Shown in pieces: positions 1 to 64,000 of a stretch of DNA of 64,000 nucleotides. The stretch's first letter is position 1, and every line of letters begins with the position of its first letter. Under the pieces are notes generated by a model. The model was not told the origin of the DNA and ran no database searches. It saw only the letters and a list, made by a program, of their open reading frames with translations. Origin of the DNA: a virus; the IMG/VR virus record IMGVR_UViG_3300047300_001121, positions 17,389 to 81,388 of that record; one strand, written 5' to 3'. The position numbers and the translations under genes are program-made.

Positions 1-108
1 TGCACCGCCGGACGGATCAGTGACGTAGAACCAGGCCAGGATGGCCAGGGGCACAGCCACGAATTGAAACCAGCGAGCACCGATGACGCTCAGGAAAGAC
101 TTGAACAT
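1..108 (-). CDS. Membrane protein, putative holin (N-terminal part; runs off the window)
   Basis: Own translation MFKSFLSVIGARWFQFVAVPLAILAWFYVTDPSGGA: hydrophobic helix plus TDPxGG; third gene of the late operon. Confidence 0.5.
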   Translation of the reverse strand, partial: MFKSFLSVIGARWFQFVAVPLAILAWFYVTDPSGGA

Positions 109-111
109 GGG

Positions 112-609
112 TCAGATCCAGAAGAAGGCAAACGCGAACAGTGCGGCACCCAGGGCGCCAACACCAACCGAAGCCCAGAACAGGGGCATGACAACAGCCA
201 GGATGGCTGCCGTCGACAAAACGATACCGAGCTGCAGAGCAATCCCGGCGTAGGTGTAGAGGGCCGACTTCGACTTGGCGACGTCGCGCTCAGCCTCGAG
301 GGCCTTGGCCTTTGCCGCCAGTGCCGTCATGCCGTCGACAGTGTCGTCGTGCATCCGCTTGGCTTCGCGGCGATAGTGCTGCGCCAGGTGCTTGTCGGTC
401 GTCGTGTCGGCCGTCGTGGCATAGACCACCGAGCGCACATTCTTGGCCTGATACCAGGTCCACAGGTTGTTCGCCTGGATGGTGTTGGTCAGGATCTTCG
501 ATGAGTTCGATCCGCCAAAGTAGCCATTGACAGCCAGCAGCGCAGCAAACACGGTGACCGTGATCGCGGCGCGCTTCTTGATGATGATTTCCAGCTCAGA
601 GCGGGTCAT
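112..609 (-). CDS. DUF4337-like membrane protein
   Basis: ANNLWTWYQAK motif and three hydrophobic helices; ATG at 609 overlaps the upstream stop. Confidence 0.7.
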   Translation of the reverse strand: MTRSELEIIIKKRAAITVTVFAALLAVNGYFGGSNSSKILTNTIQANNLWTWYQAKNVRSVVYATTADTTTDKHLAQHYRREAKRMHDDTVDGMTALAAKAKALEAERDVAKSKSALYTYAGIALQLGIVLSTAAILAVVMPLFWASVGVGALGAALFAFAFFWI

Positions 610-1292
610 TCCGGGTCTTTCAGGCAAAAACGCGGAAGCACCCCGGTTCCCTGAACCGCCTTCCAGCAATCAATCACTTTCGGGTCCGTCGCCCACCGGC
701 GCTCGAACTCTGCTCGAGAAAAGTCATCCACGCGCCGCGTCTGGTAATCCAGGCGGATCCCGTACATCAGCGTGCAGAACACAATCAGCACCACGATGCC
801 GCCGAACCACTTCGTGATCAGCAGGCTGTAGCGATCGATTCTGCGCTGCCGGGCCCGGGCTTCCTCGGCAAGCTGCTTTTGCAGGTCTCGCTCAGCCTGG
901 AGCCGCTCTTCGCGGATCCGCTCGCGCTCGGCCGTGAACTCTGACCAGATGCCCGGCATGTCCAGGTGGTAGACCAGGAGCTCCCTGAGCTCGGCCTCCA
1001 TCTCGATCAGCTTGCGCCGATTCATCACGTTGTCGAGAGCGGCGTCGTTGAGACTCTTCAGGCGCGCCTTCGGGTTCGCCTTGAGCTCGGCCGCCTTCTG
1101 CTGCTCAGCGGCGGTAATGCTCTCGCTGTGACTGAAGAAGGACCCGCACAGCGTGGTCACCTCGGATGCGATGCTGGCAACGTCTTTGCCTGCGGTCTTC
1201 GCCTGGCGATAGAGATCAACCAGCTCGCGCACGCCATTGATGGCGGCTTTGCAACCACCGTAGGCAAGAGCAATAGATGCTGGGTCAAGCAT
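606..1292 (-). CDS. Coiled-coil membrane protein of the lysis region
   Basis: GGAGG RBS before ATG 1292 (MLDPASIALA); coiled coil plus C-terminal TM helix. Confidence 0.7.
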   Translation of the reverse strand: MLDPASIALAYGGCKAAINGVRELVDLYRQAKTAGKDVASIASEVTTLCGSFFSHSESITAAEQQKAAELKANPKARLKSLNDAALDNVMNRRKLIEMEAELRELLVYHLDMPGIWSEFTAERERIREERLQAERDLQKQLAEEARARQRRIDRYSLLITKWFGGIVVLIVFCTLMYGIRLDYQTRRVDDFSRAEFERRWATDPKVIDCWKAVQGTGVLPRFCLKDPE

Positions 1293-1334
1293 GGAAACCT
1301 CCCATGTCTGACCCGCTCTCGGCCCGGGGATGTT

Positions 1335-1410
1335 TGGTTGCGGGAGTAGGAATTGCACCCACGCACTCGGGCGTATGAGGCCCGTGCTCTGCTGTCTGAG
1401 CTATCCCGCC
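1335..1410 (-). tRNA. tRNA-Met(CAT), initiator-like, CCA encoded
   Basis: 76-nt cloverleaf GGCGGGA-TA-GCTC-AGACAGCA-GAGC-A-CGGGC-CTCATAC-GCCCG-AGTGC-GTGGG-TGCAATT-CCTAC-TCCCGCA-ACCA. Confidence 0.85.
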
Positions 1411-1573
1411 TAAATTTGGACGCGACTATCCCCTCAGAGGTAGTCGCAATTTGCGAAGTTTGTTATGCCTTATAGCGGCACCCTGCTCAGGCTACGCGGA
1501 CACAGTCCAAAGGGCCTGAGTGGGTTGCTCCTGCGGGAGCTGGTCATACGACCACAACCTTGCGGTTGCCATC

Positions 1574-1613
1574 AGTATAACATATTGTTTTGTTTTGCGT
1601 CAACTATTTGTTT
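1574..1613 (-). promoter_or_regulatory. Late-operon sigma70 promoter with overlapping operator
   Basis: TTGACG-18-TATACT on - strand; CAACTATTTGTTT at 1601-1613. Confidence 0.65.
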
Positions 1614-2293
1614 GCACAAATTTCTTGGGGTCTTTTTGGCTTCAAAACTGGGCCGCTGGTCTGCGCCAAATTCACCAATGGACCAGCATTTTGCTTGTCG
1701 TATCTCGATCCAAAAAAGTGGATGAGCTTCGACTCGATCTCCAGGGCCTTGGCCTGCGTCAGGCCGGATGCAACAATTTTTACCACATCTTCCGCCATAA
1801 ACCCATCAACCCTGAGCTGCCGGAGGATTACGCCGTGGCCCTCGTTTCGCTTCAGGTCATAAGCGCGCAAGCCGATACCCTTGCCAACATAGAAGGGCTC
1901 GCCCGAGACTGAGATAGAGCAATCGCTGTGAACAAGCTTAATTTGCCTGTCAACTCTTGGATCAAAATGCAGGTATACGTAGTAGTCGGATGACCCGTCG
2001 GTGTCAACAAAATAACTCGACCAATCGCCGGACATCACGGCGCCGAAGTGTCGGATCCATGCGGCCTCGATCTCATCCTCGGTCGCATCCCTTAAAACAA
2101 GATGACGGTAGTTGCTATTCAGCCTTTGTTTTTCCGTGCTGCGACGGCGGTATAGATTTGAACCACCAAGGCGAGACATCCTGCGATGCTTCTCCTCAGA
2201 AATGGCTGACTCGATTGCGCAAAGCGCCTCCGAGGGAACCTGTTTTAGGTCTAGGTTTGCCAGCCAACTAAGGCTGAATGGGGTTTGCTGCAC
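1604..2293 (-). CDS. GIY-YIG family endonuclease
   Basis: YYVYLH...FYVGKG...R...ALEIESKLI...LVN motifs; lower GC than flanks. Confidence 0.75.
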   Translation of the reverse strand: MQQTPFSLSWLANLDLKQVPSEALCAIESAISEEKHRRMSRLGGSNLYRRRSTEKQRLNSNYRHLVLRDATEDEIEAAWIRHFGAVMSGDWSSYFVDTDGSSDYYVYLHFDPRVDRQIKLVHSDCSISVSGEPFYVGKGIGLRAYDLKRNEGHGVILRQLRVDGFMAEDVVKIVASGLTQAKALEIESKLIHFFGSRYDKQNAGPLVNLAQTSGPVLKPKRPQEICANK

Positions 2294-2436
2294 AAAAGGC
2301 CCTTCAAGTCTTCACTTACACACCAACCAACGGCGCCCACGCAAGGTGGCATAAGGCTTCTCACGGCCAAATGGAAGTGAAGGCTTGAGGAGCCTCCGTT
2401 TGTCGCTCAGTTGGTTGAATCGACAATAAAATTGTA
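2294..2436 (-). promoter_or_regulatory. Structured leader (hairpin + long terminator-like stem + pseudoknot), copy 1
   Basis: -10 TACAAT; stem 2294-2317/2375-2395 ending in U-tract; loop CAACCAAC complementary to GTTGGTTG. Confidence 0.6.
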
Positions 2437-2551
2437 GCACAACCAAAACAAATTGTTGTTTTTACGCCACAACTGACCACTGAGTGCCGTTCTGGGCACA
2501 GGGTTTTCCCTGATTGACCAACAAAAACCCACTGATTTGGTTGGTCATTGA

Positions 2552-2581
2552 TTTGACCAATTTGTTTTGTTGCACAACAAT
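2552..2581 (+). promoter_or_regulatory. Early promoter
   Basis: TTGACC-17-AACAAT; same design near 4814 (TTGCAA) and 8098 (TTGACA). Confidence 0.55.
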
Positions 2582-2619
2582 CGGTTCATCACATCAACCA
2601 AACCACACAGGAGTTCGAC

Positions 2620-2763
2620 ATGTTCCCGGCAACCCGCAGCAACCAGATCACATACGCCTACTTTTGCCAGCTTGGCGGCCTGTCCAACCCGGCCACTTGG
2701 AGAATCGAGCGCCGCAACGGCTCGCACAGCTATTACACCTACCACCTCGTCAGCGTTCGTTAA
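2620..2763 (+). CDS. Small hypothetical protein (47 aa, absent from ORF track)
   Basis: AGGAG RBS; MFPATRSNQITYAYFCQLGG...; first gene after the promoter. Confidence 0.6.
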   Translation: MFPATRSNQITYAYFCQLGGLSNPATWRIERRNGSHSYYTYHLVSVR

Positions 2764-2773
2764 GGAGTTCTAC

Positions 2774-2998
2774 ATGATCGAACACAGCATCTCCGAATCC
2801 GTCATTGACGGCGCCGTCGACGTGATCATCAACACCCGCGACTTCTGCGGTGACGAGCGTGAGGCCGTGCGCGACTACTGCGCCGACCTAAAGCAGCCGC
2901 ACTGGCAGACCGTCTACCGCATCGCCAACTTCCGCGCCAACGCCCGCTGGAATGAGTTCCAGAAGAGCGCCGGCGTTGACCCCAAGTACACCTACTGA
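2774..2998 (+). CDS. Hypothetical protein
   Basis: AAGGAG RBS, high GC3. Confidence 0.7.
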   Translation: MIEHSISESVIDGAVDVIINTRDFCGDEREAVRDYCADLKQPHWQTVYRIANFRANARWNEFQKSAGVDPKYTY

Positions 2999-3005
2999 GA
3001 TTCAC

Positions 3006-3239
3006 ATGAGCTTCAAAAAACCCCGACTAAAAGCAAACCTTGCGGCTGAGGGATCCGTGTCAATTCCCGCAGAGTGGAGAGAACTTGATGGCCTGGTCCG
3101 AGCGGACATCCTGAAGGATTGGATCGGCATCCTGCAAATTGAGTACGACATCGCGGTTCTGGAGATGATTGATGGACCCGACCGAAGGCTTAAAGCTGCC
3201 ATCCTGAAAAAAAAGCTGGCTAAATTTGTTCAACACTGA
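3006..3239 (+). CDS. Hypothetical protein
   Basis: Tightly packed operon ORF. Confidence 0.6.
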   Translation: MSFKKPRLKANLAAEGSVSIPAEWRELDGLVRADILKDWIGILQIEYDIAVLEMIDGPDRRLKAAILKKKLAKFVQH

Positions 3240-3249
3240 GGAGTACACC

Positions 3250-3462
3250 ATGGGCGGATTCGTAACAAAATCTTTCACTTGCATTGATGGCCGCTACGAG
3301 GTCACCGAGTACGGCAAGGGCACAGCCTACCTGGTCGAGGACAGCAAGACCATGAAGAGCTTCTACGTCCAGGGCGATGACGCCCAGACCCTGCGCAATG
3401 ACAGCCAGGAGTTCACCAACAAGCACGCCATTGTCGAGACGATGGCAGCCATAGGGGAGTGA
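3250..3462 (+). CDS. Hypothetical protein
   Basis: GAGGAG RBS. Confidence 0.65.
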   Translation: MGGFVTKSFTCIDGRYEVTEYGKGTAYLVEDSKTMKSFYVQGDDAQTLRNDSQEFTNKHAIVETMAAIGE

Positions 3463-3464
3463 GC

Positions 3465-3596
3465 ATGGCGGCCGAATACGACCCGCACTGGCCATTCCCG
3501 CAATACGACGAGAACGGCAAGCAGCTGCTGCCACCGCCGCCACCAAGGCGCAAGAAGCACCTCGAGCTCGAGGACATTGAAGATGCACCAATGTAA
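3465..3596 (+). CDS. Small WPFP-motif protein (absent from ORF track)
   Basis: MAAEYDPHWPFPQY...EDAPM; GGGGAG RBS. Confidence 0.55.
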   Translation: MAAEYDPHWPFPQYDENGKQLLPPPPPRRKKHLELEDIEDAPM

Positions 3597-3605
3597 GGAC
3601 TGAAA

Positions 3606-4334
3606 ATGGAACGTGAATTATTGCGCCGGGCCGCGGTGGCCCTGAATGACTGGACCCACACTTATGCGTCGGAGCTCTGCGACTCCGAGCGCGTGGCACA
3701 GGCCTGGGCTCGAATTGAGGCGGCCGGCGGCACCGTTGCATACATCGCCGACTTGGCATCGGAAATCAATTCATTTCTGGCGCAGCCGGAGCAGAAGCCA
3801 TTGAGATGCAGGTCAGAGCCTTGCGTAAACGACAACAACATAGGGGCGTGTCGGAGATGCAAGAACTCCAGCGAGTTTCTTTCGTGGAATGACCAAGGGT
3901 CGCGGGAACTGGTGGCGTATGCCGACAAGATCGCGTTCGAGGACGCCATGAAAACCGGCAAGGGGTGCGACGTGTGGCCGACAGCTGGCGACTACGAGGC
4001 GCGCACCGGCCGCAAACTGATCGAACTTCGCACCCAACCCCAGACGCAGCAGGAGCGCACACCTGGAGGCGTGAATCTCGCGGATTACGACTACGACGAC
4101 GGGAGCTTCAAGGCGAAGAAAGAGCGCTTGCCACATGTCGCCACCAGCGACACATCGCGAACTCGTGTCGACGAAACCGCAAAACAGCAACATGACCCGC
4201 TGCCCAAAAGCGAGAGCTTAAAACACAAATACAACGCGCACAAAAAATATCCGTGGTTCTGTGCCGATTGCGGCTACCCAGAACATGAATTACTTATGCA
4301 CACAGCCGCCCACGGCATCAAGGAGACCGAATGA
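3606..4334 (+). CDS. Mosaic hypothetical protein
   Basis: AAGGA RBS; ends AAHGIKE; ATGA overlap with next gene. Confidence 0.65.
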   Translation: MERELLRRAAVALNDWTHTYASELCDSERVAQAWARIEAAGGTVAYIADLASEINSFLAQPEQKPLRCRSEPCVNDNNIGACRRCKNSSEFLSWNDQGSRELVAYADKIAFEDAMKTGKGCDVWPTAGDYEARTGRKLIELRTQPQTQQERTPGGVNLADYDYDDGSFKAKKERLPHVATSDTSRTRVDETAKQQHDPLPKSESLKHKYNAHKKYPWFCADCGYPEHELLMHTAAHGIKETE

Positions 4335-4555
4335 AAGAAGACATCAGCCCGGGTATGCAGGCGCTGTACGACATGGCCCTTGGACCGCAACACACCGGAT
4401 GGCCACCCGGCCTTCTGCAAGACGACTGCGCGGGCCTCAGCAAGTGGCTCGCGAGCAAACCAGACGCCAGGCGCAGGGTGCGCGAAGCGCTGGATGAGCT
4501 TGATCGCCAGGAGCACGCGCGCAGTGTTGTGCGTGGCTTCGGCATTACCGAATAA
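4331..4555 (+). CDS. Hypothetical protein
   Basis: AAGGAG RBS, ATGA overlap. Confidence 0.65.
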   Translation: MKEDISPGMQALYDMALGPQHTGWPPGLLQDDCAGLSKWLASKPDARRRVREALDELDRQEHARSVVRGFGITE

Positions 4556-4569
4556 CAGGGAGGCACAAC

Positions 4570-4779
4570 TTGGCCAAGAAACAGTACCAATGCGCCAGCT
4601 GTGGCGACCCGTTCCTGGCACGCGAGGCCGACCGCAAGCGAGGCTGGGCACGCTTCTGCTCGAAGTCATGCAAGGCAATCAAGCAGGAGCAGCGCACCGG
4701 GCAGTATGCGCGACACCTCCAGGGTGCGCGCGAGGGCGGCCTCTGCTTTCCGTCATTTGCTGAAGGCGAAGTCCAATAA
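4570..4779 (+). CDS. Zinc-finger protein
   Basis: CASC...RFCSKSC. Confidence 0.65.
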   Translation: MAKKQYQCASCGDPFLAREADRKRGWARFCSKSCKAIKQEQRTGQYARHLQGAREGGLCFPSFAEGEVQ

Positions 4780-4874
4780 CCAACCAATTTGCTCGGATTT
4801 TTTTTCGTTCGGGTTGCAACAAAATGTTTTGTGCGCAACAATCAGTTCACAGTCAATTACATAGGAGTTTTTAA

Positions 4875-5357
4875 TTGAACACGCTTCACATCACCATCAA
4901 CGGCGAGCCAGCTCACGGCGCGCAGGCTGAGGCTCACTTCGTCGAGTGGGCCCTGGCCCTGGAACAAGAGCACAACGAGAAGCTGTTGGCAGCATGCAAG
5001 GGTGAGCGCACCTCCCTGGCGGCGATCAACGTATTCCAGTTTGCGGCGTTCTCTCCCTTCCGCACGACAGCGGATTGCAACTTGCTCGGCCAGGCCGGCA
5101 TTGAGATCAAGCCCGTCGTCCACTTTCAGGGCAACGTCGATTTTTACCAGGTGCCGCTCATTGACACCGGCGAGACGTGCGAGGTCGCCTATCTTTTCGC
5201 GCTTGATCACCCCCGGCTTGGGTGCAGACCCGTCCGTACGTCACGGGTCTTGAAAATGAATGACGACGGCTCATTCGAGACGCTGAACACCATCTACAAA
5301 CCGGCACCCGAGGTGGAGCATCTGCCGGCCGATGACACGGAAGGCGGTGCAGCATGA
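4875..5357 (+). CDS. Hypothetical protein
   Basis: DHPRLG...RTSRV...FETLNTIY motif; AGGAG RBS with TTG start. Confidence 0.7.
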   Translation: MNTLHITINGEPAHGAQAEAHFVEWALALEQEHNEKLLAACKGERTSLAAINVFQFAAFSPFRTTADCNLLGQAGIEIKPVVHFQGNVDFYQVPLIDTGETCEVAYLFALDHPRLGCRPVRTSRVLKMNDDGSFETLNTIYKPAPEVEHLPADDTEGGAA

Positions 5358-6013
5358 TCCGCTTTCACTTCGATCGCAAATTCATCCCCCTGGTGGCGCC
5401 GTTCGCAGCCAGGGCTGACGTCCGCTACTACTTGTGCGGCATCCGCGTGGAAGCCGCCGGTGATCGCCCTGGCGTGTACATCGTCGGATGCGATGGCCAC
5501 CGGCTCACGGTCGCCTACGACCGCACCGGCAGCATTGAGGGCGTCGAGGGCGGCTTGATCATGCGCGTGCCGCCTCAGTTCATCTCGGCATGCAAGGCGC
5601 GCTCATCATCGCCGCTGAAGGTCATCTGCGAGGGCGACCGGATCTCCGTCGGTGTTGAAGGCGGAGCTGCGCACAACGAGCGCGAGACGTACGTGATGCC
5701 GGGCAAGCCCTGGATTGAGGGCAACTACCCCAGGTGGAGGGACATCCTGCCCTGCTGGGCGGACCTGAAGCTCGGTTTCGCATCTGAGGTGAGCTCGGTC
5801 TACCTGGCCGACTACCTGAAGCTCAACAGCGGCGGCCGCTACGGCGACGGACTCGTGTTCTGGCAAGAGAAGGCCGACTCACCCATTGTGGTGCAGCACA
5901 CCTCGCAGCCGGAGATTGTGTCGATCCTGATGCCGCGGCGCACGGATGGCTCTGAGTTTCTGCGCAAGAAGTTGCCAGAGATCGCGGCCGGAAAGCAAAA
6001 GGTGACGCCATGA
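5354..6013 (+). CDS. DNA polymerase III beta-clamp-like domain protein
   Basis: DVRYYLCGI, DGHRL, EGNYPRWRDILP, ILMPRR. Confidence 0.7.
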   Translation: MIRFHFDRKFIPLVAPFAARADVRYYLCGIRVEAAGDRPGVYIVGCDGHRLTVAYDRTGSIEGVEGGLIMRVPPQFISACKARSSSPLKVICEGDRISVGVEGGAAHNERETYVMPGKPWIEGNYPRWRDILPCWADLKLGFASEVSSVYLADYLKLNSGGRYGDGLVFWQEKADSPIVVQHTSQPEIVSILMPRRTDGSEFLRKKLPEIAAGKQKVTP

Positions 6014-6333
6014 ATTGCAAACCAGGCGACCTGGCAATCATTGTCAATTGCGATTTCCCCGCAAACATTGGCAAGCTCGTGTCCGTGCTGAGGCCGGCCG
6101 ACATGAACGATTACCACTTGGGACCAAATGAGAATGATGGCTTTCTCTGGGAGTGCGAAACGCTCAGCGACGGCATCATTGGATGGGACGAAGGGGACAG
6201 CTACTCAGCCAACAAAGCAGGCGGCCTGATTGCTCTTACCGACAGCTATCTGAAGCCAATTCGCGACCCGGGCGACGACGCCGCTGATGAGATGGTGTTG
6301 CGCACCGGCAAGCCACAGGAGGTGACGGCATGA
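6010..6333 (+). CDS. MNCKPGDLA-family hypothetical protein (paralog of 19319-19639)
   Basis: Shared N-terminus and LxPxR C-terminal motif. Confidence 0.7.
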   Translation: MNCKPGDLAIIVNCDFPANIGKLVSVLRPADMNDYHLGPNENDGFLWECETLSDGIIGWDEGDSYSANKAGGLIALTDSYLKPIRDPGDDAADEMVLRTGKPQEVTA

Positions 6334-6472
6334 CCCACAAGACCATCTTCACCTGGGTGTATGCCGTCGTGCTCTCACTCGGCATCACCGTCGCATTCAC
6401 CGACGTGTTTGTCTGGCGCGCCGAAAAACCCGAGCCCTGCGGCTGCAATCAACCACCACAAAAGCACAAAAA

Positions 6473-6727
6473 ATGACCACGATCGAATACAGCTACAAGC
6501 ACCCGGACCTTGATGTCCCGATTGAATGCACCCTGGACTGCGAGCCGCCCCAGCGCGGAGCTCGAGAGCACGGCACCGGCCTGCAACTTGAGCCCGATTA
6601 CGACGCATCCGCAGAGCTCACATCAGCTCGCGTCGGAGGCGTGGAGATCATCACGCTGCTAAGCGAAGACCTGGTGTACGAGATTCAATCTGCCGCACTC
6701 AGGCATTTGCAGGAGCCGTGCCTGTGA
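6473..6727 (+). CDS. Hypothetical protein
   Basis: Operon-packed ORF. Confidence 0.6.
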   Translation: MTTIEYSYKHPDLDVPIECTLDCEPPQRGAREHGTGLQLEPDYDASAELTSARVGGVEIITLLSEDLVYEIQSAALRHLQEPCL

Positions 6728-7251
6728 TGGATCAAGCAACACGAGACCTGGTGCTGGCATACGTGCGAGCACATTCCGCCGACGTCGGCGAGTGCTGGGA
6801 ATGGCAGGGCGGCATGACGCGCGGCACAACCCCTGCGGCGCGCTTTCCCGGACCCGTCAAGCTGCCGAACTCGGTACGCAAGGCCGTCCTGCTGGCCACA
6901 CTAAAAATCTCACTGGGTAAGCGCTACGCCAGACCAAAGTGCGGCAACTTCCGCTGCGTAAACCCAGAGCATGTCGTGGCCGTGCCGTTGCACAACATCC
7001 GTCGAGAGGCAGCGAGCAGGACCAGCTACGGAAAAAGCATTGCCCGCCGCGCTGCAATCTCGAGAACCAAGCGCTCGCAGTCTCCGCTGACCAACGAGAT
7101 GCTGCAAGAGATCCGCGCATCAGAAGAGAGCAACAAACAACTGGCCACCCGCCTCGGGTTTTCAGTGCGGACCATCCGCATTGCACGCAAGGGCTACGTG
7201 CATGAGAAATTGACAGCAACACCGTTCACAGGATTAGGAGCAAGAAAATGA
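6727..7251 (+). CDS. HNH-like protein with C-terminal HTH (possibly degenerate)
   Basis: CWEWQG...CGNFRCVNPEH. Confidence 0.6.
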   Translation: MDQATRDLVLAYVRAHSADVGECWEWQGGMTRGTTPAARFPGPVKLPNSVRKAVLLATLKISLGKRYARPKCGNFRCVNPEHVVAVPLHNIRREAASRTSYGKSIARRAAISRTKRSQSPLTNEMLQEIRASEESNKQLATRLGFSVRTIRIARKGYVHEKLTATPFTGLGARK

Positions 7252-8063
7252 GCAATACCCGATTTAACAAGGGCGACACCGTCTATGACCTTCACGGGCG
7301 ACAAGGCGCATACATTGCGTCTTACGGTGGCTACCACTTGGTTGCGCCCGAATACGATGCCGGCGACTACGGCGAGCCAACCTGGGGCACTCCCGAGCAG
7401 TGGGATCAGATCTTCATCAAGCCGCCCACACAGAAGCTTGAGACCAAAATCGACGAGCTGGACAAGCTCATTACCGAGAAACGGGATGAGCTCAAGCGTA
7501 TCAACGAAGAGCTCGATCAGGCTGGCCGCCGGCGCCAAGAGCAACTGAAGAAGCTCAAGCAGCATCAGGCGCTGCAACGCATCGAGGACTACCTCGACGG
7601 CAAATTCACGCACTTCCTTGAGGTGCCGGAATACTACCCACCAAAAATCGTCGCAGTCGACGATGCCCTGAAGAGGGGCGGCATTGATCGGTGGGACACG
7701 CCGCTCAAGTTGCTCACGCTCTTTGGCGACACCAAGGGCGATCTGCAGTGGCGAATCAATCGCTACAGCGATGGCAGCGGGAGCAGCAATGTCGAGGTCT
7801 ATCCAGTTGAAAACGAGGAGGAGGCAATCGCAATCGTGCGCCGCCTGTACGCCGAGGCGGTAGAGGACTGGCGCATCCAGGAGAAGAAGCACTACGGCCG
7901 CGCCATCTACTGGACAGACAAGTGCCCTGATGGATGGATTGAGGCGCCCGATGATCTGCGCGCCTACCTGAATGCAGCAGCCGTCGAGAGAAGGCAGGCC
8001 GATCTGATCAAAGCCAAGGAGGCGCTGGCCAAAGCCCAAGCCGAACTGGCCGCGCTGCAATAA
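7248..8063 (+). CDS. Hypothetical protein
   Basis: LKLLTLFG...WRINRYSDGSG; AGGAG RBS. Confidence 0.75.
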   Translation: MSNTRFNKGDTVYDLHGRQGAYIASYGGYHLVAPEYDAGDYGEPTWGTPEQWDQIFIKPPTQKLETKIDELDKLITEKRDELKRINEELDQAGRRRQEQLKKLKQHQALQRIEDYLDGKFTHFLEVPEYYPPKIVAVDDALKRGGIDRWDTPLKLLTLFGDTKGDLQWRINRYSDGSGSSNVEVYPVENEEEAIAIVRRLYAEAVEDWRIQEKKHYGRAIYWTDKCPDGWIEAPDDLRAYLNAAAVERRQADLIKAKEALAKAQAELAALQ

Positions 8064-8162
8064 CCCAGCAAAACTGAAGGGCTTTCAATTCGTTGATTTG
8101 ACAGCCCTTTTTAATTGCGCAACAATTGGCTCCATCAGCAACAAATTGTTTAGGAGTTCAAC

Positions 8163-8516
8163 ATGTACCAAGGCCACCTCAATGACGGCAGCAGCATCCA
8201 GAAGCACAGCGCCGGCGCCCTGTATCCCTACGTCATCCAGTTCCGTGGCGAGGCCCTGGTGCCTGAACTCCGGCACCCGACTGGCGAGATCACCCAGCAT
8301 GCCAGCTACGACGAAGCCTGCGATGTAGCGCGTCAGCTGCTGGACCTGGCGCCCGCGGCCAAAGTCTGCGGCATCTCCAAGTCGGAGCTCGTGCGCTTCG
8401 TATGCGACCCGCACACCGGCCGCGACTACGTGCAGCTCGCCAGCGTGCGCGGCATTGCAAACCTCATCAAGTCTTTTGGCCAGCGTGTCACGCGTGCCGA
8501 CCGAGTTTTCCATTAA
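8163..8516 (+). CDS. Hypothetical protein
   Basis: AGGAG RBS after promoter/operator. Confidence 0.7.
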   Translation: MYQGHLNDGSSIQKHSAGALYPYVIQFRGEALVPELRHPTGEITQHASYDEACDVARQLLDLAPAAKVCGISKSELVRFVCDPHTGRDYVQLASVRGIANLIKSFGQRVTRADRVFH

Positions 8517-8545
8517 ACCAACCCACGTCTTTGAAAGGACACATC

Positions 8546-8788
8546 ATGCAAGACCTCAACGTCATCAACCGCCTGAACGCCGAAGCCATTGAGCGCGACA
8601 TTCCCCGTCAGCTCGCTGCCGGCAAGATCGTCGTCGCCGAGTACACCGGCCTGCACTTCGTTGGCTACGAGACCTTCAGCGGAGAAAACGCCGAAGCCGA
8701 AGCCCAAGCCAAGCTGGCCCAGATCGAAGCCCAGGCCAGTGGCCACGGCAAGATCTTGCGTCCTGGCCAGAAGGCGTTGACCGCCTGA
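8546..8788 (+). CDS. Hypothetical protein
   Basis: AAGGA RBS, strong codon bias. Confidence 0.7.
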   Translation: MQDLNVINRLNAEAIERDIPRQLAAGKIVVAEYTGLHFVGYETFSGENAEAEAQAKLAQIEAQASGHGKILRPGQKALTA

Positions 8789-8858
8789 TGAAGCGGGCGC
8801 CATTTTTTGGCGCCCAGCACCAACAAAACGTAGCACAAAGCAACATTCAGGAGTCACC

Positions 8859-9242
8859 ATGCAGGCAATTATCAACGTCGAGCTCGATGAGAAATGCGGG
8901 CCCGGCATGAGCGCAGCAACGCGCCTTGAGCTGGTCTTGGCAACCGTGCGCCTCGTGTTCACGCGAGCGATTGGCGACATCCGTGTCGTCGATTACGTAG
9001 GCCCGGACGGACCAGTCACAGAGAACACGGCGGTCATCACATTCGAGCACGCATCGGACAAGAACGCTGTGCTCGCGGCCATGTACAAGGTCGCCTACAA
9101 ATTCAACCAGGACTGCATCGCGATTCTGTTCTCGGATGGGGAGGGGCGCCTGGTCGGACCGGAGGCTGATCGCTGGGGCGGATTCAAGATCGAGTACTTC
9201 AAGCGCCCCGCGATGTACGAACTTTTGAAGGAGGCAGCATGA
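8859..9242 (+). CDS. Putative S-adenosylmethionine lyase (T3 SAMase-like)
   Basis: TENTAV...NQDCIAI resembles the recalled T3 0.3 motif TEEKTV...EQDCVLV. Confidence 0.55.
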   Translation: MQAIINVELDEKCGPGMSAATRLELVLATVRLVFTRAIGDIRVVDYVGPDGPVTENTAVITFEHASDKNAVLAAMYKVAYKFNQDCIAILFSDGEGRLVGPEADRWGGFKIEYFKRPAMYELLKEAA

Positions 9243-9457
9243 ACATCCCAGAACCCCACGAAGTCGACTCGCTCGAGAAAGCGGAGCAGGTCATTTCCGC
9301 CATTCAGCAAGCGGCCAAAGACCTGGTACTGAAGGCGCGCGAATACGGCATCGTGGTCACCATTGAAACGGAGCCCGTCAAGCCGCTGGCCATGGGCCAC
9401 TACGACATGGTGGTCACCACCAGACCCGGCCACGATATTTACAGGAACCAATCATGA
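9239..9457 (+). CDS. Hypothetical protein
   Basis: PLAMGHY motif, ATGA overlap. Confidence 0.65.
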   Translation: MNIPEPHEVDSLEKAEQVISAIQQAAKDLVLKAREYGIVVTIETEPVKPLAMGHYDMVVTTRPGHDIYRNQS

Positions 9458-9729
9458 GCACCACACAAGACACCCGCTTTGCGACCCGCGATCAGTTTTA
9501 CAAAGTGCTCTTGCGCTGGATGCCCGAGTGGACGTCTGGCATGCCCGAGGCAAAGCTCATTGCCGGCATTTTTGCGCAGGCATGGGACGACGGAATTGAC
9601 TGGTTCTTCAACACCCGCAACAAAGCGCTTCTGTTCTATTGCGACAAGACGGGACTCAACCCGCAAGTCATCGCCGATACGTACAGAAAGCACAACCGCG
9701 CACGAGCCAAACGACTGGGGATCGCATGA
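9454..9729 (+). CDS. Hypothetical protein
   Basis: ATGA overlap. Confidence 0.6.
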   Translation: MSTTQDTRFATRDQFYKVLLRWMPEWTSGMPEAKLIAGIFAQAWDDGIDWFFNTRNKALLFYCDKTGLNPQVIADTYRKHNRARAKRLGIA

Positions 9730-9917
9730 AGCGACAAGGATCTGGCCGCAAGGCCGTTGACGGCATCACCGGCGCAGACAAGCGCGTGAATGTCGTCCTG
9801 ACATCAGAACACCGCCGCCGCCTGGAGCAGCTTGCACCCAACGGGTTCAGCGCCTGGATCAGAGCAGCAATTGACACCGCCTGGGGCAAACAAAGAAAGG
9901 ACGCGCCCAATGCATAA
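9726..9917 (+). CDS. Ribbon-helix-helix-like DNA-binding protein
   Basis: GSGRK...RVNVVL...SAWIRAAID. Confidence 0.55.
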   Translation: MKRQGSGRKAVDGITGADKRVNVVLTSEHRRRLEQLAPNGFSAWIRAAIDTAWGKQRKDAPNA

Positions 9918-10158
9918 CACGACAGAAGTTTTCCATCACAGCATACTGCCCGTGCGCAACGGCGTGTACCTCACGCAAAGCGTTGACCCGGAAGACGGCA
10001 GGATCCTGAGCGACTGGATGTACAGCTACTTTGATGCCACCGACCGGGTCTGGGGTTGTGCAGCAATCACGCCAGCGGAAGCCCACTCGGTGCCGGACTA
10101 CGAGTTTGCCTGGCAGACCAAGAACTGGCGCGGCCTCACCGAGGAGGCGAAGGCATGA
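9910..10158 (+). CDS. Hypothetical protein
   Basis: PVRNGVY...WRGL. Confidence 0.65.
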   Translation: MHNTTEVFHHSILPVRNGVYLTQSVDPEDGRILSDWMYSYFDATDRVWGCAAITPAEAHSVPDYEFAWQTKNWRGLTEEAKA

Positions 10159-10817
10159 CCAAGTATCAATGCTCAGAAGGGAGGGTGCTTCAGGACCTGG
10201 TCAGCCACGAGATGCATGTCATCCGCGATGACGGCGCTCACCGCCACCTTCGCTTTAAGCGCCCCGACAGCAGCACGTACTGGTTCGACCTGATCACCTG
10301 GCCAGGCACGCTGTGCATTGACGGCGACTGCGGCACCTACGTGTTCCGTCGCCTCGAGGACATGTTCGAGTTCTTCCGCACCGACCGCGCGTACGCCTTG
10401 CGCAACGGCAACAAGCTGGCCATCAACCCTGGCTACTGGGGCGAGAAGCTGCAATCCATCTCGAGATTCGGGGAAGGCTTCAAGGAGTTCAGCGAGCAGC
10501 GCTTCCGCGACGCCGTCAAGGACGAGTTCGACATGTGGGTCGAAGGCGAAGAGCCAAACGAAGAGACCAAGGCGGCACTCTGGGAAGAGCTGGAGGACCG
10601 GGTCTTGTCGTACGCCAGCGATGGCGCCCACGACGCGGTCAGAGCTGCGATGGACTTCGAGCCCGATGACAGCGAAGTGCGGTTTGATATGCGCGACTTC
10701 TACGGCCACCGCCTCGAGGACTACACATTCCATTTCATCTGGTGCTGCTACGCGATTGCGTGGGGCATTCAGCTGTACGACGAGACCCAAACCGCAACAC
10801 AGAAAGAAGCAGCATGA
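10155..10817 (+). CDS. Conserved phage protein
   Basis: FDLITWPG...INPGYWGEKL...WCCYAIAWGI. Confidence 0.75.
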   Translation: MTKYQCSEGRVLQDLVSHEMHVIRDDGAHRHLRFKRPDSSTYWFDLITWPGTLCIDGDCGTYVFRRLEDMFEFFRTDRAYALRNGNKLAINPGYWGEKLQSISRFGEGFKEFSEQRFRDAVKDEFDMWVEGEEPNEETKAALWEELEDRVLSYASDGAHDAVRAAMDFEPDDSEVRFDMRDFYGHRLEDYTFHFIWCCYAIAWGIQLYDETQTATQKEAA

Positions 10818-11113
10818 ATTTGCAGGACCAACTCAACGCGAAGGCCGACAAGAAGCTGGAGGCCATCTACAGCAAGCTCTTCAACAACTTTATTCTCGAG
10901 TTTCGCAAAGCGACCGGCATCAACCTCGATTCTGAATACACGGCTCCGCCGGAGTTCAAGAGCCTGATCGCCGGATTGAGGATTCGCTACTGGGTCGGAG
11001 GCGGAGACGGACAGAAAGCCTTCGAGGTCGCGCGCGCCAAGCACCGCGAAATGTTCACCGCCGAGTTCATCCGCAAGGTGGAAGAGGCTCAAGAATTCCT
11101 GGAGGGCCAATGA
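10814..11113 (+). CDS. Hypothetical protein
   Basis: ATGA overlap. Confidence 0.6.
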   Translation: MNLQDQLNAKADKKLEAIYSKLFNNFILEFRKATGINLDSEYTAPPEFKSLIAGLRIRYWVGGGDGQKAFEVARAKHREMFTAEFIRKVEEAQEFLEGQ

Positions 11114-11283
11114 GCGACAACATCATTCCATTCAACAAGCCCAAAGAGCCCGAGCCGAAGTGCTCGTTCTGCGGCACACCCAAGAGCAAGGCCAAGAGCA
11201 TGATCAGCAGCAGTGACGGCATGCGCCACATCTGCGACCGCTGCATCGTCAAGGCAAAGCAACGACTGACGGAGGCCGCATGA
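11110..11283 (+). CDS. ClpX-type C4 zinc-finger protein (absent from ORF track)
   Basis: KCSFCG...ICDRCI. Confidence 0.7.
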   Translation: MSDNIIPFNKPKEPEPKCSFCGTPKSKAKSMISSSDGMRHICDRCIVKAKQRLTEAA

Positions 11284-11693
11284 AATCAGGCGCACCAATT
11301 GACACGCTGCACCACGCCCTGGCGCACGCAGCTCATGCAGCATTCCCGGAGATTGAATACGAAGACCGGGACTGGGAGCACTACAGCAAGACAAAGGAAG
11401 ACAAGCGCATCAAGAAGAAGCGCAAGCCCTCCGAGTACGACATGGAGGTGCGGGCGATGTTTCCGCAGACCTGGGGCTCAACCGCTCTCGGATTCGGCGG
11501 TATAGGCGGCGCAGCCATGACGACTGCATACACGGTTGTCGTTGAGTGCATGGGCGCCTACGCCGTGTATTTCGGTGGCCATCACGCATACACCATCACG
11601 CAACCGAACGATCAGTTCTTTGAGGACGTCGCAAAGCAACGCATGTCCGCCGTCCGCGGCGCACAGAAAGCCTACACAAGGGAGGCCGCATGA
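11280..11693 (+). CDS. Conserved phage protein
   Basis: FPQTWGSTALGFGGIGGAAMTTAYTVV. Confidence 0.75.
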   Translation: MKSGAPIDTLHHALAHAAHAAFPEIEYEDRDWEHYSKTKEDKRIKKKRKPSEYDMEVRAMFPQTWGSTALGFGGIGGAAMTTAYTVVVECMGAYAVYFGGHHAYTITQPNDQFFEDVAKQRMSAVRGAQKAYTREAA

Positions 11694-11872
11694 ACTGCTG
11701 CGACGCAAACGGCGACTGCCGACAGGGGCGTGACTGCCCCGTGCGAGCACAGCGCTACACGTCTCCAAAGACCAAGAGCAGCGAGATAACCGAGACCCTG
11801 CTCATCGTCGGTCTGATGTCCACCATCGCGATCTGCATCGGCATGCTCTGCAAACTGTGGAGCATGGCATGA
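11690..11872 (+). CDS. Small Cys-rich membrane protein
   Basis: MNCC...CRQGRDCPVR plus TM helix. Confidence 0.6.
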   Translation: MNCCDANGDCRQGRDCPVRAQRYTSPKTKSSEITETLLIVGLMSTIAICIGMLCKLWSMA

Positions 11873-12261
11873 AACCACAGAAGGCACTCGAGCTGGTGCT
11901 TCGGTACTCTCATCTGACAAAAACAATCAAGGGTTGCACGCGCCGCATTGGCGAACACCTAGAGCGGTGCAATGGAATCTCCGGAAAGCGGCAGGATCGC
12001 GACCAATACGGAGTGCAGGTACACGAGATCAAGGTGGACGCGAAAAACCGCGAAGTCGATCTGCATCTGGTCGAGTGGTACAAACCGTACTACAGCGGAG
12101 ATCACTACTACCCCACATGGGAGTGGCAACACATCAACGAACTCGAGCACAAAGAAGAGTGCCCGCACTGCTACGCTGCGCACTTGGCGATACAGGAGCG
12201 CAAACAAGCCCGAAAGCAGCTGGGCGCCGTAAAAGCTGCAATGTCACGAAGCACAGCATGA
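11869..12261 (+). CDS. Hypothetical protein
   Basis: CPHC motif; ATGA overlap. Confidence 0.6.
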   Translation: MKPQKALELVLRYSHLTKTIKGCTRRIGEHLERCNGISGKRQDRDQYGVQVHEIKVDAKNREVDLHLVEWYKPYYSGDHYYPTWEWQHINELEHKEECPHCYAAHLAIQERKQARKQLGAVKAAMSRSTA

Positions 12262-12381
12262 ACATCAAAATTTTCTGGCAGTCGGCTCGCTTCTTTCAGA
12301 GGCCTGGGCTGTATCTCAAAATCAACAACGCGCGATTCCGCGTCATCCCCTGGCCGCGATTCTGAACAACGAAAGTGCAAC

Positions 12382-12615
12382 ATGATTTCCGAAATTGACA
12401 TCAAAGACATGACCGAGCTGTACAACCTCAAGAACGGCGATAACTTCGCGTTCGCAGACGAGGAGCTCAAGACGCCACCAAATGCGCCGGACATTGATCC
12501 GACAGACATCTGGAAATTCCTCAAGGTCGACGGCATGTACGCCCAGATCCAGCAGGCAGCCGGGCCCATCTCGTTCGTGGCAGCCTGGACCAAGGTGCGG
12601 AAGGTTGGCCAATGA
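12382..12615 (+). CDS. Hypothetical protein
   Basis: Protein-like composition, overlap coupling. Confidence 0.6.
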   Translation: MISEIDIKDMTELYNLKNGDNFAFADEELKTPPNAPDIDPTDIWKFLKVDGMYAQIQQAAGPISFVAAWTKVRKVGQ

Positions 12616-12815
12616 CAATTAAGACAACAAGCGACGGCGCGGCGGCCGTGAACACGGAGCATTTCTGGATCCCGGTGTCGGAGGTGGCGCCGCCAGCTGG
12701 CGTCAAGCTGCTGCTGATCAACCGGAGATGGGGTGTCGCTCACCTGAGCATCTACCGCAAACAGGATGACTGGACGCACTGGCAGGCGCTGCCGAAATTT
12801 AAGGGGCGCTCATGA
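12612..12815 (+). CDS. DUF551-like protein
   Basis: WIPVSE...WTHWQALP. Confidence 0.6.
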   Translation: MTIKTTSDGAAAVNTEHFWIPVSEVAPPAGVKLLLINRRWGVAHLSIYRKQDDWTHWQALPKFKGRS

Positions 12816-13078
12816 GCCTGATGTGCCTATTCATTGGCGGACCTGCCGACGGAGAGCGTCGCATGGTCGAGGATCACATCAACGTGTATTCCGTTGACGA
12901 ATTCCCGCCGCTACCGAATGTGATGACGGCTCGGGCTGACACCCTCAAAGTGACGCGCCACCATTACGTGCGCAGAAAAATGACAAACGGGTGGTATGTG
13001 TTTCTGCACGACTCTCTACACCCGCGACAGATCGTTGACAAGTTAATCCGCGGCTACCGAAGCACGGATCCGCTCTAA
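12812..13078 (+). CDS. Hypothetical protein
   Basis: LFIGGPADG motif. Confidence 0.65.
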   Translation: MSLMCLFIGGPADGERRMVEDHINVYSVDEFPPLPNVMTARADTLKVTRHHYVRRKMTNGWYVFLHDSLHPRQIVDKLIRGYRSTDPL

Positions 13079-13429
13079 GGCCCACCAGGCAGCCTCGCGG
13101 TCGCGGGGCTTGGCCATGATGTTGGCGACAATCTTCTCGAGCTCGCGCTCCATGCGCTTCAGGCCGAGGTCAAACGCGTCGTGCTTCTCTTGCGCCCCAG
13201 CCTTGCCCTGGTCAAGCCAGGTGTGGCACGCGTAGCAAGCCCAAACTCCGGCCCAGTCGTGCGCCTTGAGCGCGCCGCCCTTGTTGTGCTTGGCCTGATT
13301 CGAGTGCGCCAGGACAACCGTCTCGGGGTTGTGATTGCACACCCCTGGCACGCGCATCTGACAAGGCATGCGCTCGGCCATTGAGCGGTAATGCGCATTC
13401 TCCTCGCGCTTGCTCTTCGGGAACATCAT
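13043..13429 (-). CDS. DUF1364 family putative nuclease
   Basis: CQMRVPGVCNHNPETVVLAH...ACYACH. Confidence 0.8.
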   Translation of the reverse strand: MMFPKSKREENAHYRSMAERMPCQMRVPGVCNHNPETVVLAHSNQAKHNKGGALKAHDWAGVWACYACHTWLDQGKAGAQEKHDAFDLGLKRMERELEKIVANIMAKPRDREAAWWALERIRASVAAD

Positions 13430-13857
13430 AGGCTCAGCGAGTCAACGCCTCCGCCGCTGTATGCGTCCAGCTCGCAGGCCAGCTCAACGGCTTTGATTGG
13501 ATCAAGCCCAAGGTGCAGAGCGGCCAGCGCAAAGTCTCGGCCAGAGCCAATGCCGTGGTGCTTGTGCTCCATCACCAGCGGCACAGGGAACCGCTCGTAC
13601 TGCAACACCTGGCCGGTCGGCGTGACGACCAGCATGCTGGCCTCCATGCCATCATCGTGCGGGTCTGGCCAGTCTTCCGCATTGGCTCCGTTCTCGAACC
13701 AGCGCAGCAACATCATCGAGACGTCGGCAGCACCAGAGAATCCAACCAGGTGGCCATTCACGCGGAAGATCTTGGTCATGCGACCGCTCTTGTTGTTACC
13801 TTCGCAGGCCATTCTGTCGGCGGCCATCACTCCGTTGGAATAAACAACTGTCGTCAT
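13426..13857 (-). CDS. HslV/proteasome-beta-like Ntn peptidase
   Basis: N-terminal MTT, AAD, KIF, GFSG, IGSG motifs. Confidence 0.7.
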   Translation of the reverse strand: MTTVVYSNGVMAADRMACEGNNKSGRMTKIFRVNGHLVGFSGAADVSMMLLRWFENGANAEDWPDPHDDGMEASMLVVTPTGQVLQYERFPVPLVMEHKHHGIGSGRDFALAALHLGLDPIKAVELACELDAYSGGGVDSLSL

Positions 13858-13868
13858 GCGCGCTTCCC

Positions 13869-14378
13869 TTACTTCACGAGACGCGCCACTGCACGCTCTG
13901 TTACCGAATCAATCACCTCCAGCGCCGCGATCACCTGAGTAATCTCGTCGCGGAACTTCTTCTGCACTGGCCGGCGGCCGGTACCGTTGCAGGCTTTGCA
14001 ATGCCTGGTAGACAACACCGGGGCGTCGTCCTGTAGATCGAACTTGCGTCCGTGACACTTGGGGCACACGGGGTCAACGTGATGCGACAAGGCCTGCATT
14101 GCCACGGTCTTGAGGGCGTGGCCATGAAGGCGCCAGTTTTTCTTGGCGCTGAGCTTCTTGACCATGGCCAGCACCGAGTTGTAGGCGCTCTCAATGGCTG
14201 TGTGCGAGCCGGCAAGATGGACGCGCATCAAGGGTCCAGCGACGGCTGAGTGGCGCCTCGAGGCAATGCCGAGGGCCACGATGTAGTCGGCGTCTGTGCG
14301 ATGGTCAGCATCGATCGTCAGATCCGACGTCGACATGGCCGTGCTCAGGCGTTCAAATGCTGAGGGGCGGTCACTCAT
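13869..14378 (-). CDS. Antiterminator Q-like protein
   Basis: CPKCHG...CKACNGTG zinc finger; end of nin-like operon. Confidence 0.55.
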   Translation of the reverse strand: MSDRPSAFERLSTAMSTSDLTIDADHRTDADYIVALGIASRRHSAVAGPLMRVHLAGSHTAIESAYNSVLAMVKKLSAKKNWRLHGHALKTVAMQALSHHVDPVCPKCHGRKFDLQDDAPVLSTRHCKACNGTGRRPVQKKFRDEITQVIAALEVIDSVTERAVARLVK

Positions 14379-14779
14379 TGCTTGGTCACCTTTCGCTGTT
14401 TGACACCAATCTCGCGAATGGTGATGCCGTGGACGTGCAGCATCAGCTTGCGCTTGATGACGTAGTCCTTTGTTCTTGTCACCGGAGACTTCGTGTCTTC
14501 CACCACGGTGTTGCCCTCGCGATCGATGTAGACGAAGTCGGCGATGTAAGTGACCTCACGCTCGAGGTAGCCGTCAGCGTTGCGCTTGGACGGCACCAGC
14601 AGGAATTTCTTCTGCAACTCGAGGTGGTCCAGGTCACCAATGGACTCGAGCAGCTTGAGCTCGGCGTATCGCCTGGCTTCCGCCTTCGAGTCAAAGGTAA
14701 TTCCGTCAATCTGGACCTTGACGGAGTTGTACTTGGAGCGGACGAGACGCGCTGAGCGCGGGAACTGCTGTGCTGCCAT
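14375..14779 (-). CDS. DUF1064 family endonuclease
   Basis: DGITFDSKAEA...YIADFVY...VEDTK. Confidence 0.85.
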   Translation of the reverse strand: MAAQQFPRSARLVRSKYNSVKVQIDGITFDSKAEARRYAELKLLESIGDLDHLELQKKFLLVPSKRNADGYLEREVTYIADFVYIDREGNTVVEDTKSPVTRTKDYVIKRKLMLHVHGITIREIGVKQRKVTKQ

Positions 14780-15060
14780 TACTGGTTGCTGTTGGCAGCC
14801 TCAGTCAGGGAATCGCTCGGCTGCAGGAGGACGGCCTTGCGGGGCGGGACAATCACAGTCTCGCCGGTGTGCAGGTTGCGGGCTCGCTTCTCGCCGCGTT
14901 GCACGGCGTAGACCTTGCCCAGACCAAACAGCATGACGGAATCGCCCTTGGCGACGGCGCGCTTGGTTACCGCGGCCGCGGCGGCGAGCACGGAACGGAC
15001 AACACTCTGCGACTGACCAGACACAAAGGCGGCCCGCTTGATGAATTCATTCTTCAGCAC
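14779..15060 (-). CDS. HU-family DNA-binding protein
   Basis: GDSVMLFGLGK...RARNLHTGE. Confidence 0.85.
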   Translation of the reverse strand: MLKNEFIKRAAFVSGQSQSVVRSVLAAAAAVTKRAVAKGDSVMLFGLGKVYAVQRGEKRARNLHTGETVIVPPRKAVLLQPSDSLTEAANSNQ

Positions 15061-15149
15061 TGTTGTTTTCCCCCAACAAAATGTTTACGTTGGAGCGTTT
15101 GTATCATAAAAACAACGGACGCGGAAGTTATTTGTTGGTGCGCAACAAT

Positions 15150-15623
15150 TTATGCGTAGTGCAGCACCGTCTCTACGTGGTTCCTCAGCTGGTCCTCGGT
15201 CATGTCCGAGTCGTTCAAAATCTTGTGCAGGATGACGTCGATGGTGTCCGAGTACAGGCCCTCGAATTCCTCTTCGCTCATGTTGGCGAAGCTGATGGAC
15301 TTGGCCTCCACGCGCACCTCGCCGCGGGCGTTGTACACAGCGTCAAAGCGCCCGGAGAGAATGATCAGGTCCTTGCGGAAGCGATCGAAGCTTGGCTTCA
15401 CCGGCTGGCCCTTGTATTCCTGGGGTGGCACGGTCTCGGACCAGATGTCGAAAGCGTACTTGGCCAGGGTGAACCACTTCTGCAGGAATTTGTAGTTCCT
15501 GATCTGCTTCACCTCTACGCGTACGGCGGACCCGGTCTTGACCTTGCGCAGCGCTTCGGCGTCTTCGTCGGTTGCGGGGGCCAGGCTGCCGCCAGGCTGG
15601 CGGATCATGACGAGCTCAGCCAT
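15150..15623 (-). CDS. DUF1367 family protein
   Basis: RNYKFLQKWF...SFDRFRK...AKSISFANMSEEEF. Confidence 0.85.
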   Translation of the reverse strand: MAELVMIRQPGGSLAPATDEDAEALRKVKTGSAVRVEVKQIRNYKFLQKWFTLAKYAFDIWSETVPPQEYKGQPVKPSFDRFRKDLIILSGRFDAVYNARGEVRVEAKSISFANMSEEEFEGLYSDTIDVILHKILNDSDMTEDQLRNHVETVLHYA

Positions 15624-15843
15624 TTAGCACCCCCAGCGAGAAGGGGCTGCAGCGACGACATTGGCACACCAGGCCAAGCGGCTTGCTTCGCTCCTCCGGA
15701 GTCATCTGCTCAAACAGACAATCGCTGCCCGGGTTGGCCGGCAATCCAAACGTAACAAACGGATTGACTTGGCCGCGCCGGGTGAGGCGCTCGAGGTCGG
15801 CAATGCGCCGCTCCATCTCTTGTATCTTCTGCTGGTCGCTCAT
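15616..15843 (-). CDS. Hypothetical protein
   Basis: CQCRRC; operon packing. Confidence 0.55.
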   Translation of the reverse strand: MSDQQKIQEMERRIADLERLTRRGQVNPFVTFGLPANPGSDCLFEQMTPEERSKPLGLVCQCRRCSPFSLGVLNG

Positions 15844-16199
15844 GGCATCACCCTCCCAATTTCGGCGGCTGCCCGCACGATGGCGCGACGGGTAGCGGCG
15901 TATGGGTCGTCGCCGTGAACCTCATGATGGAGAAAAGGCCAGCCATCAGCGTCGGGCCATTTGACCCATGTCGCTGCGTTTCGCACCTGGAAGTCGATTT
16001 GCAACTTCACCGCCAGCCGCAGCGCATCGCCATCGTCGTCAAGTGGGTTCCAGCCAGGGAAGTATTCGATGTCGTTGAAGGAGTCGACCAGCAGCAGCCC
16101 AGGCACTTCGTATTCGTAGGCGGGACACTCAACCCACTTCCATTTTTCACCAGTCGCATTTGCAGCGAGCCCCAACAGTTCGCGATCGGTATCAGCCAC
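15840..16199 (-). CDS. Conserved phage protein
   Basis: WNPLDDDGDALRLAVKL...ATRRAIVRAAAEIG. Confidence 0.75.
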   Translation of the reverse strand: MADTDRELLGLAANATGEKWKWVECPAYEYEVPGLLLVDSFNDIEYFPGWNPLDDDGDALRLAVKLQIDFQVRNAATWVKWPDADGWPFLHHEVHGDDPYAATRRAIVRAAAEIGRVMP

Positions 16200-16551
16200 G
16201 GATCGGCTCCCACACCGGGACGCCGGCTTCTCGTGCAATCTTGACCATGTGCCGAGTTCCAGGACCGCCCGGAAATGCGATCACGCCATCGACCTGCTGG
16301 TCCAGCATCCACTGGTTGCGAATGGGTCCAGCGGCATCACCGTGCCGTTCCCAATCGGCAGGCGCCGTCAGGTACGGAATGGCAGCGGCATGCGCCCACC
16401 TGGCGGCCAGGCTATCCGCACCCTTGGCGCCGCCGGTGATCAACAGCGCAATACCGTGCCGCTCGTGAGCCATCGTCAAAACGCGGTCAACAGCGCCGGC
16501 ATCTCGCCATTCGCGGCCACCGCACACAATGAGTTTCTTTCCTTCAGACAT
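16192..16551 (-). CDS. DUF2493/YspA SLOG-family protein
   Basis: VCGGR, GGAKGAD, AAGPIRN, AFPGGPGT. Confidence 0.85.
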   Translation of the reverse strand: MSEGKKLIVCGGREWRDAGAVDRVLTMAHERHGIALLITGGAKGADSLAARWAHAAAIPYLTAPADWERHGDAAGPIRNQWMLDQQVDGVIAFPGGPGTRHMVKIAREAGVPVWEPIRG

Positions 16552-16566
16552 AAATCAACTCCAACA

Positions 16567-17067
16567 TCAAACCGTAGCCTCGTGCCTCGCGTACTCCCCG
16601 TGGTGCGCAACACGAGAGCTCTTGATCGCGTCGGCCGCGTCACCAATATCATCGAACAACCCGACGTAGATCGTCTTTCCATCCTTCTTGAATCGAGCCT
16701 GCCACTTTCCTGTGATGCGGTGCCAGTAGACACCCTTGACGCCAGATGAGTTGTTTATACTCATCTTCCTGTTGGCCATATTTTGTGAGCGCGTCACCTC
16801 CCTTAGATTGTCAATCCTGTTGTTTCCGGGATTTCCATCGATGTGATCAACCTCCATCGGAAATCTTCCGTGGTGCATAAGAAAGATAATTTGATGGGCC
16901 CTATACACTCGACCGAGAACCCTTACAACACGGTAGCCAAGTGACTCTGTGCTGCCAGCCTCGTCGCCAACTCGAGTGTGGTTGGCCCTTGGCAACTTCT
17001 TCCAAAAAATCTTTCCGTCAAGGTAATCAAAGTACTCGTGTGCTTGATCAAATGTGATTGTCTTCAT
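16567..17067 (-). CDS. HNH homing endonuclease with AP2 domain
   Basis: VDHIDGNPGNNRIDNLR; NSSGVKGV; low GC. Confidence 0.9.
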   Translation of the reverse strand: MKTITFDQAHEYFDYLDGKIFWKKLPRANHTRVGDEAGSTESLGYRVVRVLGRVYRAHQIIFLMHHGRFPMEVDHIDGNPGNNRIDNLREVTRSQNMANRKMSINNSSGVKGVYWHRITGKWQARFKKDGKTIYVGLFDDIGDAADAIKSSRVAHHGEYARHEATV

Positions 17068-17219
17068 TCCGCAATACTCCCAACCTTAACCAAGCCCACG
17101 CCATCGCCAAGACAAAACAATGCCCAGCTGACGACGCTGTCGGGCACATCTAATCCAGCTTGCACCATATCGAGAAGGCGATGCGCCTCGAGCTCTTCAT
17201 GATTGCAGTTGTTACGCAT
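17064..17219 (-). CDS. Hypothetical protein
   Basis: AHRLLD...WAL..LGD. Confidence 0.5.
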   Translation of the reverse strand: MRNNCNHEELEAHRLLDMVQAGLDVPDSVVSWALFCLGDGVGLVKVGSIAE

Positions 17220-18054
17220 CTCGCATCTCCTTGCGCGCCGTGGCGCGGTATGAGTTCCAGTCAAAGGGGAGCCAGCGCGCAGTCTCGGTGAGTCGGTCAA
17301 ACACACGGTCGCCGATTGCCGCACGGAACTCATCCTTGCCCAGGTTGGTCATCAGGATCACCGGCCGCATCGCGCGATACCGGCGGTCCAGCACGTCAAA
17401 CAAAATCGCCCGCTCGCCATCGGTGCCGTACTGCACGCCGATCTCGTCGATCACCAGCAGGGGCACACCCTGCAATCGCCCGAGCAGCTTGGCCTCCGTC
17501 ATCTCACTGTCGCGGCGCCAGGTGTCACGCAACATCCGGATCAGGTCCATCAGCGTCACGTAGACACCGACATGCCTGGGCAGGATGGCTTGCAGGATGG
17601 CGCCGGCGAGATGACTCTTGCCCGTCCCGGGTTGGCCAGACATGATCAGCGACGTGCCGATCTTCAGGTGCCGGTCGAAGTTCTCAGCGAATGCGCGGCA
17701 GACCTCGAGCGCCTTTTTCTGGCCGTCGTTTTCGGCGCGGTAGTTGTCGAGGGTCTTGCCAATGAAGCGGGGAGGGATGGCGGTCTGCGCCAGGGCCTCT
17801 TCGATTCTGGCCTTGAGCTCGTTCTGTCGCGCAACCTCAGCCTGCTTGACGGCCTCGGCCTCAGCATCCTTCGCGCATGCCGGGCAACCCATCCAGACGT
17901 CGCGAGGCGGGTTTGCGATCAGCAGCCGGTATCCGGTCGCGGTGTACTCGCCGTGCTTGTCGCAGACGCGAACGGAAGGCTCGAGGGCTTGGGTCGGCAG
18001 GGAGCCGCTGACCACGCGCCAGGGACCGATCGAATCAGGAGAAGCTGCCGTCAT
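17212..18054 (-). CDS. DnaC/IstB-like helicase loader
   Basis: Walker A GQPGTGKS, Walker B LLVIDE, RVFDRL. Confidence 0.9.
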   Translation of the reverse strand: MTAASPDSIGPWRVVSGSLPTQALEPSVRVCDKHGEYTATGYRLLIANPPRDVWMGCPACAKDAEAEAVKQAEVARQNELKARIEEALAQTAIPPRFIGKTLDNYRAENDGQKKALEVCRAFAENFDRHLKIGTSLIMSGQPGTGKSHLAGAILQAILPRHVGVYVTLMDLIRMLRDTWRRDSEMTEAKLLGRLQGVPLLVIDEIGVQYGTDGERAILFDVLDRRYRAMRPVILMTNLGKDEFRAAIGDRVFDRLTETARWLPFDWNSYRATARKEMRDA

Positions 18055-18784
18055 CGTTGATGCCCTCGCGGTAATTGACCTTCTGGAACCCGCTGTGGGA
18101 GCTCTTCTTCATCGGCAGTCGCTTACCAAGCCAGGCCAGTGGATCGACCGGCTGCTCGCGGTAGCAATCGCGGATTGCCTGCACAACGACGCTGTCACCA
18201 TGGTCCTTGCACTTGCCGGCCAGGAAGGACCGGGCTGCCTTGTCGGTGTTGCCTGCGTTGACCAGGATCGGAACGCCGTAGGCGAAGATTTTGTCCTTGT
18301 CGGTCAGCTCCTGGTCAACAGCTGGCGGATCCTGTACCGGCGGCTCGCCGCCCGTTACGGTAGTAACGGAATCTCTATTCTTCTCTTCTTTAGGTAACGC
18401 CGAAGTAACGCCGGCAGCGTTACCTGTAGCGTTACCTTTTGCCTTGTTCTTGGCTACGCGCTTGGCGGTAAGCGCCCTGTTCTTGGCTGTGTTTCCGTTG
18501 TGCCGCTCGAAATTTGGCAGATTGATGCCGTCTTCCCTGATCTCGATCCAGCCGACGGACTGCACCGCCTCACAGAAGCCAGAGGTTCCAATGATGCGAT
18601 CGAGTAACGCTGAGGTAACGCCGCGAGCGTTACCATTTTCGGTGTGCTGATCGAACCAGCGCCACATCCGGAACAGCTTGCCGACCGTCAGATCAACATC
18701 ATCCCAGCCCATCTTGGCGGTGATCGCCAGGACCTCCGCCTTTTCAGGAGTGCAGCACTCCATCTTGATCCAGTCACCGGCCAT
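18035..18784 (-). CDS. Replication initiator
   Basis: MAGDWIKM...PNFERHNG; directly upstream of the loader. Confidence 0.8.
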   Translation of the reverse strand: MAGDWIKMECCTPEKAEVLAITAKMGWDDVDLTVGKLFRMWRWFDQHTENGNARGVTSALLDRIIGTSGFCEAVQSVGWIEIREDGINLPNFERHNGNTAKNRALTAKRVAKNKAKGNATGNAAGVTSALPKEEKNRDSVTTVTGGEPPVQDPPAVDQELTDKDKIFAYGVPILVNAGNTDKAARSFLAGKCKDHGDSVVVQAIRDCYREQPVDPLAWLGKRLPMKKSSHSGFQKVNYREGINDDGSFS

Positions 18785-19127
18785 AGAACGCCTCTCTTAC
18801 GCTGGCGTTCGTGCGCCGCACAAAGTCATCAATCAGATCAAGATCAGCGTCTGTCGGCGCAAACCATTCCCCGCGAGCTCGCGATCCGGCCATGAGATTG
18901 TGGAGGCATTTTTCTACAGCATCCGGCAGCGGGGTCCTGATGGTTTGCCATAGCTCCAGGTCAAATGGGCAGCCTGACTGGATGCCCTGGATGCGCTTCT
19001 TGAGGGTGTTGCTCTTGCCGATCTTGATGAACTTAAATCCCGGGGTCGCCAGGACATAGACCGCAGGCAGCTCACACCTCTTCGTGTGACCGGCAAGGTC
19101 ACCCGGCGAGTGAGCGTAATACTGCAT
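18774..19127 (-). CDS. T5orf172/GIY-YIG domain protein
   Basis: VYVL...IKIGKS...RI..IQSGCPF...GEWF. Confidence 0.8.
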   Translation of the reverse strand: MQYYAHSPGDLAGHTKRCELPAVYVLATPGFKFIKIGKSNTLKKRIQGIQSGCPFDLELWQTIRTPLPDAVEKCLHNLMAGSRARGEWFAPTDADLDLIDDFVRRTNASVREAFYGR

Positions 19128-19139
19128 ATTGCTTCTTTC

Positions 19140-19282
19140 CCTTCCGGTGTCCGGAAGTACAAAAGCCCAAGTCGGAATCCTCACCGAGGTTGCGTCGGCG
19201 TTGGCGGACAGGTGAGTAACCTGCAGGATTCCGGCTTGGGCTTACTCGTTTCCTCCCCCGCCAAGGGGATCCGCAGATTCTA
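19140..19282 (-). promoter_or_regulatory. Structured leader (hairpin + long terminator-like stem + pseudoknot), copy 2
   Basis: -10 TAGAAT; stem 19161-19181/19225-19243 with U-tract; TTGGCGG/CCGCCAA. Confidence 0.6.
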
Positions 19283-19318
19283 CAACACGATGGTTGCATG
19301 AAAAACATCCTGTTGCTT

Positions 19319-19639
19319 TTACGCCACAGCAGTCTCAGGGCTGGACGGCACCGTGTCGTACACGTCGTTGTCGTCTACATCTTCGCCAGGGCGCAGTGGC
19401 CTCAAACAGGCATCGGGTACGGGACCTGACCTTCGATATTCCAGGCCGCAGCCCCAGGCAGAGTCCCAAACCAGGTCGCTGCCGGCTGTATCACACAACC
19501 ACACAAAACCATCAAAATCCCTCAGCACGATGCCGCTTTGTCCAGGCTCATAGGGCTGGACAACGCGCACGATTTTCCCCATATTCGCTGGGGTTTTTGA
19601 GCGTACGACGACCGCGAGGTCGCCGGGTTTGCAGTTCAT
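19319..19639 (-). CDS. MNCKPGDLA-family hypothetical protein
   Basis: GGAGGAG RBS; paralog of 6010-6333. Confidence 0.7.
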   Translation of the reverse strand: MNCKPGDLAVVVRSKTPANMGKIVRVVQPYEPGQSGIVLRDFDGFVWLCDTAGSDLVWDSAWGCGLEYRRSGPVPDACLRPLRPGEDVDDNDVYDTVPSSPETAVA

Positions 19640-19768
19640 GGGTGCTCCTCCAATAACAACATGAATTGATGTCGATTGTCTTGGCCTTACTGTTGGCTTG
19701 TCAACGAAATGTTTGTGGCGTATCGTTGTTGTTGCGCAACATTTCGTCTTCAACCATAGGGGTCAGAC

Positions 19769-20281
19769 ATGAAGGTCAAAGACCAGATCAAGGTGCGTCG
19801 CGAGCAGCTGGGCATCAGCGTCAACGAGCTCGCAAAACGTCTTGGTGTGTCTTCTCAGGCCATTCGGCACTGGGAGAACGGGCGCAGTTTCCCGGGTAAG
19901 TCGAAGACCGCTGCGCTGGAGACGGCGCTGAGCCTCAACATCGACTGGACCGAGGGCTCCAGGGCCGCCGCCAAGCGGCCGCAGATTTCGGGTCTGATTG
20001 ACCCCAACGATGTCTCGCTGCTGCTGAACATAGCGCGGCTGCCGACGCCGGCAAAATCACTCATCGCCGACCTGGTCGAGATGTACGTGACGCTGGACGG
20101 ACGTGCGGGCAGCTTCGCGCATCGAGGTAAAGAGAGCAGCGCAGAGGCTTTTCACGAAAAAGAATCGCAAGGAGAAAGTGCCCGTGGTACGAAAGCTACA
20201 AGAGCACCCAAGCCGGGTGCAAAAGGCAGCAAAAACGAAGAGCCCGACAAGCGTCATTCAACTCGTCGAAAGGCGGCGTGA
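19769..20281 (+). CDS. XRE-family HTH repressor (CI-like, no S24 peptidase)
   Basis: RREQLGISVNELAKRLGVSSQAIRHWENG; divergent from the replication operon. Confidence 0.8.
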   Translation: MKVKDQIKVRREQLGISVNELAKRLGVSSQAIRHWENGRSFPGKSKTAALETALSLNIDWTEGSRAAAKRPQISGLIDPNDVSLLLNIARLPTPAKSLIADLVEMYVTLDGRAGSFAHRGKESSAEAFHEKESQGESARGTKATRAPKPGAKGSKNEEPDKRHSTRRKAA

Positions 20282-20477
20282 CCCGCAGATCATCGAGCAT
20301 TTGCAGGCTCTCCTGGAAGAGGCGAGGCAGGGTAAGGTGGTTGGGTTCATCGCCGCGGTCCACTACGGTGGCAAGGAGTTCGGGTACGTTGGGTCGGGTT
20401 CGATGTGCGACTGCCCAACGCTCGGGATCGCGTCGGCGCACAAGCTCGCAACAAAACTGTTGCATCACAACAAATAG
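20178..20477 (+). CDS. Hypothetical protein overlapping the repressor 3' end
   Basis: AAGGAG RBS plus GTG; LQALLEEARQG. Confidence 0.65.
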   Translation: MPVVRKLQEHPSRVQKAAKTKSPTSVIQLVERRRDPQIIEHLQALLEEARQGKVVGFIAAVHYGGKEFGYVGSGSMCDCPTLGIASAHKLATKLLHHNK

Positions 20478-20489
20478 TTGACGTATACT
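20460..20489 (+). promoter_or_regulatory. Promoter of the ncRNA array with tandem operators
   Basis: TTGCAT-18-TATACT; operators at 20449 and 20468. Confidence 0.6.
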
Positions 20490-20734
20490 GGGAGCACGAA
20501 TTGCCATTCGCCATCTCGTAGATGTGGTCCGGCGCAATGCCGGGACTCCTAGACAGCGTGCTGCAGCTGAATCTACGGCGCAGATGACACCGGGAAAGAC
20601 TGGGCCATCACACCAGCGGTAGCGCGTATTGCAAGCGCGCGGCGATCACCGCCAGGCAAGTTGCCTCCTCATCGTGCAGGGAAACCGACGGTGAAGTTTG
20701 GAGGGGGCGCCGGGAAAGCACCGGCCCGCTGATG

Positions 20735-20849
20735 TGATGGTGAATGCGCGAGCTGACGTGACCGAAGGAACCTCGGGCGGATAGGACAAACGGGTCGCAA
20801 CCGTACCTTGTAACGCCGCCATGCCGGAGATCAGCGCCGGCCACCATCA
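20735..20849 (+). ncRNA. C4 antisense RNA-like element
   Basis: TGATGGTGAATGCGC-GCTGA...GCCGGAGATCAGCGCCGGC-CACCATCA matches the recalled C4 consensus; GCTGA/TCAGC loop pairing. Confidence 0.7.
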
Positions 20850-21304
20850 AAGTGCAGGCCGTATCGCGTAGCAAAGCCCGGGGATCGCAAGGTCGGCTCG
20901 GTGGCTCCGGTGAAGACAACCGCGATGACGCCCGGGAAAGACCGGGGTATGACGGCTCGTCGATGTGTCAACGATCAGGGTTCGCCGTCCTCGCCCTGAT
21001 GCCGGACGATACGTAACCGGCACCAACAAGGAAGCGGCTCAGCCAAAGCGCAGTCTCGTGAACGGGGGCTGTTAACCTGCTGAGGTCGGGCGCGCGTCAC
21101 CGTGCCGGGGGCTGTATCCCGTGGGCCGCTTCCTTGTTGGTGATTGCGTTGGATAAATTCGGCTTCTCAGGTAAGGATACGCCCTGACACCAACACCCAG
21201 TGCGCGCTGGGATACCACGCGATGACAACGTACGGAAAGACGTGCGCGGATCGCTGTAAGGCCCGCTGGGACCGACGAGAATCGGATGCGGATGGAAGTT
21301 CCGT

Positions 21305-21332
21305 AGGGCTCGCTTCGGCGGGCCCTTTTTTT
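21305..21332 (+). terminator. Intrinsic terminator
   Basis: AGGGCTCGC-TTCG-GCGGGCCCT followed by a T run. Confidence 0.9.
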
Positions 21333-21344
21333 GTGGTGAGTATG

Positions 21345-21383
21345 CAACAAACAGTTGTGACGCCAACAAAAGGTTGCGATAAT
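21345..21383 (+). promoter_or_regulatory. Promoter with tandem operators
   Basis: TTGTGA-17-GATAAT; CAACAAACAGTTG and CAACAAAAGGTTG. Confidence 0.65.
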
Positions 21384-21410
21384 GGTGACCCGAGTTTGAA
21401 GGAGGTTCAA

Positions 21411-21548
21411 ATGTTTCACTGGATGTGGTTGATCGTCACCCTTGAAGTCGGCTTCATGCTGGGTCTTCTTGTGGCCGGCCTGATTCACACGGCGCGCACG
21501 GAAGATGACTGCGAGGAGGCCTGCAGCAAGCAGTCCTTTGGTGTGTGA
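21411..21548 (+). CDS. Small membrane protein
   Basis: AAGGAGG RBS; single TM helix. Confidence 0.6.
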   Translation: MFHWMWLIVTLEVGFMLGLLVAGLIHTARTEDDCEEACSKQSFGV

Positions 21549-21922
21549 AGTGTCAGCACTGCGGCCATTCTGAGACCGACGTCGTCGAGTCGCGTGTCCT
21601 CATGGGCGGTGCATACGTGCGCCGCAGACGCAGCTGCCCTGAGTGCGGCAAGACATTCTCGACCTACGAAATTGATGGCGGCATCTGGGGCACGGTGAAG
21701 AAGTGGGCCCTGGGCAGTCGCCTGCCGGCGCTCGAGAAGAAGCACAAGCTCAATCGCCGCAACGCCAAGATCGTGGCCATGATCAAAGCCGGCCACCAGT
21801 ACAAAGACATCGGCAAGCAGTTCGGCATCGCCAAGACAACTGTCAGCCATATAGCCAGGCAAGCTGGCATCCCGTCGCGCAAGCGACCCAAGATCGCAAC
21901 CCCATGGAGCGGCCTCGTATGA
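21545..21922 (+). CDS. NrdR-type zinc ribbon fused to HTH
   Basis: MKCQHC...VVESR...RRRRSCPECGKTFSTYE; no ATP cone. Confidence 0.7.
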   Translation: MKCQHCGHSETDVVESRVLMGGAYVRRRRSCPECGKTFSTYEIDGGIWGTVKKWALGSRLPALEKKHKLNRRNAKIVAMIKAGHQYKDIGKQFGIAKTTVSHIARQAGIPSRKRPKIATPWSGLV

Positions 21923-22218
21923 AGAAACTTTTCATGGCCCTCGTGGCATGCCTGTCTATCACCGTTTCAGCGAACTCGCTGCATGCGCCAAATGAAGCCG
22001 GAGGACGCATTGTCATCACTGACCGCCCGTGCCCGTCGTCAGAAAAGCTGCGCATGGCCTACGCCGTCGAAGGCTCGGGCGAGGTGCATGAAGGTTGCTG
22101 GGCGTTCTTCGATGGCCTTGTCCACATCTTCTGGCCAGACAAGGGTGTTCGCACGGCGTACCCGCCGAACATCTTCATTCCGTCCGAAGCAAAACGCGGA
22201 AAGAGTGAAGACGTGTGA
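21919..22218 (+). CDS. Secreted hypothetical protein
   Basis: Signal peptide; PNEAGGRIV...GCW. Confidence 0.65.
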   Translation: MKKLFMALVACLSITVSANSLHAPNEAGGRIVITDRPCPSSEKLRMAYAVEGSGEVHEGCWAFFDGLVHIFWPDKGVRTAYPPNIFIPSEAKRGKSEDV

Positions 22219-22643
22219 GATACGCCATTCGTCAGGTCAATCCGCGAGACCCCGAGATTTCGGCGTTGCTGCTGCGCATGCAACTCGAGTGCCTGCCGAG
22301 CGATCGTCCTGAATCCACGAAGCAGGGGTTCTGGTGGATCTGCTACACCGAGACCGGCCAACCGGCCGGATTCTGCAGCATGCGCGCAAGCGTGCGCTGG
22401 CAAGAGACCGGATACCTGTCGCGCTCCGGTGTGCTTGATGCGCACCAGGGGAACGGCCTGCAAAAGCGCATGATCCGCGCCCGCATCCGCAAGGCAAAGC
22501 AGATCGGCTGGAAGTGGCTGCTGTCCGACACCTCAGATAACCCGCCGTCCGCGAATTCGCTCATCGCGTGCGGCTTCAAGATGTACGAGCCACGAGACCC
22601 GTATGGGTTGAAGACGTCAGTGTACTGGCGCAGAAAGATCTAA
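22215..22643 (+). CDS. GNAT acetyltransferase
   Basis: HQGNGLQKRMI; NPPSANSL..CGF. Confidence 0.85.
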   Translation: MRYAIRQVNPRDPEISALLLRMQLECLPSDRPESTKQGFWWICYTETGQPAGFCSMRASVRWQETGYLSRSGVLDAHQGNGLQKRMIRARIRKAKQIGWKWLLSDTSDNPPSANSLIACGFKMYEPRDPYGLKTSVYWRRKI

Positions 22644-22645
22644 GC

Positions 22646-23092
22646 ATGAAACGCATGACCAAAGAAGAGGTCGAGGCCAAGATGGCGGCCGACAGAGCCC
22701 AATGGGAGGAGCTCAAGAAGCGACTGATGGAGGAGGAGCATCTCGACGACGACGGCTACCCCACCGATGCCGCGCTTGAGCTCATCGAGAAATGGTACTG
22801 GGACGACTGCACCGGGCTGCTCGAGTTCATCAAGAGCATCTGGCACATGCGCTCCTGGGGCTGGACCGAGGTCAACGCGAATGAGCTCGACAAAGACGAC
22901 GATGACTACGACGAAAGAGGCGGCAAGCTTCTGTTCGTCTCGACGGCCGGCTGGTCTGGCAACGAGTCCATCATCCGCGCCTTCAAGGAAAACCACATGG
23001 CGTGGATGTTGTGCTGGGTGCAGTCGCGCCGCGGCGGCCACTTCATCTTCGAGCCGCACCAGTTTAAGGACGATCAAGGGGTACAGGAATGA
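22646..23092 (+). CDS. Conserved phage protein
   Basis: DDDGYPT...STAGWSGNESII...RGGHF. Confidence 0.75.
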   Translation: MKRMTKEEVEAKMAADRAQWEELKKRLMEEEHLDDDGYPTDAALELIEKWYWDDCTGLLEFIKSIWHMRSWGWTEVNANELDKDDDDYDERGGKLLFVSTAGWSGNESIIRAFKENHMAWMLCWVQSRRGGHFIFEPHQFKDDQGVQE

Positions 23093-23310
23093 CGGAAGAG
23101 CAACTCGAAGCCGCTGCACGCAAGCTTTGCGAGATTCGCGGGATTGACCCCGACAAAAGTGTGCCGCACGGCGCGCCGCCAAACGACATGGGCTACGTGC
23201 CTTCCGTGCTGCTTTACGCGCCGGCATGGCGCCTGGTGGCAAGCGAGATCCGCAACTTCTACCAGATCGCTCAGGCCCTGGATTCTGTGCTCGGCGGAAA
23301 CCTGCCGTGA
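23089..23310 (+). CDS. Hypothetical protein
   Basis: AARKLCEIRGIDPD. Confidence 0.65.
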   Translation: MTEEQLEAAARKLCEIRGIDPDKSVPHGAPPNDMGYVPSVLLYAPAWRLVASEIRNFYQIAQALDSVLGGNLP

Positions 23311-23516
23311 GCGAGCGAGATCTCGCCAGGGTGTTGCTTGTGCGCGCCGAAGCCGTCAAGGCCGTTGCGTATCAGAGCTACGACCAGGCAATGCGCGAGG
23401 CCATGTACAAGACCGCGCACACGTTCGAGGAAGCGGCCGCCGAGATCGGTCGGCTTCGCGCGCGCATTGCTGAGCTCGAGCTGAGTGCGCAGGCGAATAC
23501 CCCACAAAAACCGTAG
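23307..23516 (+). CDS. Hypothetical protein
   Basis: GTGA overlap; EAAAEI.RLR. Confidence 0.55.
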   Translation: MSERDLARVLLVRAEAVKAVAYQSYDQAMREAMYKTAHTFEEAAAEIGRLRARIAELELSAQANTPQKP

Positions 23517-23532
23517 GGCTTTTATTTTTTGT

Positions 23533-23560
23533 TTGACGAGCCAACAATTTGTTGGATAAT
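23533..23560 (+). promoter_or_regulatory. Recombination-operon promoter with operator in the spacer
   Basis: TTGACG-16-GATAAT with CAACAATTTGTTG at 23542-23554. Confidence 0.7.
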
Positions 23561-23605
23561 CCAACCGTCTGTTCAACAGATTTACGCAACTTCTAGGAGC
23601 ATTAC

Positions 23606-24799
23606 ATGACCGACACGACAAACACCGCGGAAGCCGCGGTTTCTGCGCAGGAGCAAACGGCTGCACAAACCGACCTGACCCTGATCAACAACACCCTCAC
23701 CGAGTTCGAGAAAGTGCAAGCCGGCCTGGCCGAGCTCAACCAGAAATACAACAACGTCGTCTTTGACGTGCGCACCACGAAGGGCATGGACGAAGCCAAG
23801 GCTGCGCGCCTGGCAATTCGTGAGCCGCGCTACGCAGTGAAGCGTGCGCTTGATGCAGCGAAGAAGCCGCTCAACGACATCAAGAAAAACATCACCGAGC
23901 GCGCCGACTACATCACCTCTCAGTTGACCGCGCTGGAAGATCCGATCGATAAACAGATCAAAGCCGAGGAAGACCGCAAAGAAGCAGAGAAGCAGGCCAA
24001 GGTGCTGGCCGAGCAAGCCCGCGTTGCCGCGCTGCGCGAGCGCCTGGATGCCATCTCTTCGCTGCCGCTGAAGGCGTCAGGCAAGTTCTCCGCGGACATT
24101 GCCCTGGACATCCTGTACCTCGAGTCGCTACCAATCGACGAATCATTCGAGGAATACCTGCCGCATGCCAAAGCGGCCCAGGCCGAGGCGCTCGCCAAGC
24201 TGCGCGAGCTGCATGACGCAACGCTGGCCCGTGAACAGGAGGCTGATCGCCTGGCTGCTGAGCGCGCCGAGCTGGAGGCAATGCGTGCTCAACAGGCCGC
24301 GCAGGCTGCCGAGCTCGAGCGTCTGCGCAAGGAGCAAGAAGAGGCTGCCGCACGCGCCGCTGCCGAGGCTGCCCTGGCCGCTCAGAAAGCGATCGACGAG
24401 GCCAACGCCAAAGCCAAGCGTGAGGCCGCAGAACGCGAGGCCTACCTCAAACAGCAACAGGATGCGTTTGAGGCCGAGAAGCGCGATGCCGAGGCCAAGC
24501 TCAAGGCGGAGCAGGACAGGGTGCTGGCTGAGCGCGCAGAGATTGCTCGTGCCGCCGCTGAGCTCGCAGCCAAGGAGGCTGCCGAGCAGGCCGCCCGTGA
24601 GCTCGCCGCGCGCAATGCCGAGCTGGCCAAGCAAGAGCAGGAGCGCAAAGCTCGCCACAAAAAGGCCGTCGACCGGGCTGAGCAACTGGTCGCCGTAACA
24701 ATCCAGCACTTTGGGATTGAGCGCAGGCAAGCAGTTGACTTGATCATCGGCGTCGCCGAGACCATCAAATTCATCAACGAAGTAGAGGTGGCAGCATGA
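23606..24799 (+). CDS. Long coiled-coil protein
   Basis: A/E/K/R-rich helical composition; AGGAG RBS. Confidence 0.8.
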   Translation: MTDTTNTAEAAVSAQEQTAAQTDLTLINNTLTEFEKVQAGLAELNQKYNNVVFDVRTTKGMDEAKAARLAIREPRYAVKRALDAAKKPLNDIKKNITERADYITSQLTALEDPIDKQIKAEEDRKEAEKQAKVLAEQARVAALRERLDAISSLPLKASGKFSADIALDILYLESLPIDESFEEYLPHAKAAQAEALAKLRELHDATLAREQEADRLAAERAELEAMRAQQAAQAAELERLRKEQEEAAARAAAEAALAAQKAIDEANAKAKREAAEREAYLKQQQDAFEAEKRDAEAKLKAEQDRVLAERAEIARAAAELAAKEAAEQAARELAARNAELAKQEQERKARHKKAVDRAEQLVAVTIQHFGIERRQAVDLIIGVAETIKFINEVEVAA

Positions 24800-25008
24800 T
24801 GAGCGCCGCAATCAAGCAAACGCTTCACCGCAACATCACGAACATCCTCGTCACGAAGATCGAGCCCATGTTCAAGGATGGGGTCGAGATCACGTTGATT
24901 GCTCGCACGCCCGGCAACAGCGAGGCCGATGTGCTCGTCACGTCAGAGCGCAACTTTGACGAGATCAAAGCGCTGGTTGACCGCAGCGCCGCACGGGAGG
25001 CCGTATGA
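24796..25008 (+). CDS. Hypothetical protein
   Basis: ATGA overlap. Confidence 0.6.
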   Translation: MMSAAIKQTLHRNITNILVTKIEPMFKDGVEITLIARTPGNSEADVLVTSERNFDEIKALVDRSAAREAV

Positions 25009-25958
25009 GCAACGCACTTGCGCTGATCACCGGCGACATCTACGGCGCGCGTGACGCGTTCGATGCGGTCCTGGCGGATCGCTCAATCAACTTCGACCGT
25101 GAGGCCGAGTTCGCCATCCAGGTGCTGTCGCAAAACGACTACGCGCTGAAGCTGGCCCAGGGCAACCGTCAATCGGTTGTCAATGCCGTGACCAACATCG
25201 CGGCCATCGGCATCTCGCTGAACCCCGCGAAGAAGCAGGCGTACCTGGTGCCGCGCGACGGCAAGATCTGCCTGGACATCAGCTACATGGGTTTGCTGGA
25301 TCTGGCCACGGCCACTGGATCGATCAAATGGGCCAAGGCGGCCGTCGTTTACTCGGGTGATGGATTCACCCTCAACGGATTCGACAAACCGCCTGAGCAC
25401 CAATTCAACCCGTTTGCCAAGGACCGTGGCGACGTGGTGGGCGTGTACGTCGTGGTCAAGACCGCGGACGGCGATTACCTCACTGAGGTGATGAGCGCTG
25501 ACGACGTGAACGCCATCCGTGATCGCTCGAGCGCATGGAAGGCCTGGATCGCCAAACAGAAGTCCTGCCCCTGGGTGACCGACTGGGCGGAGATGGCCAA
25601 GAAAACGGTGATCAAGCGCGCCTACAAGACGTGGCCAAAGACTGATCGCCTGGACGAGGCCATCCACCACCTGAACACCGACGGCGATGAGGGCTTGGTT
25701 GACATTACACCCAAGGCTGCACCGGTCACCACCGAGAAGGCGATCTTTGATCGCACGGCGTGGATCGAGAAGGCCAACAAGGCGGCGACGGTCGACGAGC
25801 TCGCAACGGTCTGGCGCACTGGCACAAAGGCCGCCAGTGAGGCCAAGGATCGCGACGGCTACGACGCGTTCAAGCGAGTCGTCAACGCGCGCAAATCCAT
25901 GCTCGAGGGCAAGGCCAATGCGACTGACGCCGAGGTGAAGGAGGGGGCTACGGCATGA
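25005..25958 (+). CDS. recT: RecT-family single-strand annealing protein
   Basis: AYLVPR...ISYMGL...EMAKKTVIKRA. Confidence 0.9.
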   Translation: MSNALALITGDIYGARDAFDAVLADRSINFDREAEFAIQVLSQNDYALKLAQGNRQSVVNAVTNIAAIGISLNPAKKQAYLVPRDGKICLDISYMGLLDLATATGSIKWAKAAVVYSGDGFTLNGFDKPPEHQFNPFAKDRGDVVGVYVVVKTADGDYLTEVMSADDVNAIRDRSSAWKAWIAKQKSCPWVTDWAEMAKKTVIKRAYKTWPKTDRLDEAIHHLNTDGDEGLVDITPKAAPVTTEKAIFDRTAWIEKANKAATVDELATVWRTGTKAASEAKDRDGYDAFKRVVNARKSMLEGKANATDAEVKEGATA

Positions 25959-26106
25959 GCATCAAGCAAAAGATCATCAAGACGCAGGGCGCAGACCGGA
26001 TCAAAGAAGAGCTGGATATTGCCCTGCAAATGGGGTGGTTGGTTCAAACGCTGACCGTCAACTCTGAAACCGGCGCATGGATCGCCGTGCTTTACAGGGA
26101 GGCGGC

Positions 26107-26745
26107 ATGATCGAGCAAGGCTCCCCTGAGTGGTTCGAGCTACGCCGCGGCCGGGCAACTGGCAGTCACTTCGCTGACGTCATGGCGCAAGGCAAAGGCG
26201 GCGCCGAGTCCACCATGCGTCGCAACTATCGCATGCGCCTGGCGCTCGAGATCGTCACCGGCAAGGTGATCTCGGACGGCTTCATGGGCAACAAGCACAC
26301 CGAGCGCGGCAAGGAGCTCGAGCCCTTTGCGCGCATGGCGTACGAGTCGATCACCGGCAGCATTGTCGAGGAAATCGACTTCATCAAGCACAAGTTCCTG
26401 GCCGCTGGCGTTTCGCCTGATGGTCTGGTGAACGACGATGGCATGGTTGAGTTCAAGTGCCCAATCCCAGCGATTCACTGGGATTACTTGAACCTGCCAG
26501 CTGGCACGCCGCCGGCCGAATACAAGTGGCAAGTCTACGGTGAGATGTGGGTCTCCGGCCGACGCTGGAATGACTTCGTGTCTCACTGTGAAGATATGCC
26601 CGAATCCCTGCGGACGCACATCAACCGCATCCACTGGGACGACAAGATCATTGCCGAGCTCGACGCCGGCGTGAGCAAGTTCTTGGCCGAGGTGAACGTC
26701 ACGGTCAAGGAAATTCAGGAACTCGCAAGAAAGAAAGCAGCATGA
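26107..26745 (+). CDS. YqaJ/lambda-exonuclease family
   Basis: EQGSPEWFELR...G.ELEP.AR...SPDGL...EFKCP. Confidence 0.9.
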   Translation: MIEQGSPEWFELRRGRATGSHFADVMAQGKGGAESTMRRNYRMRLALEIVTGKVISDGFMGNKHTERGKELEPFARMAYESITGSIVEEIDFIKHKFLAAGVSPDGLVNDDGMVEFKCPIPAIHWDYLNLPAGTPPAEYKWQVYGEMWVSGRRWNDFVSHCEDMPESLRTHINRIHWDDKIIAELDAGVSKFLAEVNVTVKEIQELARKKAA

Positions 26746-27047
26746 AAGACAGCATCAAAACGATCTTCACGGTGGCGCTCGCCAGCATTGGAATTGCAGC
26801 GGTATTGGCCGGGCTAACGGTTGAGCAGGGATGGGTGGTCAGCATCCTTTGGGGCTGGTTCATGGTCCCGATTGGCGTGCCAGCCATCAGCACCCCCATC
26901 GCAATTGGCATTGTGCTGACGCTGTCGGCGATGCGCATGAAGCGAGTGAAGAGCCCGGATGAAGAGCCCTGGGAAACGCTGGCATTCGCAGCCATTGCGC
27001 CGTTGGTCGCCCTGACCCTGGGGTGGATCGTCAAACAGTTCGTGTGA
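26742..27047 (+). CDS. Membrane protein
   Basis: LWGWFMVP; three hydrophobic segments. Confidence 0.65.
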   Translation: MKDSIKTIFTVALASIGIAAVLAGLTVEQGWVVSILWGWFMVPIGVPAISTPIAIGIVLTLSAMRMKRVKSPDEEPWETLAFAAIAPLVALTLGWIVKQFV

Positions 27048-27223
27048 CGGACGACTTCGCAGACAGGATTCTGGAGCACTTGGTCACCATGGCCAAGACT
27101 CCAGGATGGAAGCAATACGCGTGGCATGCCGCCAAGAAATACGAAGGAATCGACCCGCATCACCTTAAAGGGATGCAGGACAAGTTGAAAGAACGGATGT
27201 TGAAAGAGAAGGATCAGCAATGA
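27044..27223 (+). CDS. Hypothetical protein
   Basis: PGWKQYAW; overlap coupling. Confidence 0.55.
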   Translation: MTDDFADRILEHLVTMAKTPGWKQYAWHAAKKYEGIDPHHLKGMQDKLKERMLKEKDQQ

Positions 27224-28179
27224 AACTCGCAGTGATCGGTGGTGTGCATACCACCAAACCCATTCCCGGAGCAGACCGCATCCACCAGGCCGTCGTCGAC
27301 TGTGGCGATGCCGGCGTCTGGACCGGAGTTGTGACCAAAGATATCGACACTGGCCACAAGGTCGTCGTGTTCTTGCAGGACGCGCTGCTTCAGCCCGGTC
27401 CTCGCTGGGACTTCATGGAGAAGAGCAAGTGGCGCGTTCGCATGGCTCGCTTCAAGGGTGTGCCAAGCGAGTGCTTGATTGTCCCGGCGGTTGGCCACGA
27501 AGACCTGCTGCCCATTGGCGCAGATCTGACTGAGCTGCTTGGCGTGACCAAGTACGAGAAGCCGATCCCCGTGCAGATGGCTGGCGAGGTGCGCGGCAAC
27601 TTCCCGAGCTTTATCCCGAAGACGGACGAAGAGAACTTCCAGCGCCTGCGCGACCTGCAAGAGCTGATGCATGGCAGCGACTGGGTGGCCACCGTCAAGT
27701 ACGACGGCACCAGCTGCACGGTGTGGAATGACGAAGATGGCATGCACGTCTGCAGCCGCAACCTCGAGCTCAAGGAGTTTTCCGAGTCCGGCAAGGGCAA
27801 CGTGTACTGGCAGGTCGCTCGCAAGTTTGAGCTGGACCGCCTGCCGCACGGCATTGCCATTCAGTTCGAGATCGTCGGCCCTGGAATCCAGGGGAACCCA
27901 TGCGGCTACGACGATCTGCAGATGGCGCTGTTCACGGCGTACGACATCAGCCGTATGGAGCGCATGCACTTCGGATCATTGACGCACCTCAGTCAGGGCT
28001 TCGATCTACCGATGGCGGAGATCGTCGCTTCTGGCTTCGGCCACATCGACGAGGAGACCCTTCGCACAATGGCCGATAGTGCCGTGTACCAAAACGGAGC
28101 GCAGGCCGAGGGCGTGGTGGTTCGCGACATCAGATCGCTGTGGTCGTTCAAGGCGATCTCGCTCAACTACAAGGACTGA
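27220..28179 (+). CDS. ATP-dependent RNA ligase (Rnl2/DRB0094 family)
   Basis: PIPGADRI N-domain; KTDEE; motif I KYDGTS; EIVGPGIQGN; EGVV; SFKAIS. Confidence 0.85.
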   Translation: MKLAVIGGVHTTKPIPGADRIHQAVVDCGDAGVWTGVVTKDIDTGHKVVVFLQDALLQPGPRWDFMEKSKWRVRMARFKGVPSECLIVPAVGHEDLLPIGADLTELLGVTKYEKPIPVQMAGEVRGNFPSFIPKTDEENFQRLRDLQELMHGSDWVATVKYDGTSCTVWNDEDGMHVCSRNLELKEFSESGKGNVYWQVARKFELDRLPHGIAIQFEIVGPGIQGNPCGYDDLQMALFTAYDISRMERMHFGSLTHLSQGFDLPMAEIVASGFGHIDEETLRTMADSAVYQNGAQAEGVVVRDIRSLWSFKAISLNYKD

Positions 28180-28183
28180 TGCC

Positions 28184-28459
28184 ATGGACCGCTTCAACGG
28201 ATCTGACTACCAGCCCATGCGCGATGACGTCCGCTTGACGGGTCAGTTGCTGCGCGTGTGGAACGCTGTGTGCGACGGGCAATGGATGTCGCTTGACGAG
28301 ATCTCGAAGAAGACGGGGGATCCCGCAGCCAGCGTGAGTGCTCAGCTGCGCCATCTGCGCAAGCCGCGCTTCGGCGCCCACACGGTTGAGAAGAACTACC
28401 TGGGCAACGGGCTCTACAAGTATCGGGTGATCCCGAACAAGGTCGAGCTGGTGCGATGA
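28184..28459 (+). CDS. Winged-HTH protein
   Basis: SVSAQLRHLRKPRFG. Confidence 0.7.
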   Translation: MDRFNGSDYQPMRDDVRLTGQLLRVWNAVCDGQWMSLDEISKKTGDPAASVSAQLRHLRKPRFGAHTVEKNYLGNGLYKYRVIPNKVELVR

Positions 28460-28556
28460 GTTGCTTGAATCGGACGGCGCCTCTGCAAGGGGGCGAAGGC
28501 CCGGGATCCGGGCGGCACCGTCGGCGTATGTCGTAAGCGCCATCTACAATCGAAGC

Positions 28557-29234
28557 ATGTTCTACACGTACATTCACAAGACACAAGACCAGGGCCGCAC
28601 GTTCTACGTCGGCAAGGGCAAGGGCGAGCGCGCCACATGGGCACACACTCGCGGCGCCCACTGGAACAGCGTTGTGAAAAAGCACGGCGGATTTGTGGCT
28701 GAGATCGTCGACAGGTTCGACACAGAGGAAGAGGCCTTTGCCCACGAGCGATTCCTGATCACGAGCCTCCGCCTTTTCGGCGTTCGCCTGGTAAACAAGA
28801 CCGATGGCGGCGACGGAATGGCTGGCTTCAAACACTCGAAGGAGACGCGTCGCCGGCTGAGCGAGATCCAGAAGGGCAAGGTGATTCCAGAGGAAACGCG
28901 GCGGCGCATGAGTGTTGCGCGCTCTGGAGTACCCCGGCCTGACTTGCGCGTGAAGCGCGGTCCGTACCCAGAAGAGCGGCGGCAAAAGCTGCGCAAGCCA
29001 AAGTCCGAGCAAGGGCGTGCAAACATGAAGGCCGCTCGGGCCAATGTGCGCAAACCGGTATTCTGCAAAAGCACTGGGATGGAGTTCCAGAGCATTGCTG
29101 ACGCAGCAGGCTGGCTGCGTAACAACGGATTCCCGAAGGCGTCAAAGTCCGCGATCACGGAGGTGTGCCAGGGAAAGAGGCCGCATGCGTATGGCATGCA
29201 ATGGATTTACACCAAAGAAAGGAACCACCAATGA
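28557..29234 (+). CDS. GIY-YIG homing endonuclease with NUMOD3 repeats
   Basis: FYTYIH...FYVGKG...LVNKTDGGDG...KHSKETRRRLS. Confidence 0.85.
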   Translation: MFYTYIHKTQDQGRTFYVGKGKGERATWAHTRGAHWNSVVKKHGGFVAEIVDRFDTEEEAFAHERFLITSLRLFGVRLVNKTDGGDGMAGFKHSKETRRRLSEIQKGKVIPEETRRRMSVARSGVPRPDLRVKRGPYPEERRQKLRKPKSEQGRANMKAARANVRKPVFCKSTGMEFQSIADAAGWLRNNGFPKASKSAITEVCQGKRPHAYGMQWIYTKERNHQ

Positions 29235-29452
29235 ATGCACGTATGGCCAAGAGGCTCAGGAAGCTGGCCAAGCTTGAGATGTCGGCCAACGCGGAGACCA
29301 CCGAGCGCGAGCTCGTGCTGGCGCGCGTCAGAGGGCATGACCGTGTCGTGAATGAGCCGCTGTCGGTGCGCGCCTTCTACCTGCAACTGAAGGACGCGTA
29401 CAGCGACTTCTCGCGCGGTGTCAGAAAAACGCAACAGAATCCAGCCGAGTAA
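29231..29452 (+). CDS. Hypothetical protein
   Basis: AAGGA RBS; MNARMAKRLRK. Confidence 0.65.
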   Translation: MNARMAKRLRKLAKLEMSANAETTERELVLARVRGHDRVVNEPLSVRAFYLQLKDAYSDFSRGVRKTQQNPAE

Positions 29453-29497
29453 AGATTTTTCCTCCGCCGCCAACAAAATGTTGCAATAATCAACATC

Positions 29498-29704
29498 ATG
29501 GACACGAAGCAGCAAATCGAACACTACCGCTCGCGCATCAAGGAGATGCTGCGACGCGTTCCACCGAGTGTGAATGGCGGGTCGTATGACCACGCCGTTG
29601 CATACAAAAAGGTTGCAGCCAAAGCCGGGAAGGCCGCCGATGCAAGCAACCCGAAGCTGGCGCTTCTCATCGAGATGCACAACCAGTTGTCACAGTACTA
29701 CTGA
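29498..29704 (+). CDS. Hypothetical protein (possibly leaderless)
   Basis: AATAAT 7 nt upstream; operator at 29471. Confidence 0.6.
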   Translation: MDTKQQIEHYRSRIKEMLRRVPPSVNGGSYDHAVAYKKVAAKAGKAADASNPKLALLIEMHNQLSQYY

Positions 29705-29721
29705 AGAAAGACCCATACGAA

Positions 29722-30234
29722 ATGTCATCCGTCAACAAAGCAATCATTCTCGGCCGTGCTGGCCGTGACACCGAAGTCCGCTACCTGCAAAGCGGCGCGG
29801 CCGTCGCCAACGTGAGCCTGGCGACGTCGACCAAACGCAAAGACAAGAACACCGGCGAAGTCATCGAGGACACTCAATGGCACCGCATCACCTTTTACGA
29901 GCGTCTCGCCGAGATCGCCGGCGAGTACATCCGCAAGGGCAGCCTGGTCTACGTCGAGGGCACCATCAAGTACGGCAAGTACACCGACAAAGACGGCGTC
30001 GAGCGCCCGACCACCGACATCATCGCGAACAGCTTGCAGCTTCTGACCAGGCCTGACCAACAGCAAGGCGGCGGCCAAGACAATGCGCCGCGTCAGCAGT
30101 CCGGCAACCAGCGCCAGCAAGCCCCGCAGCAGCGCAGCCAGGGCAATGCGCCTCGCCAGCAGCAAGGCGGACAGCAGCGCGGAAACGGCAGCGGATCCGG
30201 CTTCGAGGACATGGACGACGACATCCCGTTCTGA
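29722..30234 (+). CDS. ssb: Single-stranded DNA-binding protein
   Basis: VNKAIILG...KGSLVYVEG...DDDIPF. Confidence 0.95.
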   Translation: MSSVNKAIILGRAGRDTEVRYLQSGAAVANVSLATSTKRKDKNTGEVIEDTQWHRITFYERLAEIAGEYIRKGSLVYVEGTIKYGKYTDKDGVERPTTDIIANSLQLLTRPDQQQGGGQDNAPRQQSGNQRQQAPQQRSQGNAPRQQQGGQQRGNGSGSGFEDMDDDIPF

Positions 30235-30324
30235 CGATTTTCGGGGGAACGCCAGTACCGAAGTGTCGACCAGTAGAGAAGACAAGTACCCCACCCATTA
30301 CCCAACCAACCGAAAGGAAACCCT

Positions 30325-30684
30325 GTGAGCGCAGCAATCATCCCAACCCCCGGACGCATCGTTTGGTATCGACCGGCTCCCAACGACAATATCCCGGCGC
30401 TTGCTGACCAGCCTTTGGCCGCAATCGTTGCTGCCGTGCATTCGGACACGCGAATCAATGTGAGCGTGATCGATGCATACGGCCACCATCACAGCCGTCA
30501 GAACGTGTTCCTGGCGCACCCCGACAACGAGCTACCATCCACCGGCGCCTTTGCCGAGTGGATGCCCTATCAAAAGGGCCAGGCCGCCAAGACTGAGGCC
30601 GCCGAGGCTGCGCTGACCGCGCAAGCCGAATCGACCTCGGTGGGCGACTCCACCGAGAACACTCAGGAGCCTGCAGCCCAGTAA
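30325..30684 (+). CDS. Conserved phage protein
   Basis: PTPGRIVWY...AEWMPYQKGQAAK. Confidence 0.75.
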   Translation: MSAAIIPTPGRIVWYRPAPNDNIPALADQPLAAIVAAVHSDTRINVSVIDAYGHHHSRQNVFLAHPDNELPSTGAFAEWMPYQKGQAAKTEAAEAALTAQAESTSVGDSTENTQEPAAQ

Positions 30685-30777
30685 GCAATACGGCCGAAAG
30701 CGGATGCTGGTGTCCCGGATGCGGGATCAGCGGACACGCCACCAGACGCAGCGAGTAGGCCAAACGAAAGAAACACC

Positions 30778-30987
30778 ATGAGCAACACCAAACCCGCCAC
30801 CCAGCGCAAGACACGCAAACTCGTGACGCTGAACCCCACCAAGAAGACGTCGTTTGCAATCGGCGTGTCTGCCGACAACTATCACTTCGTGACCAAGCTG
30901 GCCGAGGCGAACAACAGCAATCGCCAAGCGATGTTGGACAAGATCGTGGACCACTACGCGGCAAGCGTTCTGCGCAACGTCGCCTGA
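30778..30987 (+). CDS. Small DNA-binding-like protein
   Basis: RHH-like pattern. Confidence 0.5.
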   Translation: MSNTKPATQRKTRKLVTLNPTKKTSFAIGVSADNYHFVTKLAEANNSNRQAMLDKIVDHYAASVLRNVA

Positions 30988-30994
30988 GTCAAGC

Positions 30995-31897
30995 ATGAAA
31001 CTCATCAAGAACGCATTGGTGTACAAGGCCGAGCTCCCCGGAGCGTCGGCCCTGGAGAAGCACCTTGAGGAGCAGCTCTTCACCGAGCCTCTCGAGCTGT
31101 CCGCCGGCTCGGTCGGATTTGTCAGCCGTAGCGGCGAGGGCTTGGTCGACGTCTTTCATGGCGGCCTGGCATTCACCGTGCGCATCGACGAGAAGATCAT
31201 CCCGGCCGGAGCTGTGAAGACCGAGCTGGAGAAGCGCGTCAAGGCTTTGTGCGAAGAGACTGGCCGCGTCCGCATCGGCAAAAAGGAGCGCGCCGAGATC
31301 AAGGACATGATCATTCTGAGCTTCCGCGCCAAAGCACTGGTCAAGAGCACTCAAGTGACGTGCTTCTACGACACCGACAAGCAGTACCTCATTGTTCCGG
31401 TCACGAGCCGTACCACGGCGTCATTGATCGTCAACCTGCTCATCAGCGCCGTCGGCAGCGTGACGACGCAGACCATCCACGTCTCAGATGTCAAGCATGG
31501 GTTGACAACTCGCATGGATGCCTGGCTCAAAGACGACCCGCATGCTTTTGGCAACTTCTATCCGACCGCCGACGTGGCCCTGACTCACGGCAGCGAGAAG
31601 CTGACGGTGCAGATGGAGAGTCTGTCCAACGCCAAGGCCGCGCTGGAGAAGGCGTTCGCAACCGGCTTCACCATCAAGTCGATGCGCCTGAGCTCAAGCG
31701 AAGACGTGAGCTTCCGCCTGACCTCTGATTTCGCCTTCAAGTCGATCAAGTTTCCGGTCGTGCCTGTCGAGGAAAACATCGAAGACGCGTGGCTGCACGA
31801 GGCCTCGGTCCAGGTGCTCAACATGTCGGCCATCATCAGCGAGCTGTGCGACATGATGGGCTACCAAGAGCCCGAGCAAGAAAAGGAAGCTGCATGA
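30995..31897 (+). CDS. rdgC: Recombination-associated protein RdgC-like
   Basis: KNALVY...SVGFV...EKIIPAGAV. Confidence 0.75.
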   Translation: MKLIKNALVYKAELPGASALEKHLEEQLFTEPLELSAGSVGFVSRSGEGLVDVFHGGLAFTVRIDEKIIPAGAVKTELEKRVKALCEETGRVRIGKKERAEIKDMIILSFRAKALVKSTQVTCFYDTDKQYLIVPVTSRTTASLIVNLLISAVGSVTTQTIHVSDVKHGLTTRMDAWLKDDPHAFGNFYPTADVALTHGSEKLTVQMESLSNAKAALEKAFATGFTIKSMRLSSSEDVSFRLTSDFAFKSIKFPVVPVEENIEDAWLHEASVQVLNMSAIISELCDMMGYQEPEQEKEAA

Positions 31898-32457
31898 CCA
31901 AGCCTCTGCTGATCGGCCTGACGGGCTATGCCGGCAGTGGCAAGGACACCGTGCGGGAGGTCCTCGAGACCAAGCACGGCATCGACGGCCTGGCGTTCGC
32001 GGACCCCATCCGCGACATGCTCACGGCGTTGTTCGATACGTGCGGCGTTGATCCGAAGTGGATGACCGAGCGCGACCTCAAGGAGCGCGACATCCCGCAG
32101 ATCGGCGCCAGCTACCGCAAGCTCGCTCAGCTTCTGGGCACCGAGTGGGGTCGCGCCATACACCCCGACTTCTGGCTCAAGATCGCGGCGGCGAAGATCG
32201 CCATGTACAACGATTACGACAGCCCTGGGGCGGTGATCAGCGACGTGCGCTTTCCGAATGAGGCCGCCTGGATCAAAGAGCAGGGTGGTGTGATCTGGAA
32301 AATCATTCGCCCGGGTGTTGAGCCGGTGCGTGCGCATGCCAGCGAGGACATGATCGCGAGCCTGCCGTATGACTACATCATCGACAACCGCGGCACGATT
32401 CAGGATTTGCCGCACGCCGTTGCCATGGCGCTCAGCTACAGCGTGGAGCACGCATGA
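31894..32457 (+). CDS. Deoxynucleoside monophosphate kinase
   Basis: GLTGYAGSGKDT, FADPIR, QLLGTEWGR, DVRFPNE. Confidence 0.9.
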   Translation: MTKPLLIGLTGYAGSGKDTVREVLETKHGIDGLAFADPIRDMLTALFDTCGVDPKWMTERDLKERDIPQIGASYRKLAQLLGTEWGRAIHPDFWLKIAAAKIAMYNDYDSPGAVISDVRFPNEAAWIKEQGGVIWKIIRPGVEPVRAHASEDMIASLPYDYIIDNRGTIQDLPHAVAMALSYSVEHA

Positions 32458-32783
32458 ACACACTCACGCTCCTGGGCTTGGCTTCGTTCGTCTTCGTTGT
32501 GGTGTTCACGGCTCGCGCCTACCGCAACGACACGGGCGTGGGCCAGACGCCCAGGGGCGCGATTGTGGAGGCCTGGACGAACATCGTGATCGGCTTCAGT
32601 GTGAATCTGGTTGCCAACGTATTCCTGATCCCGCTGATGACCGACGGCGCCCACGTCACGCTTGAGAGCAATTGGTGGGGTGGCTGGGTGTACACGGCCA
32701 TCTCGATCATCCGTCAATACGCCATACGCAGATGGAATAATCGGCTACAATATGTTGGCCTAACAACAAAAACTTCACCATGA
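32454..32783 (+). CDS. Membrane protein
   Basis: EAWTNIVIGF...SIIRQYAIRRW. Confidence 0.7.
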   Translation: MNTLTLLGLASFVFVVVFTARAYRNDTGVGQTPRGAIVEAWTNIVIGFSVNLVANVFLIPLMTDGAHVTLESNWWGGWVYTAISIIRQYAIRRWNNRLQYVGLTTKTSP

Positions 32784-33247
32784 CACCATTCACCGAAAAA
32801 TCCAATTTCCAACGCACCGCGGACTGGCTTGCGGCGTGCGGCAAGGAGCCTGGCAACGAGCATCACCTTGCGACCCAGGTCGGCTGCCACCTCGAAGAGC
32901 TCTGCGAGTTCCTGGATGAGCTGATCATCACCGGCTCATCCGCCGACAACGACTCGCTGATGCTTGCGTCCACGCGGCTGAAGGGCCTGGCGCATCGCCT
33001 GAAGCAGGGCAGCACCGGCATTCGCATCAAGGACCGCGTCAACGCGCTGGACGCCTTGTGTGATAGCGAGGTGACCGGCAACGGCGTGGCATTCCTGGCT
33101 CGCATGAACAAACTCGAGGGTGACCGCCGAGTGTTGTTCAGCAACGAGTCGAAGCTCAACGCCGACGGCACGGCCGTGATTCTGCCTGGCGGCAAGATCG
33201 GCAAGTCGGATCGATACGTCAAGCCGCACCTGGCGGATCTCGTATGA
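32780..33247 (+). CDS. MazG-like all-alpha NTP pyrophosphatase
   Basis: HLEELCE...LDALCD...SNESK. Confidence 0.75.
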   Translation: MTPFTEKSNFQRTADWLAACGKEPGNEHHLATQVGCHLEELCEFLDELIITGSSADNDSLMLASTRLKGLAHRLKQGSTGIRIKDRVNALDALCDSEVTGNGVAFLARMNKLEGDRRVLFSNESKLNADGTAVILPGGKIGKSDRYVKPHLADLV

Positions 33248-33408
33248 GCGATACACCTGTTTTGCTGCCTGGCAGCACGAAAAACTCGAGACCTCTGAAG
33301 GAGTGCTCTCGCTGCGGTCAGAAGAAGGAGCCTGCAGGCGGAGTGGAGCTGAGCCCTGGGAAGTGGCGCTGCTCCGCGTGCTGGCGCGGTTTTCTATTCA
33401 GGAAGTGA
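33244..33408 (+). CDS. Small zinc-finger protein (absent from ORF track)
   Basis: CSRC...WRCSACW. Confidence 0.55.
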   Translation: MSDTPVLLPGSTKNSRPLKECSRCGQKKEPAGGVELSPGKWRCSACWRGFLFRK

Positions 33409-33412
33409 AGCC

Positions 33413-33649
33413 ATGACAACGAAACAACCAAAGCCTCCGGCGCTCAAGCCGGTCAAGTCCAGCAACGTCGAGGGCTACCACTACGACGACGCATCGCAGA
33501 TGCTGCACGTCAAGTTCAAGAGCGGCAAGACGTACCAGTACGCCGGCGTACCGAAGGCAACGATGGATGCCCTGCTGAAGGCGGACTCGTTCGGTTCGCA
33601 CATGTCCAAGCACATCATTCCAAAATTCAAGGTTGCGGGGTCGTACTGA
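33413..33649 (+). CDS. KTSC domain protein
   Basis: VKSSNV..YD..L.VKF..G..Y.Y.GVP...A.SFG. Confidence 0.85.
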   Translation: MTTKQPKPPALKPVKSSNVEGYHYDDASQMLHVKFKSGKTYQYAGVPKATMDALLKADSFGSHMSKHIIPKFKVAGSY

Positions 33650-33879
33650 TGTTGTCGTTGCTGTTAACCATCTACGTCGTTTCGACGATCTGCATGCTGG
33701 CGTCTCTTGTCGGCGTATTTCGTCGCGAGAACTACCTCACGCTGAGAGATGCCGCTGGCGTGGCGTTCTTTGTGATCATCCCGGTAGCCAACACGATCAT
33801 GACCTGCATCGTGGCGTGGCACCTGATACAAGACTGGCTCGATTGGGCTGACGGCATTGTTGTTTGGAGACGGAAATGA
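33649..33879 (+). CDS. Membrane protein
   Basis: Two TM helices. Confidence 0.55.
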   Translation: MLSLLLTIYVVSTICMLASLVGVFRRENYLTLRDAAGVAFFVIIPVANTIMTCIVAWHLIQDWLDWADGIVVWRRK

Positions 33880-34241
33880 ATGAAAACATCGTCAAAGAAC
33901 AACTGAACAACCTCTCTGAAAACGTCGAAGAAATCATGTCGTCGACGCGCGGCGTGAAGGGCCCTGAATTCGCTCTCCTGGTCAGCTTGACGTTCGAGTC
34001 CATGCAGCTCATGGAGCTGGTTGGCAAGATCACGTCATGCGCAGAGGAGGAGTACCGGGGTTACGCCGAGGCCCTGCTTGGTTCGACCGTCAACATCATG
34101 AGCAGCATGATGGTCAAGCTCTTTGAGGGCTACACAGACGAACAGATCAAAGAGGCTGGCGACATCGCGAAGATGCTCATTGCACGACGAGCGGATGCTG
34201 TGGCCGCGATCAAGAAGGGGATGGAAAATGAACGTGATTGA
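33876..34241 (+). CDS. Hypothetical protein
   Basis: Overlap coupling. Confidence 0.65.
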   Translation: MNENIVKEQLNNLSENVEEIMSSTRGVKGPEFALLVSLTFESMQLMELVGKITSCAEEEYRGYAEALLGSTVNIMSSMMVKLFEGYTDEQIKEAGDIAKMLIARRADAVAAIKKGMENERD

Positions 34242-34779
34242 AAAGCTGATCATCGATCATGGCGGCACGGTCGAGGAGGTCGGCAACCTCCCTGATGGCT
34301 CCGCATTCCTGGTCGCGTCATACCCGTTGCCACAAGATCACTGGCAGACGGCGCAGCACTTCAACATCCCGCCGATGCCTCTGCAGATGGGTGCATGGGA
34401 TGTTCGCCGTCAGCGCCTGGCCATGGCTGTGGAGGCTGCCGGCAAGTACGCCGTGCGCACGGCAACTGACAACGGTCGCGTCGCCGACTTCGACCCGGAC
34501 GCGCTGCTGCAGAATCTGCAGGTCGCATTCTTCGGTTATCACACCGAAGACGGACTGAGCATTGATGAGTGGTCCAACCCGGAGCACCCAGGCGAGTTCA
34601 TCGACATGCTGGGCGAGCAGGATCCAAATGCTGCCTGGATGAGCCTGGCGCACGTCATTTGCTACGAGGCCGGTATCCCGTCTGGACCGATCGGTGAGCG
34701 CCTGGCCATCCTGCGCGACATGCTGCAGATGCTGCGCCATGGGCCCGATGATGCGGCACTGAAGGGTGATCTCGAGTGA
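34228..34779 (+). CDS. Hypothetical protein
   Basis: SYPLPQDHW...DFDPDAL. Confidence 0.7.
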   Translation: MNVIEKLIIDHGGTVEEVGNLPDGSAFLVASYPLPQDHWQTAQHFNIPPMPLQMGAWDVRRQRLAMAVEAAGKYAVRTATDNGRVADFDPDALLQNLQVAFFGYHTEDGLSIDEWSNPEHPGEFIDMLGEQDPNAAWMSLAHVICYEAGIPSGPIGERLAILRDMLQMLRHGPDDAALKGDLE

Positions 34780-35039
34780 TCTACAACGTCGCTCAGGTAG
34801 CCGAGCTCCTCGGCTGCACCGAAGAAATCGTGGCCGAGCGCATCAACAACGGCGACCTGCCGGGCGTGAAGTTCGGCCGCAGCTGGGTCATCCCGGCTGA
34901 TGCGCTGCGTGAGCGCCTGAATCAGAAAGCGCTGGAGGAGGCGCGTGATCGGCGTGAGCCCAAGCGCATTTTGCGCAAGCGAAAGAAGCCGCCAGAACTG
35001 CCGCCTGGTCCGGGCTTCACCGGCATGGCTGGCTTTTAA
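34776..35039 (+). CDS. xis: Excisionase (HTH_17 type)
   Basis: VAELLG...GDLPGVKFGRSWVIP; converges on int. Confidence 0.8.
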   Translation: MIYNVAQVAELLGCTEEIVAERINNGDLPGVKFGRSWVIPADALRERLNQKALEEARDRREPKRILRKRKKPPELPPGPGFTGMAGF

Positions 35040-36175
35040 TCCAGGCGCCCAGCAAGATCATCAGCCCTGAATGAGGCGTAGCGCTTGGCCATCGAGCTGC
35101 CCGGCGCCCAGCCCATGATCTTCTCGATCTCGGCCTCTCGGAACAGCCAGTTCCCGCGCTTGTCGCGCATCTCGTACCACCGGCACGTCGCCTCGTGACG
35201 CAGGTCGTGCTCAGTGAGGTCTTCGCAACCAGCATAACCAAAGAGCAACCCGAACCGACGAGAGAGGCGCGTGGTGACCGTGTCGAGTGTTTCGGGGTCT
35301 TGGTCCCACCACGGAAAAATAAGCGCGCCTGGCTTTGATTTGGCTGCTCGCCGGGCCATCATCGGGCGGATCTCTTTGACCATGGGCACATCGCGCCAGG
35401 CCTCACGGCCATGCCACTGCTTTGAGCTCTTCACGCGCAACGAGCGCTCGCCCAGCCATTCGCTCTGTATCGTGTAAGCCTCGCGCAAGCGCAGGCCGGT
35501 GTGCAGGATCAGCAGGAAGAGGTCGCGCAGATCCTCGTCGGGCTCGAGTGCGCGCTGTCGGTCAGGACGTTTCTTGCCGGCCAGGGCGTCCATGATTTGC
35601 TCGAGCTCGCCCTTGCGCAGCCGGCGGTCACGCACCTTGTCTGATCTCGCGCGCTTGCCGAGCTTCTTTGCATCGGCTGCATCCTTGGCGCTGTAGCTGG
35701 CCGATCCGCGCGGCAGTGAGCGCAGCGGATTGCCAACCAGCAGATCGGGTGTCTTGCGCAGCTCCCAGTCAATGCAGCGGGCGAGGGCGCCGATGCGCTT
35801 ACGGATCGTGCCTGGCGCCAGGTTGGCCTTGAGCTTCATGTCGCGCACCCATTGCTCGCACCATGCATACGTGAGGCCGGACATCTTGAGCGAGCCGATC
35901 TCACCGGTGAGCACGTTCAGGATTTCGTCGTCCGCGGTCGAGAGCTGGCCATGTGCTTGCCACGCACGGATCACCGAGTGCAGTGTTTGCGTTGGCGCCT
36001 TCTTTTCATCGACCAGTCCAGCAGGAACGACGCCGGAGTCGAGCAGCTCGCGCGCTTGTGTGCCGTACGCGTTGGCTGCGTCTTCGTTGTTGAAGGTGAG
36101 GTACACCGGCTTGGGCAGCAGCCGATGTGTGATGCGCAGCTCAAAGTTGCCGCTCGGTGTTTGCCGCACTCCCAT
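35036..36175 (-). CDS. int: Tyrosine integrase
   Basis: TGLRLRE, HDLRH, MGW...RY catalytic signature. Confidence 0.95.
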   Translation of the reverse strand: MGVRQTPSGNFELRITHRLLPKPVYLTFNNEDAANAYGTQARELLDSGVVPAGLVDEKKAPTQTLHSVIRAWQAHGQLSTADDEILNVLTGEIGSLKMSGLTYAWCEQWVRDMKLKANLAPGTIRKRIGALARCIDWELRKTPDLLVGNPLRSLPRGSASYSAKDAADAKKLGKRARSDKVRDRRLRKGELEQIMDALAGKKRPDRQRALEPDEDLRDLFLLILHTGLRLREAYTIQSEWLGERSLRVKSSKQWHGREAWRDVPMVKEIRPMMARRAAKSKPGALIFPWWDQDPETLDTVTTRLSRRFGLLFGYAGCEDLTEHDLRHEATCRWYEMRDKRGNWLFREAEIEKIMGWAPGSSMAKRYASFRADDLAGRLD

Positions 36176-36183
36176 GTCCGCCT

Positions 36184-36271
36184 CGTGTGGTCGACGTGTG
36201 GTGCGTTTAGCTTACGCCGTCAGCGGAAAGAAGGGAAGTTTACGTGTGGTTCAACCACAAAAACGTGTGGT
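36184..36271. repeat. Integrase arm-type sites (4x CGTGTGGT)
   Basis: Copies at 36184, 36195, 36243, 36264. Confidence 0.7.
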
Positions 36272-36324
36272 TTTTGGGTCGAAATGAGGCCATCGCGAAT
36301 CGCCCTGCCGCGTGGGTTCAATCA

Positions 36325-36337
36325 TAACACATTGATT
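36325..36337 (-). promoter_or_regulatory. IHF site in attP
   Basis: AATCAA-TGTG-TTA fits WATCAANNNNTTR. Confidence 0.65.
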
Positions 36338-36372
36338 TTGTGTAGATCTGTGGTACAATCGAATTAAACGAT

Positions 36373-36389
36373 ACGGCTTTGCAGGCCGT
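36373..36389 (-). other. Putative attP core (tRNA-Cys anticodon-arm mimic)
   Basis: ACGGC-CTGCAAA-GCCGT. Confidence 0.6.
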
Positions 36390-36446
36390 TTCAACCCTTA
36401 CGCGCCAGGGACTTGCAGAAGAACCGCTCGTCGAGCAGGAGGATTG

Positions 36447-36517
36447 AGCTCGAGAGCGGAATCGAACCGCTGTCCCAGGTTTTGCAGACCTGTGCCTAAC
36501 CACTCGGCCACTCGAGC
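36447..36517 (-). tRNA. tRNA-Cys(GCA), CCA not encoded
   Basis: GCTCGAG acceptor stem, CAGGT-CTGCAAA-ACCTG, GGTTCGATTCC, U73. Confidence 0.9.
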
Positions 36518-36531
36518 AAGGACCTTAAATA

Positions 36532-37251
36532 ATGACACAACCATTTCAACTCAGCAATGAAGAGCTTGGCCGAGCCATGGTGGCTTTTGCCAATAACGCA
36601 GTTCGATCCGGCGACGGCGACTGCTGGAGCTGGTCCGGCACAAAGGACAGGGGAGGATACGGACGCATCAGCGTCAACGGCGACAAGAAGATCGGGGCGC
36701 ATCGGTTTTCGTTTTGGTTGCACGGCAATGGTGATCCAGGTGAACTGTTCGTCTGCCACGACTGCGACAACCCGGAATGCACGAACCCGTCGCACCTGTT
36801 CCTGGGCACCCCAAAGGACAATAGCCAAGACTGCGTCGTCAAAGGTCGGGCAGCAGACGTTCGAGCAGAGCAGAACCCAAGGGCCCTGATCGACAATCAA
36901 CTGGCGATCCGAGTGTCAGAGGAGGTTGAGTCAGGCAAGACAAACCGACAGATCGCACAAGAGCTCGGCATCGGCGAAGAGCTGGTGAGCCGAATCAAGA
37001 CCGGCAGATCGTGGGCATCTGCGACCGGCAGGACTCGCGTTTACCGGGCTCCAGCTCAGAAGATTGAGCGACCATTAAGGCGCCCTCGAGTTGGTTCGCA
37101 GAACGCGTCATCGAAGCTGACGGAGGATGACGTCAGGGAGATCAGGTCGTCTGCCGGATCCTCATACGAAATAGCCAAGAAATACGGAGTGTCCGCCGTT
37201 ACGATTCAGTTGATACGCAAGCGCGCGACCTGGGCGCACGTTGCGGACTGA
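36532..37251 (+). CDS. HNH homing endonuclease with HTH domains
   Basis: CWSWSG...AHR...VCHDCDNPECTNPSHL. Confidence 0.9.
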   Translation: MTQPFQLSNEELGRAMVAFANNAVRSGDGDCWSWSGTKDRGGYGRISVNGDKKIGAHRFSFWLHGNGDPGELFVCHDCDNPECTNPSHLFLGTPKDNSQDCVVKGRAADVRAEQNPRALIDNQLAIRVSEEVESGKTNRQIAQELGIGEELVSRIKTGRSWASATGRTRVYRAPAQKIERPLRRPRVGSQNASSKLTEDDVREIRSSAGSSYEIAKKYGVSAVTIQLIRKRATWAHVAD

Positions 37252-37341
37252 CCTGTTGCTGCACCGCCACACGGTGCGGAAATTCAGCAGAACATGCCGA
37301 TGCGGTTTCCTATAATCGTTGGCATACGAAAGGAAATCGCG

Positions 37342-37650
37342 ATGCACGAACAACCCCCAATTTTCTACCCGGAGCACAGCGCCCGCCAGCTCGGCCAGTT
37401 CTACGTTGATCACGTCATGGCCATGACGCGCGAGAAGCTGCACGAGAAATCAGACATCGCCATTCAGCTTGCTTGGCGCGATGCCGAGCTGCGCCGGCTG
37501 CGCGAAGCCAATTTGGAGCTACTGGATTCGCTGAAGCATGCCCGTTGGCGCATTGCCAATCTTGTTGGTCCAGAGGGCGCGCAGGGGATTGATCGCACCG
37601 TCATTGACAAGATTGACTCCGCCGTCTCCAAGCATGGGGGTGCAGTATGA
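37342..37650 (+). CDS. Hypothetical protein
   Basis: HVMAMTREKLHEKSDIA; TATAAT and AAGGA upstream. Confidence 0.7.
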   Translation: MHEQPPIFYPEHSARQLGQFYVDHVMAMTREKLHEKSDIAIQLAWRDAELRRLREANLELLDSLKHARWRIANLVGPEGAQGIDRTVIDKIDSAVSKHGGAV

Positions 37651-37907
37651 CCTCTCGAGGAGACGCTCTGCACCAGTGCTCGCAGCAACTGCACCGCGCG
37701 AAGGTGCAGCTGCAAGATGTCGAGCGAGCCAGCAAGGAAGGCTGGCGGCATGCGAATGAGCTGGAGCAGGAGCGGGCGCGACTTCAGCGCGCCCTTGAGC
37801 TGATGATTTCCGACATGACCGTCATTGCCAAGAGTGGGTTCACGCACCCAAACCAGAAGAGATTTGCAGAGGCGTCAATCAAGCGAGCCATGGAGGCGAT
37901 GGCATGA
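37647..37907 (+). CDS. Hypothetical protein
   Basis: Overlap coupling. Confidence 0.55.
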   Translation: MTSRGDALHQCSQQLHRAKVQLQDVERASKEGWRHANELEQERARLQRALELMISDMTVIAKSGFTHPNQKRFAEASIKRAMEAMA

Positions 37908-38167
37908 CCTGCATCGTCTTTCACGGCGGCGGCGTGAAATCCATCGTGTACGTTAATCCAGGCGGCCGACTGAAGCTGGGGAACAGGTATGTGTGGCTTG
38001 ACTTCCATCCGTACTGTGGGCCGTCGTTTTCCTGGGATCGCAACGGCGACAGGCCGTATGAGCCCGAGGACGAAAACGACCCCATCTGGCCACTGTTTGA
38101 GGCTTGGTTCACAAAGTATCAGGCAAAGAAAGAGCGCGAAGCCATGCGCTCAGAAAGGAACGTATGA
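37904..38167 (+). CDS. Hypothetical protein
   Basis: FHPYCGP motif. Confidence 0.65.
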   Translation: MTCIVFHGGGVKSIVYVNPGGRLKLGNRYVWLDFHPYCGPSFSWDRNGDRPYEPEDENDPIWPLFEAWFTKYQAKKEREAMRSERNV

Positions 38168-38424
38168 TCGACATCGAGCAACTGCTGAGCCACAAAAAGC
38201 TGGCGCAATGGGACTGTGGAGTGGTGAGGGTTGTACGTCCGACGGGGCGATACATTGACGCGAAACACGGTGAAACGGTTCCGCTCTACTACGAGGAGCG
38301 CCTGCGCTATTCCGTCGAGATAAAGGATGGATGGTTCGACACGAAGTGGGTGCTGGCGTGCAACCTGAAGCCGGTCAGCACGTCCGCCACAGCGCGTAGA
38401 GCGCGAGTCCGATGGGAATGCTGA
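38164..38424 (+). CDS. Hypothetical protein
   Basis: AAGGA RBS. Confidence 0.5.
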   Translation: MIDIEQLLSHKKLAQWDCGVVRVVRPTGRYIDAKHGETVPLYYEERLRYSVEIKDGWFDTKWVLACNLKPVSTSATARRARVRWEC

Positions 38425-38641
38425 GCCACGGATGGGCGACGGCGAGGGTGACGAATCCAACAAGGATTGCGACTGCTGAGATAGGGTGATTCCATTGACG
38501 CATTTCCGATCGTAGCGTCTCCGAACCCGAGTTCGGAGGCGCAATGCGGAACCGTTGTTTTAATGCGACAGATTTGGCTGCTTACTTCATTTAATGCGTC
38601 GTAATTCACGCCTTACGCGAACTACGACAAATTTTTCAAAC

Positions 38642-38669
38642 AAAAAAAAGCCCACCCCGAAGGGTGGGC
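38642..38669 (-). terminator. Intrinsic terminator of the virion operon
   Basis: GCCCACCC-TTCG-GGGTGGGC-T8. Confidence 0.9.
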
Positions 38670-38694
38670 GAGCGTCCTGCGGTAGCGAGGATGA

Positions 38695-41600
38695 TCAGTC
38701 GACGCGCTCGAGCTCTTTCTTGACTGCGGCGCGGATCTCTTTCGGCGCGGTGGCGGCGACACGCTGAGCCTTGCTCTTGTTCGCTTCCTGCACGCGCTTG
38801 TTGATCTGGCCAGCATCGATGGAAATGCGGCTCTCTGGGTTGTTGCGGTTCCAGTCGGCGAGCTCTTGCTTGGCCTCTTCGATGAGGTCGGGCTTCTTCT
38901 CGATGCGGCCGCGGGCCCACTTGTCGGCGATCTCCGTCTCGCGCAGCTTGTTCTGTGTGATCAGGTTTTGCTGGGCGCCGGTTGCCTCCTGCACCTGGGC
39001 GACGGCCTTGGGTTGGAATCCAAGCGCCTTGGCAAACGCGTCGTACGCATCGGTGTCAACCACCTTGCGGCCCTTCTGGTCGCGGTAGTAGCCCATCGTG
39101 GCCATGTCGGCAGACTTGATCCAGTTCTGCGCAGCCACCGGTGCAACGGCCTCCGCCGCTTTGCCAAACTCGCCCTGGGCGATGCTTGCAACGCCGGTGC
39201 CGATGTTGGTGAAGAACGTGCCGGCCGGGCCCAGGATCTCGAGGTAGTCGCGGCCGTAGTCGCGCTTCTTCGTCAGCAGGCCGGTGCCTGGCACGAGGTT
39301 GCCCAGACCCATGCGGCCGGACAAGTCGATCGGCACACCAGGCAAGCCGGACAGCCCGCTCATCACGAACTCGGCGCCAGCCTGGCCCAGGATCGAGGCG
39401 AAGAATTCCTTCTTGGCCTGCTTGCTGTCGAAACTGCGGCCCAGCACGCGCTGCATGAAGCCGTCGATCACGTCGTCCAGATCATCGGCGCCAGGCATGC
39501 CAGTCAGACCGGAGGCCAGGAACAGCACGGCGAGCGCCAGGCCGACGGCCTTCTTGCCCTCGGGCCCGTTGCCCCACATGCGCCGCAGGAACTCGACGTA
39601 GCCGATCGAATACTGCTTGAACGTGAACAGGGTGCCACCCACCGCGCCACGCGCCCATGCCGGCTTGTTGCCCTTGTTGTAGACGCCCTGGGTCTCGGCA
39701 ATCGCCTTCTGGGCAAATGCCATCGGATCAGCCATGCCCTGGTCGCGCGCCAGCTTGTAGGCAGCGATGAAGGTCACGCGGCGGTTGAACTGTTCGGCCG
39801 CCGAGAACACCTTGCCCCAGCCCAGCTGCAGCTTGGCCATGGCATTGTTGATCTTGGCCGCGGCGTCGCCTGCTTTGGTGCCGTCACCGGATTGCAGCTG
39901 GCCCTTGCCCTGCGCCTGAGCCATCAGCTGGTGAACTTCCTGCGGGCTCACGATGCCTTCGTCTTCGGCGCGCTTCAGAGCGGCCGCGAGCTCGTCGTCA
40001 TTGCGGATGCCGCGGGATGCCATCTTCACGGCCTCGCCCATGCGCTTGGCTGCGCCGGCGGCGCCACCGAATTGCGACAGGTACGGCAGCGTCATGGTGA
40101 ACGGCTGGGTCAAGTTGACCATGGCCGATGCGATCGATCCGCCGATGAACTGCGTGAACAGCATGCCGCGGATGGCCTGAGCCTCTTCGCGCGGGTTCTG
40201 CACGTATTCCATTAGGCGCACAGCCGCGTCCTTGACGTCGCCGTCGCGCTGGTCAATGGCTTGCACAGAGCGGCCAATCTCGCCGGCATGCAGGTTGGTC
40301 GACGTCTGGCGGGCGTTGCTGTACACGAAGCCAGCGAGCACGCGGCCGACGTCTTCGCTGAAGCCGTTGATACCCTTGCGCTCAATCAGTCGCTTCATGG
40401 CCGAGCGGTTGGTCTTGGCCATCTTGAGGTACTGCTGGAACGCCTCTGACTTGGCGTCGACACCAGACTCTTCCAGGCCCAGCGATTCGCCGAACAGCGC
40501 CAGCGTCTCAGGCGTGACGCCACTGAAGAGCTTGTAGCTCTCCTGGCTCATCGTGCCCTGGGTGACGGTCGCGTCGGGGTACTGCTCTTGCATCTCGCGA
40601 GCCATCTTGTTGGCGTCGCGCTCGCTCTCGAACATCGAGAAGTAGAGCTGCTCACCATCTTTGCCAACGGCGTACACGGTGTACTCACCGAAGCGAGACA
40701 GCGGAGCGTAGCCGCGGGCCATCAAACCGATGGCCTGGCCAGCCTTTTCCTTGATGGCGCGCTTGCTGTCCTCGAGGACCTTGGCGCGCGTTGGCTGTTG
40801 CTCGATCAGCTGGTCGAGGTGAGCGATCATCGCGTTGAGGGCGCCGTCCAGATTCTTGGCGTCGAGCGCTTGCTGACGCACACCTTCGGAGTCGGTGCCC
40901 AGGTAGCGCAGCATGTCAGAAACAGCGAGGTCGGACAGGCTCTTGTTGGTCGCGCGACGGAACTCGCGGTACAGGCCGATCTGGCGGTCGTTCAGACCGA
41001 AGAGCTCTTTGAGCTCGTCGTTGGTGAACACGACGCCAGCCTTGTCGACGTCTTCGGTCTCGACGATGTTGCCTTCGTCATCGCGCGTGTACTTCAGCGT
41101 GCCGCCGAAAATCGGGTCACGCAGGGCCTTGACGTCTTCAGCCGACAGGGGCGTTTTGCCGATGTCCTTCCAGCTCTCGAGCTTGGGCAGGATGTTGGGC
41201 GCCAGGTCGGCGGCGCGGGTGGCGTAGACCGACACGTCGTTGATGAAGCGCTGCACGGCGTCGAACACGCGCTTGAACTGCGGGTGCTTCTGCGCCAGGT
41301 TGTACTGCGTGCCGATGGTGCGATCCCACCAGCTCAGCTTCTTGCTCGTCTTCAGCAGGTCGCCGAGGTTGTAGTTGGCCGTGACCTTCATTTGGCTCAG
41401 GTCATCGAAGTAGGGGCGGTCAGCGCTCTTGCGGATGTCCGGGTTGGTCGGGTCAAAATTGCCATTGTTGCCGATGGCGGATTTGATCTGCTCTGGGCGG
41501 AAGGCGATGTAGACGTTGCGAACCTCGAATCCTTTTCCGCCACGAATGATGACGCCATCGGCACCAGCTTTCTCTGCAGCCTCGATGATCTTGTCGTGGT

Positions 41601-44600
41601 TGTAATCAAACCACTTGTCCGGGGATCCAGTCGCCTTTCGCTCATACGGATTTTGCAGGCTCAGGTAAACCGGCATGATGTTGGCGCCACCATTGCCAAA
41701 GCGTGGATTCTCCTCGTCACCGAAGTTTGCGCCATCGGCCTGCTCTGCATAAACGCCAGCAGGAATTGGGCGGTTGGTGAAGAAGAACCCCTTATTTCCA
41801 CCTCGGTAAACGTAGTTCCGCCCGGACCGCTCGCGATCGAAAACGGAAAAGTCAGACGCTGTGCCGTGATACACCACCAGAGGATTGCCATCAGCATCCA
41901 CAACCTTCGAGTCGCCGAACCACTCCTTGAACTCGGGCGTGTCGGTCTGGCGATCGCGGCTGAACAGAGCAACGCCCTGGCCGACGGTCTCGCGCATCTT
42001 GTCGGTGACGTCGAAGCCGGACTGCTCGCCAGTCAGTCCGACGCCGGCGCTTCCGTCAACCTCTTTGATGACGGCGTCGCCGGTATATGCCAGCCGGTAT
42101 TCGTTCGCTTCTTTGCGGCTATCGGTTCGGAACAGGCGTTCACCGCTGTCCTCGTCAAACACGACATACCTGCCGCCAACATCTTCGCCGCCAAACACAA
42201 CGGAACTCAGCTTCTCGCCACCAAGCTTCGGCAGCAGCTTGCTGATGGCCTGCGGTACGATCTTGTCGTAGAAGGTCTTCATGCCTTCGCCGCCGACTCT
42301 GAGGCCCTCGCCGCTCAGTGTGCGGATGTCCTTCAGGTCTTCGTAATCAGGCGCGCCAGGCGTACCCTCGACTTGGCCTTCGCGTGAGTCCATCTTCTGG
42401 ACGATCTCTTTGCCGACGATGTCCTCGAGCTCTGCGGCAGTGAAGTCGCCGTTCTTGATGTTGCTGCCGCCGGCCATCACGTTGATGTAGTAGCCTTTGG
42501 CGGTCGGCTCGTAGCTGATGGAGTCAACCTGCTTGCTCAGGTCATAGCGATCGGCAGACTGCTCGCCGTTGACGAATGCGACTTTGTCGTAGCCACCCTC
42601 GACAGCCATCATCGCAATGCGCTTGAGTGCGAGGTTGAGCCAGCCTTCGGTCTTGGTGACGAAGGGAGCAAGCGGTACGCCCTGGTTGCTTCGGACAAGT
42701 TGCTCGGTGAGTTGCGATTTCTCGTCGGACAGCCTGTTCCACTCGGCTTGTAGCTCGGGCACATCTTCTGAATTTACCGTCTTCGCAATCTCGCGCAGAC
42801 GCGCAGTGATGGCCTGCATACGCGCCTCGATACCGGGGCGGTCAACTTCCTGCTTGAACCCCTTCTTCTTGCCCTCTTGACCCCAGTCCGATTGCAGCTC
42901 TTCCACGAAGAGCACGCGCTTGCCGTCGGCATCGGTGCGGTCGTTGACGCGGATGTGGGCGAGGATGTTGGGCTCATCCCAGTGGCTGGACAAATAGCCG
43001 CCGTTCATGCGATCGGCTTCGACAATCATGTTGTCGCCAGTCTCGCGCTCGCGGTCGGCGCGGAAGCGCTCAGCGCCTTCGCGGTCAAAAAAGCCTTCGC
43101 CTTCGATGTCACCATTCTCGTTGACGACACGATAGTCGCCAGCCTTCTCGGGCAGCGTGATCAGCAGCTCACGGTAGTTTTCGCCGCCTGGCAGGGTGTA
43201 AGCGATGTACTTGGCTGGGCGCTCAGGCTCAGGCGCGTATTCCTCGTCGGAGTCTTCCGGAATCCACACGCCTTCGTTGGGACTCTGCGTCAGCGTCACT
43301 TCGGAGATCTTCACGCCGCTGTCGTCAAGGTACGCGACCAGGTCGTCTTTGGTAAGCTTGTTCTTGCCCTGCAAATCCAAGAAGTCTTTGATACCGGACC
43401 ACTCAATTTCGTCGGCTTTAATACCGAGCTTCGATGCGTTGGCGGTGAGCCATTGCTTCCACGCCGGCGCGGCCATGGTGGCCAGGCGCTGCGGCACTTG
43501 CTCGATGGCGCGTTGCAGTTGGCTGTAGAAAGCCGGGCGCGCCGGCGATTTCAGGACTTGTCCGGCTGCTCCGGCTCGAACTTCGCCGCCTGCATCCGAT
43601 ACACCTCGTGCGCCGTCTTGCCCGAGGTCGCCTCGGAGGCGCGAAGCTGCTCTTTCAAGTCCTTGACGTAGGGGTGATCCGAACCATGCTTCGCCTCCAG
43701 GCGCGCGATCTCCGCCTTCAGCGATTCGATCAATGTACTCACGATAGTTTTCCTTCCCGACAACAACAGTGTCGTAGTTCTGCATGGCCGCAAAGGCCAC
43801 TCCATCCATGCCACGAACTTCCGCAGCGATGTCGTTGAGCAGCTCACGCTTCTCCTGGATCGCACGCTCAATGCCGCCAGGTGCCAACAACTCGTCGCGC
43901 AGATCCTCGTCCCAGCGCATCGAGATCTCGGGCACGTATTGCAAACGCACACCGATAAACGATTCGCCCGTCACGCCTTTCGGGGTCACGCGGGGATCCA
44001 CCGCCATTGTAAATCCATCCTGCCCGCGAGACGTGAATTTCTCGAGAATCGGCATGGCAGTCGCGAGGTCTCGTTGCGACTTGAAGTAGATCTCGACGCC
44101 AGGGCGAGCATTGGCGCTGTCGTCCTTCGGGCCCAGCACCTTTGACACAAAGATGTCGTACTGATTGTTCTCTTCAGCAATGCGAGCGATCTCGGCCATC
44201 ACCATGGACGGGTCATGCTGGCCTTTGGTCGCAGTCCATTCGGTGTCGAACGAGGCCTCGACCGTGCCGCCGTACAGACCCGAAGTGGGCATGACGCGGG
44301 CCGCCACAACGCTGTCGTCGCCAACCAGAATGGAGAGCACGCGGGCCTGGGCGACGGATGCCTCGTCGTTGTTGGGCACCTTCTCGCCTTGCTGGATGCT
44401 CCAGCCGGCCAGGTAGCGCTCAACAGGCGTGGCTTCGATGTTCTCTTCAAACGAGCCGCCTTCGCCGGTCTTGCTGGTCCAACCCTTTTGACCCCAGAGC
44501 TCCTTCTCGGCGAACCAGGCGATGGCTTGTAGATCTGGCGGGGTGACATTGATGCCGCGTTCCGCAAGCGCCCGGGAGACTTTGTCCATCACATCTGCGC

Positions 44601-47600
44601 CGAAGCCAAAGGCACCGGTCACGCGCGATCCGTCGGCATTCCACACGCCGGACACACCAGTCTCGGCGACGGGCGGGATGCGCGGCAAATCAGCGCCACG
44701 CACCATGTTCGCGGCGCGGCGTAGCATGCGGGCGGCCCAGACGTCGATGGTGGCCATGTTGGACTGGCCAATCAGGTTCAGCGCGAAGTTGCGGGCCTTG
44801 GGTGCCTGACCGGGCTCGATCACGCGCCACATGTCGACCAGCGCCTTCATGGCGTTGGTGGAGTTCATGCCGTACAGCTTGCCGCTGATCTGACGAATCT
44901 TGTCGGCGGCCGGGTACTTGCTGGCGTCCTTGCCTTCGTCGATGTAGGCGGAGAACTTGGCGAGCTGGTCGTTGAAGTCGCCGGCCATGAAGCGACGCAT
45001 GACGTCGAGCGAGAATCGCCAGTTGGTGTCGACCGGCGTGTTGGGGGACGTTGCACCCAGCAAGTCAGCCAGCAGATCGCCGGAGCCGCCGTATTCGCGA
45101 CGCAGCACTTCGGCGACGTTGCGATACCAGGTCTGGTGACCAATGATGATCTGAGCGTTCTTGTCGCCCTTGGCGGCGCGCTCGTAGATGTCAGAAACCA
45201 GGCCCTCGAACTTGTCGGCAACCTTGCCCAGCCACACGGTATCGGTCTTTGCCGGCGCGCGATTGCGGCCCGGGGGCACGTTGAACGCGTAGGGCAGGGC
45301 CTGGAACTTGGGCTTCTCGGATCCGGGGATCGGGTTGCCTTCGTCGTCCTGCTTGAGCTCGATGCCAACCACAGTCAATGGCGCCCAGCCTTGAGTGGTC
45401 GGGAATGCCTTCTTGATGCGGCGAGCCTCGTCGACAATAGCCTTGACCTGCTTCTTGCTCAGGTTGAGCTCTTTGGCGTCGGCGTCGATCGCTTCGATCT
45501 CTTTGACATCAAGGCGCGCAGCCTTGGCGCGCACGCGCTGCTCGCGGTCAATATCAAGCTTGTAGTCACGAGCCGTACTCTTGCGGACGTCAGCCTCATT
45601 GACCGAGAACACGCCGTTGTTGAAATTGGCGGATTTCAGTTGCTCAGGATTGAAAGCAACGAAGACGTCTGACGGATCGTCGATGTACGAGCTGTAGCCA
45701 GGGCCTGAATCGACGACGTTGAGAATGATCGCGCCGTCGGCGCCCCAGCGACGACCCTCGCGCACGACGTCATCGGTGGTCATGCCGATGCTGTCCTCTT
45801 CCTCGTAGCTTGATGCGCGACCTGCTTCTACCTGGCGGTCGGCATCCTCCTCCGTGTACACGTAGTCACCGGTGGGCTCGCCGTTCTCATCGAGCATTCG
45901 GTACATCGGCTGTTCGCGCTCGCCATTCCACAGGGCGCCGTTGAAGTCTTCTTCGTTGGCGCTGCGGATGTTGACGAACAGGGCGTAGTAGCCCGAAACG
46001 TCTTCGCCGCTCGGCGCTTCATCGCCGTAGTTATCGAGCAGGTGCTCCTCGGCTTCCGCGCGGGTGTCATAGACGTTATCCATGTACCCGTCTTTCGAGT
46101 ACACCTCGAACTTGCCATCGTCGGTCTCGAAGATGTCGTAGCCATCGTCGAGCAGCTCCTGCACCGTAGCTTTGTCGCGGAGCTCGATCTCGCCACCGCG
46201 ACGGCTGTAGTAGGTCTGCGCCATAGCGAGATTCGGCGTCGTGAAGATGCCGAGGTCGCCACGCTCTTTGCCGCCGGGCGTCTTGAAGTAGTTGAAGCCG
46301 CCCTTGTCGGTGCCGTGGTAGACGACCATCGGCTCGCCGTTGGCAGTGACAACCTTCGACACGTCAAGGTTGGTTGCCCAAACGCCACCGTCCTTGTGTG
46401 CCTGCTCCCAGTCGCCGAACCACTGCTTGAAGCTGGGCGTGCGCACTTGCACCCACTGGCGCTCGCTGAGCATGGTGTCGGTGCCATCAGGCGCCTTCAT
46501 CCATTGGTCTGTCCCTTTGTACTTGGCCTCGACTTCGGCGTATTCGCGCTTGGCGATTTCGACATCGCTTTCGCGCGCCGGGCTGAAGCGAATGGCGGAA
46601 CCGATGCGCTCGAGCTCAGCGTTGGCCTGTTCACGGCTATCAACCGGAACGGTCAGCGTGCCGGCGCGCAGCGTGGCGCCAGGGATGGCGTCGACGTTGA
46701 TGTCGGCGATCTCCTTCGACATGAGGCCCTTTTTGATCGGCTCTTGCTTGACCTCGGGGGCTTCTGCGCCCGGGATCTTTTCGCCGTTCTGGATCGAGCC
46801 CATTTGGCCCAGGTACTCAGGCGTGATGGAGCGCTTGCCCAGCATGATCACCACGCCGGGCTGCGTGCCGTCGCGGCGGTCCAGGTATCCGTCGTAGCCG
46901 CTGTCGAGCACGGCCGACTCGAAGGCCTCGAGGCTCTTGCCTTTGCGCAAGCCCAGAGGGTCCTTGTTCATGTCGTAGACGTTGGTCAACGTCGTGCGGT
47001 GGGCATGCGTGCCCAGGCCCGGAAGCGGCGTGATGCCGGTGCCCTTGTCGACATAGAAGTAGATGCGGTCGCGCAGGCGCTCGTCGGCGGCGTTTTGGAA
47101 CTGCTCGCGGTTGGCATCTTGCAGGCCGGCGCCGTGTGTGGCGGACGACAACACCTTGCGCGGTTGCTGGCTGAAGTGATAGCCGGTGAGCGTGAGGCCC
47201 TCGGGTCGGTCTTCGCTCTTCTTAATTTTCTGCTCGGCCTTCAGCTTCTCAGCAGCCATGGCGCGCTGAGTGATGCCCGAGTCCTTGAGGTAGCCGGCCA
47301 TTGCATCGACAAACGCGGCACGCACCTCATCGAGGTCCTTGACGAATCGGTCGGCCTGGTAGCCGGGCTGATTGAGTGACTTGACCAGGCGATCGATCAC
47401 GCGCTTCACCTGGGTGGCCAGCTTGGCGATGATGCCCTTGGCCTCGGCGCCGTTGTCGGCTTTGATCTTGGCAAACACCTCGAGCCAGAATGCCTTGTGC
47501 TTGAGCAGGTTGCCGCCCAGGTCGGAGACAAGCTCCTCGAGCTCGCCACCTTGCTCCTCAGACAGCGCGGCATCACCGCGTTGCGCGGCCTTCTCGGCGC

Positions 47601-50600
47601 CGTAGTAGTTCTCGCGGAAGGCTTGCGGATTGCTGACCTTGGTGCGCACCACGGCAGCAATGGCGTTCCAGGCTTCTGGATTGGTGTCGCGCAGGGTGTG
47701 GAAGAACTCGTGGCCAAACACGGCCAGCGGATTCACCGTGGTTTCGCTTGCCACGAAGATGGTGTCGGGGCGGCCAGAGAACACGAAGCCGTCTCCGATG
47801 CGACCATCCTGAGCTTCGTAGAACACGACCTGCTTACCCAGCAACCCGGCAACCTTCTGGATCATGTCGGCTTCGGCTTGCGACAGCGCACGAGGCTCGT
47901 CGCCGCGCTTGGCGCTGGTATTCTTCGGCAGCTCGGCCGGCTTGAGGATCTTGAGGTTGTGCTGCTTGCCGTTGGCCTTGAAGCTGAAGATCTTGGCTTC
48001 CTCAGCCTTTTCTTCTTTGGTGAAGTTCTCGGCCTTGCCAGCGGCAACAGCATCCGACAGCGGCTTCTTCGCGGCACGCGACTTGGACCAGGCCTTGAAC
48101 TCGTCCTGGGTCATCTCGGTGATGGCGCCCAGACCAGTCCAGCCCGGCTCGTAGTTGGCCAGGTAGCCTGCACGAGCATCGGCTTCGGTGGTGAAGCCCA
48201 TCATCACTTTGTGCTCGTCGAACGACCCGTCCTGATTGACCTGGTCGATGACGTAGATCTTGTCGCTGTCTTTGCGCGGACCAAGGAAGACGTCGAGCTT
48301 GTCGCCGTCAGCGCCGACCGTGCCCTGGAACTCACCGTAGTGGTAAGCCATCTTGGTTTCCCACGGCGTACCATCGGGAGACGTGCCACGGCGGATCGAG
48401 CCCTGCGGGTTCTCGATCTTGATCTTCATTCCGTTGAGCTCGATGACGTCGGACTTCTTGTAATTGCCGGCGGCGATCTGAGCCTCGGTCGGCTCAAGCA
48501 AATCGTTCTTCGGGCTGGCGGCCGCGGTATGAGCCAGGGCGTCGATGCGATCGTTGATGGCCTTGCGTGCGAGTTGCGCATCGGCAGCGCCGTCCAGCTT
48601 GAATTTCTGGCCGGTCTTGCTGTTGACCATCCAGAACTCATTGCCGTCACGCTGCACGGTCTCGAAGCCGTTCTCGGCGAGCTGTTGCACCACAGCCTTG
48701 CGCTTGCGCATAACGGCAGGGCCTGCACCGGCGGGGGTCTCGACGCGCGGCGCCTTCACCTCGGTCATGCTGCCAATACCGCCTTGCTCCACGGCGCGCG
48801 CAGCATCCAACGGAGTGTTGCCTTGCGCTACGTTTTGTTGCGCGACAGGCGTGGCAGTAGGCTCAGGGGCGGCTGCGGGCTGCTCCCGAGTGGTGGGTTG
48901 TTGGGTGGTGAGACCTCGCTGCGGACCAGGCAGAGCCTTGGGCCCGGGCAACATGTTGTCGACGCGCACAGCTTCGGCGTCGATGATGTTGGGGTCGAAG
49001 AACTGGCCGTTGAGATCGGCCGGAGCGACTGCGGTGCCGGCAGTCGGCGGAACGGCGAGGGCGGTGCCAGGCTGCTTCGGCGCTTCGTTTTGCATGACGA
49101 AGCCGGTGCCGGACTTGGCGGTGGCGAGCACTTGCTCGACCTGGTTGATCGCCTTTTCGCGGATCTGCGGATCCAGATTCGGGTTGCGCGCGATGCCCAG
49201 GGCGTACAGGAATTCGTTGCTGGTCTCCGGGCCAAAGCCGCGGATCTTGTCGAGCATGCCTTCCTGGTTCAGGTCGGCGTAGACCGCCGCAGCGCGTGCG
49301 GCGATTGGATCTTGATTCACCGCATCCTGTGCGGCTTGTGCAGCTTGCCCGGCCTGCTCGACAGCACCGGTGGCCACCACGGCGCGCGAGAGCACGCTGC
49401 CAGGCTTCTGCGCCTGGTCGGCAACGGATTGCAGCGGGTTGGGTGCGCTGGGCTTGGCCACAAAGCCGCCGCCAGCACCAATGGGTCCGCCAACAACAAA
49501 GCCACCCAGGAAGTCGCCAGCGGTGTTGCGCAGGGCATCCTGGCCCGGCTCGCGGCCCAGGGCGATATTCTCGCCGACGTTCTGGCCAACCTTCTCCGAT
49601 GTTTCTTGCAAGCCTTCAGCGGCTGCGCCACCAACACCGCCAATTGCGGCGCGGCCAGCGCGTGATGCCGCCGAGTTGCCGAGCATAGTCGAGATGCCTT
49701 TGCCCACCAACAGGTCCTCGATGACCTTGGTGTTGAAGGCACCGCCTGCGGCACCAGCAATGGCGGAGAGGCCGCCGGCCCAGCGGGCAGCACTGTTGAT
49801 CACGGCGTTGCGAGCTTGCTGCTGGTCACCGCTGCGCTTGAATGCTTCAGCATAGACGGGCACGCTTTGCAGCAGCTGCTCGTGTGTCATGCCTTGGATG
49901 GTTTGGGCGGTGGTCTGACGAACTTCGTCGGCGGCCGCGCCACCGGTCATTGCGCCACCCACACCAGAGCCGGTGACTCGAGCGGCCATAGCAGCCGATT
50001 GCGCGGCTTGCGTGAGCTCGGCAGCCTTGGCAGTGTCGCCAGCCAATTCAGCGGCGCGTGCGGCCTTGGACAGCGATGCAACGCGTTGTGCCGGGCCCAG
50101 GGCAGGCAGCAGGAAGGAGGCAAGCGAGCCAAAGCCGTTGGCGGCCATCATGCCCCAGCCTTCGCCGCTACCCGGCAGCTGCGCGTCACCGCTCAGTAAG
50201 TCGAGCACACTGCCTTCGACGCCGGCCTCTTGGCGAGCGCGCTGGCCACCAGCGGTCATGCTGTCACGAATCGCGCCAGACACCGGCTTGAGCGGGTTGA
50301 AGCCTTCGTAGTCCTCGGTGCCGGTCGCCTTGTTGGCGATAGCAGCCATGCCCTCGCCGAACATTTGCGCAATACTGCCCACGCCTTCAACGGCAGAGGC
50401 GGCAACTTCTTTGGCGTAATCTCCGGCGGTCGCACCAGGTCCGCGCGGATTGACGTTGCTGTACCAGGAGCCGGACTTGCCGACGCTGCGGCCGGTCTTG
50501 TTCAGGATTGCCGGGACATAGGCCTGCGTCTCGGCCGGCATGTAGCGCAGCCAGGCGTCAGGCGTTCCGTTCTTTTCGGCAGTGGCCAGGGCAGTGCGCA

Positions 50601-50982
50601 GGCGACCAGGCCCGGCGTTGTAGGCGGCGAGCGCCAGGGCGGGGTTGCCACCGAAATCCTCGTACTGCTTTTTGAGGTACGCCTCGCCCAGCTTGATGTT
50701 GTACTCGCGATCGGTGCGGTACTTCAAATCGTCGAACTCGAGGCCGGCCAGACGTGCAGCCTCAGGTGCGGTGTCTGGCATCACTTGCATGATGCCGATC
50801 GCACCCTTCTTGCTGGTGACCGGGGTGCCATCAGCTTTGAGTTGCTTCCCTCCGGATTCCTGCTTGCGCAGGGCGTCACCGACTTGCTGAACAAAACCGT
50901 CGGCAGTGTCGGGTTGCGTCGACGGCTCCACGGTTGCGTTGGGAGCGATGTTCAGCAAAAGGGAAAAGTCTTGGTCAGCCAT
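38695..50982 (-). CDS. Giant polyvalent ejection/internal virion protein (SLT, pyrophosphatase-like, HExxH, ART-like x3, glycosylase-like, SAM-lyase-like, PLxRFG)
   Basis: QESGG/GIMQVMP/YNAGPG; ENPQGS/GADGDKLDV/FDEHK; HEFFH; YHGT x2 plus YHFS; ATSP/TIDVW; VEELQSD; PLSRFG. Confidence 0.9.
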   Translation of the reverse strand: MADQDFSLLLNIAPNATVEPSTQPDTADGFVQQVGDALRKQESGGKQLKADGTPVTSKKGAIGIMQVMPDTAPEAARLAGLEFDDLKYRTDREYNIKLGEAYLKKQYEDFGGNPALALAAYNAGPGRLRTALATAEKNGTPDAWLRYMPAETQAYVPAILNKTGRSVGKSGSWYSNVNPRGPGATAGDYAKEVAASAVEGVGSIAQMFGEGMAAIANKATGTEDYEGFNPLKPVSGAIRDSMTAGGQRARQEAGVEGSVLDLLSGDAQLPGSGEGWGMMAANGFGSLASFLLPALGPAQRVASLSKAARAAELAGDTAKAAELTQAAQSAAMAARVTGSGVGGAMTGGAAADEVRQTTAQTIQGMTHEQLLQSVPVYAEAFKRSGDQQQARNAVINSAARWAGGLSAIAGAAGGAFNTKVIEDLLVGKGISTMLGNSAASRAGRAAIGGVGGAAAEGLQETSEKVGQNVGENIALGREPGQDALRNTAGDFLGGFVVGGPIGAGGGFVAKPSAPNPLQSVADQAQKPGSVLSRAVVATGAVEQAGQAAQAAQDAVNQDPIAARAAAVYADLNQEGMLDKIRGFGPETSNEFLYALGIARNPNLDPQIREKAINQVEQVLATAKSGTGFVMQNEAPKQPGTALAVPPTAGTAVAPADLNGQFFDPNIIDAEAVRVDNMLPGPKALPGPQRGLTTQQPTTREQPAAAPEPTATPVAQQNVAQGNTPLDAARAVEQGGIGSMTEVKAPRVETPAGAGPAVMRKRKAVVQQLAENGFETVQRDGNEFWMVNSKTGQKFKLDGAADAQLARKAINDRIDALAHTAAASPKNDLLEPTEAQIAAGNYKKSDVIELNGMKIKIENPQGSIRRGTSPDGTPWETKMAYHYGEFQGTVGADGDKLDVFLGPRKDSDKIYVIDQVNQDGSFDEHKVMMGFTTEADARAGYLANYEPGWTGLGAITEMTQDEFKAWSKSRAAKKPLSDAVAAGKAENFTKEEKAEEAKIFSFKANGKQHNLKILKPAELPKNTSAKRGDEPRALSQAEADMIQKVAGLLGKQVVFYEAQDGRIGDGFVFSGRPDTIFVASETTVNPLAVFGHEFFHTLRDTNPEAWNAIAAVVRTKVSNPQAFRENYYGAEKAAQRGDAALSEEQGGELEELVSDLGGNLLKHKAFWLEVFAKIKADNGAEAKGIIAKLATQVKRVIDRLVKSLNQPGYQADRFVKDLDEVRAAFVDAMAGYLKDSGITQRAMAAEKLKAEQKIKKSEDRPEGLTLTGYHFSQQPRKVLSSATHGAGLQDANREQFQNAADERLRDRIYFYVDKGTGITPLPGLGTHAHRTTLTNVYDMNKDPLGLRKGKSLEAFESAVLDSGYDGYLDRRDGTQPGVVIMLGKRSITPEYLGQMGSIQNGEKIPGAEAPEVKQEPIKKGLMSKEIADINVDAIPGATLRAGTLTVPVDSREQANAELERIGSAIRFSPARESDVEIAKREYAEVEAKYKGTDQWMKAPDGTDTMLSERQWVQVRTPSFKQWFGDWEQAHKDGGVWATNLDVSKVVTANGEPMVVYHGTDKGGFNYFKTPGGKERGDLGIFTTPNLAMAQTYYSRRGGEIELRDKATVQELLDDGYDIFETDDGKFEVYSKDGYMDNVYDTRAEAEEHLLDNYGDEAPSGEDVSGYYALFVNIRSANEEDFNGALWNGEREQPMYRMLDENGEPTGDYVYTEEDADRQVEAGRASSYEEEDSIGMTTDDVVREGRRWGADGAIILNVVDSGPGYSSYIDDPSDVFVAFNPEQLKSANFNNGVFSVNEADVRKSTARDYKLDIDREQRVRAKAARLDVKEIEAIDADAKELNLSKKQVKAIVDEARRIKKAFPTTQGWAPLTVVGIELKQDDEGNPIPGSEKPKFQALPYAFNVPPGRNRAPAKTDTVWLGKVADKFEGLVSDIYERAAKGDKNAQIIIGHQTWYRNVAEVLRREYGGSGDLLADLLGATSPNTPVDTNWRFSLDVMRRFMAGDFNDQLAKFSAYIDEGKDASKYPAADKIRQISGKLYGMNSTNAMKALVDMWRVIEPGQAPKARNFALNLIGQSNMATIDVWAARMLRRAANMVRGADLPRIPPVAETGVSGVWNADGSRVTGAFGFGADVMDKVSRALAERGINVTPPDLQAIAWFAEKELWGQKGWTSKTGEGGSFEENIEATPVERYLAGWSIQQGEKVPNNDEASVAQARVLSILVGDDSVVAARVMPTSGLYGGTVEASFDTEWTATKGQHDPSMVMAEIARIAEENNQYDIFVSKVLGPKDDSANARPGVEIYFKSQRDLATAMPILEKFTSRGQDGFTMAVDPRVTPKGVTGESFIGVRLQYVPEISMRWDEDLRDELLAPGGIERAIQEKRELLNDIAAEVRGMDGVAFAAMQNYDTVVVGKENYREYIDRIAEGGDRAPGGEAWFGSPLRQGLERAASRLRGDLGQDGARGVSDAGGEVRAGAAGQVLKSPARPAFYSQLQRAIEQVPQRLATMAAPAWKQWLTANASKLGIKADEIEWSGIKDFLDLQGKNKLTKDDLVAYLDDSGVKISEVTLTQSPNEGVWIPEDSDEEYAPEPERPAKYIAYTLPGGENYRELLITLPEKAGDYRVVNENGDIEGEGFFDREGAERFRADRERETGDNMIVEADRMNGGYLSSHWDEPNILAHIRVNDRTDADGKRVLFVEELQSDWGQEGKKKGFKQEVDRPGIEARMQAITARLREIAKTVNSEDVPELQAEWNRLSDEKSQLTEQLVRSNQGVPLAPFVTKTEGWLNLALKRIAMMAVEGGYDKVAFVNGEQSADRYDLSKQVDSISYEPTAKGYYINVMAGGSNIKNGDFTAAELEDIVGKEIVQKMDSREGQVEGTPGAPDYEDLKDIRTLSGEGLRVGGEGMKTFYDKIVPQAISKLLPKLGGEKLSSVVFGGEDVGGRYVVFDEDSGERLFRTDSRKEANEYRLAYTGDAVIKEVDGSAGVGLTGEQSGFDVTDKMRETVGQGVALFSRDRQTDTPEFKEWFGDSKVVDADGNPLVVYHGTASDFSVFDRERSGRNYVYRGGNKGFFFTNRPIPAGVYAEQADGANFGDEENPRFGNGGANIMPVYLSLQNPYERKATGSPDKWFDYNHDKIIEAAEKAGADGVIIRGGKGFEVRNVYIAFRPEQIKSAIGNNGNFDPTNPDIRKSADRPYFDDLSQMKVTANYNLGDLLKTSKKLSWWDRTIGTQYNLAQKHPQFKRVFDAVQRFINDVSVYATRAADLAPNILPKLESWKDIGKTPLSAEDVKALRDPIFGGTLKYTRDDEGNIVETEDVDKAGVVFTNDELKELFGLNDRQIGLYREFRRATNKSLSDLAVSDMLRYLGTDSEGVRQQALDAKNLDGALNAMIAHLDQLIEQQPTRAKVLEDSKRAIKEKAGQAIGLMARGYAPLSRFGEYTVYAVGKDGEQLYFSMFESERDANKMAREMQEQYPDATVTQGTMSQESYKLFSGVTPETLALFGESLGLEESGVDAKSEAFQQYLKMAKTNRSAMKRLIERKGINGFSEDVGRVLAGFVYSNARQTSTNLHAGEIGRSVQAIDQRDGDVKDAAVRLMEYVQNPREEAQAIRGMLFTQFIGGSIASAMVNLTQPFTMTLPYLSQFGGAAGAAKRMGEAVKMASRGIRNDDELAAALKRAEDEGIVSPQEVHQLMAQAQGKGQLQSGDGTKAGDAAAKINNAMAKLQLGWGKVFSAAEQFNRRVTFIAAYKLARDQGMADPMAFAQKAIAETQGVYNKGNKPAWARGAVGGTLFTFKQYSIGYVEFLRRMWGNGPEGKKAVGLALAVLFLASGLTGMPGADDLDDVIDGFMQRVLGRSFDSKQAKKEFFASILGQAGAEFVMSGLSGLPGVPIDLSGRMGLGNLVPGTGLLTKKRDYGRDYLEILGPAGTFFTNIGTGVASIAQGEFGKAAEAVAPVAAQNWIKSADMATMGYYRDQKGRKVVDTDAYDAFAKALGFQPKAVAQVQEATGAQQNLITQNKLRETEIADKWARGRIEKKPDLIEEAKQELADWNRNNPESRISIDAGQINKRVQEANKSKAQRVAATAPKEIRAAVKKELERVD
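43551..43742 (-). CDS. Nested out-of-frame 63-aa helical protein inside the giant gene
   Basis: GGGAAGGA RBS + GTG; GC3 54/63 versus 25/63 in the host frame (hand count). Confidence 0.7.
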   Translation of the reverse strand: MSTLIESLKAEIARLEAKHGSDHPYVKDLKEQLRASEATSGKTAHEVYRMQAAKFEPEQPDKS

Positions 50983-51014
50983 AGGTTCGATTCTATTGTT
51001 GCTGGGGTGGCCGA

Positions 51015-52871
51015 TCAGAACTTGATGCGGCGAAGGTCGGCGAGATCTGCAGTGGGCAGGTCGGCGTCGTTGTACTTGCGCACCAGATCTTCAGGCGCCA
51101 TCGTCTTCTTGTCTGCTTGGTATTGCTTTGACAGGGCCTGCTGACTGGCCAGGCGCTCCTGCTGCTTCTTGTCGTTGGCAGAGTTGAGCTCGGCACGCTT
51201 GGCGGCCGCACGACCGGCAGGAGAGTTGGGGTCCGGCGTGTAGTTCATGCCGCCGTTCCAGTTGATGGTCGGGCCGCCTTTGTTGGTCTTGGGCGGCGTG
51301 GGCATGCCGTACTTGCTGATCAAGTCGAGCTGACGCGACAGGGTGTCGACGTCTTTGCCAGCTTCTTTGGCTGCAGCCAGGTAGGCCTGGCGAGCCTGCG
51401 GATTGCCGGCGACCTGAACCAGCTGCTGTTGAGTGGCGGCGCGCTGCTCTTCGGGCACCACGGCCAGCATGTTGCTCATCATGCCGGTGACCGCGCTCTT
51501 CATGCCGTCGGCGCCAACACTCTTTTCCATCTCGGCGACGCTTGCGCTGTTGGGCGCCAGGTTGAATTGACGGCCACCCTCGAAGTCAGGGTTGCTGTAC
51601 ACCTTGCTCACGCGGCCATCGGCGCCAAGCTGCATCTTGATGGCAGCGGGATTGGCTGAGGCGTCGGCGGCAATGCCAGCGGCAGTACGCGGCGAGATGC
51701 CGGCGTTGCTGGCGTAGATGCCATCGAGGTAGCTCACGGCGCGCGTGTAGCGCTGCGCACCTTCGGGTGTGCCATCGGTCTTGCCCAGGGCATCCTTCAG
51801 GATGGTGGTGGCGGTGTCGATGTCTTCCTTCGGTGCTTTGCCGGCGCCGGTTCCGGTGCCGCGGCCGCCGGCGCCATCGATCTTGCGCAGGATGGTGTTG
51901 CCGTTCGGGTCGGTCATCACCTCGTAGCCGGCGGGAATGTTGCCTTCGCTCAGCGTAACGGTCTTGCCAGTACCAGGATCCACCACCTCGCGCTTCTCGC
52001 CCGGCTTGAGCGTGTAGGGCTTGTAGAGCTCTTCGCGGATCTTGGCGGCGGCTGCGGACTTGGCGTTGGAGGCGGAGACGACGCCCTCGATGCCGGAGAT
52101 GTGGCGCACCAGGGCAGCCTCAGCGTCGGGCACCAACACTTTGCCGTCACGGTCGACGACCTGGTGGACCTTGTTGCCCGCCTTGTCGGTGACCGTCTTG
52201 AAGGTCTGCCCGTCTTGCAGGCGCGCAGCACCGGTGGAGTTCCACACCTTGAGCGCGTCTTCTGGGCGGTCAGCATTGAGCAGACTCAGGGCCTTGAAAG
52301 CGCCTTCCTTGTCGGCTTGCTTGGCGCGAGCCAGGTATTTGTCGGCGAGCTCCTGGCCGCCGGCCATGGTTGCGAGCTTCTCGGACAGCGCCATGTACTT
52401 GGCGTAATTGCCGGGCGCGTTCTCGTCGGCGTAAGCCTTGGCTTGCTGTGCAGCGCTCAGCCCGGTGAAGAGCTTGCGGCCGCCGTCCAGCGTGCGCACC
52501 GAGCTTGCCTTTTCGGCGGTCGGCATCGGGCCACCGGTCTCGATGGCCTGCTGCTGAGCTGCAGCGTTGGCCGCCTCGAGGTCGGGCTGATACGCGGTCT
52601 TCTGCTGTCCAGAAGCGTCTTCGTACGTCACCGCGGCGCCATTGTTGTCGACCTGACCAGCTTTACCTGTCGTGGTGACGGCATTCTCGATGGCGAGCTC
52701 GTTCTCGCGCTGACGACGTTCGGCATCGGCGCGCTCTTTCCTCCACTGAAATTCTTCAGCGGAGCGAGCATCAAGCTCCGCCTGTCGGGCGTCTTCTTTT
52801 TCCTGGCGCTTGTAACCCTGGTAGGCATTGAAGCCTCCAGCCAGCATTCCGAGTCCGATTAGCGGGTTCAT
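51015..52871 (-). CDS. Ejection/DNA-transfer protein
   Basis: Position upstream of the giant protein; A/G/K-rich helical. Confidence 0.7.
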   Translation of the reverse strand: MNPLIGLGMLAGGFNAYQGYKRQEKEDARQAELDARSAEEFQWRKERADAERRQRENELAIENAVTTTGKAGQVDNNGAAVTYEDASGQQKTAYQPDLEAANAAAQQQAIETGGPMPTAEKASSVRTLDGGRKLFTGLSAAQQAKAYADENAPGNYAKYMALSEKLATMAGGQELADKYLARAKQADKEGAFKALSLLNADRPEDALKVWNSTGAARLQDGQTFKTVTDKAGNKVHQVVDRDGKVLVPDAEAALVRHISGIEGVVSASNAKSAAAAKIREELYKPYTLKPGEKREVVDPGTGKTVTLSEGNIPAGYEVMTDPNGNTILRKIDGAGGRGTGTGAGKAPKEDIDTATTILKDALGKTDGTPEGAQRYTRAVSYLDGIYASNAGISPRTAAGIAADASANPAAIKMQLGADGRVSKVYSNPDFEGGRQFNLAPNSASVAEMEKSVGADGMKSAVTGMMSNMLAVVPEEQRAATQQQLVQVAGNPQARQAYLAAAKEAGKDVDTLSRQLDLISKYGMPTPPKTNKGGPTINWNGGMNYTPDPNSPAGRAAAKRAELNSANDKKQQERLASQQALSKQYQADKKTMAPEDLVRKYNDADLPTADLADLRRIKF

Positions 52872-53947
52872 TGGTGGCTTCCTTCCACTTGTTGCTCGAG
52901 ACGGTCAACCTTGCGCGCGAGAGCTGCGGTGGCCGCCATGTTGATTCCGTTGAGCGAGACCAAGTCAATCTTCGTGCCGCCGGGAGCTGCTTGCTCGCCC
53001 ATGTTCTTGTTGACGTCCTGAGCCATCGGACCAGCGTGACGGCCGCCATCGCCCATCCCACCCTTGTAGGTCCAGCGCGACACCGGCGTTGCCTTGACGG
53101 CCTGCAGTGCAGCCTCGTCGGAAACGGGCTGAATATCCTTCTTGGCGTTGACGTCGGACAGGCTGTAGGAGGTCTTTGGCATCATCGAGCTTATGAACGC
53201 CAAGTCCTGGCCGCGAGACGTGTTCAGGATGTTGGCCTCAGATCCGAACAGTGCGCCGGCGCTGTTGTTGCCCTGGATGCCCATGCCAAACCCTTGGCCC
53301 ATGAAGTTGGCGCCAGCCATGGTGTTACTGAATCCCGCCTGGCCGGCGTTTGCTGCTCCGGCATTGGCGTTGTTGGCGCCAGCGAAGTAGGCGGCCGACG
53401 TGTTTGGCATGTTGCGGCCGAAGTTCGATGCTCCAGAGCGCAAGGCGATGCCCTTATCGCGGGTTGCTGTGGCGGCACCCGTTGCAGCTCCAGCCGCACC
53501 CAGGGCCTGGGCGCGCTCCGATGCGCCGGCAGGACCAGACATGGCGGTCGACGTCAGGCCGTAGCGGCCGGCCAGGCGAGCCGATTGCCCGCGCACGTTG
53601 CTGAACTGCTGATTGACGTTGGCAGCAGCTTCGCCCGACACGCGCTTGATGTTATCCGCCGAGTCGTAGCTCATGGCGTCGGACACCATCTTCTTCTCGA
53701 CCGGCTGGAACGTGTCCTTGTAGTACTGGTTCTGCTCTTTGGCGAATTGCTTTTGCTGAGCAGAGGTGTCGAGGTAGTCATCGGCCAGGCGACCTGTCAG
53801 CTCGGCTTGCCGCTGTTGAGCAGGCAGGATGTCGTTCTTGTAGGCATCCTTGTAGAAGGCCAATGCTTCGCGCGCAATCTCTGCGTTCGCTCGAGCGGCG
53901 TCATTGATGCCGGAGGTGTCTGGTGCGTCAGGACAAAGGAATGCCAT
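52868..53947 (-). CDS. Ejection protein with C-terminal peptidase S74-like chaperone domain
   Basis: SDVNAKKDI...W.YK...GPMAQDV. Confidence 0.7.
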   Translation of the reverse strand: MAFLCPDAPDTSGINDAARANAEIAREALAFYKDAYKNDILPAQQRQAELTGRLADDYLDTSAQQKQFAKEQNQYYKDTFQPVEKKMVSDAMSYDSADNIKRVSGEAAANVNQQFSNVRGQSARLAGRYGLTSTAMSGPAGASERAQALGAAGAATGAATATRDKGIALRSGASNFGRNMPNTSAAYFAGANNANAGAANAGQAGFSNTMAGANFMGQGFGMGIQGNNSAGALFGSEANILNTSRGQDLAFISSMMPKTSYSLSDVNAKKDIQPVSDEAALQAVKATPVSRWTYKGGMGDGGRHAGPMAQDVNKNMGEQAAPGGTKIDLVSLNGINMAATAALARKVDRLEQQVEGSHQ

Positions 53948-53965
53948 GGTGGTCTCTCTTTTCGA

Positions 53966-54472
53966 TCAGGTGTGAAGGCAGTAATTGCCTCCCGTGCGCT
54001 TCATGCCAAAGTGGGCATACAAGCGCTCAGCTGCCTCGCTTACACCCGACGTGTTGCCAGACATCAGGTGCTTTGCACCCACTTCCTGGGCGCGCTCAAA
54101 AAACTTCTTCATCAGCAGGTATGCAGCGCGTCCTCCGCGATGCTTGGGTGCAACGTAGAAAATCTCGTCGCGCAACGTCACCTCGGGTCCAAACCACGGG
54201 TGACTCACCAGCGTGCCGAGCATGCCGGCAATCTCGCCATTGCGCTCAGCCAGGTACAGCACGCGACTTGGATCGTGACCGAGCCACATGCCGACTCCAT
54301 GGATCGCCATCTCCGGGTCGAACTGGTAGTAACGAAAGTCGGTCTCGGCGTGCATGGCTGCGCACAACTTGAAAACGGCCAAGCGATCCTGCTCGACAGC
54401 AGGACGCACCGTCGTGCGCCCGGTGGGCGTACTGACGCTGGCCGAGGACTCGTTGATCAAAGCAAACCCCAT
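53966..54472 (-). CDS. GNAT acetyltransferase (virion module)
   Basis: FYVAPKHRGG...AERLY..FG. Confidence 0.85.
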   Translation of the reverse strand: MGFALINESSASVSTPTGRTTVRPAVEQDRLAVFKLCAAMHAETDFRYYQFDPEMAIHGVGMWLGHDPSRVLYLAERNGEIAGMLGTLVSHPWFGPEVTLRDEIFYVAPKHRGGRAAYLLMKKFFERAQEVGAKHLMSGNTSGVSEAAERLYAHFGMKRTGGNYCLHT

Positions 54473-54502
54473 TGTTTCAGTCAGGCGATTTTACCCGAAA
54501 AA

Positions 54503-54529
54503 CAACAAATTGTTGACAACTTTTTGTTG
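54503..54529. promoter_or_regulatory. Tandem operators upstream of the ejection-protein genes
   Basis: CAACAAATTGTTG and CAACTTTTTGTTG. Confidence 0.6.
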
Positions 54530-54589
54530 TCGTGGTATACGCGCACAGGCCGCTTGCTTGGTATCGCTTGACCCGTCAACGAAATGTCG

Positions 54590-54859
54590 TCAGACCTCAG
54601 TCCAGTCCAGGTCTGGCAGCTGTTGCGCCAGCACGACATATGCGTGCTCGAGCAAATTCTCAGGGTGTGGGGTGGGGAGCTCAAACGAGTGAACCAGCAG
54701 CTGGTACGGATCACCGCTGCGCTGCCGGTCTTCTTTGCTCTTGTAGCCCATGACGGTCGCTGCGGCCTGGTTGCTCGCCAGGTCGACGGCGATCATCGTA
54801 ATGCGGGCGTACTTCAAAATCTCCCCGTTATACGCGACGTGATTGACTGCAATTCCCAT
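54590..54859 (-). CDS. Tail-fibre-associated protein
   Basis: Coupled to the fibre gene stop. Confidence 0.6.
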   Translation of the reverse strand: MGIAVNHVAYNGEILKYARITMIAVDLASNQAAATVMGYKSKEDRQRSGDPYQLLVHSFELPTPHPENLLEHAYVVLAQQLPDLDWTEV

Positions 54860-57800
54860 CAGATCGACCCTACCACTTTGAAGTTTGCCTTGTAGATGAC
54901 GCGCAAGTACGACTCAACGATGGTTCCATAGTCGTCGTAGTAATACGAGTATTTTTGAACGCTCACATTCCCTGTTGGCTTGGTCCACCCGCTTGACTGA
55001 TACGGAGACAGTACGATGGCGCCTGTCGGTGTTGGAGAGTACCCAACCCAATAGTTGCCGTGCCCATAGGTCCCGATGATGTCGATTGCCCCGCTGGTTG
55101 CGGTTGGCCCCGACCACACAGCCGACCAGTTATAGACGCCGACGGAGAAGTCCGCCTGCAATCCAGATTTTAGGGTCTGGAATTCCGAGGACAACACCAC
55201 CCCGTTCGGGTTGAAGATTTCCACGAACGCGTAGCCGTCGCCGCCATTGCCGCCATTTGATTCGGCACCGCCGCTCACCGAGTCGTATACGGCGCTACGG
55301 TAGCCAATGAAGCCACCATTGGAGAATGCACGGCCGCGAGTTGCCATGCCGCCGCCGCCGCCACCACCGCGAACACCGTTTCCGCCGTTCAAATCGGCGC
55401 GACGCGACTCAGTGAGTGAGTTCCAGTAAACGGTAACTTCTTTGTCGTAGAAACCGCCAAGGCCACCGGAGGAGCCTGGGATGTCGGGCGCAGGAAGACC
55501 GGTTTGACCAGATCCCCAGCCAGCTCCGTCGCCAGCATCCGGGAAACGGAATGAGTGACTGTTTGCGCGATCGACAAGATTGCCGTTGAGGCCACTGTCG
55601 CGGTTGTCGTTGTAGCGGTAGTGACCACCGCCGGCGCCGCCGCTCGCGCTGTATTGCGCATAGAGCGTGCCGTACGGGTCAAAGATCTGCACATACGTCG
55701 GATTGCCTACGCTGCCATCAGCTCCGGCATAGCCACCAGCGCCTCCGGTGCCGATGATGACTTTGACAACATAATCCTTCGGCACATTGGTCAGCGTGAC
55801 CGAGTACTGATTGCCGTAGGAGCCAGACAGTCCGGAGTTCTCGGTGCGAGCATCGGTGTTACCTTGGCCACCACCACCACCACCGCCACCGCCCAGCAGC
55901 TTGACGCGCACCGTGCCGGTGTAGGGCATGGTGACCACGGTCCATGTGCCAGCGGTTGCAAAGGTGAAGGACTGGCCAATCACCGAGTTCAGGTCAACAG
56001 TGCCCGCTGCAAGCGATCCGGCAAAGGTGCCGGTGGCTGCACTAAGAGATCCTGTAAATGTGCCGTTGGCGGCCTCGAGGCTGCCGGAGAACTTGAGGTT
56101 CGATCCATCCCAGGTCAGGTACTTGGAGTTGGCGGTGCCCAGGGAGAGCCTGCCGTCGGATCCGAGGTAGAAGCCGGAGCCGGTGTTCCATGCGGATTGC
56201 CCGGAACGCAGGCCAACGGTGTCGATGGTGACGCCGCCGATCAGACCGCCGTTGGCGTAGATGATGCCGCGCACCGTGAGGTCCGAGCCGTCCCAGGTGA
56301 TGTTCTTGTCGTAGGATCCGGCGCGGAATTTGTAGACGCCGCCGTCGTTACCCAGGAAGAATCCCGTGCCGAAGTTGGTCGACCCAAAGCTGTAGTTGGG
56401 ATTGACGCCACCGTAGAGCTTGCCGGTGTTGACGCTGACGGTAGCCGTCAGGGTGCCGGTGGTGATCTGGTCGGCTGTGACGCTTGCGATTTGCGCGGAG
56501 GTGATCGAGGCGTTGGCGATGACGGCAGACCTGATGTAGACCTTTCCGTTGGTGACCACGAATGGCGCCGTGACCAGCGACACAGCGGAGTTCGCCGTGA
56601 CTGTGTAGCCTCCGTACGAATACGGTGCAATTGCAAACGTTGTTGCTGTGACGGCGCCGACTTGGTGCTGCCCGACAATCTCAGGAACACCGATAATCGA
56701 AACGTAGTCTCCAGTGACGAATCCGTGCGGCACGGAAGTGGTAACCGTCGACCACGAACCCCACCAGGCGGAAGTCATCGCGACCGAGCTGATGGTGACC
56801 TTCGATGAGTCCGGGTTGACAATTGAGAACCGGTCGGCACGCACCATGAAGCTGCTGGTGGGGATGCCATTGACCGTCTCAGAGGCCAAGCCAAACCCGG
56901 CCACGTACCCGTTGTTGTCGATCTTGACGGTGTACTGCGCGAACAGCTTTCCGTCTTCCGAAAGACGAGTTGTTGCCTCCTGGGCAATCGCTGCCGAATA
57001 GGAGACCGGAGCTGGCCGTCCAACAGAGATCCAGTCGATCTCAAATTGGTCCGCCGCAGTGGTGCCGATGTCGAAGCGAATGCTGGTGATGGTGTTGCCA
57101 ACCCAGTCAGCGCCGCCAGCGGTGAGGCTGGACATATCCCACTCGAGCACGCGCCACTCATTGAGCACCGTGGTGTCGGCGATGTGCTTTTTGTACGACT
57201 CGCTGTAATTGTGGGCGGCCGTCTTGTAATAGACGTCACCCTGCCAGGTCGTGCCAGCAAGGCGCTTCACGCGCATGCGCAGGACGTAGTTGGTGGCGCC
57301 AGCCAGGGAAACGGTCGGCGACATCAGCACCGGATCGGTTCCGCTTGAGTTGATGCGAATGGCGCCGTTAGAGCTCGAGATGGTGGCGCCGGTGACCGTG
57401 AACCCTTCTTCGTTGGCGTCGAAGTTCCAGGACTTGCTGACATCGAATCCTCCGCTCAGCGAGGCGGAGAGAATCTGAGATGAGGTGGCGATGGCGCTGT
57501 CGGTCGAGGTCTTGGTGTAGTAGTTGTTCGTCAGCGTGGCGGTCGTTGCGTACGGCCCAAGCGCCGTGCTGATGGCGTTGTTCATCGCCGTCGTCGACAC
57601 CAGGTTCGTGGTCGCCGACGAGATTGCGCTGTCCGCCTGCGTCTTGGTGTAGTAGTCGCTGGTTAGCGTCGCTGTCGTGGCGTACGAGCTCAGAGCATTG
57701 CTGAGCGCCGTGGTCGAAACCAGGTTCTGCGTTGCCGACGAGATGGCGGAATTGGTGTCGGCCTTGGTGTAGTAGTTGTTGACCAGTGTTGCCTGCGAGA

Positions 57801-59436
57801 CCAGGGGCTGCGGCGCGATGCGACCGATGGAGATCCAGTCAATCAGGAATTGATCCTGCGCGGTTGCACCAAGATCGAAGCGGATGTTGATGATGGTTTT
57901 GCCAACCCAGTCGGCCAGGCTCGACATGTCCCACTCAAGGATGCGCCACTCATTCGCGGCTGTGCCATCCGTGATCTGCTTCATGTAGGCCTCGGCCTCA
58001 CCGTGTTCGTCGGTCGAGTAGTAGACCTTGCCGTCCCAGCCTGTGCCGGCAACGCGCTTGATGCGCATGCGCAGCAGGTAGTTCTTGCTTCCCACCAGGC
58101 TGATTGCCGGCGTGCGCAGAGCCGGATCCGTGCCGGATGAGTTGAGCTGAATCGCGCCATTCGACCAGGTCGCCGTAGCGCCAAGCGCCACAAAGCCCTC
58201 AACGGTGGCATCGAAGTTCCAGGTCTGGCCAAACTCCAGGCCGGAGGCGGTCGATTGCAGCGAGTAGATGCTGGACGCGAGAGCTGAATCCGCATTGCTG
58301 CGCGACGTCTCTTCTGACTGAATGGCCGCGCTCAGCGTGGTGTAGTTGTTGCTGACCGTGGTGGTCAGGTTCGTCACGTCGCTGACCACTGATTCCACTG
58401 CGGTGGAGCGCGCGTGGCGCTCCTGGTACAGCAAACCGGCGGTGAGCCCGGCGAGATCGTTGCCGGTGTAGTCGCCGCGCATCTGTGTGGCCAGCAGGCT
58501 GCGCGCAGTCACCTCCGAACCAAGGCCATCTTGCAGGTCGTTGATCTCGAGGGTATGCGCAGCAACAGCATCACCCAGCGAGGCATACTCGCCGATCTTT
58601 TCCCAGTAGGTGGGGTCGGTCGGCAGATGGCCGGTGGTGGTCTGAAGGGAGCGGTACAGCGATCCGTTGTAGGTGACGGTGGCGTTGGCCGGGTACGTGG
58701 TGCTGTTGTTGTAGGCGGGCGTGTTCAGCAGGTCATTGACCTGGGACTGCACGACGGAGATGCGCGCGTTGACGGAGCCGGCGACACTGGAGGGTGCGTC
58801 GATCAGGTCAATGCGGCTCGACAGGGCGGCATTGAGGGTGCTCGCCAGGATCTGCCCCTCGAGCGCAGCGATGACTCGAGTTGGATCTTCGCTGGTCGTG
58901 ACGGCAGTGCCGCTGGTGCCGTTGTAAGCGCCGAAGACGTTGGCCACCGACACGAACCGGATCCAGTAATAGTAGGTCGTGTTTTCCTGAACCGGATCGG
59001 TGTACAGATTGGTTGTACTGGTGCCAACCAGCACGGCATTGCCGAGCACGTCGGTGGTTGACCGCCAGATCTCTGTGTAGGCGTGGTTGCGGTATGGTGC
59101 GCCGTTCCAGCTCAGGTACACATTGGTAAACGTGCCCATGGCAACCAGGCCGGTCGGCTGCGGCGGCGTCGTCATGTCGGTGGCCGGGTTGTAGCCATCC
59201 GGATTGACGCCAGGGACGATCACGGGCAGCGTGCCGCCACCACTGGAGGGCGTGCGGCCGGCGCCGGAGATGACCAGGCTCAGGTCAGTCAGGTCGCGCA
59301 GGGTGACCATCTGGTCGAGCGGATCCCCAATGCGCGCCTCGCGCACGTCGAGCGCGGACTTGATCGCCCGCAAGACATCCTGCACGTTGTCCGCGCGGAT
59401 GTCTGGGATTGCTGGAATTCTGGTTTCGCGCGTCAT
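54859..59436 (-). CDS. Tail fibre / host-specificity protein
   Basis: FN3-like YYYWIRFV; DUF1983-like YTVKID.NGYVAGFGL; internal repeats; Gly-rich tip. Confidence 0.85.
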   Translation of the reverse strand: MTRETRIPAIPDIRADNVQDVLRAIKSALDVREARIGDPLDQMVTLRDLTDLSLVISGAGRTPSSGGGTLPVIVPGVNPDGYNPATDMTTPPQPTGLVAMGTFTNVYLSWNGAPYRNHAYTEIWRSTTDVLGNAVLVGTSTTNLYTDPVQENTTYYYWIRFVSVANVFGAYNGTSGTAVTTSEDPTRVIAALEGQILASTLNAALSSRIDLIDAPSSVAGSVNARISVVQSQVNDLLNTPAYNNSTTYPANATVTYNGSLYRSLQTTTGHLPTDPTYWEKIGEYASLGDAVAAHTLEINDLQDGLGSEVTARSLLATQMRGDYTGNDLAGLTAGLLYQERHARSTAVESVVSDVTNLTTTVSNNYTTLSAAIQSEETSRSNADSALASSIYSLQSTASGLEFGQTWNFDATVEGFVALGATATWSNGAIQLNSSGTDPALRTPAISLVGSKNYLLRMRIKRVAGTGWDGKVYYSTDEHGEAEAYMKQITDGTAANEWRILEWDMSSLADWVGKTIINIRFDLGATAQDQFLIDWISIGRIAPQPLVSQATLVNNYYTKADTNSAISSATQNLVSTTALSNALSSYATTATLTSDYYTKTQADSAISSATTNLVSTTAMNNAISTALGPYATTATLTNNYYTKTSTDSAIATSSQILSASLSGGFDVSKSWNFDANEEGFTVTGATISSSNGAIRINSSGTDPVLMSPTVSLAGATNYVLRMRVKRLAGTTWQGDVYYKTAAHNYSESYKKHIADTTVLNEWRVLEWDMSSLTAGGADWVGNTITSIRFDIGTTAADQFEIDWISVGRPAPVSYSAAIAQEATTRLSEDGKLFAQYTVKIDNNGYVAGFGLASETVNGIPTSSFMVRADRFSIVNPDSSKVTISSVAMTSAWWGSWSTVTTSVPHGFVTGDYVSIIGVPEIVGQHQVGAVTATTFAIAPYSYGGYTVTANSAVSLVTAPFVVTNGKVYIRSAVIANASITSAQIASVTADQITTGTLTATVSVNTGKLYGGVNPNYSFGSTNFGTGFFLGNDGGVYKFRAGSYDKNITWDGSDLTVRGIIYANGGLIGGVTIDTVGLRSGQSAWNTGSGFYLGSDGRLSLGTANSKYLTWDGSNLKFSGSLEAANGTFTGSLSAATGTFAGSLAAGTVDLNSVIGQSFTFATAGTWTVVTMPYTGTVRVKLLGGGGGGGGGQGNTDARTENSGLSGSYGNQYSVTLTNVPKDYVVKVIIGTGGAGGYAGADGSVGNPTYVQIFDPYGTLYAQYSASGGAGGGHYRYNDNRDSGLNGNLVDRANSHSFRFPDAGDGAGWGSGQTGLPAPDIPGSSGGLGGFYDKEVTVYWNSLTESRRADLNGGNGVRGGGGGGGMATRGRAFSNGGFIGYRSAVYDSVSGGAESNGGNGGDGYAFVEIFNPNGVVLSSEFQTLKSGLQADFSVGVYNWSAVWSGPTATSGAIDIIGTYGHGNYWVGYSPTPTGAIVLSPYQSSGWTKPTGNVSVQKYSYYYDDYGTIVESYLRVIYKANFKVVGSI

Positions 59437-61046
59437 ACTTGCTTCAGTTCGGCCATGCTGGTTGCAATGTTCACCTCGGAGACCTCGCCGCCGGCGTCGA
59501 TCTCAAATTCCCACTCCAGAGCGCGGAACCCTGACGGCAGCATGAAGGGCTCATCGCTGGTCACGGTCTTTTCAATGCGCAAGGTGCCGTCGGCATACAC
59601 GCGCAGGTACACCGGGTACGTGCCGGCGCGCACCTGACCGACACCCATGTTCTGCTGCCAGGGCAGGCGGAACCGCTTGCTGCGCCAGGTGGCAAGCCCG
59701 AGGCTCCCGCGATCGAAACGCATGATGCTTGCGTTCTGCGCCAGGTACAGCGTGTCGGTCGTCGGGTCGTAATACCCGGCGGTCATTGGCGTGTACTGAT
59801 TGTAGGTGCAGGTCGTGAGCACGGCGCCCTGGCCGCTGGCGTCGATGATCAGGATGCCGCGCGTGCCGTTGTTGTACAGCAGGTGAATGCGCCCGTTGTA
59901 AAGGTAGGCATCCATGGACGACGGGTTGTAGGCCTGCCACTGCTCGCGGGAAAAGAGCCCTTTTGTGATCACGTCGATGCCGGTGCCAAGCGAAACGTAA
60001 CCATCGGGTGATGGGTAGAGCACGCCGTCACCGGTTTCGATGATGCCGCGCTTGGATGTGCAGGCCTGCGGGACCTCGATCTTGGTCGGCGTCATGGCCG
60101 ACGGATCGGCGCCTTGCAGCAGGAAGGGAAAGGCGGTGGTCAGCACCGCCACGGTCTGACCGTAGGTGGCAATGCCAACGATGTCGAAGTCGATGGTGTA
60201 TTTGTGCGGCCAGGCGTGCGGCATGTTGGGCTCGCTCAGGTACACCGTGCGGCCGGCAAAGCCAACAGCAGCGCCGTTGGCCATCATGCGCAAGCCCTTC
60301 AGGTTGGCCGGAGGCGCAACCCAGCCCTCGGAAGGCAGCACCTCGCCGAGGTTGCCCTGAGAGATCGAGTCGACGTACGTAGCCTGCGCGACCGGGATCT
60401 CGTCGACGTACTGGAACTGAGCAGACGTGCCGACGGTGGACGAGCGGTAGATGCGCTTGAGTGTGATGTTGTAGCTTCCGCCGGGAGCTCCGGGCAGACT
60501 GACCGTGACGTTCTGGTTCGGATTCAGGGCAACCACGGCCGAAGCATCGGACGGAGGCCCTTCTTCGCCGTACGCCGACACGTAGGTCACGACGTAGGTG
60601 CGGCTTTCCGGGATCTCGTTGTCGACGGTCTCGGTGTAGGCGGTGATCGATGGTGCGGCCGGCGCGGGAATGCCGAGCTGGTATGAGGCACCAGGGTAGG
60701 ACGAGCCCGACAGGATCATCGAGTTCGGGGCGTAGCGCGGTGCGACGACGCCATCGGCCCAGTACAGCCGATCGTACTGGTCGTTCGGGATGGGCGAGCG
60801 CATGACGTCGGTGTCATTGACGAACTCGAGCCAGTAGTTGGTCTCGGTCGCGCTCGAGCCGTAGCGGAAAATCGTCTTCGGATTCGAGGTCGTGGTTGAC
60901 TTCAGCGTGGTGGTGCCGCGCATGGGTTCAATGGCGCCGGACACGAGTCGCACGTTCTGCGCAACCTGGGCATCGGTGTCTTGCAACAAATGCGGCCTGA
61001 CAATGGGCTTCAGGCCATTGAAGGCCTTGACTGAAAGAATCGTCAT
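59433..61046 (-). CDS. Tail nozzle/stabilisation protein
   Basis: YVVTYVSAYGEEGPPS; SEPNMPHAWP; WRSKRF. Confidence 0.75.
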   Translation of the reverse strand: MTILSVKAFNGLKPIVRPHLLQDTDAQVAQNVRLVSGAIEPMRGTTTLKSTTTSNPKTIFRYGSSATETNYWLEFVNDTDVMRSPIPNDQYDRLYWADGVVAPRYAPNSMILSGSSYPGASYQLGIPAPAAPSITAYTETVDNEIPESRTYVVTYVSAYGEEGPPSDASAVVALNPNQNVTVSLPGAPGGSYNITLKRIYRSSTVGTSAQFQYVDEIPVAQATYVDSISQGNLGEVLPSEGWVAPPANLKGLRMMANGAAVGFAGRTVYLSEPNMPHAWPHKYTIDFDIVGIATYGQTVAVLTTAFPFLLQGADPSAMTPTKIEVPQACTSKRGIIETGDGVLYPSPDGYVSLGTGIDVITKGLFSREQWQAYNPSSMDAYLYNGRIHLLYNNGTRGILIIDASGQGAVLTTCTYNQYTPMTAGYYDPTTDTLYLAQNASIMRFDRGSLGLATWRSKRFRLPWQQNMGVGQVRAGTYPVYLRVYADGTLRIEKTVTSDEPFMLPSGFRALEWEFEIDAGGEVSEVNIATSMAELKQV

Positions 61047-61058
61047 GAGGATCCCTGC

Positions 61059-62225
61059 TTAGATGCTTTGGAGCATTTCCGGCGTGACGGTGTGGCGTGC
61101 GACCTGGCCATACTCTTTGTGATACGTGATGCTGGTGACCTGGCGCTCGGCCACCCAGCCGCCGCGTGCGGCGTAGGCATCGCGTGCTGCCAGCGTCGGG
61201 TGCTGGATCACGGTGATGCCGGAGTGTTCTTTTTCTTCGACGTGGTGTCGATGGCCGGTGTGGCAGTAGCGCTTGGTCGTGTTGCCCCAGATCTTCGGGA
61301 ACTGGGCGGCAAACAGGATCGGCAGCTGGTCGTTCTTTTTCAGGTGGCCATGATGGAAGGCCAGCATGGTCTTGCCGTGCTCGAGGCAGTAATACGGCAG
61401 CGGCGAGTCGATCACTTGCACCCGCGGCTCGTTCTCGAACAGCGCTTTGAACAGCACCCGCAGCCACACGCTCGAGGCCATGTCGTGGTTGCCCTCGGCC
61501 ATGATCACGACGACGTTGTGGTGCTTGGTCAGGGCCATGGCGATGACCGAGCGCAGCACGCGCACCGCGACTTCGACCACCTTGTTGAAGCGGCCGTCCT
61601 GGTCAAGGATGTGGCCAGAGGTTGGCGTGACGGGAGTCAGGCCATCGCTGTGCAGGAAGTCGCCCAGCTGATTGACGATGCCCACCGATGCCGCCGGCGA
61701 GGCGTTGATCATGGCCTGGAAGCAGCCGGTCAGCACGCGCTCGGCGATCTCGAGGTCCCAGTCCTCGCCGGTCTCGCGATGCCAGGACAGCATGCCGACG
61801 TGTGAGTCGGTCAGGGTGTAGACGGTGGCCAGGTCCGGGGTGCAGATGGACGGCGCTGGAACCGGGTAGGCTCGCGGCACCTCATCGCACAGAGCGTCGA
61901 TTGCGGCCCGCATGGCCTCGAGGCGCCGCTGGTCGTCGATGTTCGCTTTGACCCACTGCCCGGAAGGCTTGCCTTCCTTGTTGTAGTAGGTCGACACACC
62001 CTTGGCGTAGAACATCTCCGGCACCGGCCGGGTGAAGTCATGCTCGGGTGAATAGCCGCGCGCCTGGGCTTTCTTGCGCACGGACTTCAGTGCGCGATGG
62101 ATGACCTTGTGATCCACCCCGCAGGCTCGGGCCGCGGTCCGCAGGCCGCCGTGAGTGTTGACAGCATCGATGTATTCGACCTGCTTGTCGGTTGCAAACT
62201 GCTTCAGGCCTTCATCGATTTTCAT
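61059..62225 (-). CDS. Calcineurin-like metallophosphoesterase with N-terminal HTH
   Basis: DSH, GDFLH, GNHD, HHGH, GHRH. Confidence 0.85.
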   Translation of the reverse strand: MKIDEGLKQFATDKQVEYIDAVNTHGGLRTAARACGVDHKVIHRALKSVRKKAQARGYSPEHDFTRPVPEMFYAKGVSTYYNKEGKPSGQWVKANIDDQRRLEAMRAAIDALCDEVPRAYPVPAPSICTPDLATVYTLTDSHVGMLSWHRETGEDWDLEIAERVLTGCFQAMINASPAASVGIVNQLGDFLHSDGLTPVTPTSGHILDQDGRFNKVVEVAVRVLRSVIAMALTKHHNVVVIMAEGNHDMASSVWLRVLFKALFENEPRVQVIDSPLPYYCLEHGKTMLAFHHGHLKKNDQLPILFAAQFPKIWGNTTKRYCHTGHRHHVEEKEHSGITVIQHPTLAARDAYAARGGWVAERQVTSITYHKEYGQVARHTVTPEMLQSI

Positions 62226-62264
62226 ACTGCTACCTTCCGCCGGCGCTCCCCGCCGACCCTGCAT

Positions 62265-62291
62265 AAAACAAAAAACCCGCCGAAGCGGGTT
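62265..62291 (-). terminator. Intrinsic terminator
   Basis: AACCCGC-TTCG-GCGGGTT followed by a T run. Confidence 0.85.
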
Positions 62292-62300
62292 GGGGTTGGC

Positions 62301-62504
62301 TTAGGCCTTGGCCGGATCGCCTTCGGCATTTTTCGCGGCGGCGTCTTTGGCGGCTTGCTCGGCCGCTTTCTGCGCTGCCTCAAACTGAATAGAGGCTGCG
62401 GTGCGCACCTCGTTTTGCACGCGGCCAGCGTTTTCTTGCACGCGGGCCAAGCCCTCGAGAACGGTGTTGACGTCGTTGACGTCCAGGCTCAGTTGAATTT
62501 GCAT
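62301..62504 (-). CDS. Small hypothetical protein
   Basis: GGAG RBS. Confidence 0.65.
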   Translation of the reverse strand: MQIQLSLDVNDVNTVLEGLARVQENAGRVQNEVRTAASIQFEAAQKAAEQAAKDAAAKNAEGDPAKA

Positions 62505-62598
62505 TTGATGCTCCAGAAAAAATGTACACTTTTTGAAAAGGCCGCTGATTGTACACTTTTCTGGTCATCTCGCAACAGATTGTTGCGTGCAAACAACA

Positions 62599-62967
62599 TC
62601 AAAATACGGACGGCTCGAGAGCGGGCGGTTGCGGTTCGGTCGCCCAAGGTAGAGGCTTGGCAGCCAGCGCAGCCTCGGCGGCCATGCGGGTGACGACCAT
62701 GTCGATGTGAGCACGCATGCCGGGGAATTGTCCGGTGGCCGTGTCCTCGATCGCATTCACCCAGTCGAGGACTTGCTGCTGCGAGAGCTGCGCGTACGGG
62801 GTAAAGTTCTGGGGGTCAACCGGACCCATGGTGGTCTTGCCAGGGAGCTCGAAAGTGGCGCTGCCCTGTACGCCGGTCAAAACCCACTCGACGGCGGTCA
62901 GGATGTCGGTCAAGCCGCCCTCATCTCGAGTGCGAGCTGCGCGGATGGCGAGGGAGAAAGTTGTCAT
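62599..62967 (-). CDS. Tail-associated protein
   Basis: FTPYAQLSQQQVLDWV...LPW. Confidence 0.7.
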   Translation of the reverse strand: MTTFSLAIRAARTRDEGGLTDILTAVEWVLTGVQGSATFELPGKTTMGPVDPQNFTPYAQLSQQQVLDWVNAIEDTATGQFPGMRAHIDMVVTRMAAEAALAAKPLPWATEPQPPALEPSVF

Positions 62968-62993
62968 GGTGTTTCCTTGTCAAGTGAAAATGT

Positions 62994-63374
62994 TTAGGCG
63001 GGTTGCTCCGGGATGATCCAGGAGACGGTTTGCTCATCCCAGACGTAGTCGGCATTGTCCGGACGCGGCACGGGTGGCTCCCACAGGCAGGTGGATTCGT
63101 TCAGCGTCCACGACGGAAAAGGTTGCGGCGGGATGAAGGCGTCTTTCGCAGCGTCATAGGTGTAGCCGATGCCGGCGAAGTTTTTTCTCAATGCCTTCGA
63201 CTGGTCTTCCGAAGGCGTGTCCGAGTCGGGGAGGTAGTGAACTCCGCCTCGGGTGTTGTAGCTCGTCTCCATCCATGTCCCAGGAGTGGAATCGACGAAA
63301 GTCCGCATGAACTCCGCGTCGGCAACGATGATGTTGACAACCTTTGAATCCAAGACTTTTGCGTAATGCGCCAT
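62994..63374 (-). CDS. Tail fibre assembly protein
   Basis: RKNFAGIGYTYD...PQPFPSW. Confidence 0.75.
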   Translation of the reverse strand: MAHYAKVLDSKVVNIIVADAEFMRTFVDSTPGTWMETSYNTRGGVHYLPDSDTPSEDQSKALRKNFAGIGYTYDAAKDAFIPPQPFPSWTLNESTCLWEPPVPRPDNADYVWDEQTVSWIIPEQPA

Positions 63375-63383
63375 AACCTACCT

Positions 63384-64000
63384 TTAAGCTGTGTAGCTGC
63401 CGCTGGAAGTGAATTTCAGGATGGTGTACGAACCGCTGGTGGTCACTGTCGGAGACCCGGTTGTCAGCCCGGTGTAGTTGCTGGTTGGAATCTGGAGGAT
63501 GACCACGCCAGAACCGCCGCCGCGACCGACCGTTGTATTGCCGAAGCCGCCACCGCCACCGCCTGTGTTGACTGCGCCAGCCGTCGAGGTGCCTGGTCCG
63601 CCGTTGCCACCACCGCCAGAGCCGCCGAGACCCTGGCCTGCGTTTGATCCGCCACCGCCACCGCCACCGTAGACGGTCGTCGTGCCGGTGATCGAGCTCG
63701 TGAAGCCAGTGCCGCCGTTTCCGCCATTGCCTGTGCCAGCGTTACCAACTGCGCCAGCTCCGCCGCCACCACCACCGCCATAGGCTGTTGTTGATGCGCC
63801 GCCTGCATAACCCTGGCCGGCAGTACCTGAGCCGCCAGCCTGTGCGGCATTCATAAATCCGCCGCCACCGCCAGAGCCGCCGTTGCCGCCAGGCGCGTTT
63901 GCAGCACCGCCAGCCCCGCCTCCGTTTGCGGTAGCAAAGAGGCCAAACGAAGAGCTTCCACCCACCGCATTGACAGCACCACCAGCGCCGACTGTGACGC
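63384..64000 (-). CDS. Glycine-rich tail fibre protein (C-terminal part)
   Basis: GGGGG repeats, NTGGGGGG, GGSGVVI; frame open to the window end. Confidence 0.8.
   Translation of the reverse strand, partial: VTVGAGGAVNAVGGSSSFGLFATANGGGAGGAANAPGGNGGSGGGGGFMNAAQAGGSGTAGQGYAGGASTTAYGGGGGGGAGAVGNAGTGNGGNGGTGFTSSITGTTTVYGGGGGGGSNAGQGLGGSGGGGNGGPGTSTAGAVNTGGGGGGFGNTTVGRGGGSGVVILQIPTSNYTGLTTGSPTVTTSGSYTILKFTSSGSYTA

Follow-up and report, generated by a model that had tools for sequence, protein, structure and literature searches.

A modular non-coding RNA transcription unit in a freshwater phage joins a double-pseudoknot core to a widespread phage RNA cassette

Here we describe a plus-strand unit of ~840 bases free of ORFs (20496-21332) that runs from a conserved, operator-bearing promoter to a strong intrinsic terminator, with stem-closed modules placed back to back (Table 1). 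The unit is a real, non-coding, modular structured-RNA transcription unit, and it contains members of two covariation-supported RNA families, neither of which is in Rfam 15. One is a promoter-proximal core with two pseudoknots; the other is a cassette family found in more than 120 IMG/VR contigs, 121 named phages (HK620, mEp460 and Stx2 phages among them) and many E. coli prophages. The explanation we favour, tentatively, is that this autonomous phage transcription unit makes a precursor of stable excised RNAs that would act in trans.

The window, i.e. the entire 64-kb stretch of DNA that was analysed, corresponds to bases 17389-81388 of a phage record of 81,388 bp which CheckV classifies as complete. 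The phage was assembled from a freshwater metagenome, its genome has a GC content of 60%, and protein similarity links it to phages of Xanthomonas and Burkholderia.

Table 1. Coordinates of the RNA unit, its parts and its surroundings (positions counted from the first base of the window)
Feature	Position	Strand	Basis or remarks
HTH_3 regulator gene	19769-20281		5' of the RNA unit; Pfam
Small conserved ORF	end at 20477		upstream of the RNA unit
Promoter P1	20448-20489	+	read from sequence; layout conserved in 11 relatives
Promoter P1, palindrome GCAACAAAACTGTTGC	20448-20463		overlaps -35
Promoter P1, -35 TTGCAT	20460-20465		18-nt spacer to -10
Promoter P1, operator-like CAACAAATAGTTG	20468-20480		in the spacer
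Promoter P1, -10 TATACT	20484-20489		putative start ~20493-20497
Core RNA, four hairpins and two pseudoknots	20511-20607	+	model R2, pairing table
Core H2	20511-14/20524-27
Core PK1	20517-23 with 20571-77
Core H3	20529-33/20539-43
Core single-stranded ACUCCUAGA	20545-53
Core H4	20554-57/20566-69
Core PK2	20561-64 with 20580-83
Core GAUGAC	20583-88
Core GAAAGA-loop hairpin	20590-20603
Stem-closed multi-branch module	20605-20740	+	z -5.35, inverted repeat I2
sRNA-17-family cassette	20736-20848	+	model R1, covariation
Cassette stem P1	20736-42/20842-48		then AAU
Cassette stem P2	20747-50/20757-60		loop AGCUGA
Cassette variable insert	20761-20822
Cassette stem P3	20823-27/20837-41		loop AGAUCAGCG
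Cassette loop-loop pairing	20752-56 with 20831-35		GCUGA with UCAGC, 5 bp
Orphan module	20853-20960	+	closed by AUCGCG/CGCGAU; z -0.46; repeat D2
End of module 20853-20960	20924-29; 20931-20946		GAUGAC; second GAAAGA-loop hairpin
Linker, two small hairpins	20975-21021	+	z -1.18, not significant
Orphan module	21021-21142	+	21-nt inverted repeat I1 (95% complementary) around four short hairpins; z -6.0
Orphan module	21143-21246	+	z -1.53; ends in GAUGAC and the third GAAAGA-loop hairpin (21229-21246)
3' tail and intrinsic terminator	21247-21333	+	terminator scan
Promoter P2	21345-21383	+	TTGTGA, 17-nt spacer, GATAAT (21355-21383); found by promoter scan
45-codon membrane ORF	21411-21548		downstream of the RNA unit
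NrdR-type zinc-ribbon/HTH gene	21545-21922		downstream of the RNA unit; Pfam
CAACAANNNGTTG sites	1601, 2446, 4817/4836, 8139, 20468, 21345/21364, 23542, 29471, 54503/54517, 62573

The transcription unit and its setting

An initial annotation had proposed, from the sequence of the window, an array of distinct structured RNA modules that is non-coding and has a promoter and a terminator of its own, and these points stand. A consensus promoter scan misses promoter P1 (TTGCAT-18-TATACT), as its -35 is too weak, but the layout with a palindrome over the -35, a CAAC-N5-GTTG palindrome in the spacer and the -10 element is kept in every relative. The terminator at 21305-21326 has a 9-bp stem with 7 G-C pairs and a UUCG loop, followed by T7 (U-tract from 21327), and is homologous in two relatives, L004 and L005. 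The verdict that the region contains no credible ORF is borne out by the lack of any Pfam or PHROGs match for its seven ORFs on both strands and by six relatives that lack the cassette region entirely, having a core and a terminator only (L012, L024-L028).

Downstream of the terminator, promoter P2 repeats the pair of operator-like palindromes of promoter P1; it is conserved in relatives and is predicted to drive the 45-codon membrane ORF and the NrdR-type gene. At both promoters, the -35/-10 spacer is filled by the motif CAACAANNNGTTG, for which the window contains 28 matches with at most one mismatch, compared to 4.4 expected, most of them intergenic. This enrichment across the window, mostly between genes, points to CAACAANNNGTTG as the probable operator of a transcription regulator acting phage-wide, and not only an immunity operator. 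The unit is downstream of the HTH_3 regulator gene. Its description as lying 'behind the repressor' carries less weight than it seemed to, because the window has the operator motif in at least ten further places.

When folded as a whole, the unit is more stable than its shuffled versions on the plus strand (z -2.6), compared to z -1.4 on the minus strand. Seven closed folds had been proposed within it, and in individual folds each of the seven segments indeed closes on itself; only two of them, however, have exceptional fold energy (20605-20740, z -5.35, and 21021-21142, z -6.0), and both contain long inverted repeats. For 20512-20603 and 20735-20849 the support comes from covariation in homologues instead of energy, and for the remaining three (20863-20946, 20975-21021 and 21143-21246) the fold energy is not significant and homologues were not found, the one recurrent feature being the GAUGAC motif with its GAAAGA-loop hairpin. 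The array contains no tandem repeats and no iterons. A ToxI-like RNA of a type III toxin-antitoxin system was considered and rejected, given the absence of tandem repeats and the nature of the flanking genes (HTH regulator, small membrane ORF, NrdR-like gene).

Searching Rfam 15 with the window at the gathering score, and with the region 20300-21500 at E ≤ 10, returned only terminator-driven sub-threshold noise and no match to C4, put, DicF, GOLLD/ROOL, HEARO, riboswitches or self-cleaving ribozymes, a screen that is not exhaustive, because Rfam also missed a hammerhead-like core in a related array (L029). A blastn comparison of the whole region with named phages gave no match at E 1e-5, and scans of genome contigs for homologues of the region gave no real match.

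Several known phage RNAs resemble the unit in part. C4 and CI are small structured phage RNAs, encoded in a leader near the immunity region and processed by host RNases. The window unit is likewise small, structured and located in a leader near the immunity region, but it is a multi-module array with a different fold. The suggested relation to P1/P7 C4 or P4 CI (RF01695) found no backing, as these searches gave no such match even at E ≤ 10 and there is no excess of complementary sites: in a search for antisense targets, exact complementary 11- to 14-mers in the rest of the window were no more common than in shuffled sequences. DicF is a small RNA cut out of the transcript of an early operon, dicBF of the lambdoid prophage Qin, and GOLLD and ROOL are large ornate phage RNAs that are often located beside tRNAs; the window unit matches none of the three in Rfam, and its variable module content argues for independent units rather than one large fold of the GOLLD or ROOL kind.

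Constant core and exchangeable cargo among relatives

We located relatives through flanking proteins and DNA patterns in viral and metagenome contigs. Comparing related phages for gain and loss of units had been proposed as a check, and it separates the six core-only relatives, in which the unit is only ~140 nt long and consists of a promoter, the ~100-nt core, a terminator and the second promoter, from others that carry modules between core and terminator: the window (~840 nt), L004 (~1050 nt), L005 (~520 nt), L003/L015 and L014, with differing module sets. At L001 the corresponding slot (3155-3658) is occupied by a homing-endonuclease gene with HNH_3 and AP2 domains where the window has RNA cassettes. 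The core is thus the constant part in all relatives, and the slot between core and terminator takes exchangeable cargo.

This group of GC-rich phages provides a natural series from the core only to the core plus up to ~1 kb of cassettes. In this series a constant core can be told apart from exchangeable cargo, a distinction that was not available from the E. coli loci. The leaders of N-less E. coli prophages are, like the window unit, chains of stem-closed modules with an sRNA-17-type cassette, and in both cases the element ahead of the chain has the same H2 loop and AAUGUGC pairing and a conserved ACUCCU. The window differs in belonging to a freshwater phage with 60% GC, in having a unit-specific terminator with a second promoter behind it, and in the minimal-to-expanded series among its relatives; the similarity of the cores is below significance (R2 E 0.2-0.6). 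What the window adds to the E. coli loci is therefore a distant GC-rich lineage, that series, a double-pseudoknot model of the core and covariation for all three cassette helices.

A core RNA with two pseudoknots

The core is a previously undescribed RNA family that is not in Rfam 15. Covariance model R2, built here, recovers 11 members, among them the window core with 82.9 bits (E 1e-22) and L047, which is outside the seed and was found at E 1e-10. Helices H2, H3 and H4 covary among the 11 members. In PK1, the seven bases of the H2 loop pair with seven bases located 3' of GAAU (7/7 in the window, CGUAGAU/AUCUACG), and the 11 members have five complementary versions of this pairing: GGCACAU/AUGUGCC, UGCACAU/AUGUGCU, CGUAGAU/AUCUACG, GGUAGAU/AUCUACC and GGUACAU/AUGUACC. 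The cores of L003 and L015 are nearly identical, yet both PK1 strands differ (GGUAGAU/AUCUACC and UGCACAU/AUGUGCU, respectively), and it looks as if discrete PK1 'alleles' may have been exchanged between phages. Since MAFFT places L003 and L015 one column off, the automatic pair count is too low for PK1, and the per-sequence table is the better record. In PK2, the CUGC of the H4 loop pairs with GCAG (4/4 in the window), with a compensatory switch to CUGG/CCAG in L047. The conserved elements of the cores are the single-stranded ACUCCU(A/G)G, GAAU, GCAGAUGAC and the loop of the GAAAGA hairpin.

The ACUCCU sequence (window 20545-20553; L095:2262-2272) is complementary to a Shine-Dalgarno sequence and is invariant in the E. 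coli prophage leader and in 11/11 cores. The gene that comes first downstream has a strong RBS to which ACUCCU is complementary; a search for co-variation of ACUCCU with the RBS of the downstream gene gave nothing convincing.

The main rival to the precursor reading concerns the core only and is not mutually exclusive with it. The core could be a cis-acting, put-like processive antiterminator that would fold in the nascent RNA close behind the promoter, bind RNA polymerase and allow it to pass the terminator at 21305-21326 and later ones into the early operon, the cassettes being passengers in a highly transcribed leader. We regard this as a serious possibility, if rather an unlikely one. HK022 put is an RNA of ~70 nt with two stem-loops and a short triplex that acts in cis on RNA polymerase via the beta' zinc-binding domain, and putL lies just downstream of PL (PMC9378689); the core, too, is structured and promoter-proximal, starting ~15 nt past the putative start site in 11/11 relatives, at the beginning of the early transcript of phages with no obvious N gene. 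A similar element, with the same H2 loop, an AAUGUGC partner and ACUCCUU, opens the leader downstream of CI in E. coli prophages that lack N, a weak resemblance by the R2 E-values given above. In those prophages at least one terminator precedes the early genes, and a second promoter is not obvious. Cassettes between core and terminator would be tolerated by an antiterminator that acts independently of distance, but not by a riboswitch, and the riboswitch reading of the core was rejected because 0.4-0.9 kb of cassettes separate core and terminator in several relatives. Against a put-like function, the terminator of this phage group has behind it a second, conserved promoter that carries the same operators, and read-through is therefore not required. 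Moreover, the core has ~100 nt, four hairpins and two pseudoknots, unlike put with its two stems, ~70 nt and no pseudoknot (PMC9378689), and the family cassette of HK620 resides in a late leader under Q/qut control.

The sRNA-17-family cassette

The second family in the unit is represented by a cassette that scores 77.5 bits (E 2e-19) with covariance model R1, also built here, and occurs as a single copy in the 81-kb genome. The family scaffold is closed by a 7-bp stem, after which come AAU, a 4-5-bp hairpin (loop GGCUGAU), an insert and a 5-bp hairpin (loop AGAUCAGC) that is stacked on the closing stem, and the P2 loop (G)GCUGA(U) is complementary to the P3 loop AGAUCAGC. Inserts of 34-164 nt share neither sequence nor fold, and the scaffold is otherwise nearly invariant. 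'Constant scaffold, variable interior', proposed in the initial annotation for the array in general, is thus literally true for the cassette; the array itself is not of the tandem-repeat type.

Covariation, whose absence would have told against the initial annotation, is present in this cassette as it is in the core, and for every helix it was seen in a set whose search pattern left that helix free. Stems P1 and P3 covary in the set fetched by the 5' half: 99% of cells are paired, there are 79 double changes, and 0/500 shuffles reach as high. This alignment was fitted to the model, a procedure that favours the structure. The double changes affect 5/7 pairs of P1 and 3/5 pairs of P3 (76 distinct sequences). 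For P2, covariation comes from the set obtained with the 3' half, and the P3 loop is conserved even where the search pattern left it out.

The family is very widespread and essentially unstudied; it is absent from Rfam 15 and has one published member, sRNA-17. Patterns of 22 bases from the 3' and the 5' end of the cassette occur in 66 and at least 120 IMG/VR contigs, respectively, and copies are found in 121 named phage records with Klebsiella, Escherichia, Salmonella, Pseudomonas, Erwinia, Aeromonas and Burkholderia as hosts; none was found in lambda. The copies occupy different places: between qut and tR' in HK620, directly after the CI gene in mEp460 and an Stx2a phage, and 5' of the SSB gene in Burkholderia phage CSP3. 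An unannotated 531-bp E. coli leader carrying the cassette matches in part 2616/5426 complete E. coli genomes and over at least 80% of its length 459, counts that hold for the entire leader stretch rather than for the cassette by itself. Of 120 distinct copies, 19 are followed by a terminator within 100 nt, and 24 by an RBS with a start codon within 70 nt.

The published member, sRNA-17 of E. coli K1 RS218, comes from an mEp460-like prophage and was mapped by RACE and Northern blot as a 193-nt RNA; its 'full length' primers start with CGTTGTGGTGAATGCGCAGGCTGATGCGC at the base of stem P1 and end at the terminator (PMC7719688). As these primers span the Stx2a/mEp460 locus from the base of P1 to the terminator, the 193-nt RNA corresponds to the family cassette plus terminator. 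The authors reported no Rfam match and described no family or structure; the read counts in their own table are very low, and trans effects rest on one deletion transcriptome (PMC7719688). The two RNAs have the same scaffold, CGTTGTGGTGAATGCGCAGGCTGATGCGC being the family P1 plus P2, and in each case a repressor-type gene precedes the gene-free stretch that contains the RNA. sRNA-17, which ends at the terminator after P3/P1, was treated as a single linear sRNA with an ArcA-regulated promoter of its own (PMC7719688), whereas the window copy is internal to an array, has another insert and GAUGGUG in P1 instead of GUGGUG, and is not directly followed by a terminator. Papers on the Pas/STnc100 prophage sRNAs and on HK022 put do not describe the element.

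The layout of the cassette resembles that of a tRNA, with a 7-bp closing stem, a linker of 2-3 nt, a 4-bp hairpin, the insert, a stacked 5-bp hairpin and interacting loops, and all 25 tRNA genes found within -700/+500 nt of the 120 distinct copies are on the cassette strand, in support of the strand and the RNA nature of the cassette. A tRNA identity was rejected, since ARAGORN calls only genuine neighbouring tRNAs and never the cassette at 60 family loci; the sole tRNAs that Rfam reports for the window are at 1338-1410 and 36447-36517. The cassettes could instead be decoys or sponges against host defence or RNA-processing proteins, such as tRNA-targeting nucleases or RNA chaperones, with the tRNA-like scaffold as bait and the insert as the product of an arms race. 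Besides the layout and the co-located, co-oriented phage tRNA genes, this would fit the extreme diversity of the inserts and their shuffling between unrelated phages, as illustrated by the window and the unrelated contig L057, which have nearly identical inserts, and the predicted early expression of the unit from an operator-controlled promoter. Nevertheless, we consider the decoy reading improbable: ARAGORN does not recognize the cassettes, their loops pair by Watson-Crick complementarity and have no D/T-loop motifs, neither a 3' CCA nor a 7-nt anticodon-like loop is conserved, the inserts showing no consistent anticodon-like pattern, and no defence or partner gene is consistently adjacent to the family copies.

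The remaining modules of the array

The multi-branch module upstream of the cassette is closed by a 15-nt inverted repeat (20605-19/20726-40) whose 3' arm overlaps stem P1 of the cassette by 5 nt. GAUGG at 20736-20740 can pair with CCAUC either in the upstream arm (20605-20609) or in its own 3' strand (20844-20848), and therefore both stems cannot form at once; in the global MFE fold, stem P1 of the cassette is not formed. The arms and the terminal hairpin of this module are common to L004, L015, L047 and L086, and 34/138 family copies have an upstream stem-closed module of different sequence that likewise overlaps the first five bases of P1. The overlap implies competing folds or ordered processing and may reflect a structural switch or a processing order.

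For the other four modules (20853-20960, 20975-21021, 21021-21142 and 21143-21246), the searched collections contain no homologues; 75 contigs share 16 bases of the 5' arm of 21021-21142, and the partner arm is present in 0/75. The long duplex of the latter module is a candidate RNase III substrate. Three modules of the window, the core among them, end in a punctuation hairpin of the form (U)GRCA, a 4-6-bp stem, GARAGA, the return stem and RCYAUCA (starting at 20590, 20931 and 21229). About 30 further loci contain the same hairpin, in most cases on the strand of the cassette; its usual place is 170-240 nt upstream of the cassette's 3' hairpin. Judged by sequence, readings of the GAUGAC motifs as K-turns, CsrA sponges or hammerheads are not supported.

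The notion that the region is a DNA-level element, such as an origin or recombination sites, or mosaic junction debris with no RNA function, to which short repeats at the cassette ends (CCAUCA/UGAUGG), the mosaic content between phages and a replication initiator gene ~2 kb away might point, is hardly credible in view of compensatory changes that keep the helices, including the two pseudoknots, strand-specific model matches, the unit's own promoter and terminator, the absence of iterons and tandem repeats, and the detection of a family member as RNA (PMC7719688).

A possible precursor of excised RNAs

In the precursor reading, promoter P1 would be switched, probably together with many other phage promoters, since it carries the recurrent CAAC-N5-GTTG operator of the phage, and would give rise to a primary transcript of ~840 nt that ends at the strong intrinsic terminator. 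The ~100-nt core with its two pseudoknots forms the constant promoter-proximal part of this transcript, followed by the cargo, which here comprises six stem-closed modules, one of them of the sRNA-17 family. Host endonucleases might then cut at the bases of the closing stems and free the modules as stable small RNAs. The freed RNAs could act in trans on components of the host or of competitors, with the insert providing specificity and the scaffold providing stability and processing signals.

We favour a precursor of independent stable RNAs for three reasons. First, the cargo varies between close relatives. Second, the cassettes sit in highly transcribed leaders and tRNA clusters of very different phages with unrelated downstream genes; that these genes vary from phage to phage argues against a leader dedicated to one gene family. 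Third, one member, sRNA-17, accumulates as a discrete RNA with its 5' end at the base of the closing stem. Several of the findings above weigh against this reading: the three modules for which neither fold energy nor homologues speak, the antisense search that gave no excess over shuffles and no target, the 5-nt overlap of the upstream closing stem with stem P1 of the cassette, and the very low read counts and single deletion transcriptome behind sRNA-17.

A more far-reaching version would see in these units an exchangeable RNA-cassette system of Proteobacteria phages, in which the core would define a 'landing slot', tRNA-shaped scaffolds would present hypervariable inserts swapped among unrelated phages, and the whole would operate as programmable decoys or guides against host defences or rival phages. 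We regard this as a long shot; if true, it would be an RNA counterpart of integron-like cassette arrays. The two families also touch on the questions of how temperate phages lacking N deal with early terminators and what role phage-borne tRNA-like RNAs have.

Modules at related loci

Two further observations were made in related arrays. At L029:3500-3580, which is on the same contig as L003 and is also represented in L015, a stem-closed cassette contains a complete hammerhead core, consisting of CUGAUGA, a 5-bp stem II, GAA, the A15.1-U16.1 pair, GUC and a split stem I. It is the only GC-rich match among the fetched loci when both strands are scanned, and Rfam 15 gives no match to it at E ≤ 10; though unscored by Rfam, it offers a precedent for self-processing inside a cassette of a relative. 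The other observation concerns a module shared by L004 (5020-5230), L047, L053 and L015, which follows the family cassette, starts with AAGGCUGGAUGACUUCAUCC and ends in a GAAAGA-loop hairpin.

Follow-up and report, generated by a model that had tools for sequence, protein, structure and literature searches.

A GAAAGA-loop hairpin recurs between shuffled modules of a phage non-coding RNA array

Introduction

Phage genomes hold much non-coding sequence that is unexplained. One such stretch lies in a 64,000-nt segment of a virus (IMGVR_UViG_3300047300_001121, positions 17389–81388; hereafter, the window), in which an initial annotation noticed three copies of an RNA scaffold. Each copy was described as a covarying closing stem, the invariant string GAUGAC, and a hairpin with a GAAAGA loop, and the whole was interpreted as a protein-binding or processing handle on variable cargo. 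Are these strings copies of one RNA element, how far does that element extend beyond this phage, and what might it do between the domains that surround it? Below, the GAAAGA hairpin is called H, its window copies are A, B, and C, and the part of each unit that precedes the hairpin is its cargo.

The locus and its probable transcript

All three copies of H are inside a gap of ~930 nt (20482–21410) without a credible gene, bordered by a small ORF located 3' of an HTH regulator gene (19769–20281) and by a 45-codon membrane ORF. A PHROG search of the ORFs within the gap returned no match, and there is no nuclease gene among the annotated neighbors of the array. The sigma-70-type promoter at 20460–20489, whose hexamers and spacer were read by eye and which is absent from the consensus-scan list, retains its TTGCAY-N18-TAYACT layout in 12 relatives; its 18-nt spacer contains the operator-like motif CAACAAAnnGTTG. 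At the other end is the sole plus-strand intrinsic terminator within the gap, which has an identical sequence in three relatives (L008, L009, and L064) and is followed by a second promoter (Table 1).

Because the region has its own promoter and one intrinsic terminator, folds better on the plus strand than on the minus strand (−375 versus −344 kcal/mol; z-scores of −2.6 versus −1.4), and has several stems that contain G-U pairs, positions 20496–21332 probably constitute a single plus-strand non-coding RNA of ~840 nt, with a predicted start near 20496. The order of modules along this RNA is D1, H, D2, D3, B domain, H, linker, D4, C domain, H, and tail. As detailed below, the array consists of shuffled RNA modules, each of which is conserved independently.

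Among the sequencing runs searched, the whole stretch is found only in the probable source metagenome. Contigs from RNA libraries of three studies match only the D3 core of a relative (20742–20842, with 7 differences; 93 per cent identical), there closed by a different helix. These contigs are compatible with expression of relatives, rather than being proof of expression of the window phage or of RNA ends.

Table 1. Features of the array and of the adjoining operon, in window coordinates.
Feature	Position	Strand	Description
Promoter of the RNA (predicted)	20460-20489	+	−35 TTGCAT 20460-20465, −10 TATACT 20484-20489; sigma-70-type
D1 (cargo of unit A)	20517-20577	+	Three-way junction; RNAalifold, 13 homologs
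D1 P1	20517-20523/20571-20577	+	CGUAGAU/AUCUACG
D1 P2 hairpin	20529-20543	+	
D1 junction	20544-20553	+	GACUCCUAGA; conserved
D1 P3 hairpin	20554-20569	+	Loop GUGCUGCA
H copy A	20583-20603	+	GAUGAC-A; stem CCGG/CUGG (one G-U pair); loop GAAAGA
D2	20605-20740	+	Multi-branched; 15-bp closing stem CCAUCACACCAGCGG / CCGCUGAUGUGAUGG; inverted repeat I2
D3	20735-20849	+	P1 GAUGGUG/CACCAUC, hairpin 1 loop AGCUGA, variable middle, hairpin 2
B domain (cargo of unit B)	20862-20927	+	Closing stem UAUCGCG/CGCGAUG
H copy B	20924-20946	+	GAUGAC-G; stem CCCGG/CCGGG; loop GAAAGA; 33 bits
D4	21021-21142	+	Multi-branched; 21-bp closing stem CACCAACAAGGAAGCGGCUCA / UGGGCCGCUUCCUUGUUGGUG; inverted repeat I1
C domain (cargo of unit C)	21143-21220	+	Predicted; claimed closing stem AUUGCGU/ACGCGAU
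H copy C	21221-21246	+	GAUGAC-AA; 6-bp stem CGUACG/CGUGCG (one U-G pair); loop GAAAGA; 21.6 bits
Intrinsic terminator	21305-21332	+	9-bp G+C-rich stem, UUCG loop, U7 tail
Second promoter	21355-21383	+	TTGTGA-17-GATAAT; two CAACAAAnnGTTG motifs; drives next operon
45-aa membrane ORF	21411-21548	+	First in operon behind second promoter
NrdR-type zinc-ribbon protein	21545-21922	+	Operon behind second promoter

H is a covarying hairpin found in many phages

Each of the three strings that combine GAUGAC with a GAAAGA hairpin is present exactly as the initial annotation described it. The pattern GATGAC, followed by 4–8 free bases and GGAAAGAC, has four matches in the 64 kb, all on the plus strand (0.01 expected from shuffles), and the same four, with none added, across the whole 81-kb virus record. 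The fourth match (82–100) falls where a membrane-protein ORF on the minus strand encodes its N-terminal part; because its flanks are unpaired and its E-value with the hairpin model is 0.29, we attribute it to chance and do not count it as a copy of H. When the window was searched with the hairpin model, the three copies were the only significant matches. Copy A, which is followed by G-CCAUCA, scores 32.2 bits, being itself part of the model. G-U pairs are found in two of the three stems, where the opposite strand would give A-C. The 5' flank reads U-G-R-C plus one purine in copies A (UGAC-A) and B (UGAC-G), and has one extra base in copy C (UGAC-AA).

An alignment of 30 distinct copies with the exact loop yielded the consensus nnUGRC-(A/G)-[5 bp]-GAAAGA-[5 bp]-(A/G)-C, in which the stem is 4–6 bp long and free in sequence, whereas the G-C closing pair and the GAAAGA loop are invariant (30 of 30 copies). 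All 148 stem cells of 30 instances from many phages pair, which is partly so by construction, as the instances were chosen for a stem of at least 4 bp; four of the five pairs show compensatory changes. H is recognized via its loop and flanks, and not via its stem. The covariation claimed by the initial annotation is thus borne out for the hairpin stems, but not for the closing stem of unit A (see below). Similarly, GAUGAC is invariant within the window, but across the family only U-G-R-C-(A/G) is kept. An extension of H by GAUG/CAUC occurs in the window and a few relatives only and is not conserved family-wide, and we discarded the idea that H is a minihelix bearing ACCA at its 3' end, as the ACCA is not general.

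Conservation outside the window is strong. An H-type stem is present in 28 of the 54 distinct GGAAAGAC contexts of the fetched loci, against ~3 by our own rough estimate of chance, and ~1 Mb of related loci contains 43 stem-validated instances if near-variant loops (GAGAGA, for example) are counted. The exact 20-mer consensus is found in at least 119 IMG/VR phage contigs and also in cultured Xanthomonas phages, with near-matches in phages of Stenotrophomonas, Ralstonia, and Bacteroides. Matches in Mycobacterium phages are within coding sequences and were set aside.

The hairpin matches no named family in Rfam 15, and the initial annotation could not assign it to one. At gathering thresholds, the whole window matches two tRNAs only, both of them elsewhere in the window; at E-values of up to 10, region 20300–21500 gives terminator-driven noise (best score of 21 bits versus a cut-off of 50), and fourteen related loci and locus L067 match only tRNA models. 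Covariance-model searches covered the fetched loci and 157 genomes. In the literature searched, the hairpin sequence of H has no match. A blastn search with the entire gap found no match in cultured phages; with shorter queries, short conserved modules are shared. Several known elements were also considered and rejected. A K-turn or box C/D motif would have tandem G-A on both strands, which H lacks. A hammerhead or other small self-cleaving ribozyme finds no Rfam ribozyme match at E-values of up to 10; the CUGAUGA/GAAA core is missing, and no GAAA/stem III lies past the hairpin 3' of GAUGAC. Type III antitoxin or CRISPR-like repeats do not fit because the repeat is confined to a ~21-nt motif, whose copies are unevenly spaced (341 and 297 nt) and separated by unrelated sequence. 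We conclude that the three motifs are true copies of one small, widespread phage RNA hairpin that is absent from Rfam 15.

The cargo domains and the long-stem modules

The domains that precede the hairpin are structured but unrelated to one another; they include the D1 junction, the B domain, and a AUCACUAGAGCGCGAGG...CUGGCA domain, in agreement with the initial proposal of variable cargo. For unit A, 12 further distinct homologs were retrieved from IMG/VR and metagenomes via flanking proteins and DNA patterns, and RNAalifold on 13 homologs folds the cargo into a three-way junction in which 13 of 18 pairs have compensatory changes. Two of the compensatory positions are in P1, of which GUAGAU and GCACAU are compensatory versions; the conserved unpaired stretches are ACUCCUAGAC and the loop UGCUGC. 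The closing stem originally assigned to this unit, CATCT/AGATG, is not the conserved one: it can form in the window phage, but changes on its 3' side in relatives (AGCTG, AGATA) are uncompensated on the 5' side, and the 13 homologs support P1 instead. The notion of a self-contained closed scaffold is not upheld.

In six relatives, D1 and H form a stand-alone sRNA of ~150 nt with its own terminator, laid out as promoter, 5' hairpin, D1, GCAGAUGAC, GAAAGA hairpin, and terminator. In the window and in L007, L008, L009, L060, and L064, 350–1000 nt of additional structured RNA are found ahead of the terminator. A D1 pattern search of genome contigs gave no match, and in viral contigs the pattern ACTCCTAGACA...GCTGC mostly hit an unrelated coding gene of AT-rich phages.

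The closing stem of the B domain encloses a second helix bearing a GNRA hairpin (GAUC-GCAA-GGUC). In a homolog from a Polynucleobacter genome (locus L120), the GCAA hairpin persists on arms that have changed in a compensatory way (AGUA-GCAA-UACU), and the closing stem is retained with one A-U pair changed to G-U. The closing stem proposed for unit B is thus retained in the one homolog, whereas that of unit C has no homolog for comparison: blastn with the C domain found no match in any fetched locus. The single-sequence fold of the C domain favors other pairings, and its claimed closing stem competes with a helix between GCGAU (21219–21223) and AUCGC (21250–21254).

D2 and D4 have fold z-scores of −5.4 and −5.35, respectively. 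The closing stem of D2 recurs, with its inner sequence changed, in six loci (L007, L008, L009, L060, L088, and L110), and D2 contains an H-like hairpin, GCCGG-GAAAGCA-CCGGC, at ~20708–20726. The D4 fold is kept in the L064 homolog, in which 12 pairs are changed on both sides.

D3 is a kissing-loop domain shared with cultured phages

D3, whose 5' strand shares 5 nt with the D2 3' strand, belongs to a family with the form of a terminal helix, a loop GGCUGA(U), a variable middle, and a loop AGAUCAGCR; hairpin 2, which in the window reads GCCGG-AGAUCAGCG-CCGGC, abuts the 3' strand of the terminal helix. Pair counts over 36 aligned copies show 5 bp of complementarity between the two loops (GCUGA/UCAGC). 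Model R2 scores the window D3 at 81 bits (E = 7.5e-19), this copy being in the training alignment. An independent near-copy in L087 is 92 per cent identical over 116 nt.

The conserved ends of D3 are found in 52 IMG/VR contigs and seven species-representative genomes (six of them Betaproteobacteria). By model R2, there are 1–2 D3 per carrier genome, and 3 of 151 sampled Burkholderiales genomes, query genome included, are carriers. This sparse, low-copy distribution is the pattern of a mobile element and not of a housekeeping RNA. Downstream of D3 in uncultured relatives are often terminase subunits (9 large subunits among 80 neighboring ORFs), and the genes upstream include those of HTH or S24 repressors and of replication. 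D3 is also present in 132 records of cultured phages, most of which infect Klebsiella, Escherichia, Pseudomonas, or Salmonella. Of 5426 complete E. coli genomes, 845 carry it, without annotation among the matches listed. In phage HK620, it is situated between pR'/qut and the late terminator; our literature search found no described RNA in lambdoid late leaders.

We read the D3 layout as that of a tRNA cloverleaf with a Watson–Crick "elbow". As in tRNA, a terminal helix of 7–8 bp is followed by a 3-nt spacer, hairpin 1, a variable central arm, and a hairpin 2 whose 5-bp stem abuts the terminal helix, and the loop–loop contact would replace the elbow formed by the D-loop and T-loop. Unlike a tRNA, D3 is called neither by ARAGORN nor by the Rfam tRNA model, it has no anticodon arm, T-loop sequence, or CCA end, and its elbow would be a kissing contact of five Watson–Crick pairs.

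Some copies of H stand just before tRNAs and other modules

Among 110 distinct contexts of H, which were found by the hairpin alone and not selected through D3, 6 (~6 per cent) have a canonical same-strand tRNA starting 2–6 nt 3' of H. All 13 tRNAs in H-containing segments are on the strand of H. Four bases separate H from an unannotated tRNA-like gene 3' of it in Bacteroides phage BS-TP2. At loci that bear D3, H lies directly 5' of the 5' strand of the D2/D3 block (CYAUCA), and D2 of the window begins 2 nt 3' of copy A. Helices of at least 8 bp right after H are weakly more frequent than in shuffled controls (34 versus 24 per cent), and there is a tail of stems of at least 15 bp that is missing from those controls. 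In L064, as at copy C in the window, H is located just 5' of a terminator. The array of L120 ends with a tRNA-Gly, and D3 is 7–8 nt away from the adjoining tRNA gene in L067 and L122.

Proposed role of H

Because H elsewhere lies a few bases 5' of tRNA genes, it probably marks RNA processing boundaries. We propose, tentatively and as the best of the readings considered, that it does so as a sequence-specific punctuation or handle element. H would close off a cargo domain on its 3' side, with 1–6 nt left before the next helix-closed module begins; tRNAs, the tRNA-shaped D3, and long hairpins could all serve as that module. Cleavage by a host endonuclease where this module begins, presumably by RNase P for tRNA-type modules and with RNase III as a candidate at long stems, would leave the upstream RNA with H as its 3'-terminal hairpin. 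There, it would stabilize the released RNA and might be read by a conserved factor via the invariant loop. The invariance of the loop indeed suggests an additional, conserved reader, and since the terminator hairpin of the D1-H sRNAs already protects their 3' ends, H would have to do more than cap. A conserved handle on variable cargo, as initially envisaged, fits these data, but the hairpins are just one type of module in an RNA of ~840 nt.

Some observations count against punctuation. Simple end protection needs neither an invariant loop nor conserved flanks, the short D1-H sRNAs already end in a terminator, the share of H copies that precede a canonical tRNA is ~6 per cent, the excess of helices right after H over shuffled controls is weak, and a hairpin located 2–6 nt 5' of an RNase P site could hinder cleavage.

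The recurrence of H across bacterial phyla and before tRNAs argues for a universal partner instead of a regulator specific to a phage family. Taken further, H might be a universal phage tag whose loop and flanks are read by a host tRNA-maturation enzyme (RNase P or a partner) and which feeds cargo RNAs into processing, the arrays then being RNA-effector operons; we regard this extension as possible but doubtful.

Alternative explanations

The punctuation proposal competes with other functions for H. H could be a structural docking element, whose loop and flanks make contacts that fold or multimerize a large ornate RNA in the manner of GOLLD and ROOL, with no processing signal involved. An invariant loop whose stem covaries freely is the hallmark of tetraloop-like docking modules. 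The array is sizeable and rich in long-range features, among them the kissing loops of D3 and two domains with fold z-scores near −5.4, and its three near-identical strands ACCAUCA, UGAUGGUG, and CACCAUCA could pair alternatively or between molecules; relatives also adjoin tRNA genes in phages, like GOLLD and ROOL. However, H is found in minimal contexts too (the D1-H sRNAs of ~150 nt and single copies before ordinary tRNAs), no receptor motif co-occurring with it was identified, and docking leaves the conserved single-stranded flanks unexplained, so that we consider this role rather unlikely. We rate as very unlikely that H is a boxB-like protein site of the nut type, bound by an N-like antiterminator or another phage regulator and allowing read-through of the terminator at 21305–21332 into the next operon. 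The similarity in shape to lambda boxB, the location of H in the window and its kin (~90 nt 3' of an operator-flanked promoter and 5' of a strong terminator and an operon), and the presence of D3 relatives in the Q-controlled late leader of HK620 would all suit such a site. The loop of H, however, is an invariant 6-mer and not a 5-mer, three copies occur within one transcript, and the gap lacks a boxA-like sequence (no match to a CGCUCUUA-like boxA with at most one mismatch on the plus strand of 20480–21340). Moreover, HK620, which encodes N and Q, has D3 but not H; H occurs in phages of both Proteobacteria and Bacteroides and also directly before tRNAs; and read-through is unneeded because the second promoter follows the terminator.

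Alternatively, the array may give rise to trans-acting regulatory sRNAs or sponges, with H as a shared module for chaperone binding or stability and D1, through its loops and CUCCU junction, as the seed-bearing part. Prophage leader transcripts are known sources of sRNAs, e.g. StxS from pR' (PMC7547250), and the stand-alone promoter-to-terminator D1-H sRNAs of six relatives, together with the conserved unpaired stretches of D1, conform to this possibility. It is nonetheless distinctly unlikely in our judgment, given that no convincing conserved target emerged, that the window has a single instance of GUCUUUCC, the sequence complementary to the H loop, and that the location of H directly before tRNAs would be left unexplained. 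Anti-Shine–Dalgarno pairing between CUCCU and the ribosome-binding site of the next gene extends over only 5–6 bp, which is unspecific, and was rejected. A central GGA motif is the feature bound by CsrA/Rsm proteins. The H loop does not have it, which speaks against CsrA/Rsm binding, and a sponge for these proteins was dismissed also because the match to rsmX involves the terminator only. Finally, the repeats could be due to chance or reflect a signal in the DNA itself (a protein operator or a recombination site, for instance) and not an RNA element. One of the four pattern matches (82–100) evidently is a chance occurrence, but the shuffles expect 0.01 matches, the motif is conserved in more than 100 phage contigs, its orientation is always that of the neighboring tRNAs, and the G-U pairs make sense on one strand only. 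In addition, the arms of H covary around a fixed loop, and a DNA operator would show the opposite. We thus deem a non-RNA origin extremely improbable.

Implications

The array of the window is one case of an uncatalogued and widespread class of modular phage RNAs, in which a 21-nt hairpin and the ~110-nt D3 are shuffled like cassettes. Between them, H and D3 range over uncultured phages, betaproteobacterial genomes, coliphages (the late leader of HK620 and Stx2 phages), and about one-sixth of complete E. coli genomes. Both are absent from Rfam and, among the matches listed, lack annotation in RefSeq. If H were a tag of the kind outlined above, phages from hosts of several phyla would feed arbitrary structured RNAs into host processing, the cargo would include the D3 of ~15 per cent of E. 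coli genomes, and the arrays would act in infection or lysogeny. Because tractable hosts carry the modules, the role of phage RNA arrays beside tRNA genes is directly testable: E. coli with HK620 or mEp460, or a Stx2c lysogen, provides D3, and phages such as FoX2 of Xanthomonas, Adzire of Ralstonia, and BS-TP2 of Bacteroides provide H.

Comparison with known systems

Lambda boxB has a G+C-rich stem of ~5 bp and a GAAAA or GAAGA loop. H resembles it in having a short G+C-rich stem with a purine-rich GAAA-type loop, in conservation of the loop and not of the stem, and, in the window, in being promoter-proximal and 5' of a terminator. It differs in its invariant 6-nt loop (30 of 30 copies), compared to the 5-nt GNRA-like loop of boxB, in the number of copies (up to three per transcript), and in its occurrence immediately 5' of tRNA genes and among phages whose hosts belong to different phyla.

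In layout, the array can be likened to the tRNA clusters of T4 and T5, from which stable small RNAs (species 1 and 2 RNAs of T4 and the RNAs of the T5 tRNA region) are co-transcribed with phage tRNAs. Structured non-tRNA RNAs are there strung with tRNAs in one transcript and are presumably freed by host tRNA-processing enzymes, and tRNAs likewise abut the array in the relatives L067, L120, and L122. The window array, in contrast, has no tRNA of its own, and we know of no description of H or D3 for T4 or T5.

GOLLD and ROOL are also large (0.6–0.8 kb), highly structured phage RNAs that are often located beside tRNA genes. The array does not match their Rfam models, and its hosts, unlike those of GOLLD and ROOL, are Betaproteobacteria and Gammaproteobacteria. 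Whereas GOLLD and ROOL each have one conserved architecture, the array is a mosaic of shuffled modules that occur independently.

Lambda 6S RNA is the product of the pR'-tR' late-leader unit. StxS sRNA comes from the corresponding pR' transcript of Stx phages (PMC7547250), and the D3 of HK620 sits in this same unit, a short transcript that runs from pR'/qut to the late terminator. In the literature searched, no description of a D3-like domain was found for either RNA. The window RNA is located 3' of a regulator gene, whereas a late leader of the lambda 6S/StxS type follows Q.

Competing Helices within the RNA

The region spanning two of the folded modules of the RNA, D2 and the tRNA-shaped kissing-loop domain D3, contains three strands (CCAUCA, UGAUGGUG, and CACCAUCA) that permit two mutually exclusive helices, the closing stem of D2 and the terminal helix of D3, which overlap by 5 nt. 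Because both helices have comparative support, the three-strand arrangement may constitute a switch or mediate an inter-molecular contact.

Features discussed in this section
Feature	Record	Positions	Strand	Remark
tRNA-Met gene	window	1335-1410	minus	
Strand CCAUCA	window	20605-20610		
Strand UGAUGGUG	window	20735-20742		
Strand CACCAUCA	window	20842-20849		
Motif CAACAAAnnGTTG	window	20446-20483, 21345-21379		and 13 further sites
125-aa protein, NrdR-type zinc ribbon	window	21545-21922		directly downstream of the RNA and second promoter
tRNA-Cys gene	window	36446-36517	minus	
4095-codon ORF	window	38695-50982	minus	single ORF
D3 domain	L131 (HK620)	16098-16183		in the pR'-to-terminator late leader; unannotated

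Genomic Neighborhood of the RNA

Both promoters bordering the RNA have the motif CAACAAAnnGTTG inside or adjoining them, and other operons are also preceded by it. There are 18 occurrences at one mismatch or fewer, compared to 1.2 expected. CAACAAAnnGTTG probably serves a phage regulator as its operator or promoter element. The 125-aa zinc-ribbon protein is retained immediately 3' of the RNA and second promoter across the phage group, including the loci L005-L009, L064, and L120. It has HTH/DNA-binding matches in PHROG, and a Pfam match to the NrdR-type zinc ribbon was seen for the L008 relative. In one relative (L010), the sRNA terminator is separated from the second promoter by an inserted, unannotated ORF of ~165 codons (4908-5405), which takes the place of the long RNA extension.

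Elsewhere in the phage genome, the tRNA-Met and tRNA-Cys genes are located far from the RNA array and on the opposite strand, and the 4095-codon ORF probably encodes a giant protein of the virion or for ejection.

RNA Arrays and D3 Domains in Other Genomes

A syntenic RNA array of >1.2 kb is situated on the minus strand of the Polynucleobacter genome (L120, about 6300-7575). It contains three hairpins of the GAAAGA-loop type (H), D3, and the B domain, another folded module, and terminates with a tRNA-Gly just upstream of the second promoter.

The D3 domain also occurs in coliphage HK620, where its terminal helix is compensated (GUGGUG/CACCAC). It is likewise carried by 845 of 5426 complete genomes of E. 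coli, where 237 of its locations are on plasmids. In Klebsiella phage UPM 2146 (L132), D3 is found within a ~3.2-kb stretch that has no annotated features (record positions about 88143-91340) and in which ARAGORN called no tRNAs; this stretch may represent another large RNA array, in a phage of the Ackermannviridae.

Follow-up and report, generated by a model that had tools for sequence, protein, structure and literature searches.

Genes and features of the locus

The window, a stretch of 64,000 nt from the IMG/VR virus record IMGVR_UViG_3300047300_001121, contains on its minus strand a giant virion gene of the ejection type, surrounded by tail-fibre, internal-virion and virion-structural genes. 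The SLT, InPase, ART-PolyVal (two stretches) and DUF7178 domains of its product all exceed the Pfam cut-offs, which qualifies it as a polyvalent protein. According to the ORF list, the giant ORF wholly encloses a second, small ORF, which has the same orientation and is read in the +1 frame. The features considered here are the following.

38695..50982, minus strand: giant polyvalent virion (ejection-type) gene, 4095 aa, defined from the ORF list, translation and Pfam; SLT at residues 37–138, InPase at 833–967, two ART-PolyVal domains, DUF7178 at 1929–2087
43744..45582, minus strand: upstream module, residues 1801–2413, boundaries defined by tblastn against relatives and by alignment A3
43751..43758, minus strand: Shine-Dalgarno-like sequence GGGAAGGA, the AAGGA of which ends 8 nt before the GTG
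43551..43742, minus strand: nested small gene of 63 codons, starting with GTG and followed by TGA, read in +1 relative to the giant ORF
43552..43743, minus strand: giant-frame reading of the small-gene bases, residues 2414–2477, a G/A/R-rich tail and linker
43537..43557, minus strand: junction motif VLKSPAR, residues 2476–2482, with the small-gene TGA inside it (codons 2477–2478)
41950..43536, minus strand: next module, residues ~2483–3011, whose relatives on Pseudomonas plasmids are annotated as LPD23 domain-containing

A sequence-only reading of the window had reported this ORF with its GTG start, ribosome-binding site and 63-residue translation, and both sequence and translation were recovered exactly. 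It had also placed the start at the end of the upstream module and the stop at the VLKSPAR junction, which agrees with the positions found in the giant gene, from codon 2414 to codons 2477–2478. The conserved block of residues ~1801–2413 closes with ...VVVGKENYREY, and the similarity to the downstream modules of loci L001 and L008 begins at residues 2469–2474.

DUF7178 is the sole Pfam assignment in the upstream module, for which no functional Pfam domain, no NCBIfam match and no PDB sequence relative was found. Its model (pLDDT 68) combines a helical DUF7178 part with two ferredoxin-like alpha/beta domains and ends at YDTVVVGKENY. Fold searches, done chiefly with the C-terminal half, returned a generic double ferredoxin-like fold. 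A phage SAM lyase, 6zm9, ranked 22nd (Z 7.5, rmsd 3.5 over 114 residues), level with numerous folds to which it is unrelated. The labels 'glycosylase-like' and 'SAM-lyase-like' initially attached to the module are not confirmed by these searches.

Composition and conservation of the small gene

The two frames differ strongly in composition. In the small frame, GC1/2/3 is 0.61/0.40/0.86 (GC3 54/63), while the same bases read in the giant frame give 0.86/0.60/0.40 (GC3 25/62); the giant gene as a whole shows 0.65/0.44/0.78. The flip in GC3 that had been counted by hand was thus reproduced by computation. A 150-nt sliding scan of the 12.3-kb gene, requiring a GC3 of at least 0.8 in the alternative frame and at most 0.55 in the giant frame, identified the small ORF as the sole instance. 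The flip begins at the start codon and not before. High GC3 as proof of ancestry was discarded, as it marks the frame that is more constrained now and not the older one. RNA structure near the start of the small gene is ordinary (z 0.17), and no sigma-70 promoters or terminators were detected in a scan of positions 43300–44300.

A profile-free HMMER search with the 63-residue peptide gave 58 matches, about 50 of them small proteins aligned from residue 1, and about 50 database clusters of small homologues share their start methionine with the nested ORF. One match from the genome-contig scan (L013) covered 19 residues only and was rejected as spurious. The small protein has a mass of 7.1 kDa and a pI of 6.3, with three helices predicted at residues 4–19, 24–39 and 44–51, and the AlphaFold2 model is a three-helix structure with a pLDDT of 88.4. 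The C-terminal tails of its relatives are modular and varied; many relatives possess such a tail, which the copy in the window lacks. Foldseek comparison of the model with the PDB returned nothing at E ≤ 0.001, and no fold was assigned from the best VIA-wide hit (Z 5.4), which corresponds to a common helical arrangement. Searches of Pfam, PHROGs and NCBIfam gave nothing, or sub-threshold coiled-coil noise (DUF1843, DUF1192), and the protein-atlas search returned unnamed small clusters only. With tblastn, neither the module nor the peptide had a significant match in cultured phage records, one such search matching the downstream module only. No published description of the nested gene was found in the literature.

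Substitutions were counted in pairs sharing 60% identity or more. Those that leave the small-frame product unchanged and alter the giant-frame reading are more numerous than the opposite kind, at 394 against 237 where the gene is nested or partly nested and 400 against 145 in free-standing copies. The NG86 pN/pS ratio of the small frame is 0.68 in nested and 0.33 in free-standing copies; for the giant frame the corresponding values are 1.09 and 1.30. The substitution pattern thus favours the small frame. Judged by homologues, structural model, substitutions and composition, the 63-codon out-of-frame ORF is a real and conserved gene.

The internal start codon

The start codon is ATG at the same place in 12/12 close relatives and in 73 of the 77 wider relatives, while the copy in the window uses GTG. 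The T of the start codon is supplied by a T-ending giant-frame codon in 13/13 loci, where the expected T fraction averages 0.31, and this codon is the rarer choice in most of those loci. A Shine-Dalgarno-like score was obtained in 59/77 of the wider relatives. The spacing of AAGGA or AGGAG is kept in relatives despite different residues in the giant frame (GKENY versus QYQEK). The embedded gene consequently possesses its own conserved start codon and ribosome-binding site. As far as can be read from the DNA, translation of the small protein must begin at this internal start codon.

Constraint on the giant frame

The giant frame is stop-free across all nested relatives. Given the small protein, the chance that it stays open is 0.000–0.06 in 10 of 13 nested loci. 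In the window, the stretch contains WFGSPLR (43666–43686) and a predicted helix at residues 2438–2449, followed by disorder. W633, G635, P637 and A645 (A3 numbering) are invariant in alignment A3. In nested loci the WFGxPxR residues depend on CAT/TAT/TTT and GGT, codons that are seldom chosen elsewhere; in the free-standing copies L021, L025 and L026 those codons are replaced (CAC, GGG, even TGA). As the giant frame, too, remains open and retains the conserved WFGxPxR motif, the stretch is truly dual-coding. The view of the giant-frame reading as a mere passive 'shadow' does not hold, the invariant W..G.P being maintained by rare codon choices. On this pattern of codon use and conservation, both frames of the embedded pair are under selection.

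Association with the DUF7178 module

The module survey covered the closest 80 of at least 441 IMG/VR relatives of the ~670-aa DUF7178 module, 77 of which reach the module end. All of these 77 carry a small ORF in the +1 frame at the module end, down to 31% module identity (range 31–72%). The small gene always starts in the final few codons of the module ORF, within Y-D/N-E. In 41/77 the two are neighbouring genes overlapping by 26–161 nt. In 33/77 the small gene is fully nested with the module frame running through it, about 8 of these 33 being located at the 3' terminus of a gene of ~900–1090 codons. Divergence of the small protein runs parallel to that of the module. In a distant plasmid homologue of the module's C-terminal domain, the nested ORF is lacking.

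The presence of the small ORF in the +1 frame of all 77 module relatives supports a conserved two-gene cassette. The arrangement known from toxin-immunity pairs, a small gene directly downstream with conserved synteny, is found in 77/77, with 41 as neighbours. Part of this synteny could be historical rather than functional, because overlap alone would hold the gene and the module end together. In the module tree, the overlap state changes at least 8 times and nested forms are located on deep branches. Comparison of adjacency-first and nesting-first scenarios using the small-protein and module trees yielded no order, the outgroup branch being very long. Of the earlier proposal that a cassette was captured in-frame, the conserved two-gene unit is thus retained, and the direction from capture to nesting is not. 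As the small gene comes after the same module throughout the relatives examined, it is probably the unannotated partner of that module.

The small gene also occurs in free-standing copies, with no module within about 3 kb, which runs against a strict two-way co-occurrence with the module, for which the sequence-only reading had suggested a test. Their similarity to the window begins at the start codon, in L025 and L026 at 3 nt upstream of it. Their neighbours are varied and include genes for an outer-membrane protein, McrBC, HipA and an integrase. With no module near these copies, the protein can evidently serve a purpose when the module is not present in cis, and a role as chaperone or cofactor is weakened accordingly.

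Alternative explanations

These free-standing copies bear directly on the possibility that the small protein is an autonomous, moron-like accessory with a function unrelated to the module, which stays in place via physically inseparable overlapping frames. The clear purifying selection acting on them in unrelated neighbourhoods and the variable, modular tails are both in line with such an accessory. The small ORF nevertheless accompanies the module in 77/77 relatives over 31–72% module identity; in 41 loci the overlap of merely 26–161 nt would be easily lost, yet the gene is kept; and the two proteins diverge in parallel. An autonomous accessory is therefore regarded as possible but rather unlikely.

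In nested loci, the second frame might instead be a relic of a former gene, absorbed into the linker and now untranslated, with the giant frame alone being of importance. The window copy starts with GTG instead of ATG and has no C-terminal tail, and the giant frame is itself under selection, as a relic would allow. However, nested copies at only 35–39% identity still hold the start codon, the Shine-Dalgarno sequence and an open frame. Close nested pairs differ mostly by changes silent in the small frame, as seen for L010 and L012 with 3/3/14 differences at codon positions 1/2/3, and composition tracks the small frame in every nested locus. Taken together, this makes a relic improbable.

Programmed +1 frameshifting would produce a truncated isoform of the giant protein ending in ...PDKS, and not a separate protein. 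The alternative frame in the window is indeed open for 70 codons upstream of the GTG (43551–43952), and a Shine-Dalgarno-like element located upstream can stimulate +1 shifts, as in prfB. In L001, L004, L006 and L011, however, the alternative frame is closed by stops 0–6 codons upstream of the ATG, with a TAA directly before it in L011. Moreover, the start codon is conserved, adjacent-gene and free-standing homologues share the start methionine, and the composition flips only from the start codon onward, all of which renders frameshifting very improbable. Lastly, an artefact of two compensating assembly frameshifts that put an in-frame segment out of frame, conceivable in a metagenome-derived genome, can practically be dismissed, because an independent Logan contig, probably of the source run, is identical at depth 23 with zero indels, and the same two-frame layout is found in dozens of independent contigs. 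The public-run search listed one DNA run, probably the source, and no RNA run, which has no bearing on expression.

Proposed explanation and possible function

A two-product reading, with the small gene as the constant downstream partner of the DUF7178 module, is considered the probable explanation. The three-helix protein of 63 residues would be made independently on the late mRNA of the giant gene from the internal ribosome-binding site (AAGGA, 8 nt, GTG). In the giant frame, the same bases would encode the tail of the ~670-aa DUF7178 module and a flexible linker to the next module. The position of the stop codon of the module ORF wanders. In some phages it is 26–161 nt past the start of the small gene, resulting in two neighbouring genes; in others it is just beyond the small gene; and in phages like that of the window it is gone, the module being fused through the small gene to further polyvalent modules. 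The overlap thus seems to be the product of a wandering stop and gene fusion, and not of de novo birth of the small gene.

What such a partner would do can be proposed tentatively: in the producing cell, the small protein may bind the module and keep it inactive or export-competent until packaging, a role given nearly even chances here. When the small protein was modelled in complex with the entire upstream module, the runs gave 0.19, 0.69 and 0.01, values that count neither way. The more specific version, in which the partner is an antidote or immunity protein, is doubtful. More doubtful still is an extended scenario, in which the antidote to an injected DUF7178 effector would be made inside the effector's own gene and silence it until packaging. 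Bacteria and prophage remnants would have taken the bare gene, found beside McrBC, HipA and integrases, as 'orphan immunity' against incoming phages, and the linkers of polyvalent proteins would hold a hidden layer of module-specific partner genes.

Comparison with known systems

To our knowledge, dsDNA phages offer few long genes that are nested on the same strand and well supported by comparative evidence. The Rz/Rz1 spanin genes, as in phage lambda, occur in embedded, overlapped and separated architectures, and their products are thought to act together. As in Rz/Rz1, a larger gene wholly encloses the small one described here, which has its own start and is read from the same strand in +1, and related phages display the pair as embedded, partly overlapped or separate. 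The outer gene is however a 12.3-kb multi-module virion gene, and the inner gene is located at a module junction instead of a lysis cassette. Its product is predicted to be soluble and helical and no lipoprotein, and the partnership is here a proposal.

In Bacillus subtilis, comS is nested out of frame in srfAB, and the two cases share a tiny gene with an internal start, out of frame in a giant multi-module gene. While comS is restricted to its lineage and has no functional tie to the module around it, the present gene follows one module in every relative examined.

Toxin-immunity and effector-chaperone cassettes are known from polymorphic toxins, T6SS effectors and tail fibres with their Tfa chaperone. 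They too display a small gene directly downstream of a large enzyme-like gene, overlapping its end, with conserved synteny and with 'orphan' copies elsewhere, some of them beside defence genes. The likeness is one of gene arrangement. In its degree of conservation the small protein is roughly on a par with the module and is not hypervariable.

The classical overprinted genes of small viruses, such as B, K and E of phiX174 (reviewed in PMC8227390 and PMC3494269), equally use one DNA stretch in two frames, of which the less constrained is compositionally odd and largely disordered. In contrast to these viruses, the present case concerns a large dsDNA phage with no obvious genome-size pressure. 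With its SLT, InPase and two ART-PolyVal domains, the host gene is a textbook case of the polyvalent proteins that phages and conjugative elements encode (Iyer et al., 2017; PMC5512222), and the phage is of the terminase-portal class. The concept as published does not extend to partner genes nested at module junctions, and the words 'overlapping' and 'frameshift' are absent from the text of that article.

Significance

All examined relatives of the module, which is present in at least 441 contigs of uncultured phages, retain the nested gene. Every annotation pipeline would miss it, since a gene fully nested on the same strand is disallowed by standard gene callers. The labile overlap, from 26 nt to full fusion, offers a concrete route by which the fusion of a polyvalent gene could swallow a neighbour without killing it. 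It follows that the 'linkers' of giant virion proteins cannot be presumed free to vary, and each enzyme-like module may bring its small partner protein. If the partner is an antidote or a chaperone, it would provide a handle on what the DUF7178 module does and on the restraint of injected phage effectors.

Genomic context and composition of the nested frame

The virus record that contains the window is complete at 81,388 bp and derives from a freshwater metagenome. The 4095-aa protein encoded in the window is a polyvalent protein as defined by Iyer et al. (2017; PMC5512222). Its gene is surrounded by tail-fibre, internal-virion and virion-structural genes, and the phage is probably temperate, since an integrase gene lies 2.5 kb away.

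Features of the giant gene and its surroundings
38695-50982, minus strand: giant polyvalent gene, 4095 aa, with SLT, InPase, two stretches of ART-PolyVal, and DUF7178
43551-43742, minus strand: small nested ORF, GTG start, +1 frame, 63 aa
43758-43751, minus strand: GGGAAGGA, upstream of the GTG
35036-36175, minus strand: phage integrase gene, 2.5 kb past the 3' end of the giant gene
53966-54472: predicted acetyltransferase, between tail-fibre and virion-structural genes
47206-47226, minus strand: boundary motif IKKSEDR
46573-46593, minus strand: boundary motif IRFSPAR
45550-45582, minus strand: boundary motif KSTAR
43537-43557, minus strand: boundary motif VLKSPAR
41950-41970, minus strand: boundary motif ALFSRDR
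41416-41436, minus strand: boundary motif IRKSADR

Translation of 43551-43742 gave exactly the 63-aa peptide proposed in the sequence-only reading, and its hand counts of GC3 were also confirmed (54/63 for the small and 25/62 for the giant frame). A sliding composition scan revealed that this frame flip is unique within the 12.3-kb giant gene, the remaining long alternative-frame ORFs having a plain shadow composition. Compensating frameshifts in the assembly were excluded, because a second, independent contig from the probable source run was identical over the region at depth 23.

The small frame as a gene

An exhaustive HMMER search with the small protein returned 58 hits, about 50 of which are proteins of 54-200 aa that align from the first residue. 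They share the core MxTLIExLxxxIxRLEAKHGSDxP(Y/F)VKxLKEQLRA, and each of the ten clusters inspected came from metagenomes and carried no name. The AlphaFold2 model is of high confidence (pLDDT 88.4) and has three helices (4-19, 24-39 and 44-51). Wherever a related locus has a start codon and frames that can be read, nested or not, the composition of its small-frame core is normal for coding. For pairs with 60% identity or more, changes that alter the giant frame but are silent in the small one outnumbered the reverse, both in nested or partly nested loci (394 vs 237) and in free-standing ones (400 vs 145). NG86 pN/pS was 0.68 for the small and 1.09 for the giant frame in nested loci, and 0.33 and 1.30, respectively, in free-standing loci. 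In the close nested pair L010 and L012, small-frame codon positions 1, 2 and 3 differ at 3, 3 and 14 sites. Sequence comparison and the structural model together indicate that a real gene occupies the small frame.

The family has C-terminal tails of at least five interchangeable types (QFSTQEEFDEALGGWQSRVGRIK, ETEEDGIKAEALRR, DELHKLATEKGMQSPEF, GQYRIAKFKHQN and LDLQNLPFDPA), at small-ORF codons ~60-100 of the related loci L005, L007, L014, L015, L017 and others. The type QFSTQEEFDEALGGWQSRVGRIK is found in nested and free-standing genes, and the small protein of the window carries no tail.

Internal translation start

An ATG is present at the same position in 12/12 close relatives and in 73/77 of the wider relatives, with TTG in one more. 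The T of the start codon falls at position 3 of a giant-frame codon for D, N, Y or R and was found in 13/13 loci; T-ending codons of that kind average 31% in these genes. The following giant codon encodes E, A, D or G and always begins with G. AAGGA or AGGAG is located 8-10 nt upstream of the start and is kept despite differing giant-frame residues (GKENY vs QYQEK). From these features, translation of the small protein must start internally. The giant gene's own mRNA would be the likely template, as no sigma-70-like promoter was seen near the small gene. Entry by upstream frameshifting was ruled out, because in four related loci (L001, L004, L006 and L011) a stop closes the small frame 0-6 codons upstream of the ATG.

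Constraint on the giant frame

The giant frame is open in 13/13 nested loci. By synonymous resampling, the probability of a stop-free giant frame given the small protein was 0.000-0.06 in 10 of these 13. The giant-frame reading conserves W-F-G-x-P-(V/I/L)-R, with W, G and P invariant in 12/12 module sequences. The WFG motif requires CAT, TAT or TTT together with GGT, where C-ending codons or GGC are usual; the T is present in 16/16 nested or partly nested loci. The free-standing loci L021, L025 and L026 have CAC and GGG instead, and L026 also has a TGA in the giant frame. A passive 'shadow' linker, as first proposed for the giant frame, is contradicted by its improbable openness and by the conserved W/G/P motif. 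Because the giant frame is kept open and the motif conserved beside a real small gene, these comparisons indicate that the stretch is truly dual-coding, the small frame being the more constrained. In the module model, a moderately confident helix (pLDDT ~70) follows the WFG motif, and then disorder.

A conserved cassette

The block conserved upstream of the small gene corresponds to giant residues ~1801-2470; the downstream modules vary among relatives, and the break falls where the small gene ends. An IMG/VR scan with the module alignment identified 441 relatives, the best 80 of which were examined (31-72% identity). In 77 of these 80 the small-core profile matches the +1 frame precisely where the module ends; the other three contigs break off before that point. 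The module of 41 loci is an ORF of its own, mostly ~890-1100 codons long from stop to stop, and its end lies 26-161 nt past the ATG of the small gene. Module and small gene are ordinary overlapping neighbours there, and another large gene follows. In 33 loci the module frame traverses the whole small gene, stopping just past it in about eight and continuing into further modules in the rest. The two-gene cassette first suggested for the window was thus recovered in all intermediate states among the 77 relatives, and the alignments indicate that module and partner form a conserved unit.

A tree of the module's C-terminal domain requires at least 8 changes among the three overlap states and favours neither adjacency nor nesting as the earlier one: the deep branches carry nested forms, most adjacent forms fall into one large clade, and the sole outgroup is a very long branch. 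A tblastn search of 50,697 cultured-phage records with the module and its divergent 941-aa relative L052 gave no match at E <= 1e-5, against at least 441 relatives in IMG/VR.

The motif (I/V/A)(R/L/K)(K/F)S..R recurs where modules of the giant protein meet, and in the related loci L003, L004 and L006 the junction that follows the small gene reads (K/R)YSL(K/R/S). Such motifs might represent sites of cleavage or joints left by recombination.

The Rz/Rz1 genes, known in embedded, overlapped and separated forms, are in this respect the closest known arrangement. The comS gene is likewise nested in a giant gene, srfAB. Overlapping genes are not mentioned in the work on polyvalent proteins (Iyer et al., 2017; PMC5512222), and no published description of the nested arrangement of small gene and module was found in the literature.

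Free-standing copies and a distant module homologue

Eight metagenome loci, in three clades, carry the small gene; they lack the module within ~3 kb, and their giant frame is closed. Homology between these copies and the window starts at the start codon (3 nt upstream in L025 and L026), and 35-175 nt of the module 3' end are left as debris in L022 and L018/L020. These copies are under clear purifying selection.

Neighbours of the small gene and the module homologue
L017: outer-membrane beta-barrel and lipoprotein gene
L015, 2454-3737: McrBC
L018, 1-429: HipA-like kinase gene
L019, 5214-6182: phage-type integrase
L021, 5265-6182: phage-type integrase
L030, Caballeronia grimmiae plasmid NZ_CP084275.1, 124253-125200: free-standing homologue of the module C-terminus, 315 aa, 32% identity

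The McrBC, HipA and integrase neighbours suggest that the free-standing copies lie in islands or prophage remnants. The contigs L018 and L020 are 96.6% identical across 2.3 kb and differ at 16 of ~160 sites in the small-gene core. This is several times the average and hints that the core has undergone recombination or diversifying change. L030 is a distant homologue of the double ferredoxin-like domain, with a different tail and no nested ORF, just upstream of the pentapeptide-repeat, DUF3540, DUF4150 (PAAR-like) and VgrG genes of a type VI secretion locus.

Possible function

Database searches, including Pfam and NCBIfam, assigned no function to the small protein or the module. A fold search with the model identified the C-terminal half of the module as a tandem ferredoxin-like fold. 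The earlier labels 'glycosylase-like' and 'SAM-lyase-like' were not supported, since a phage SAM lyase ranked no higher than 22nd, in a tie with many generic matches.

Since the synteny is invariant, the chance that small protein and module act together is close to even. It is possible, if doubtful, that the small protein is an antidote, which would silence an injected effector in the producing cell. Alternatively, it might be a chaperone or cofactor of the module; the free-standing copies fit a chaperone less well than 'orphan immunity'. It is just as possible, and as doubtful, that the small protein is an autonomous accessory whose place at the module end is kept by the overlap itself, a reading that the free-standing copies fit as well as they fit 'orphan immunity'.
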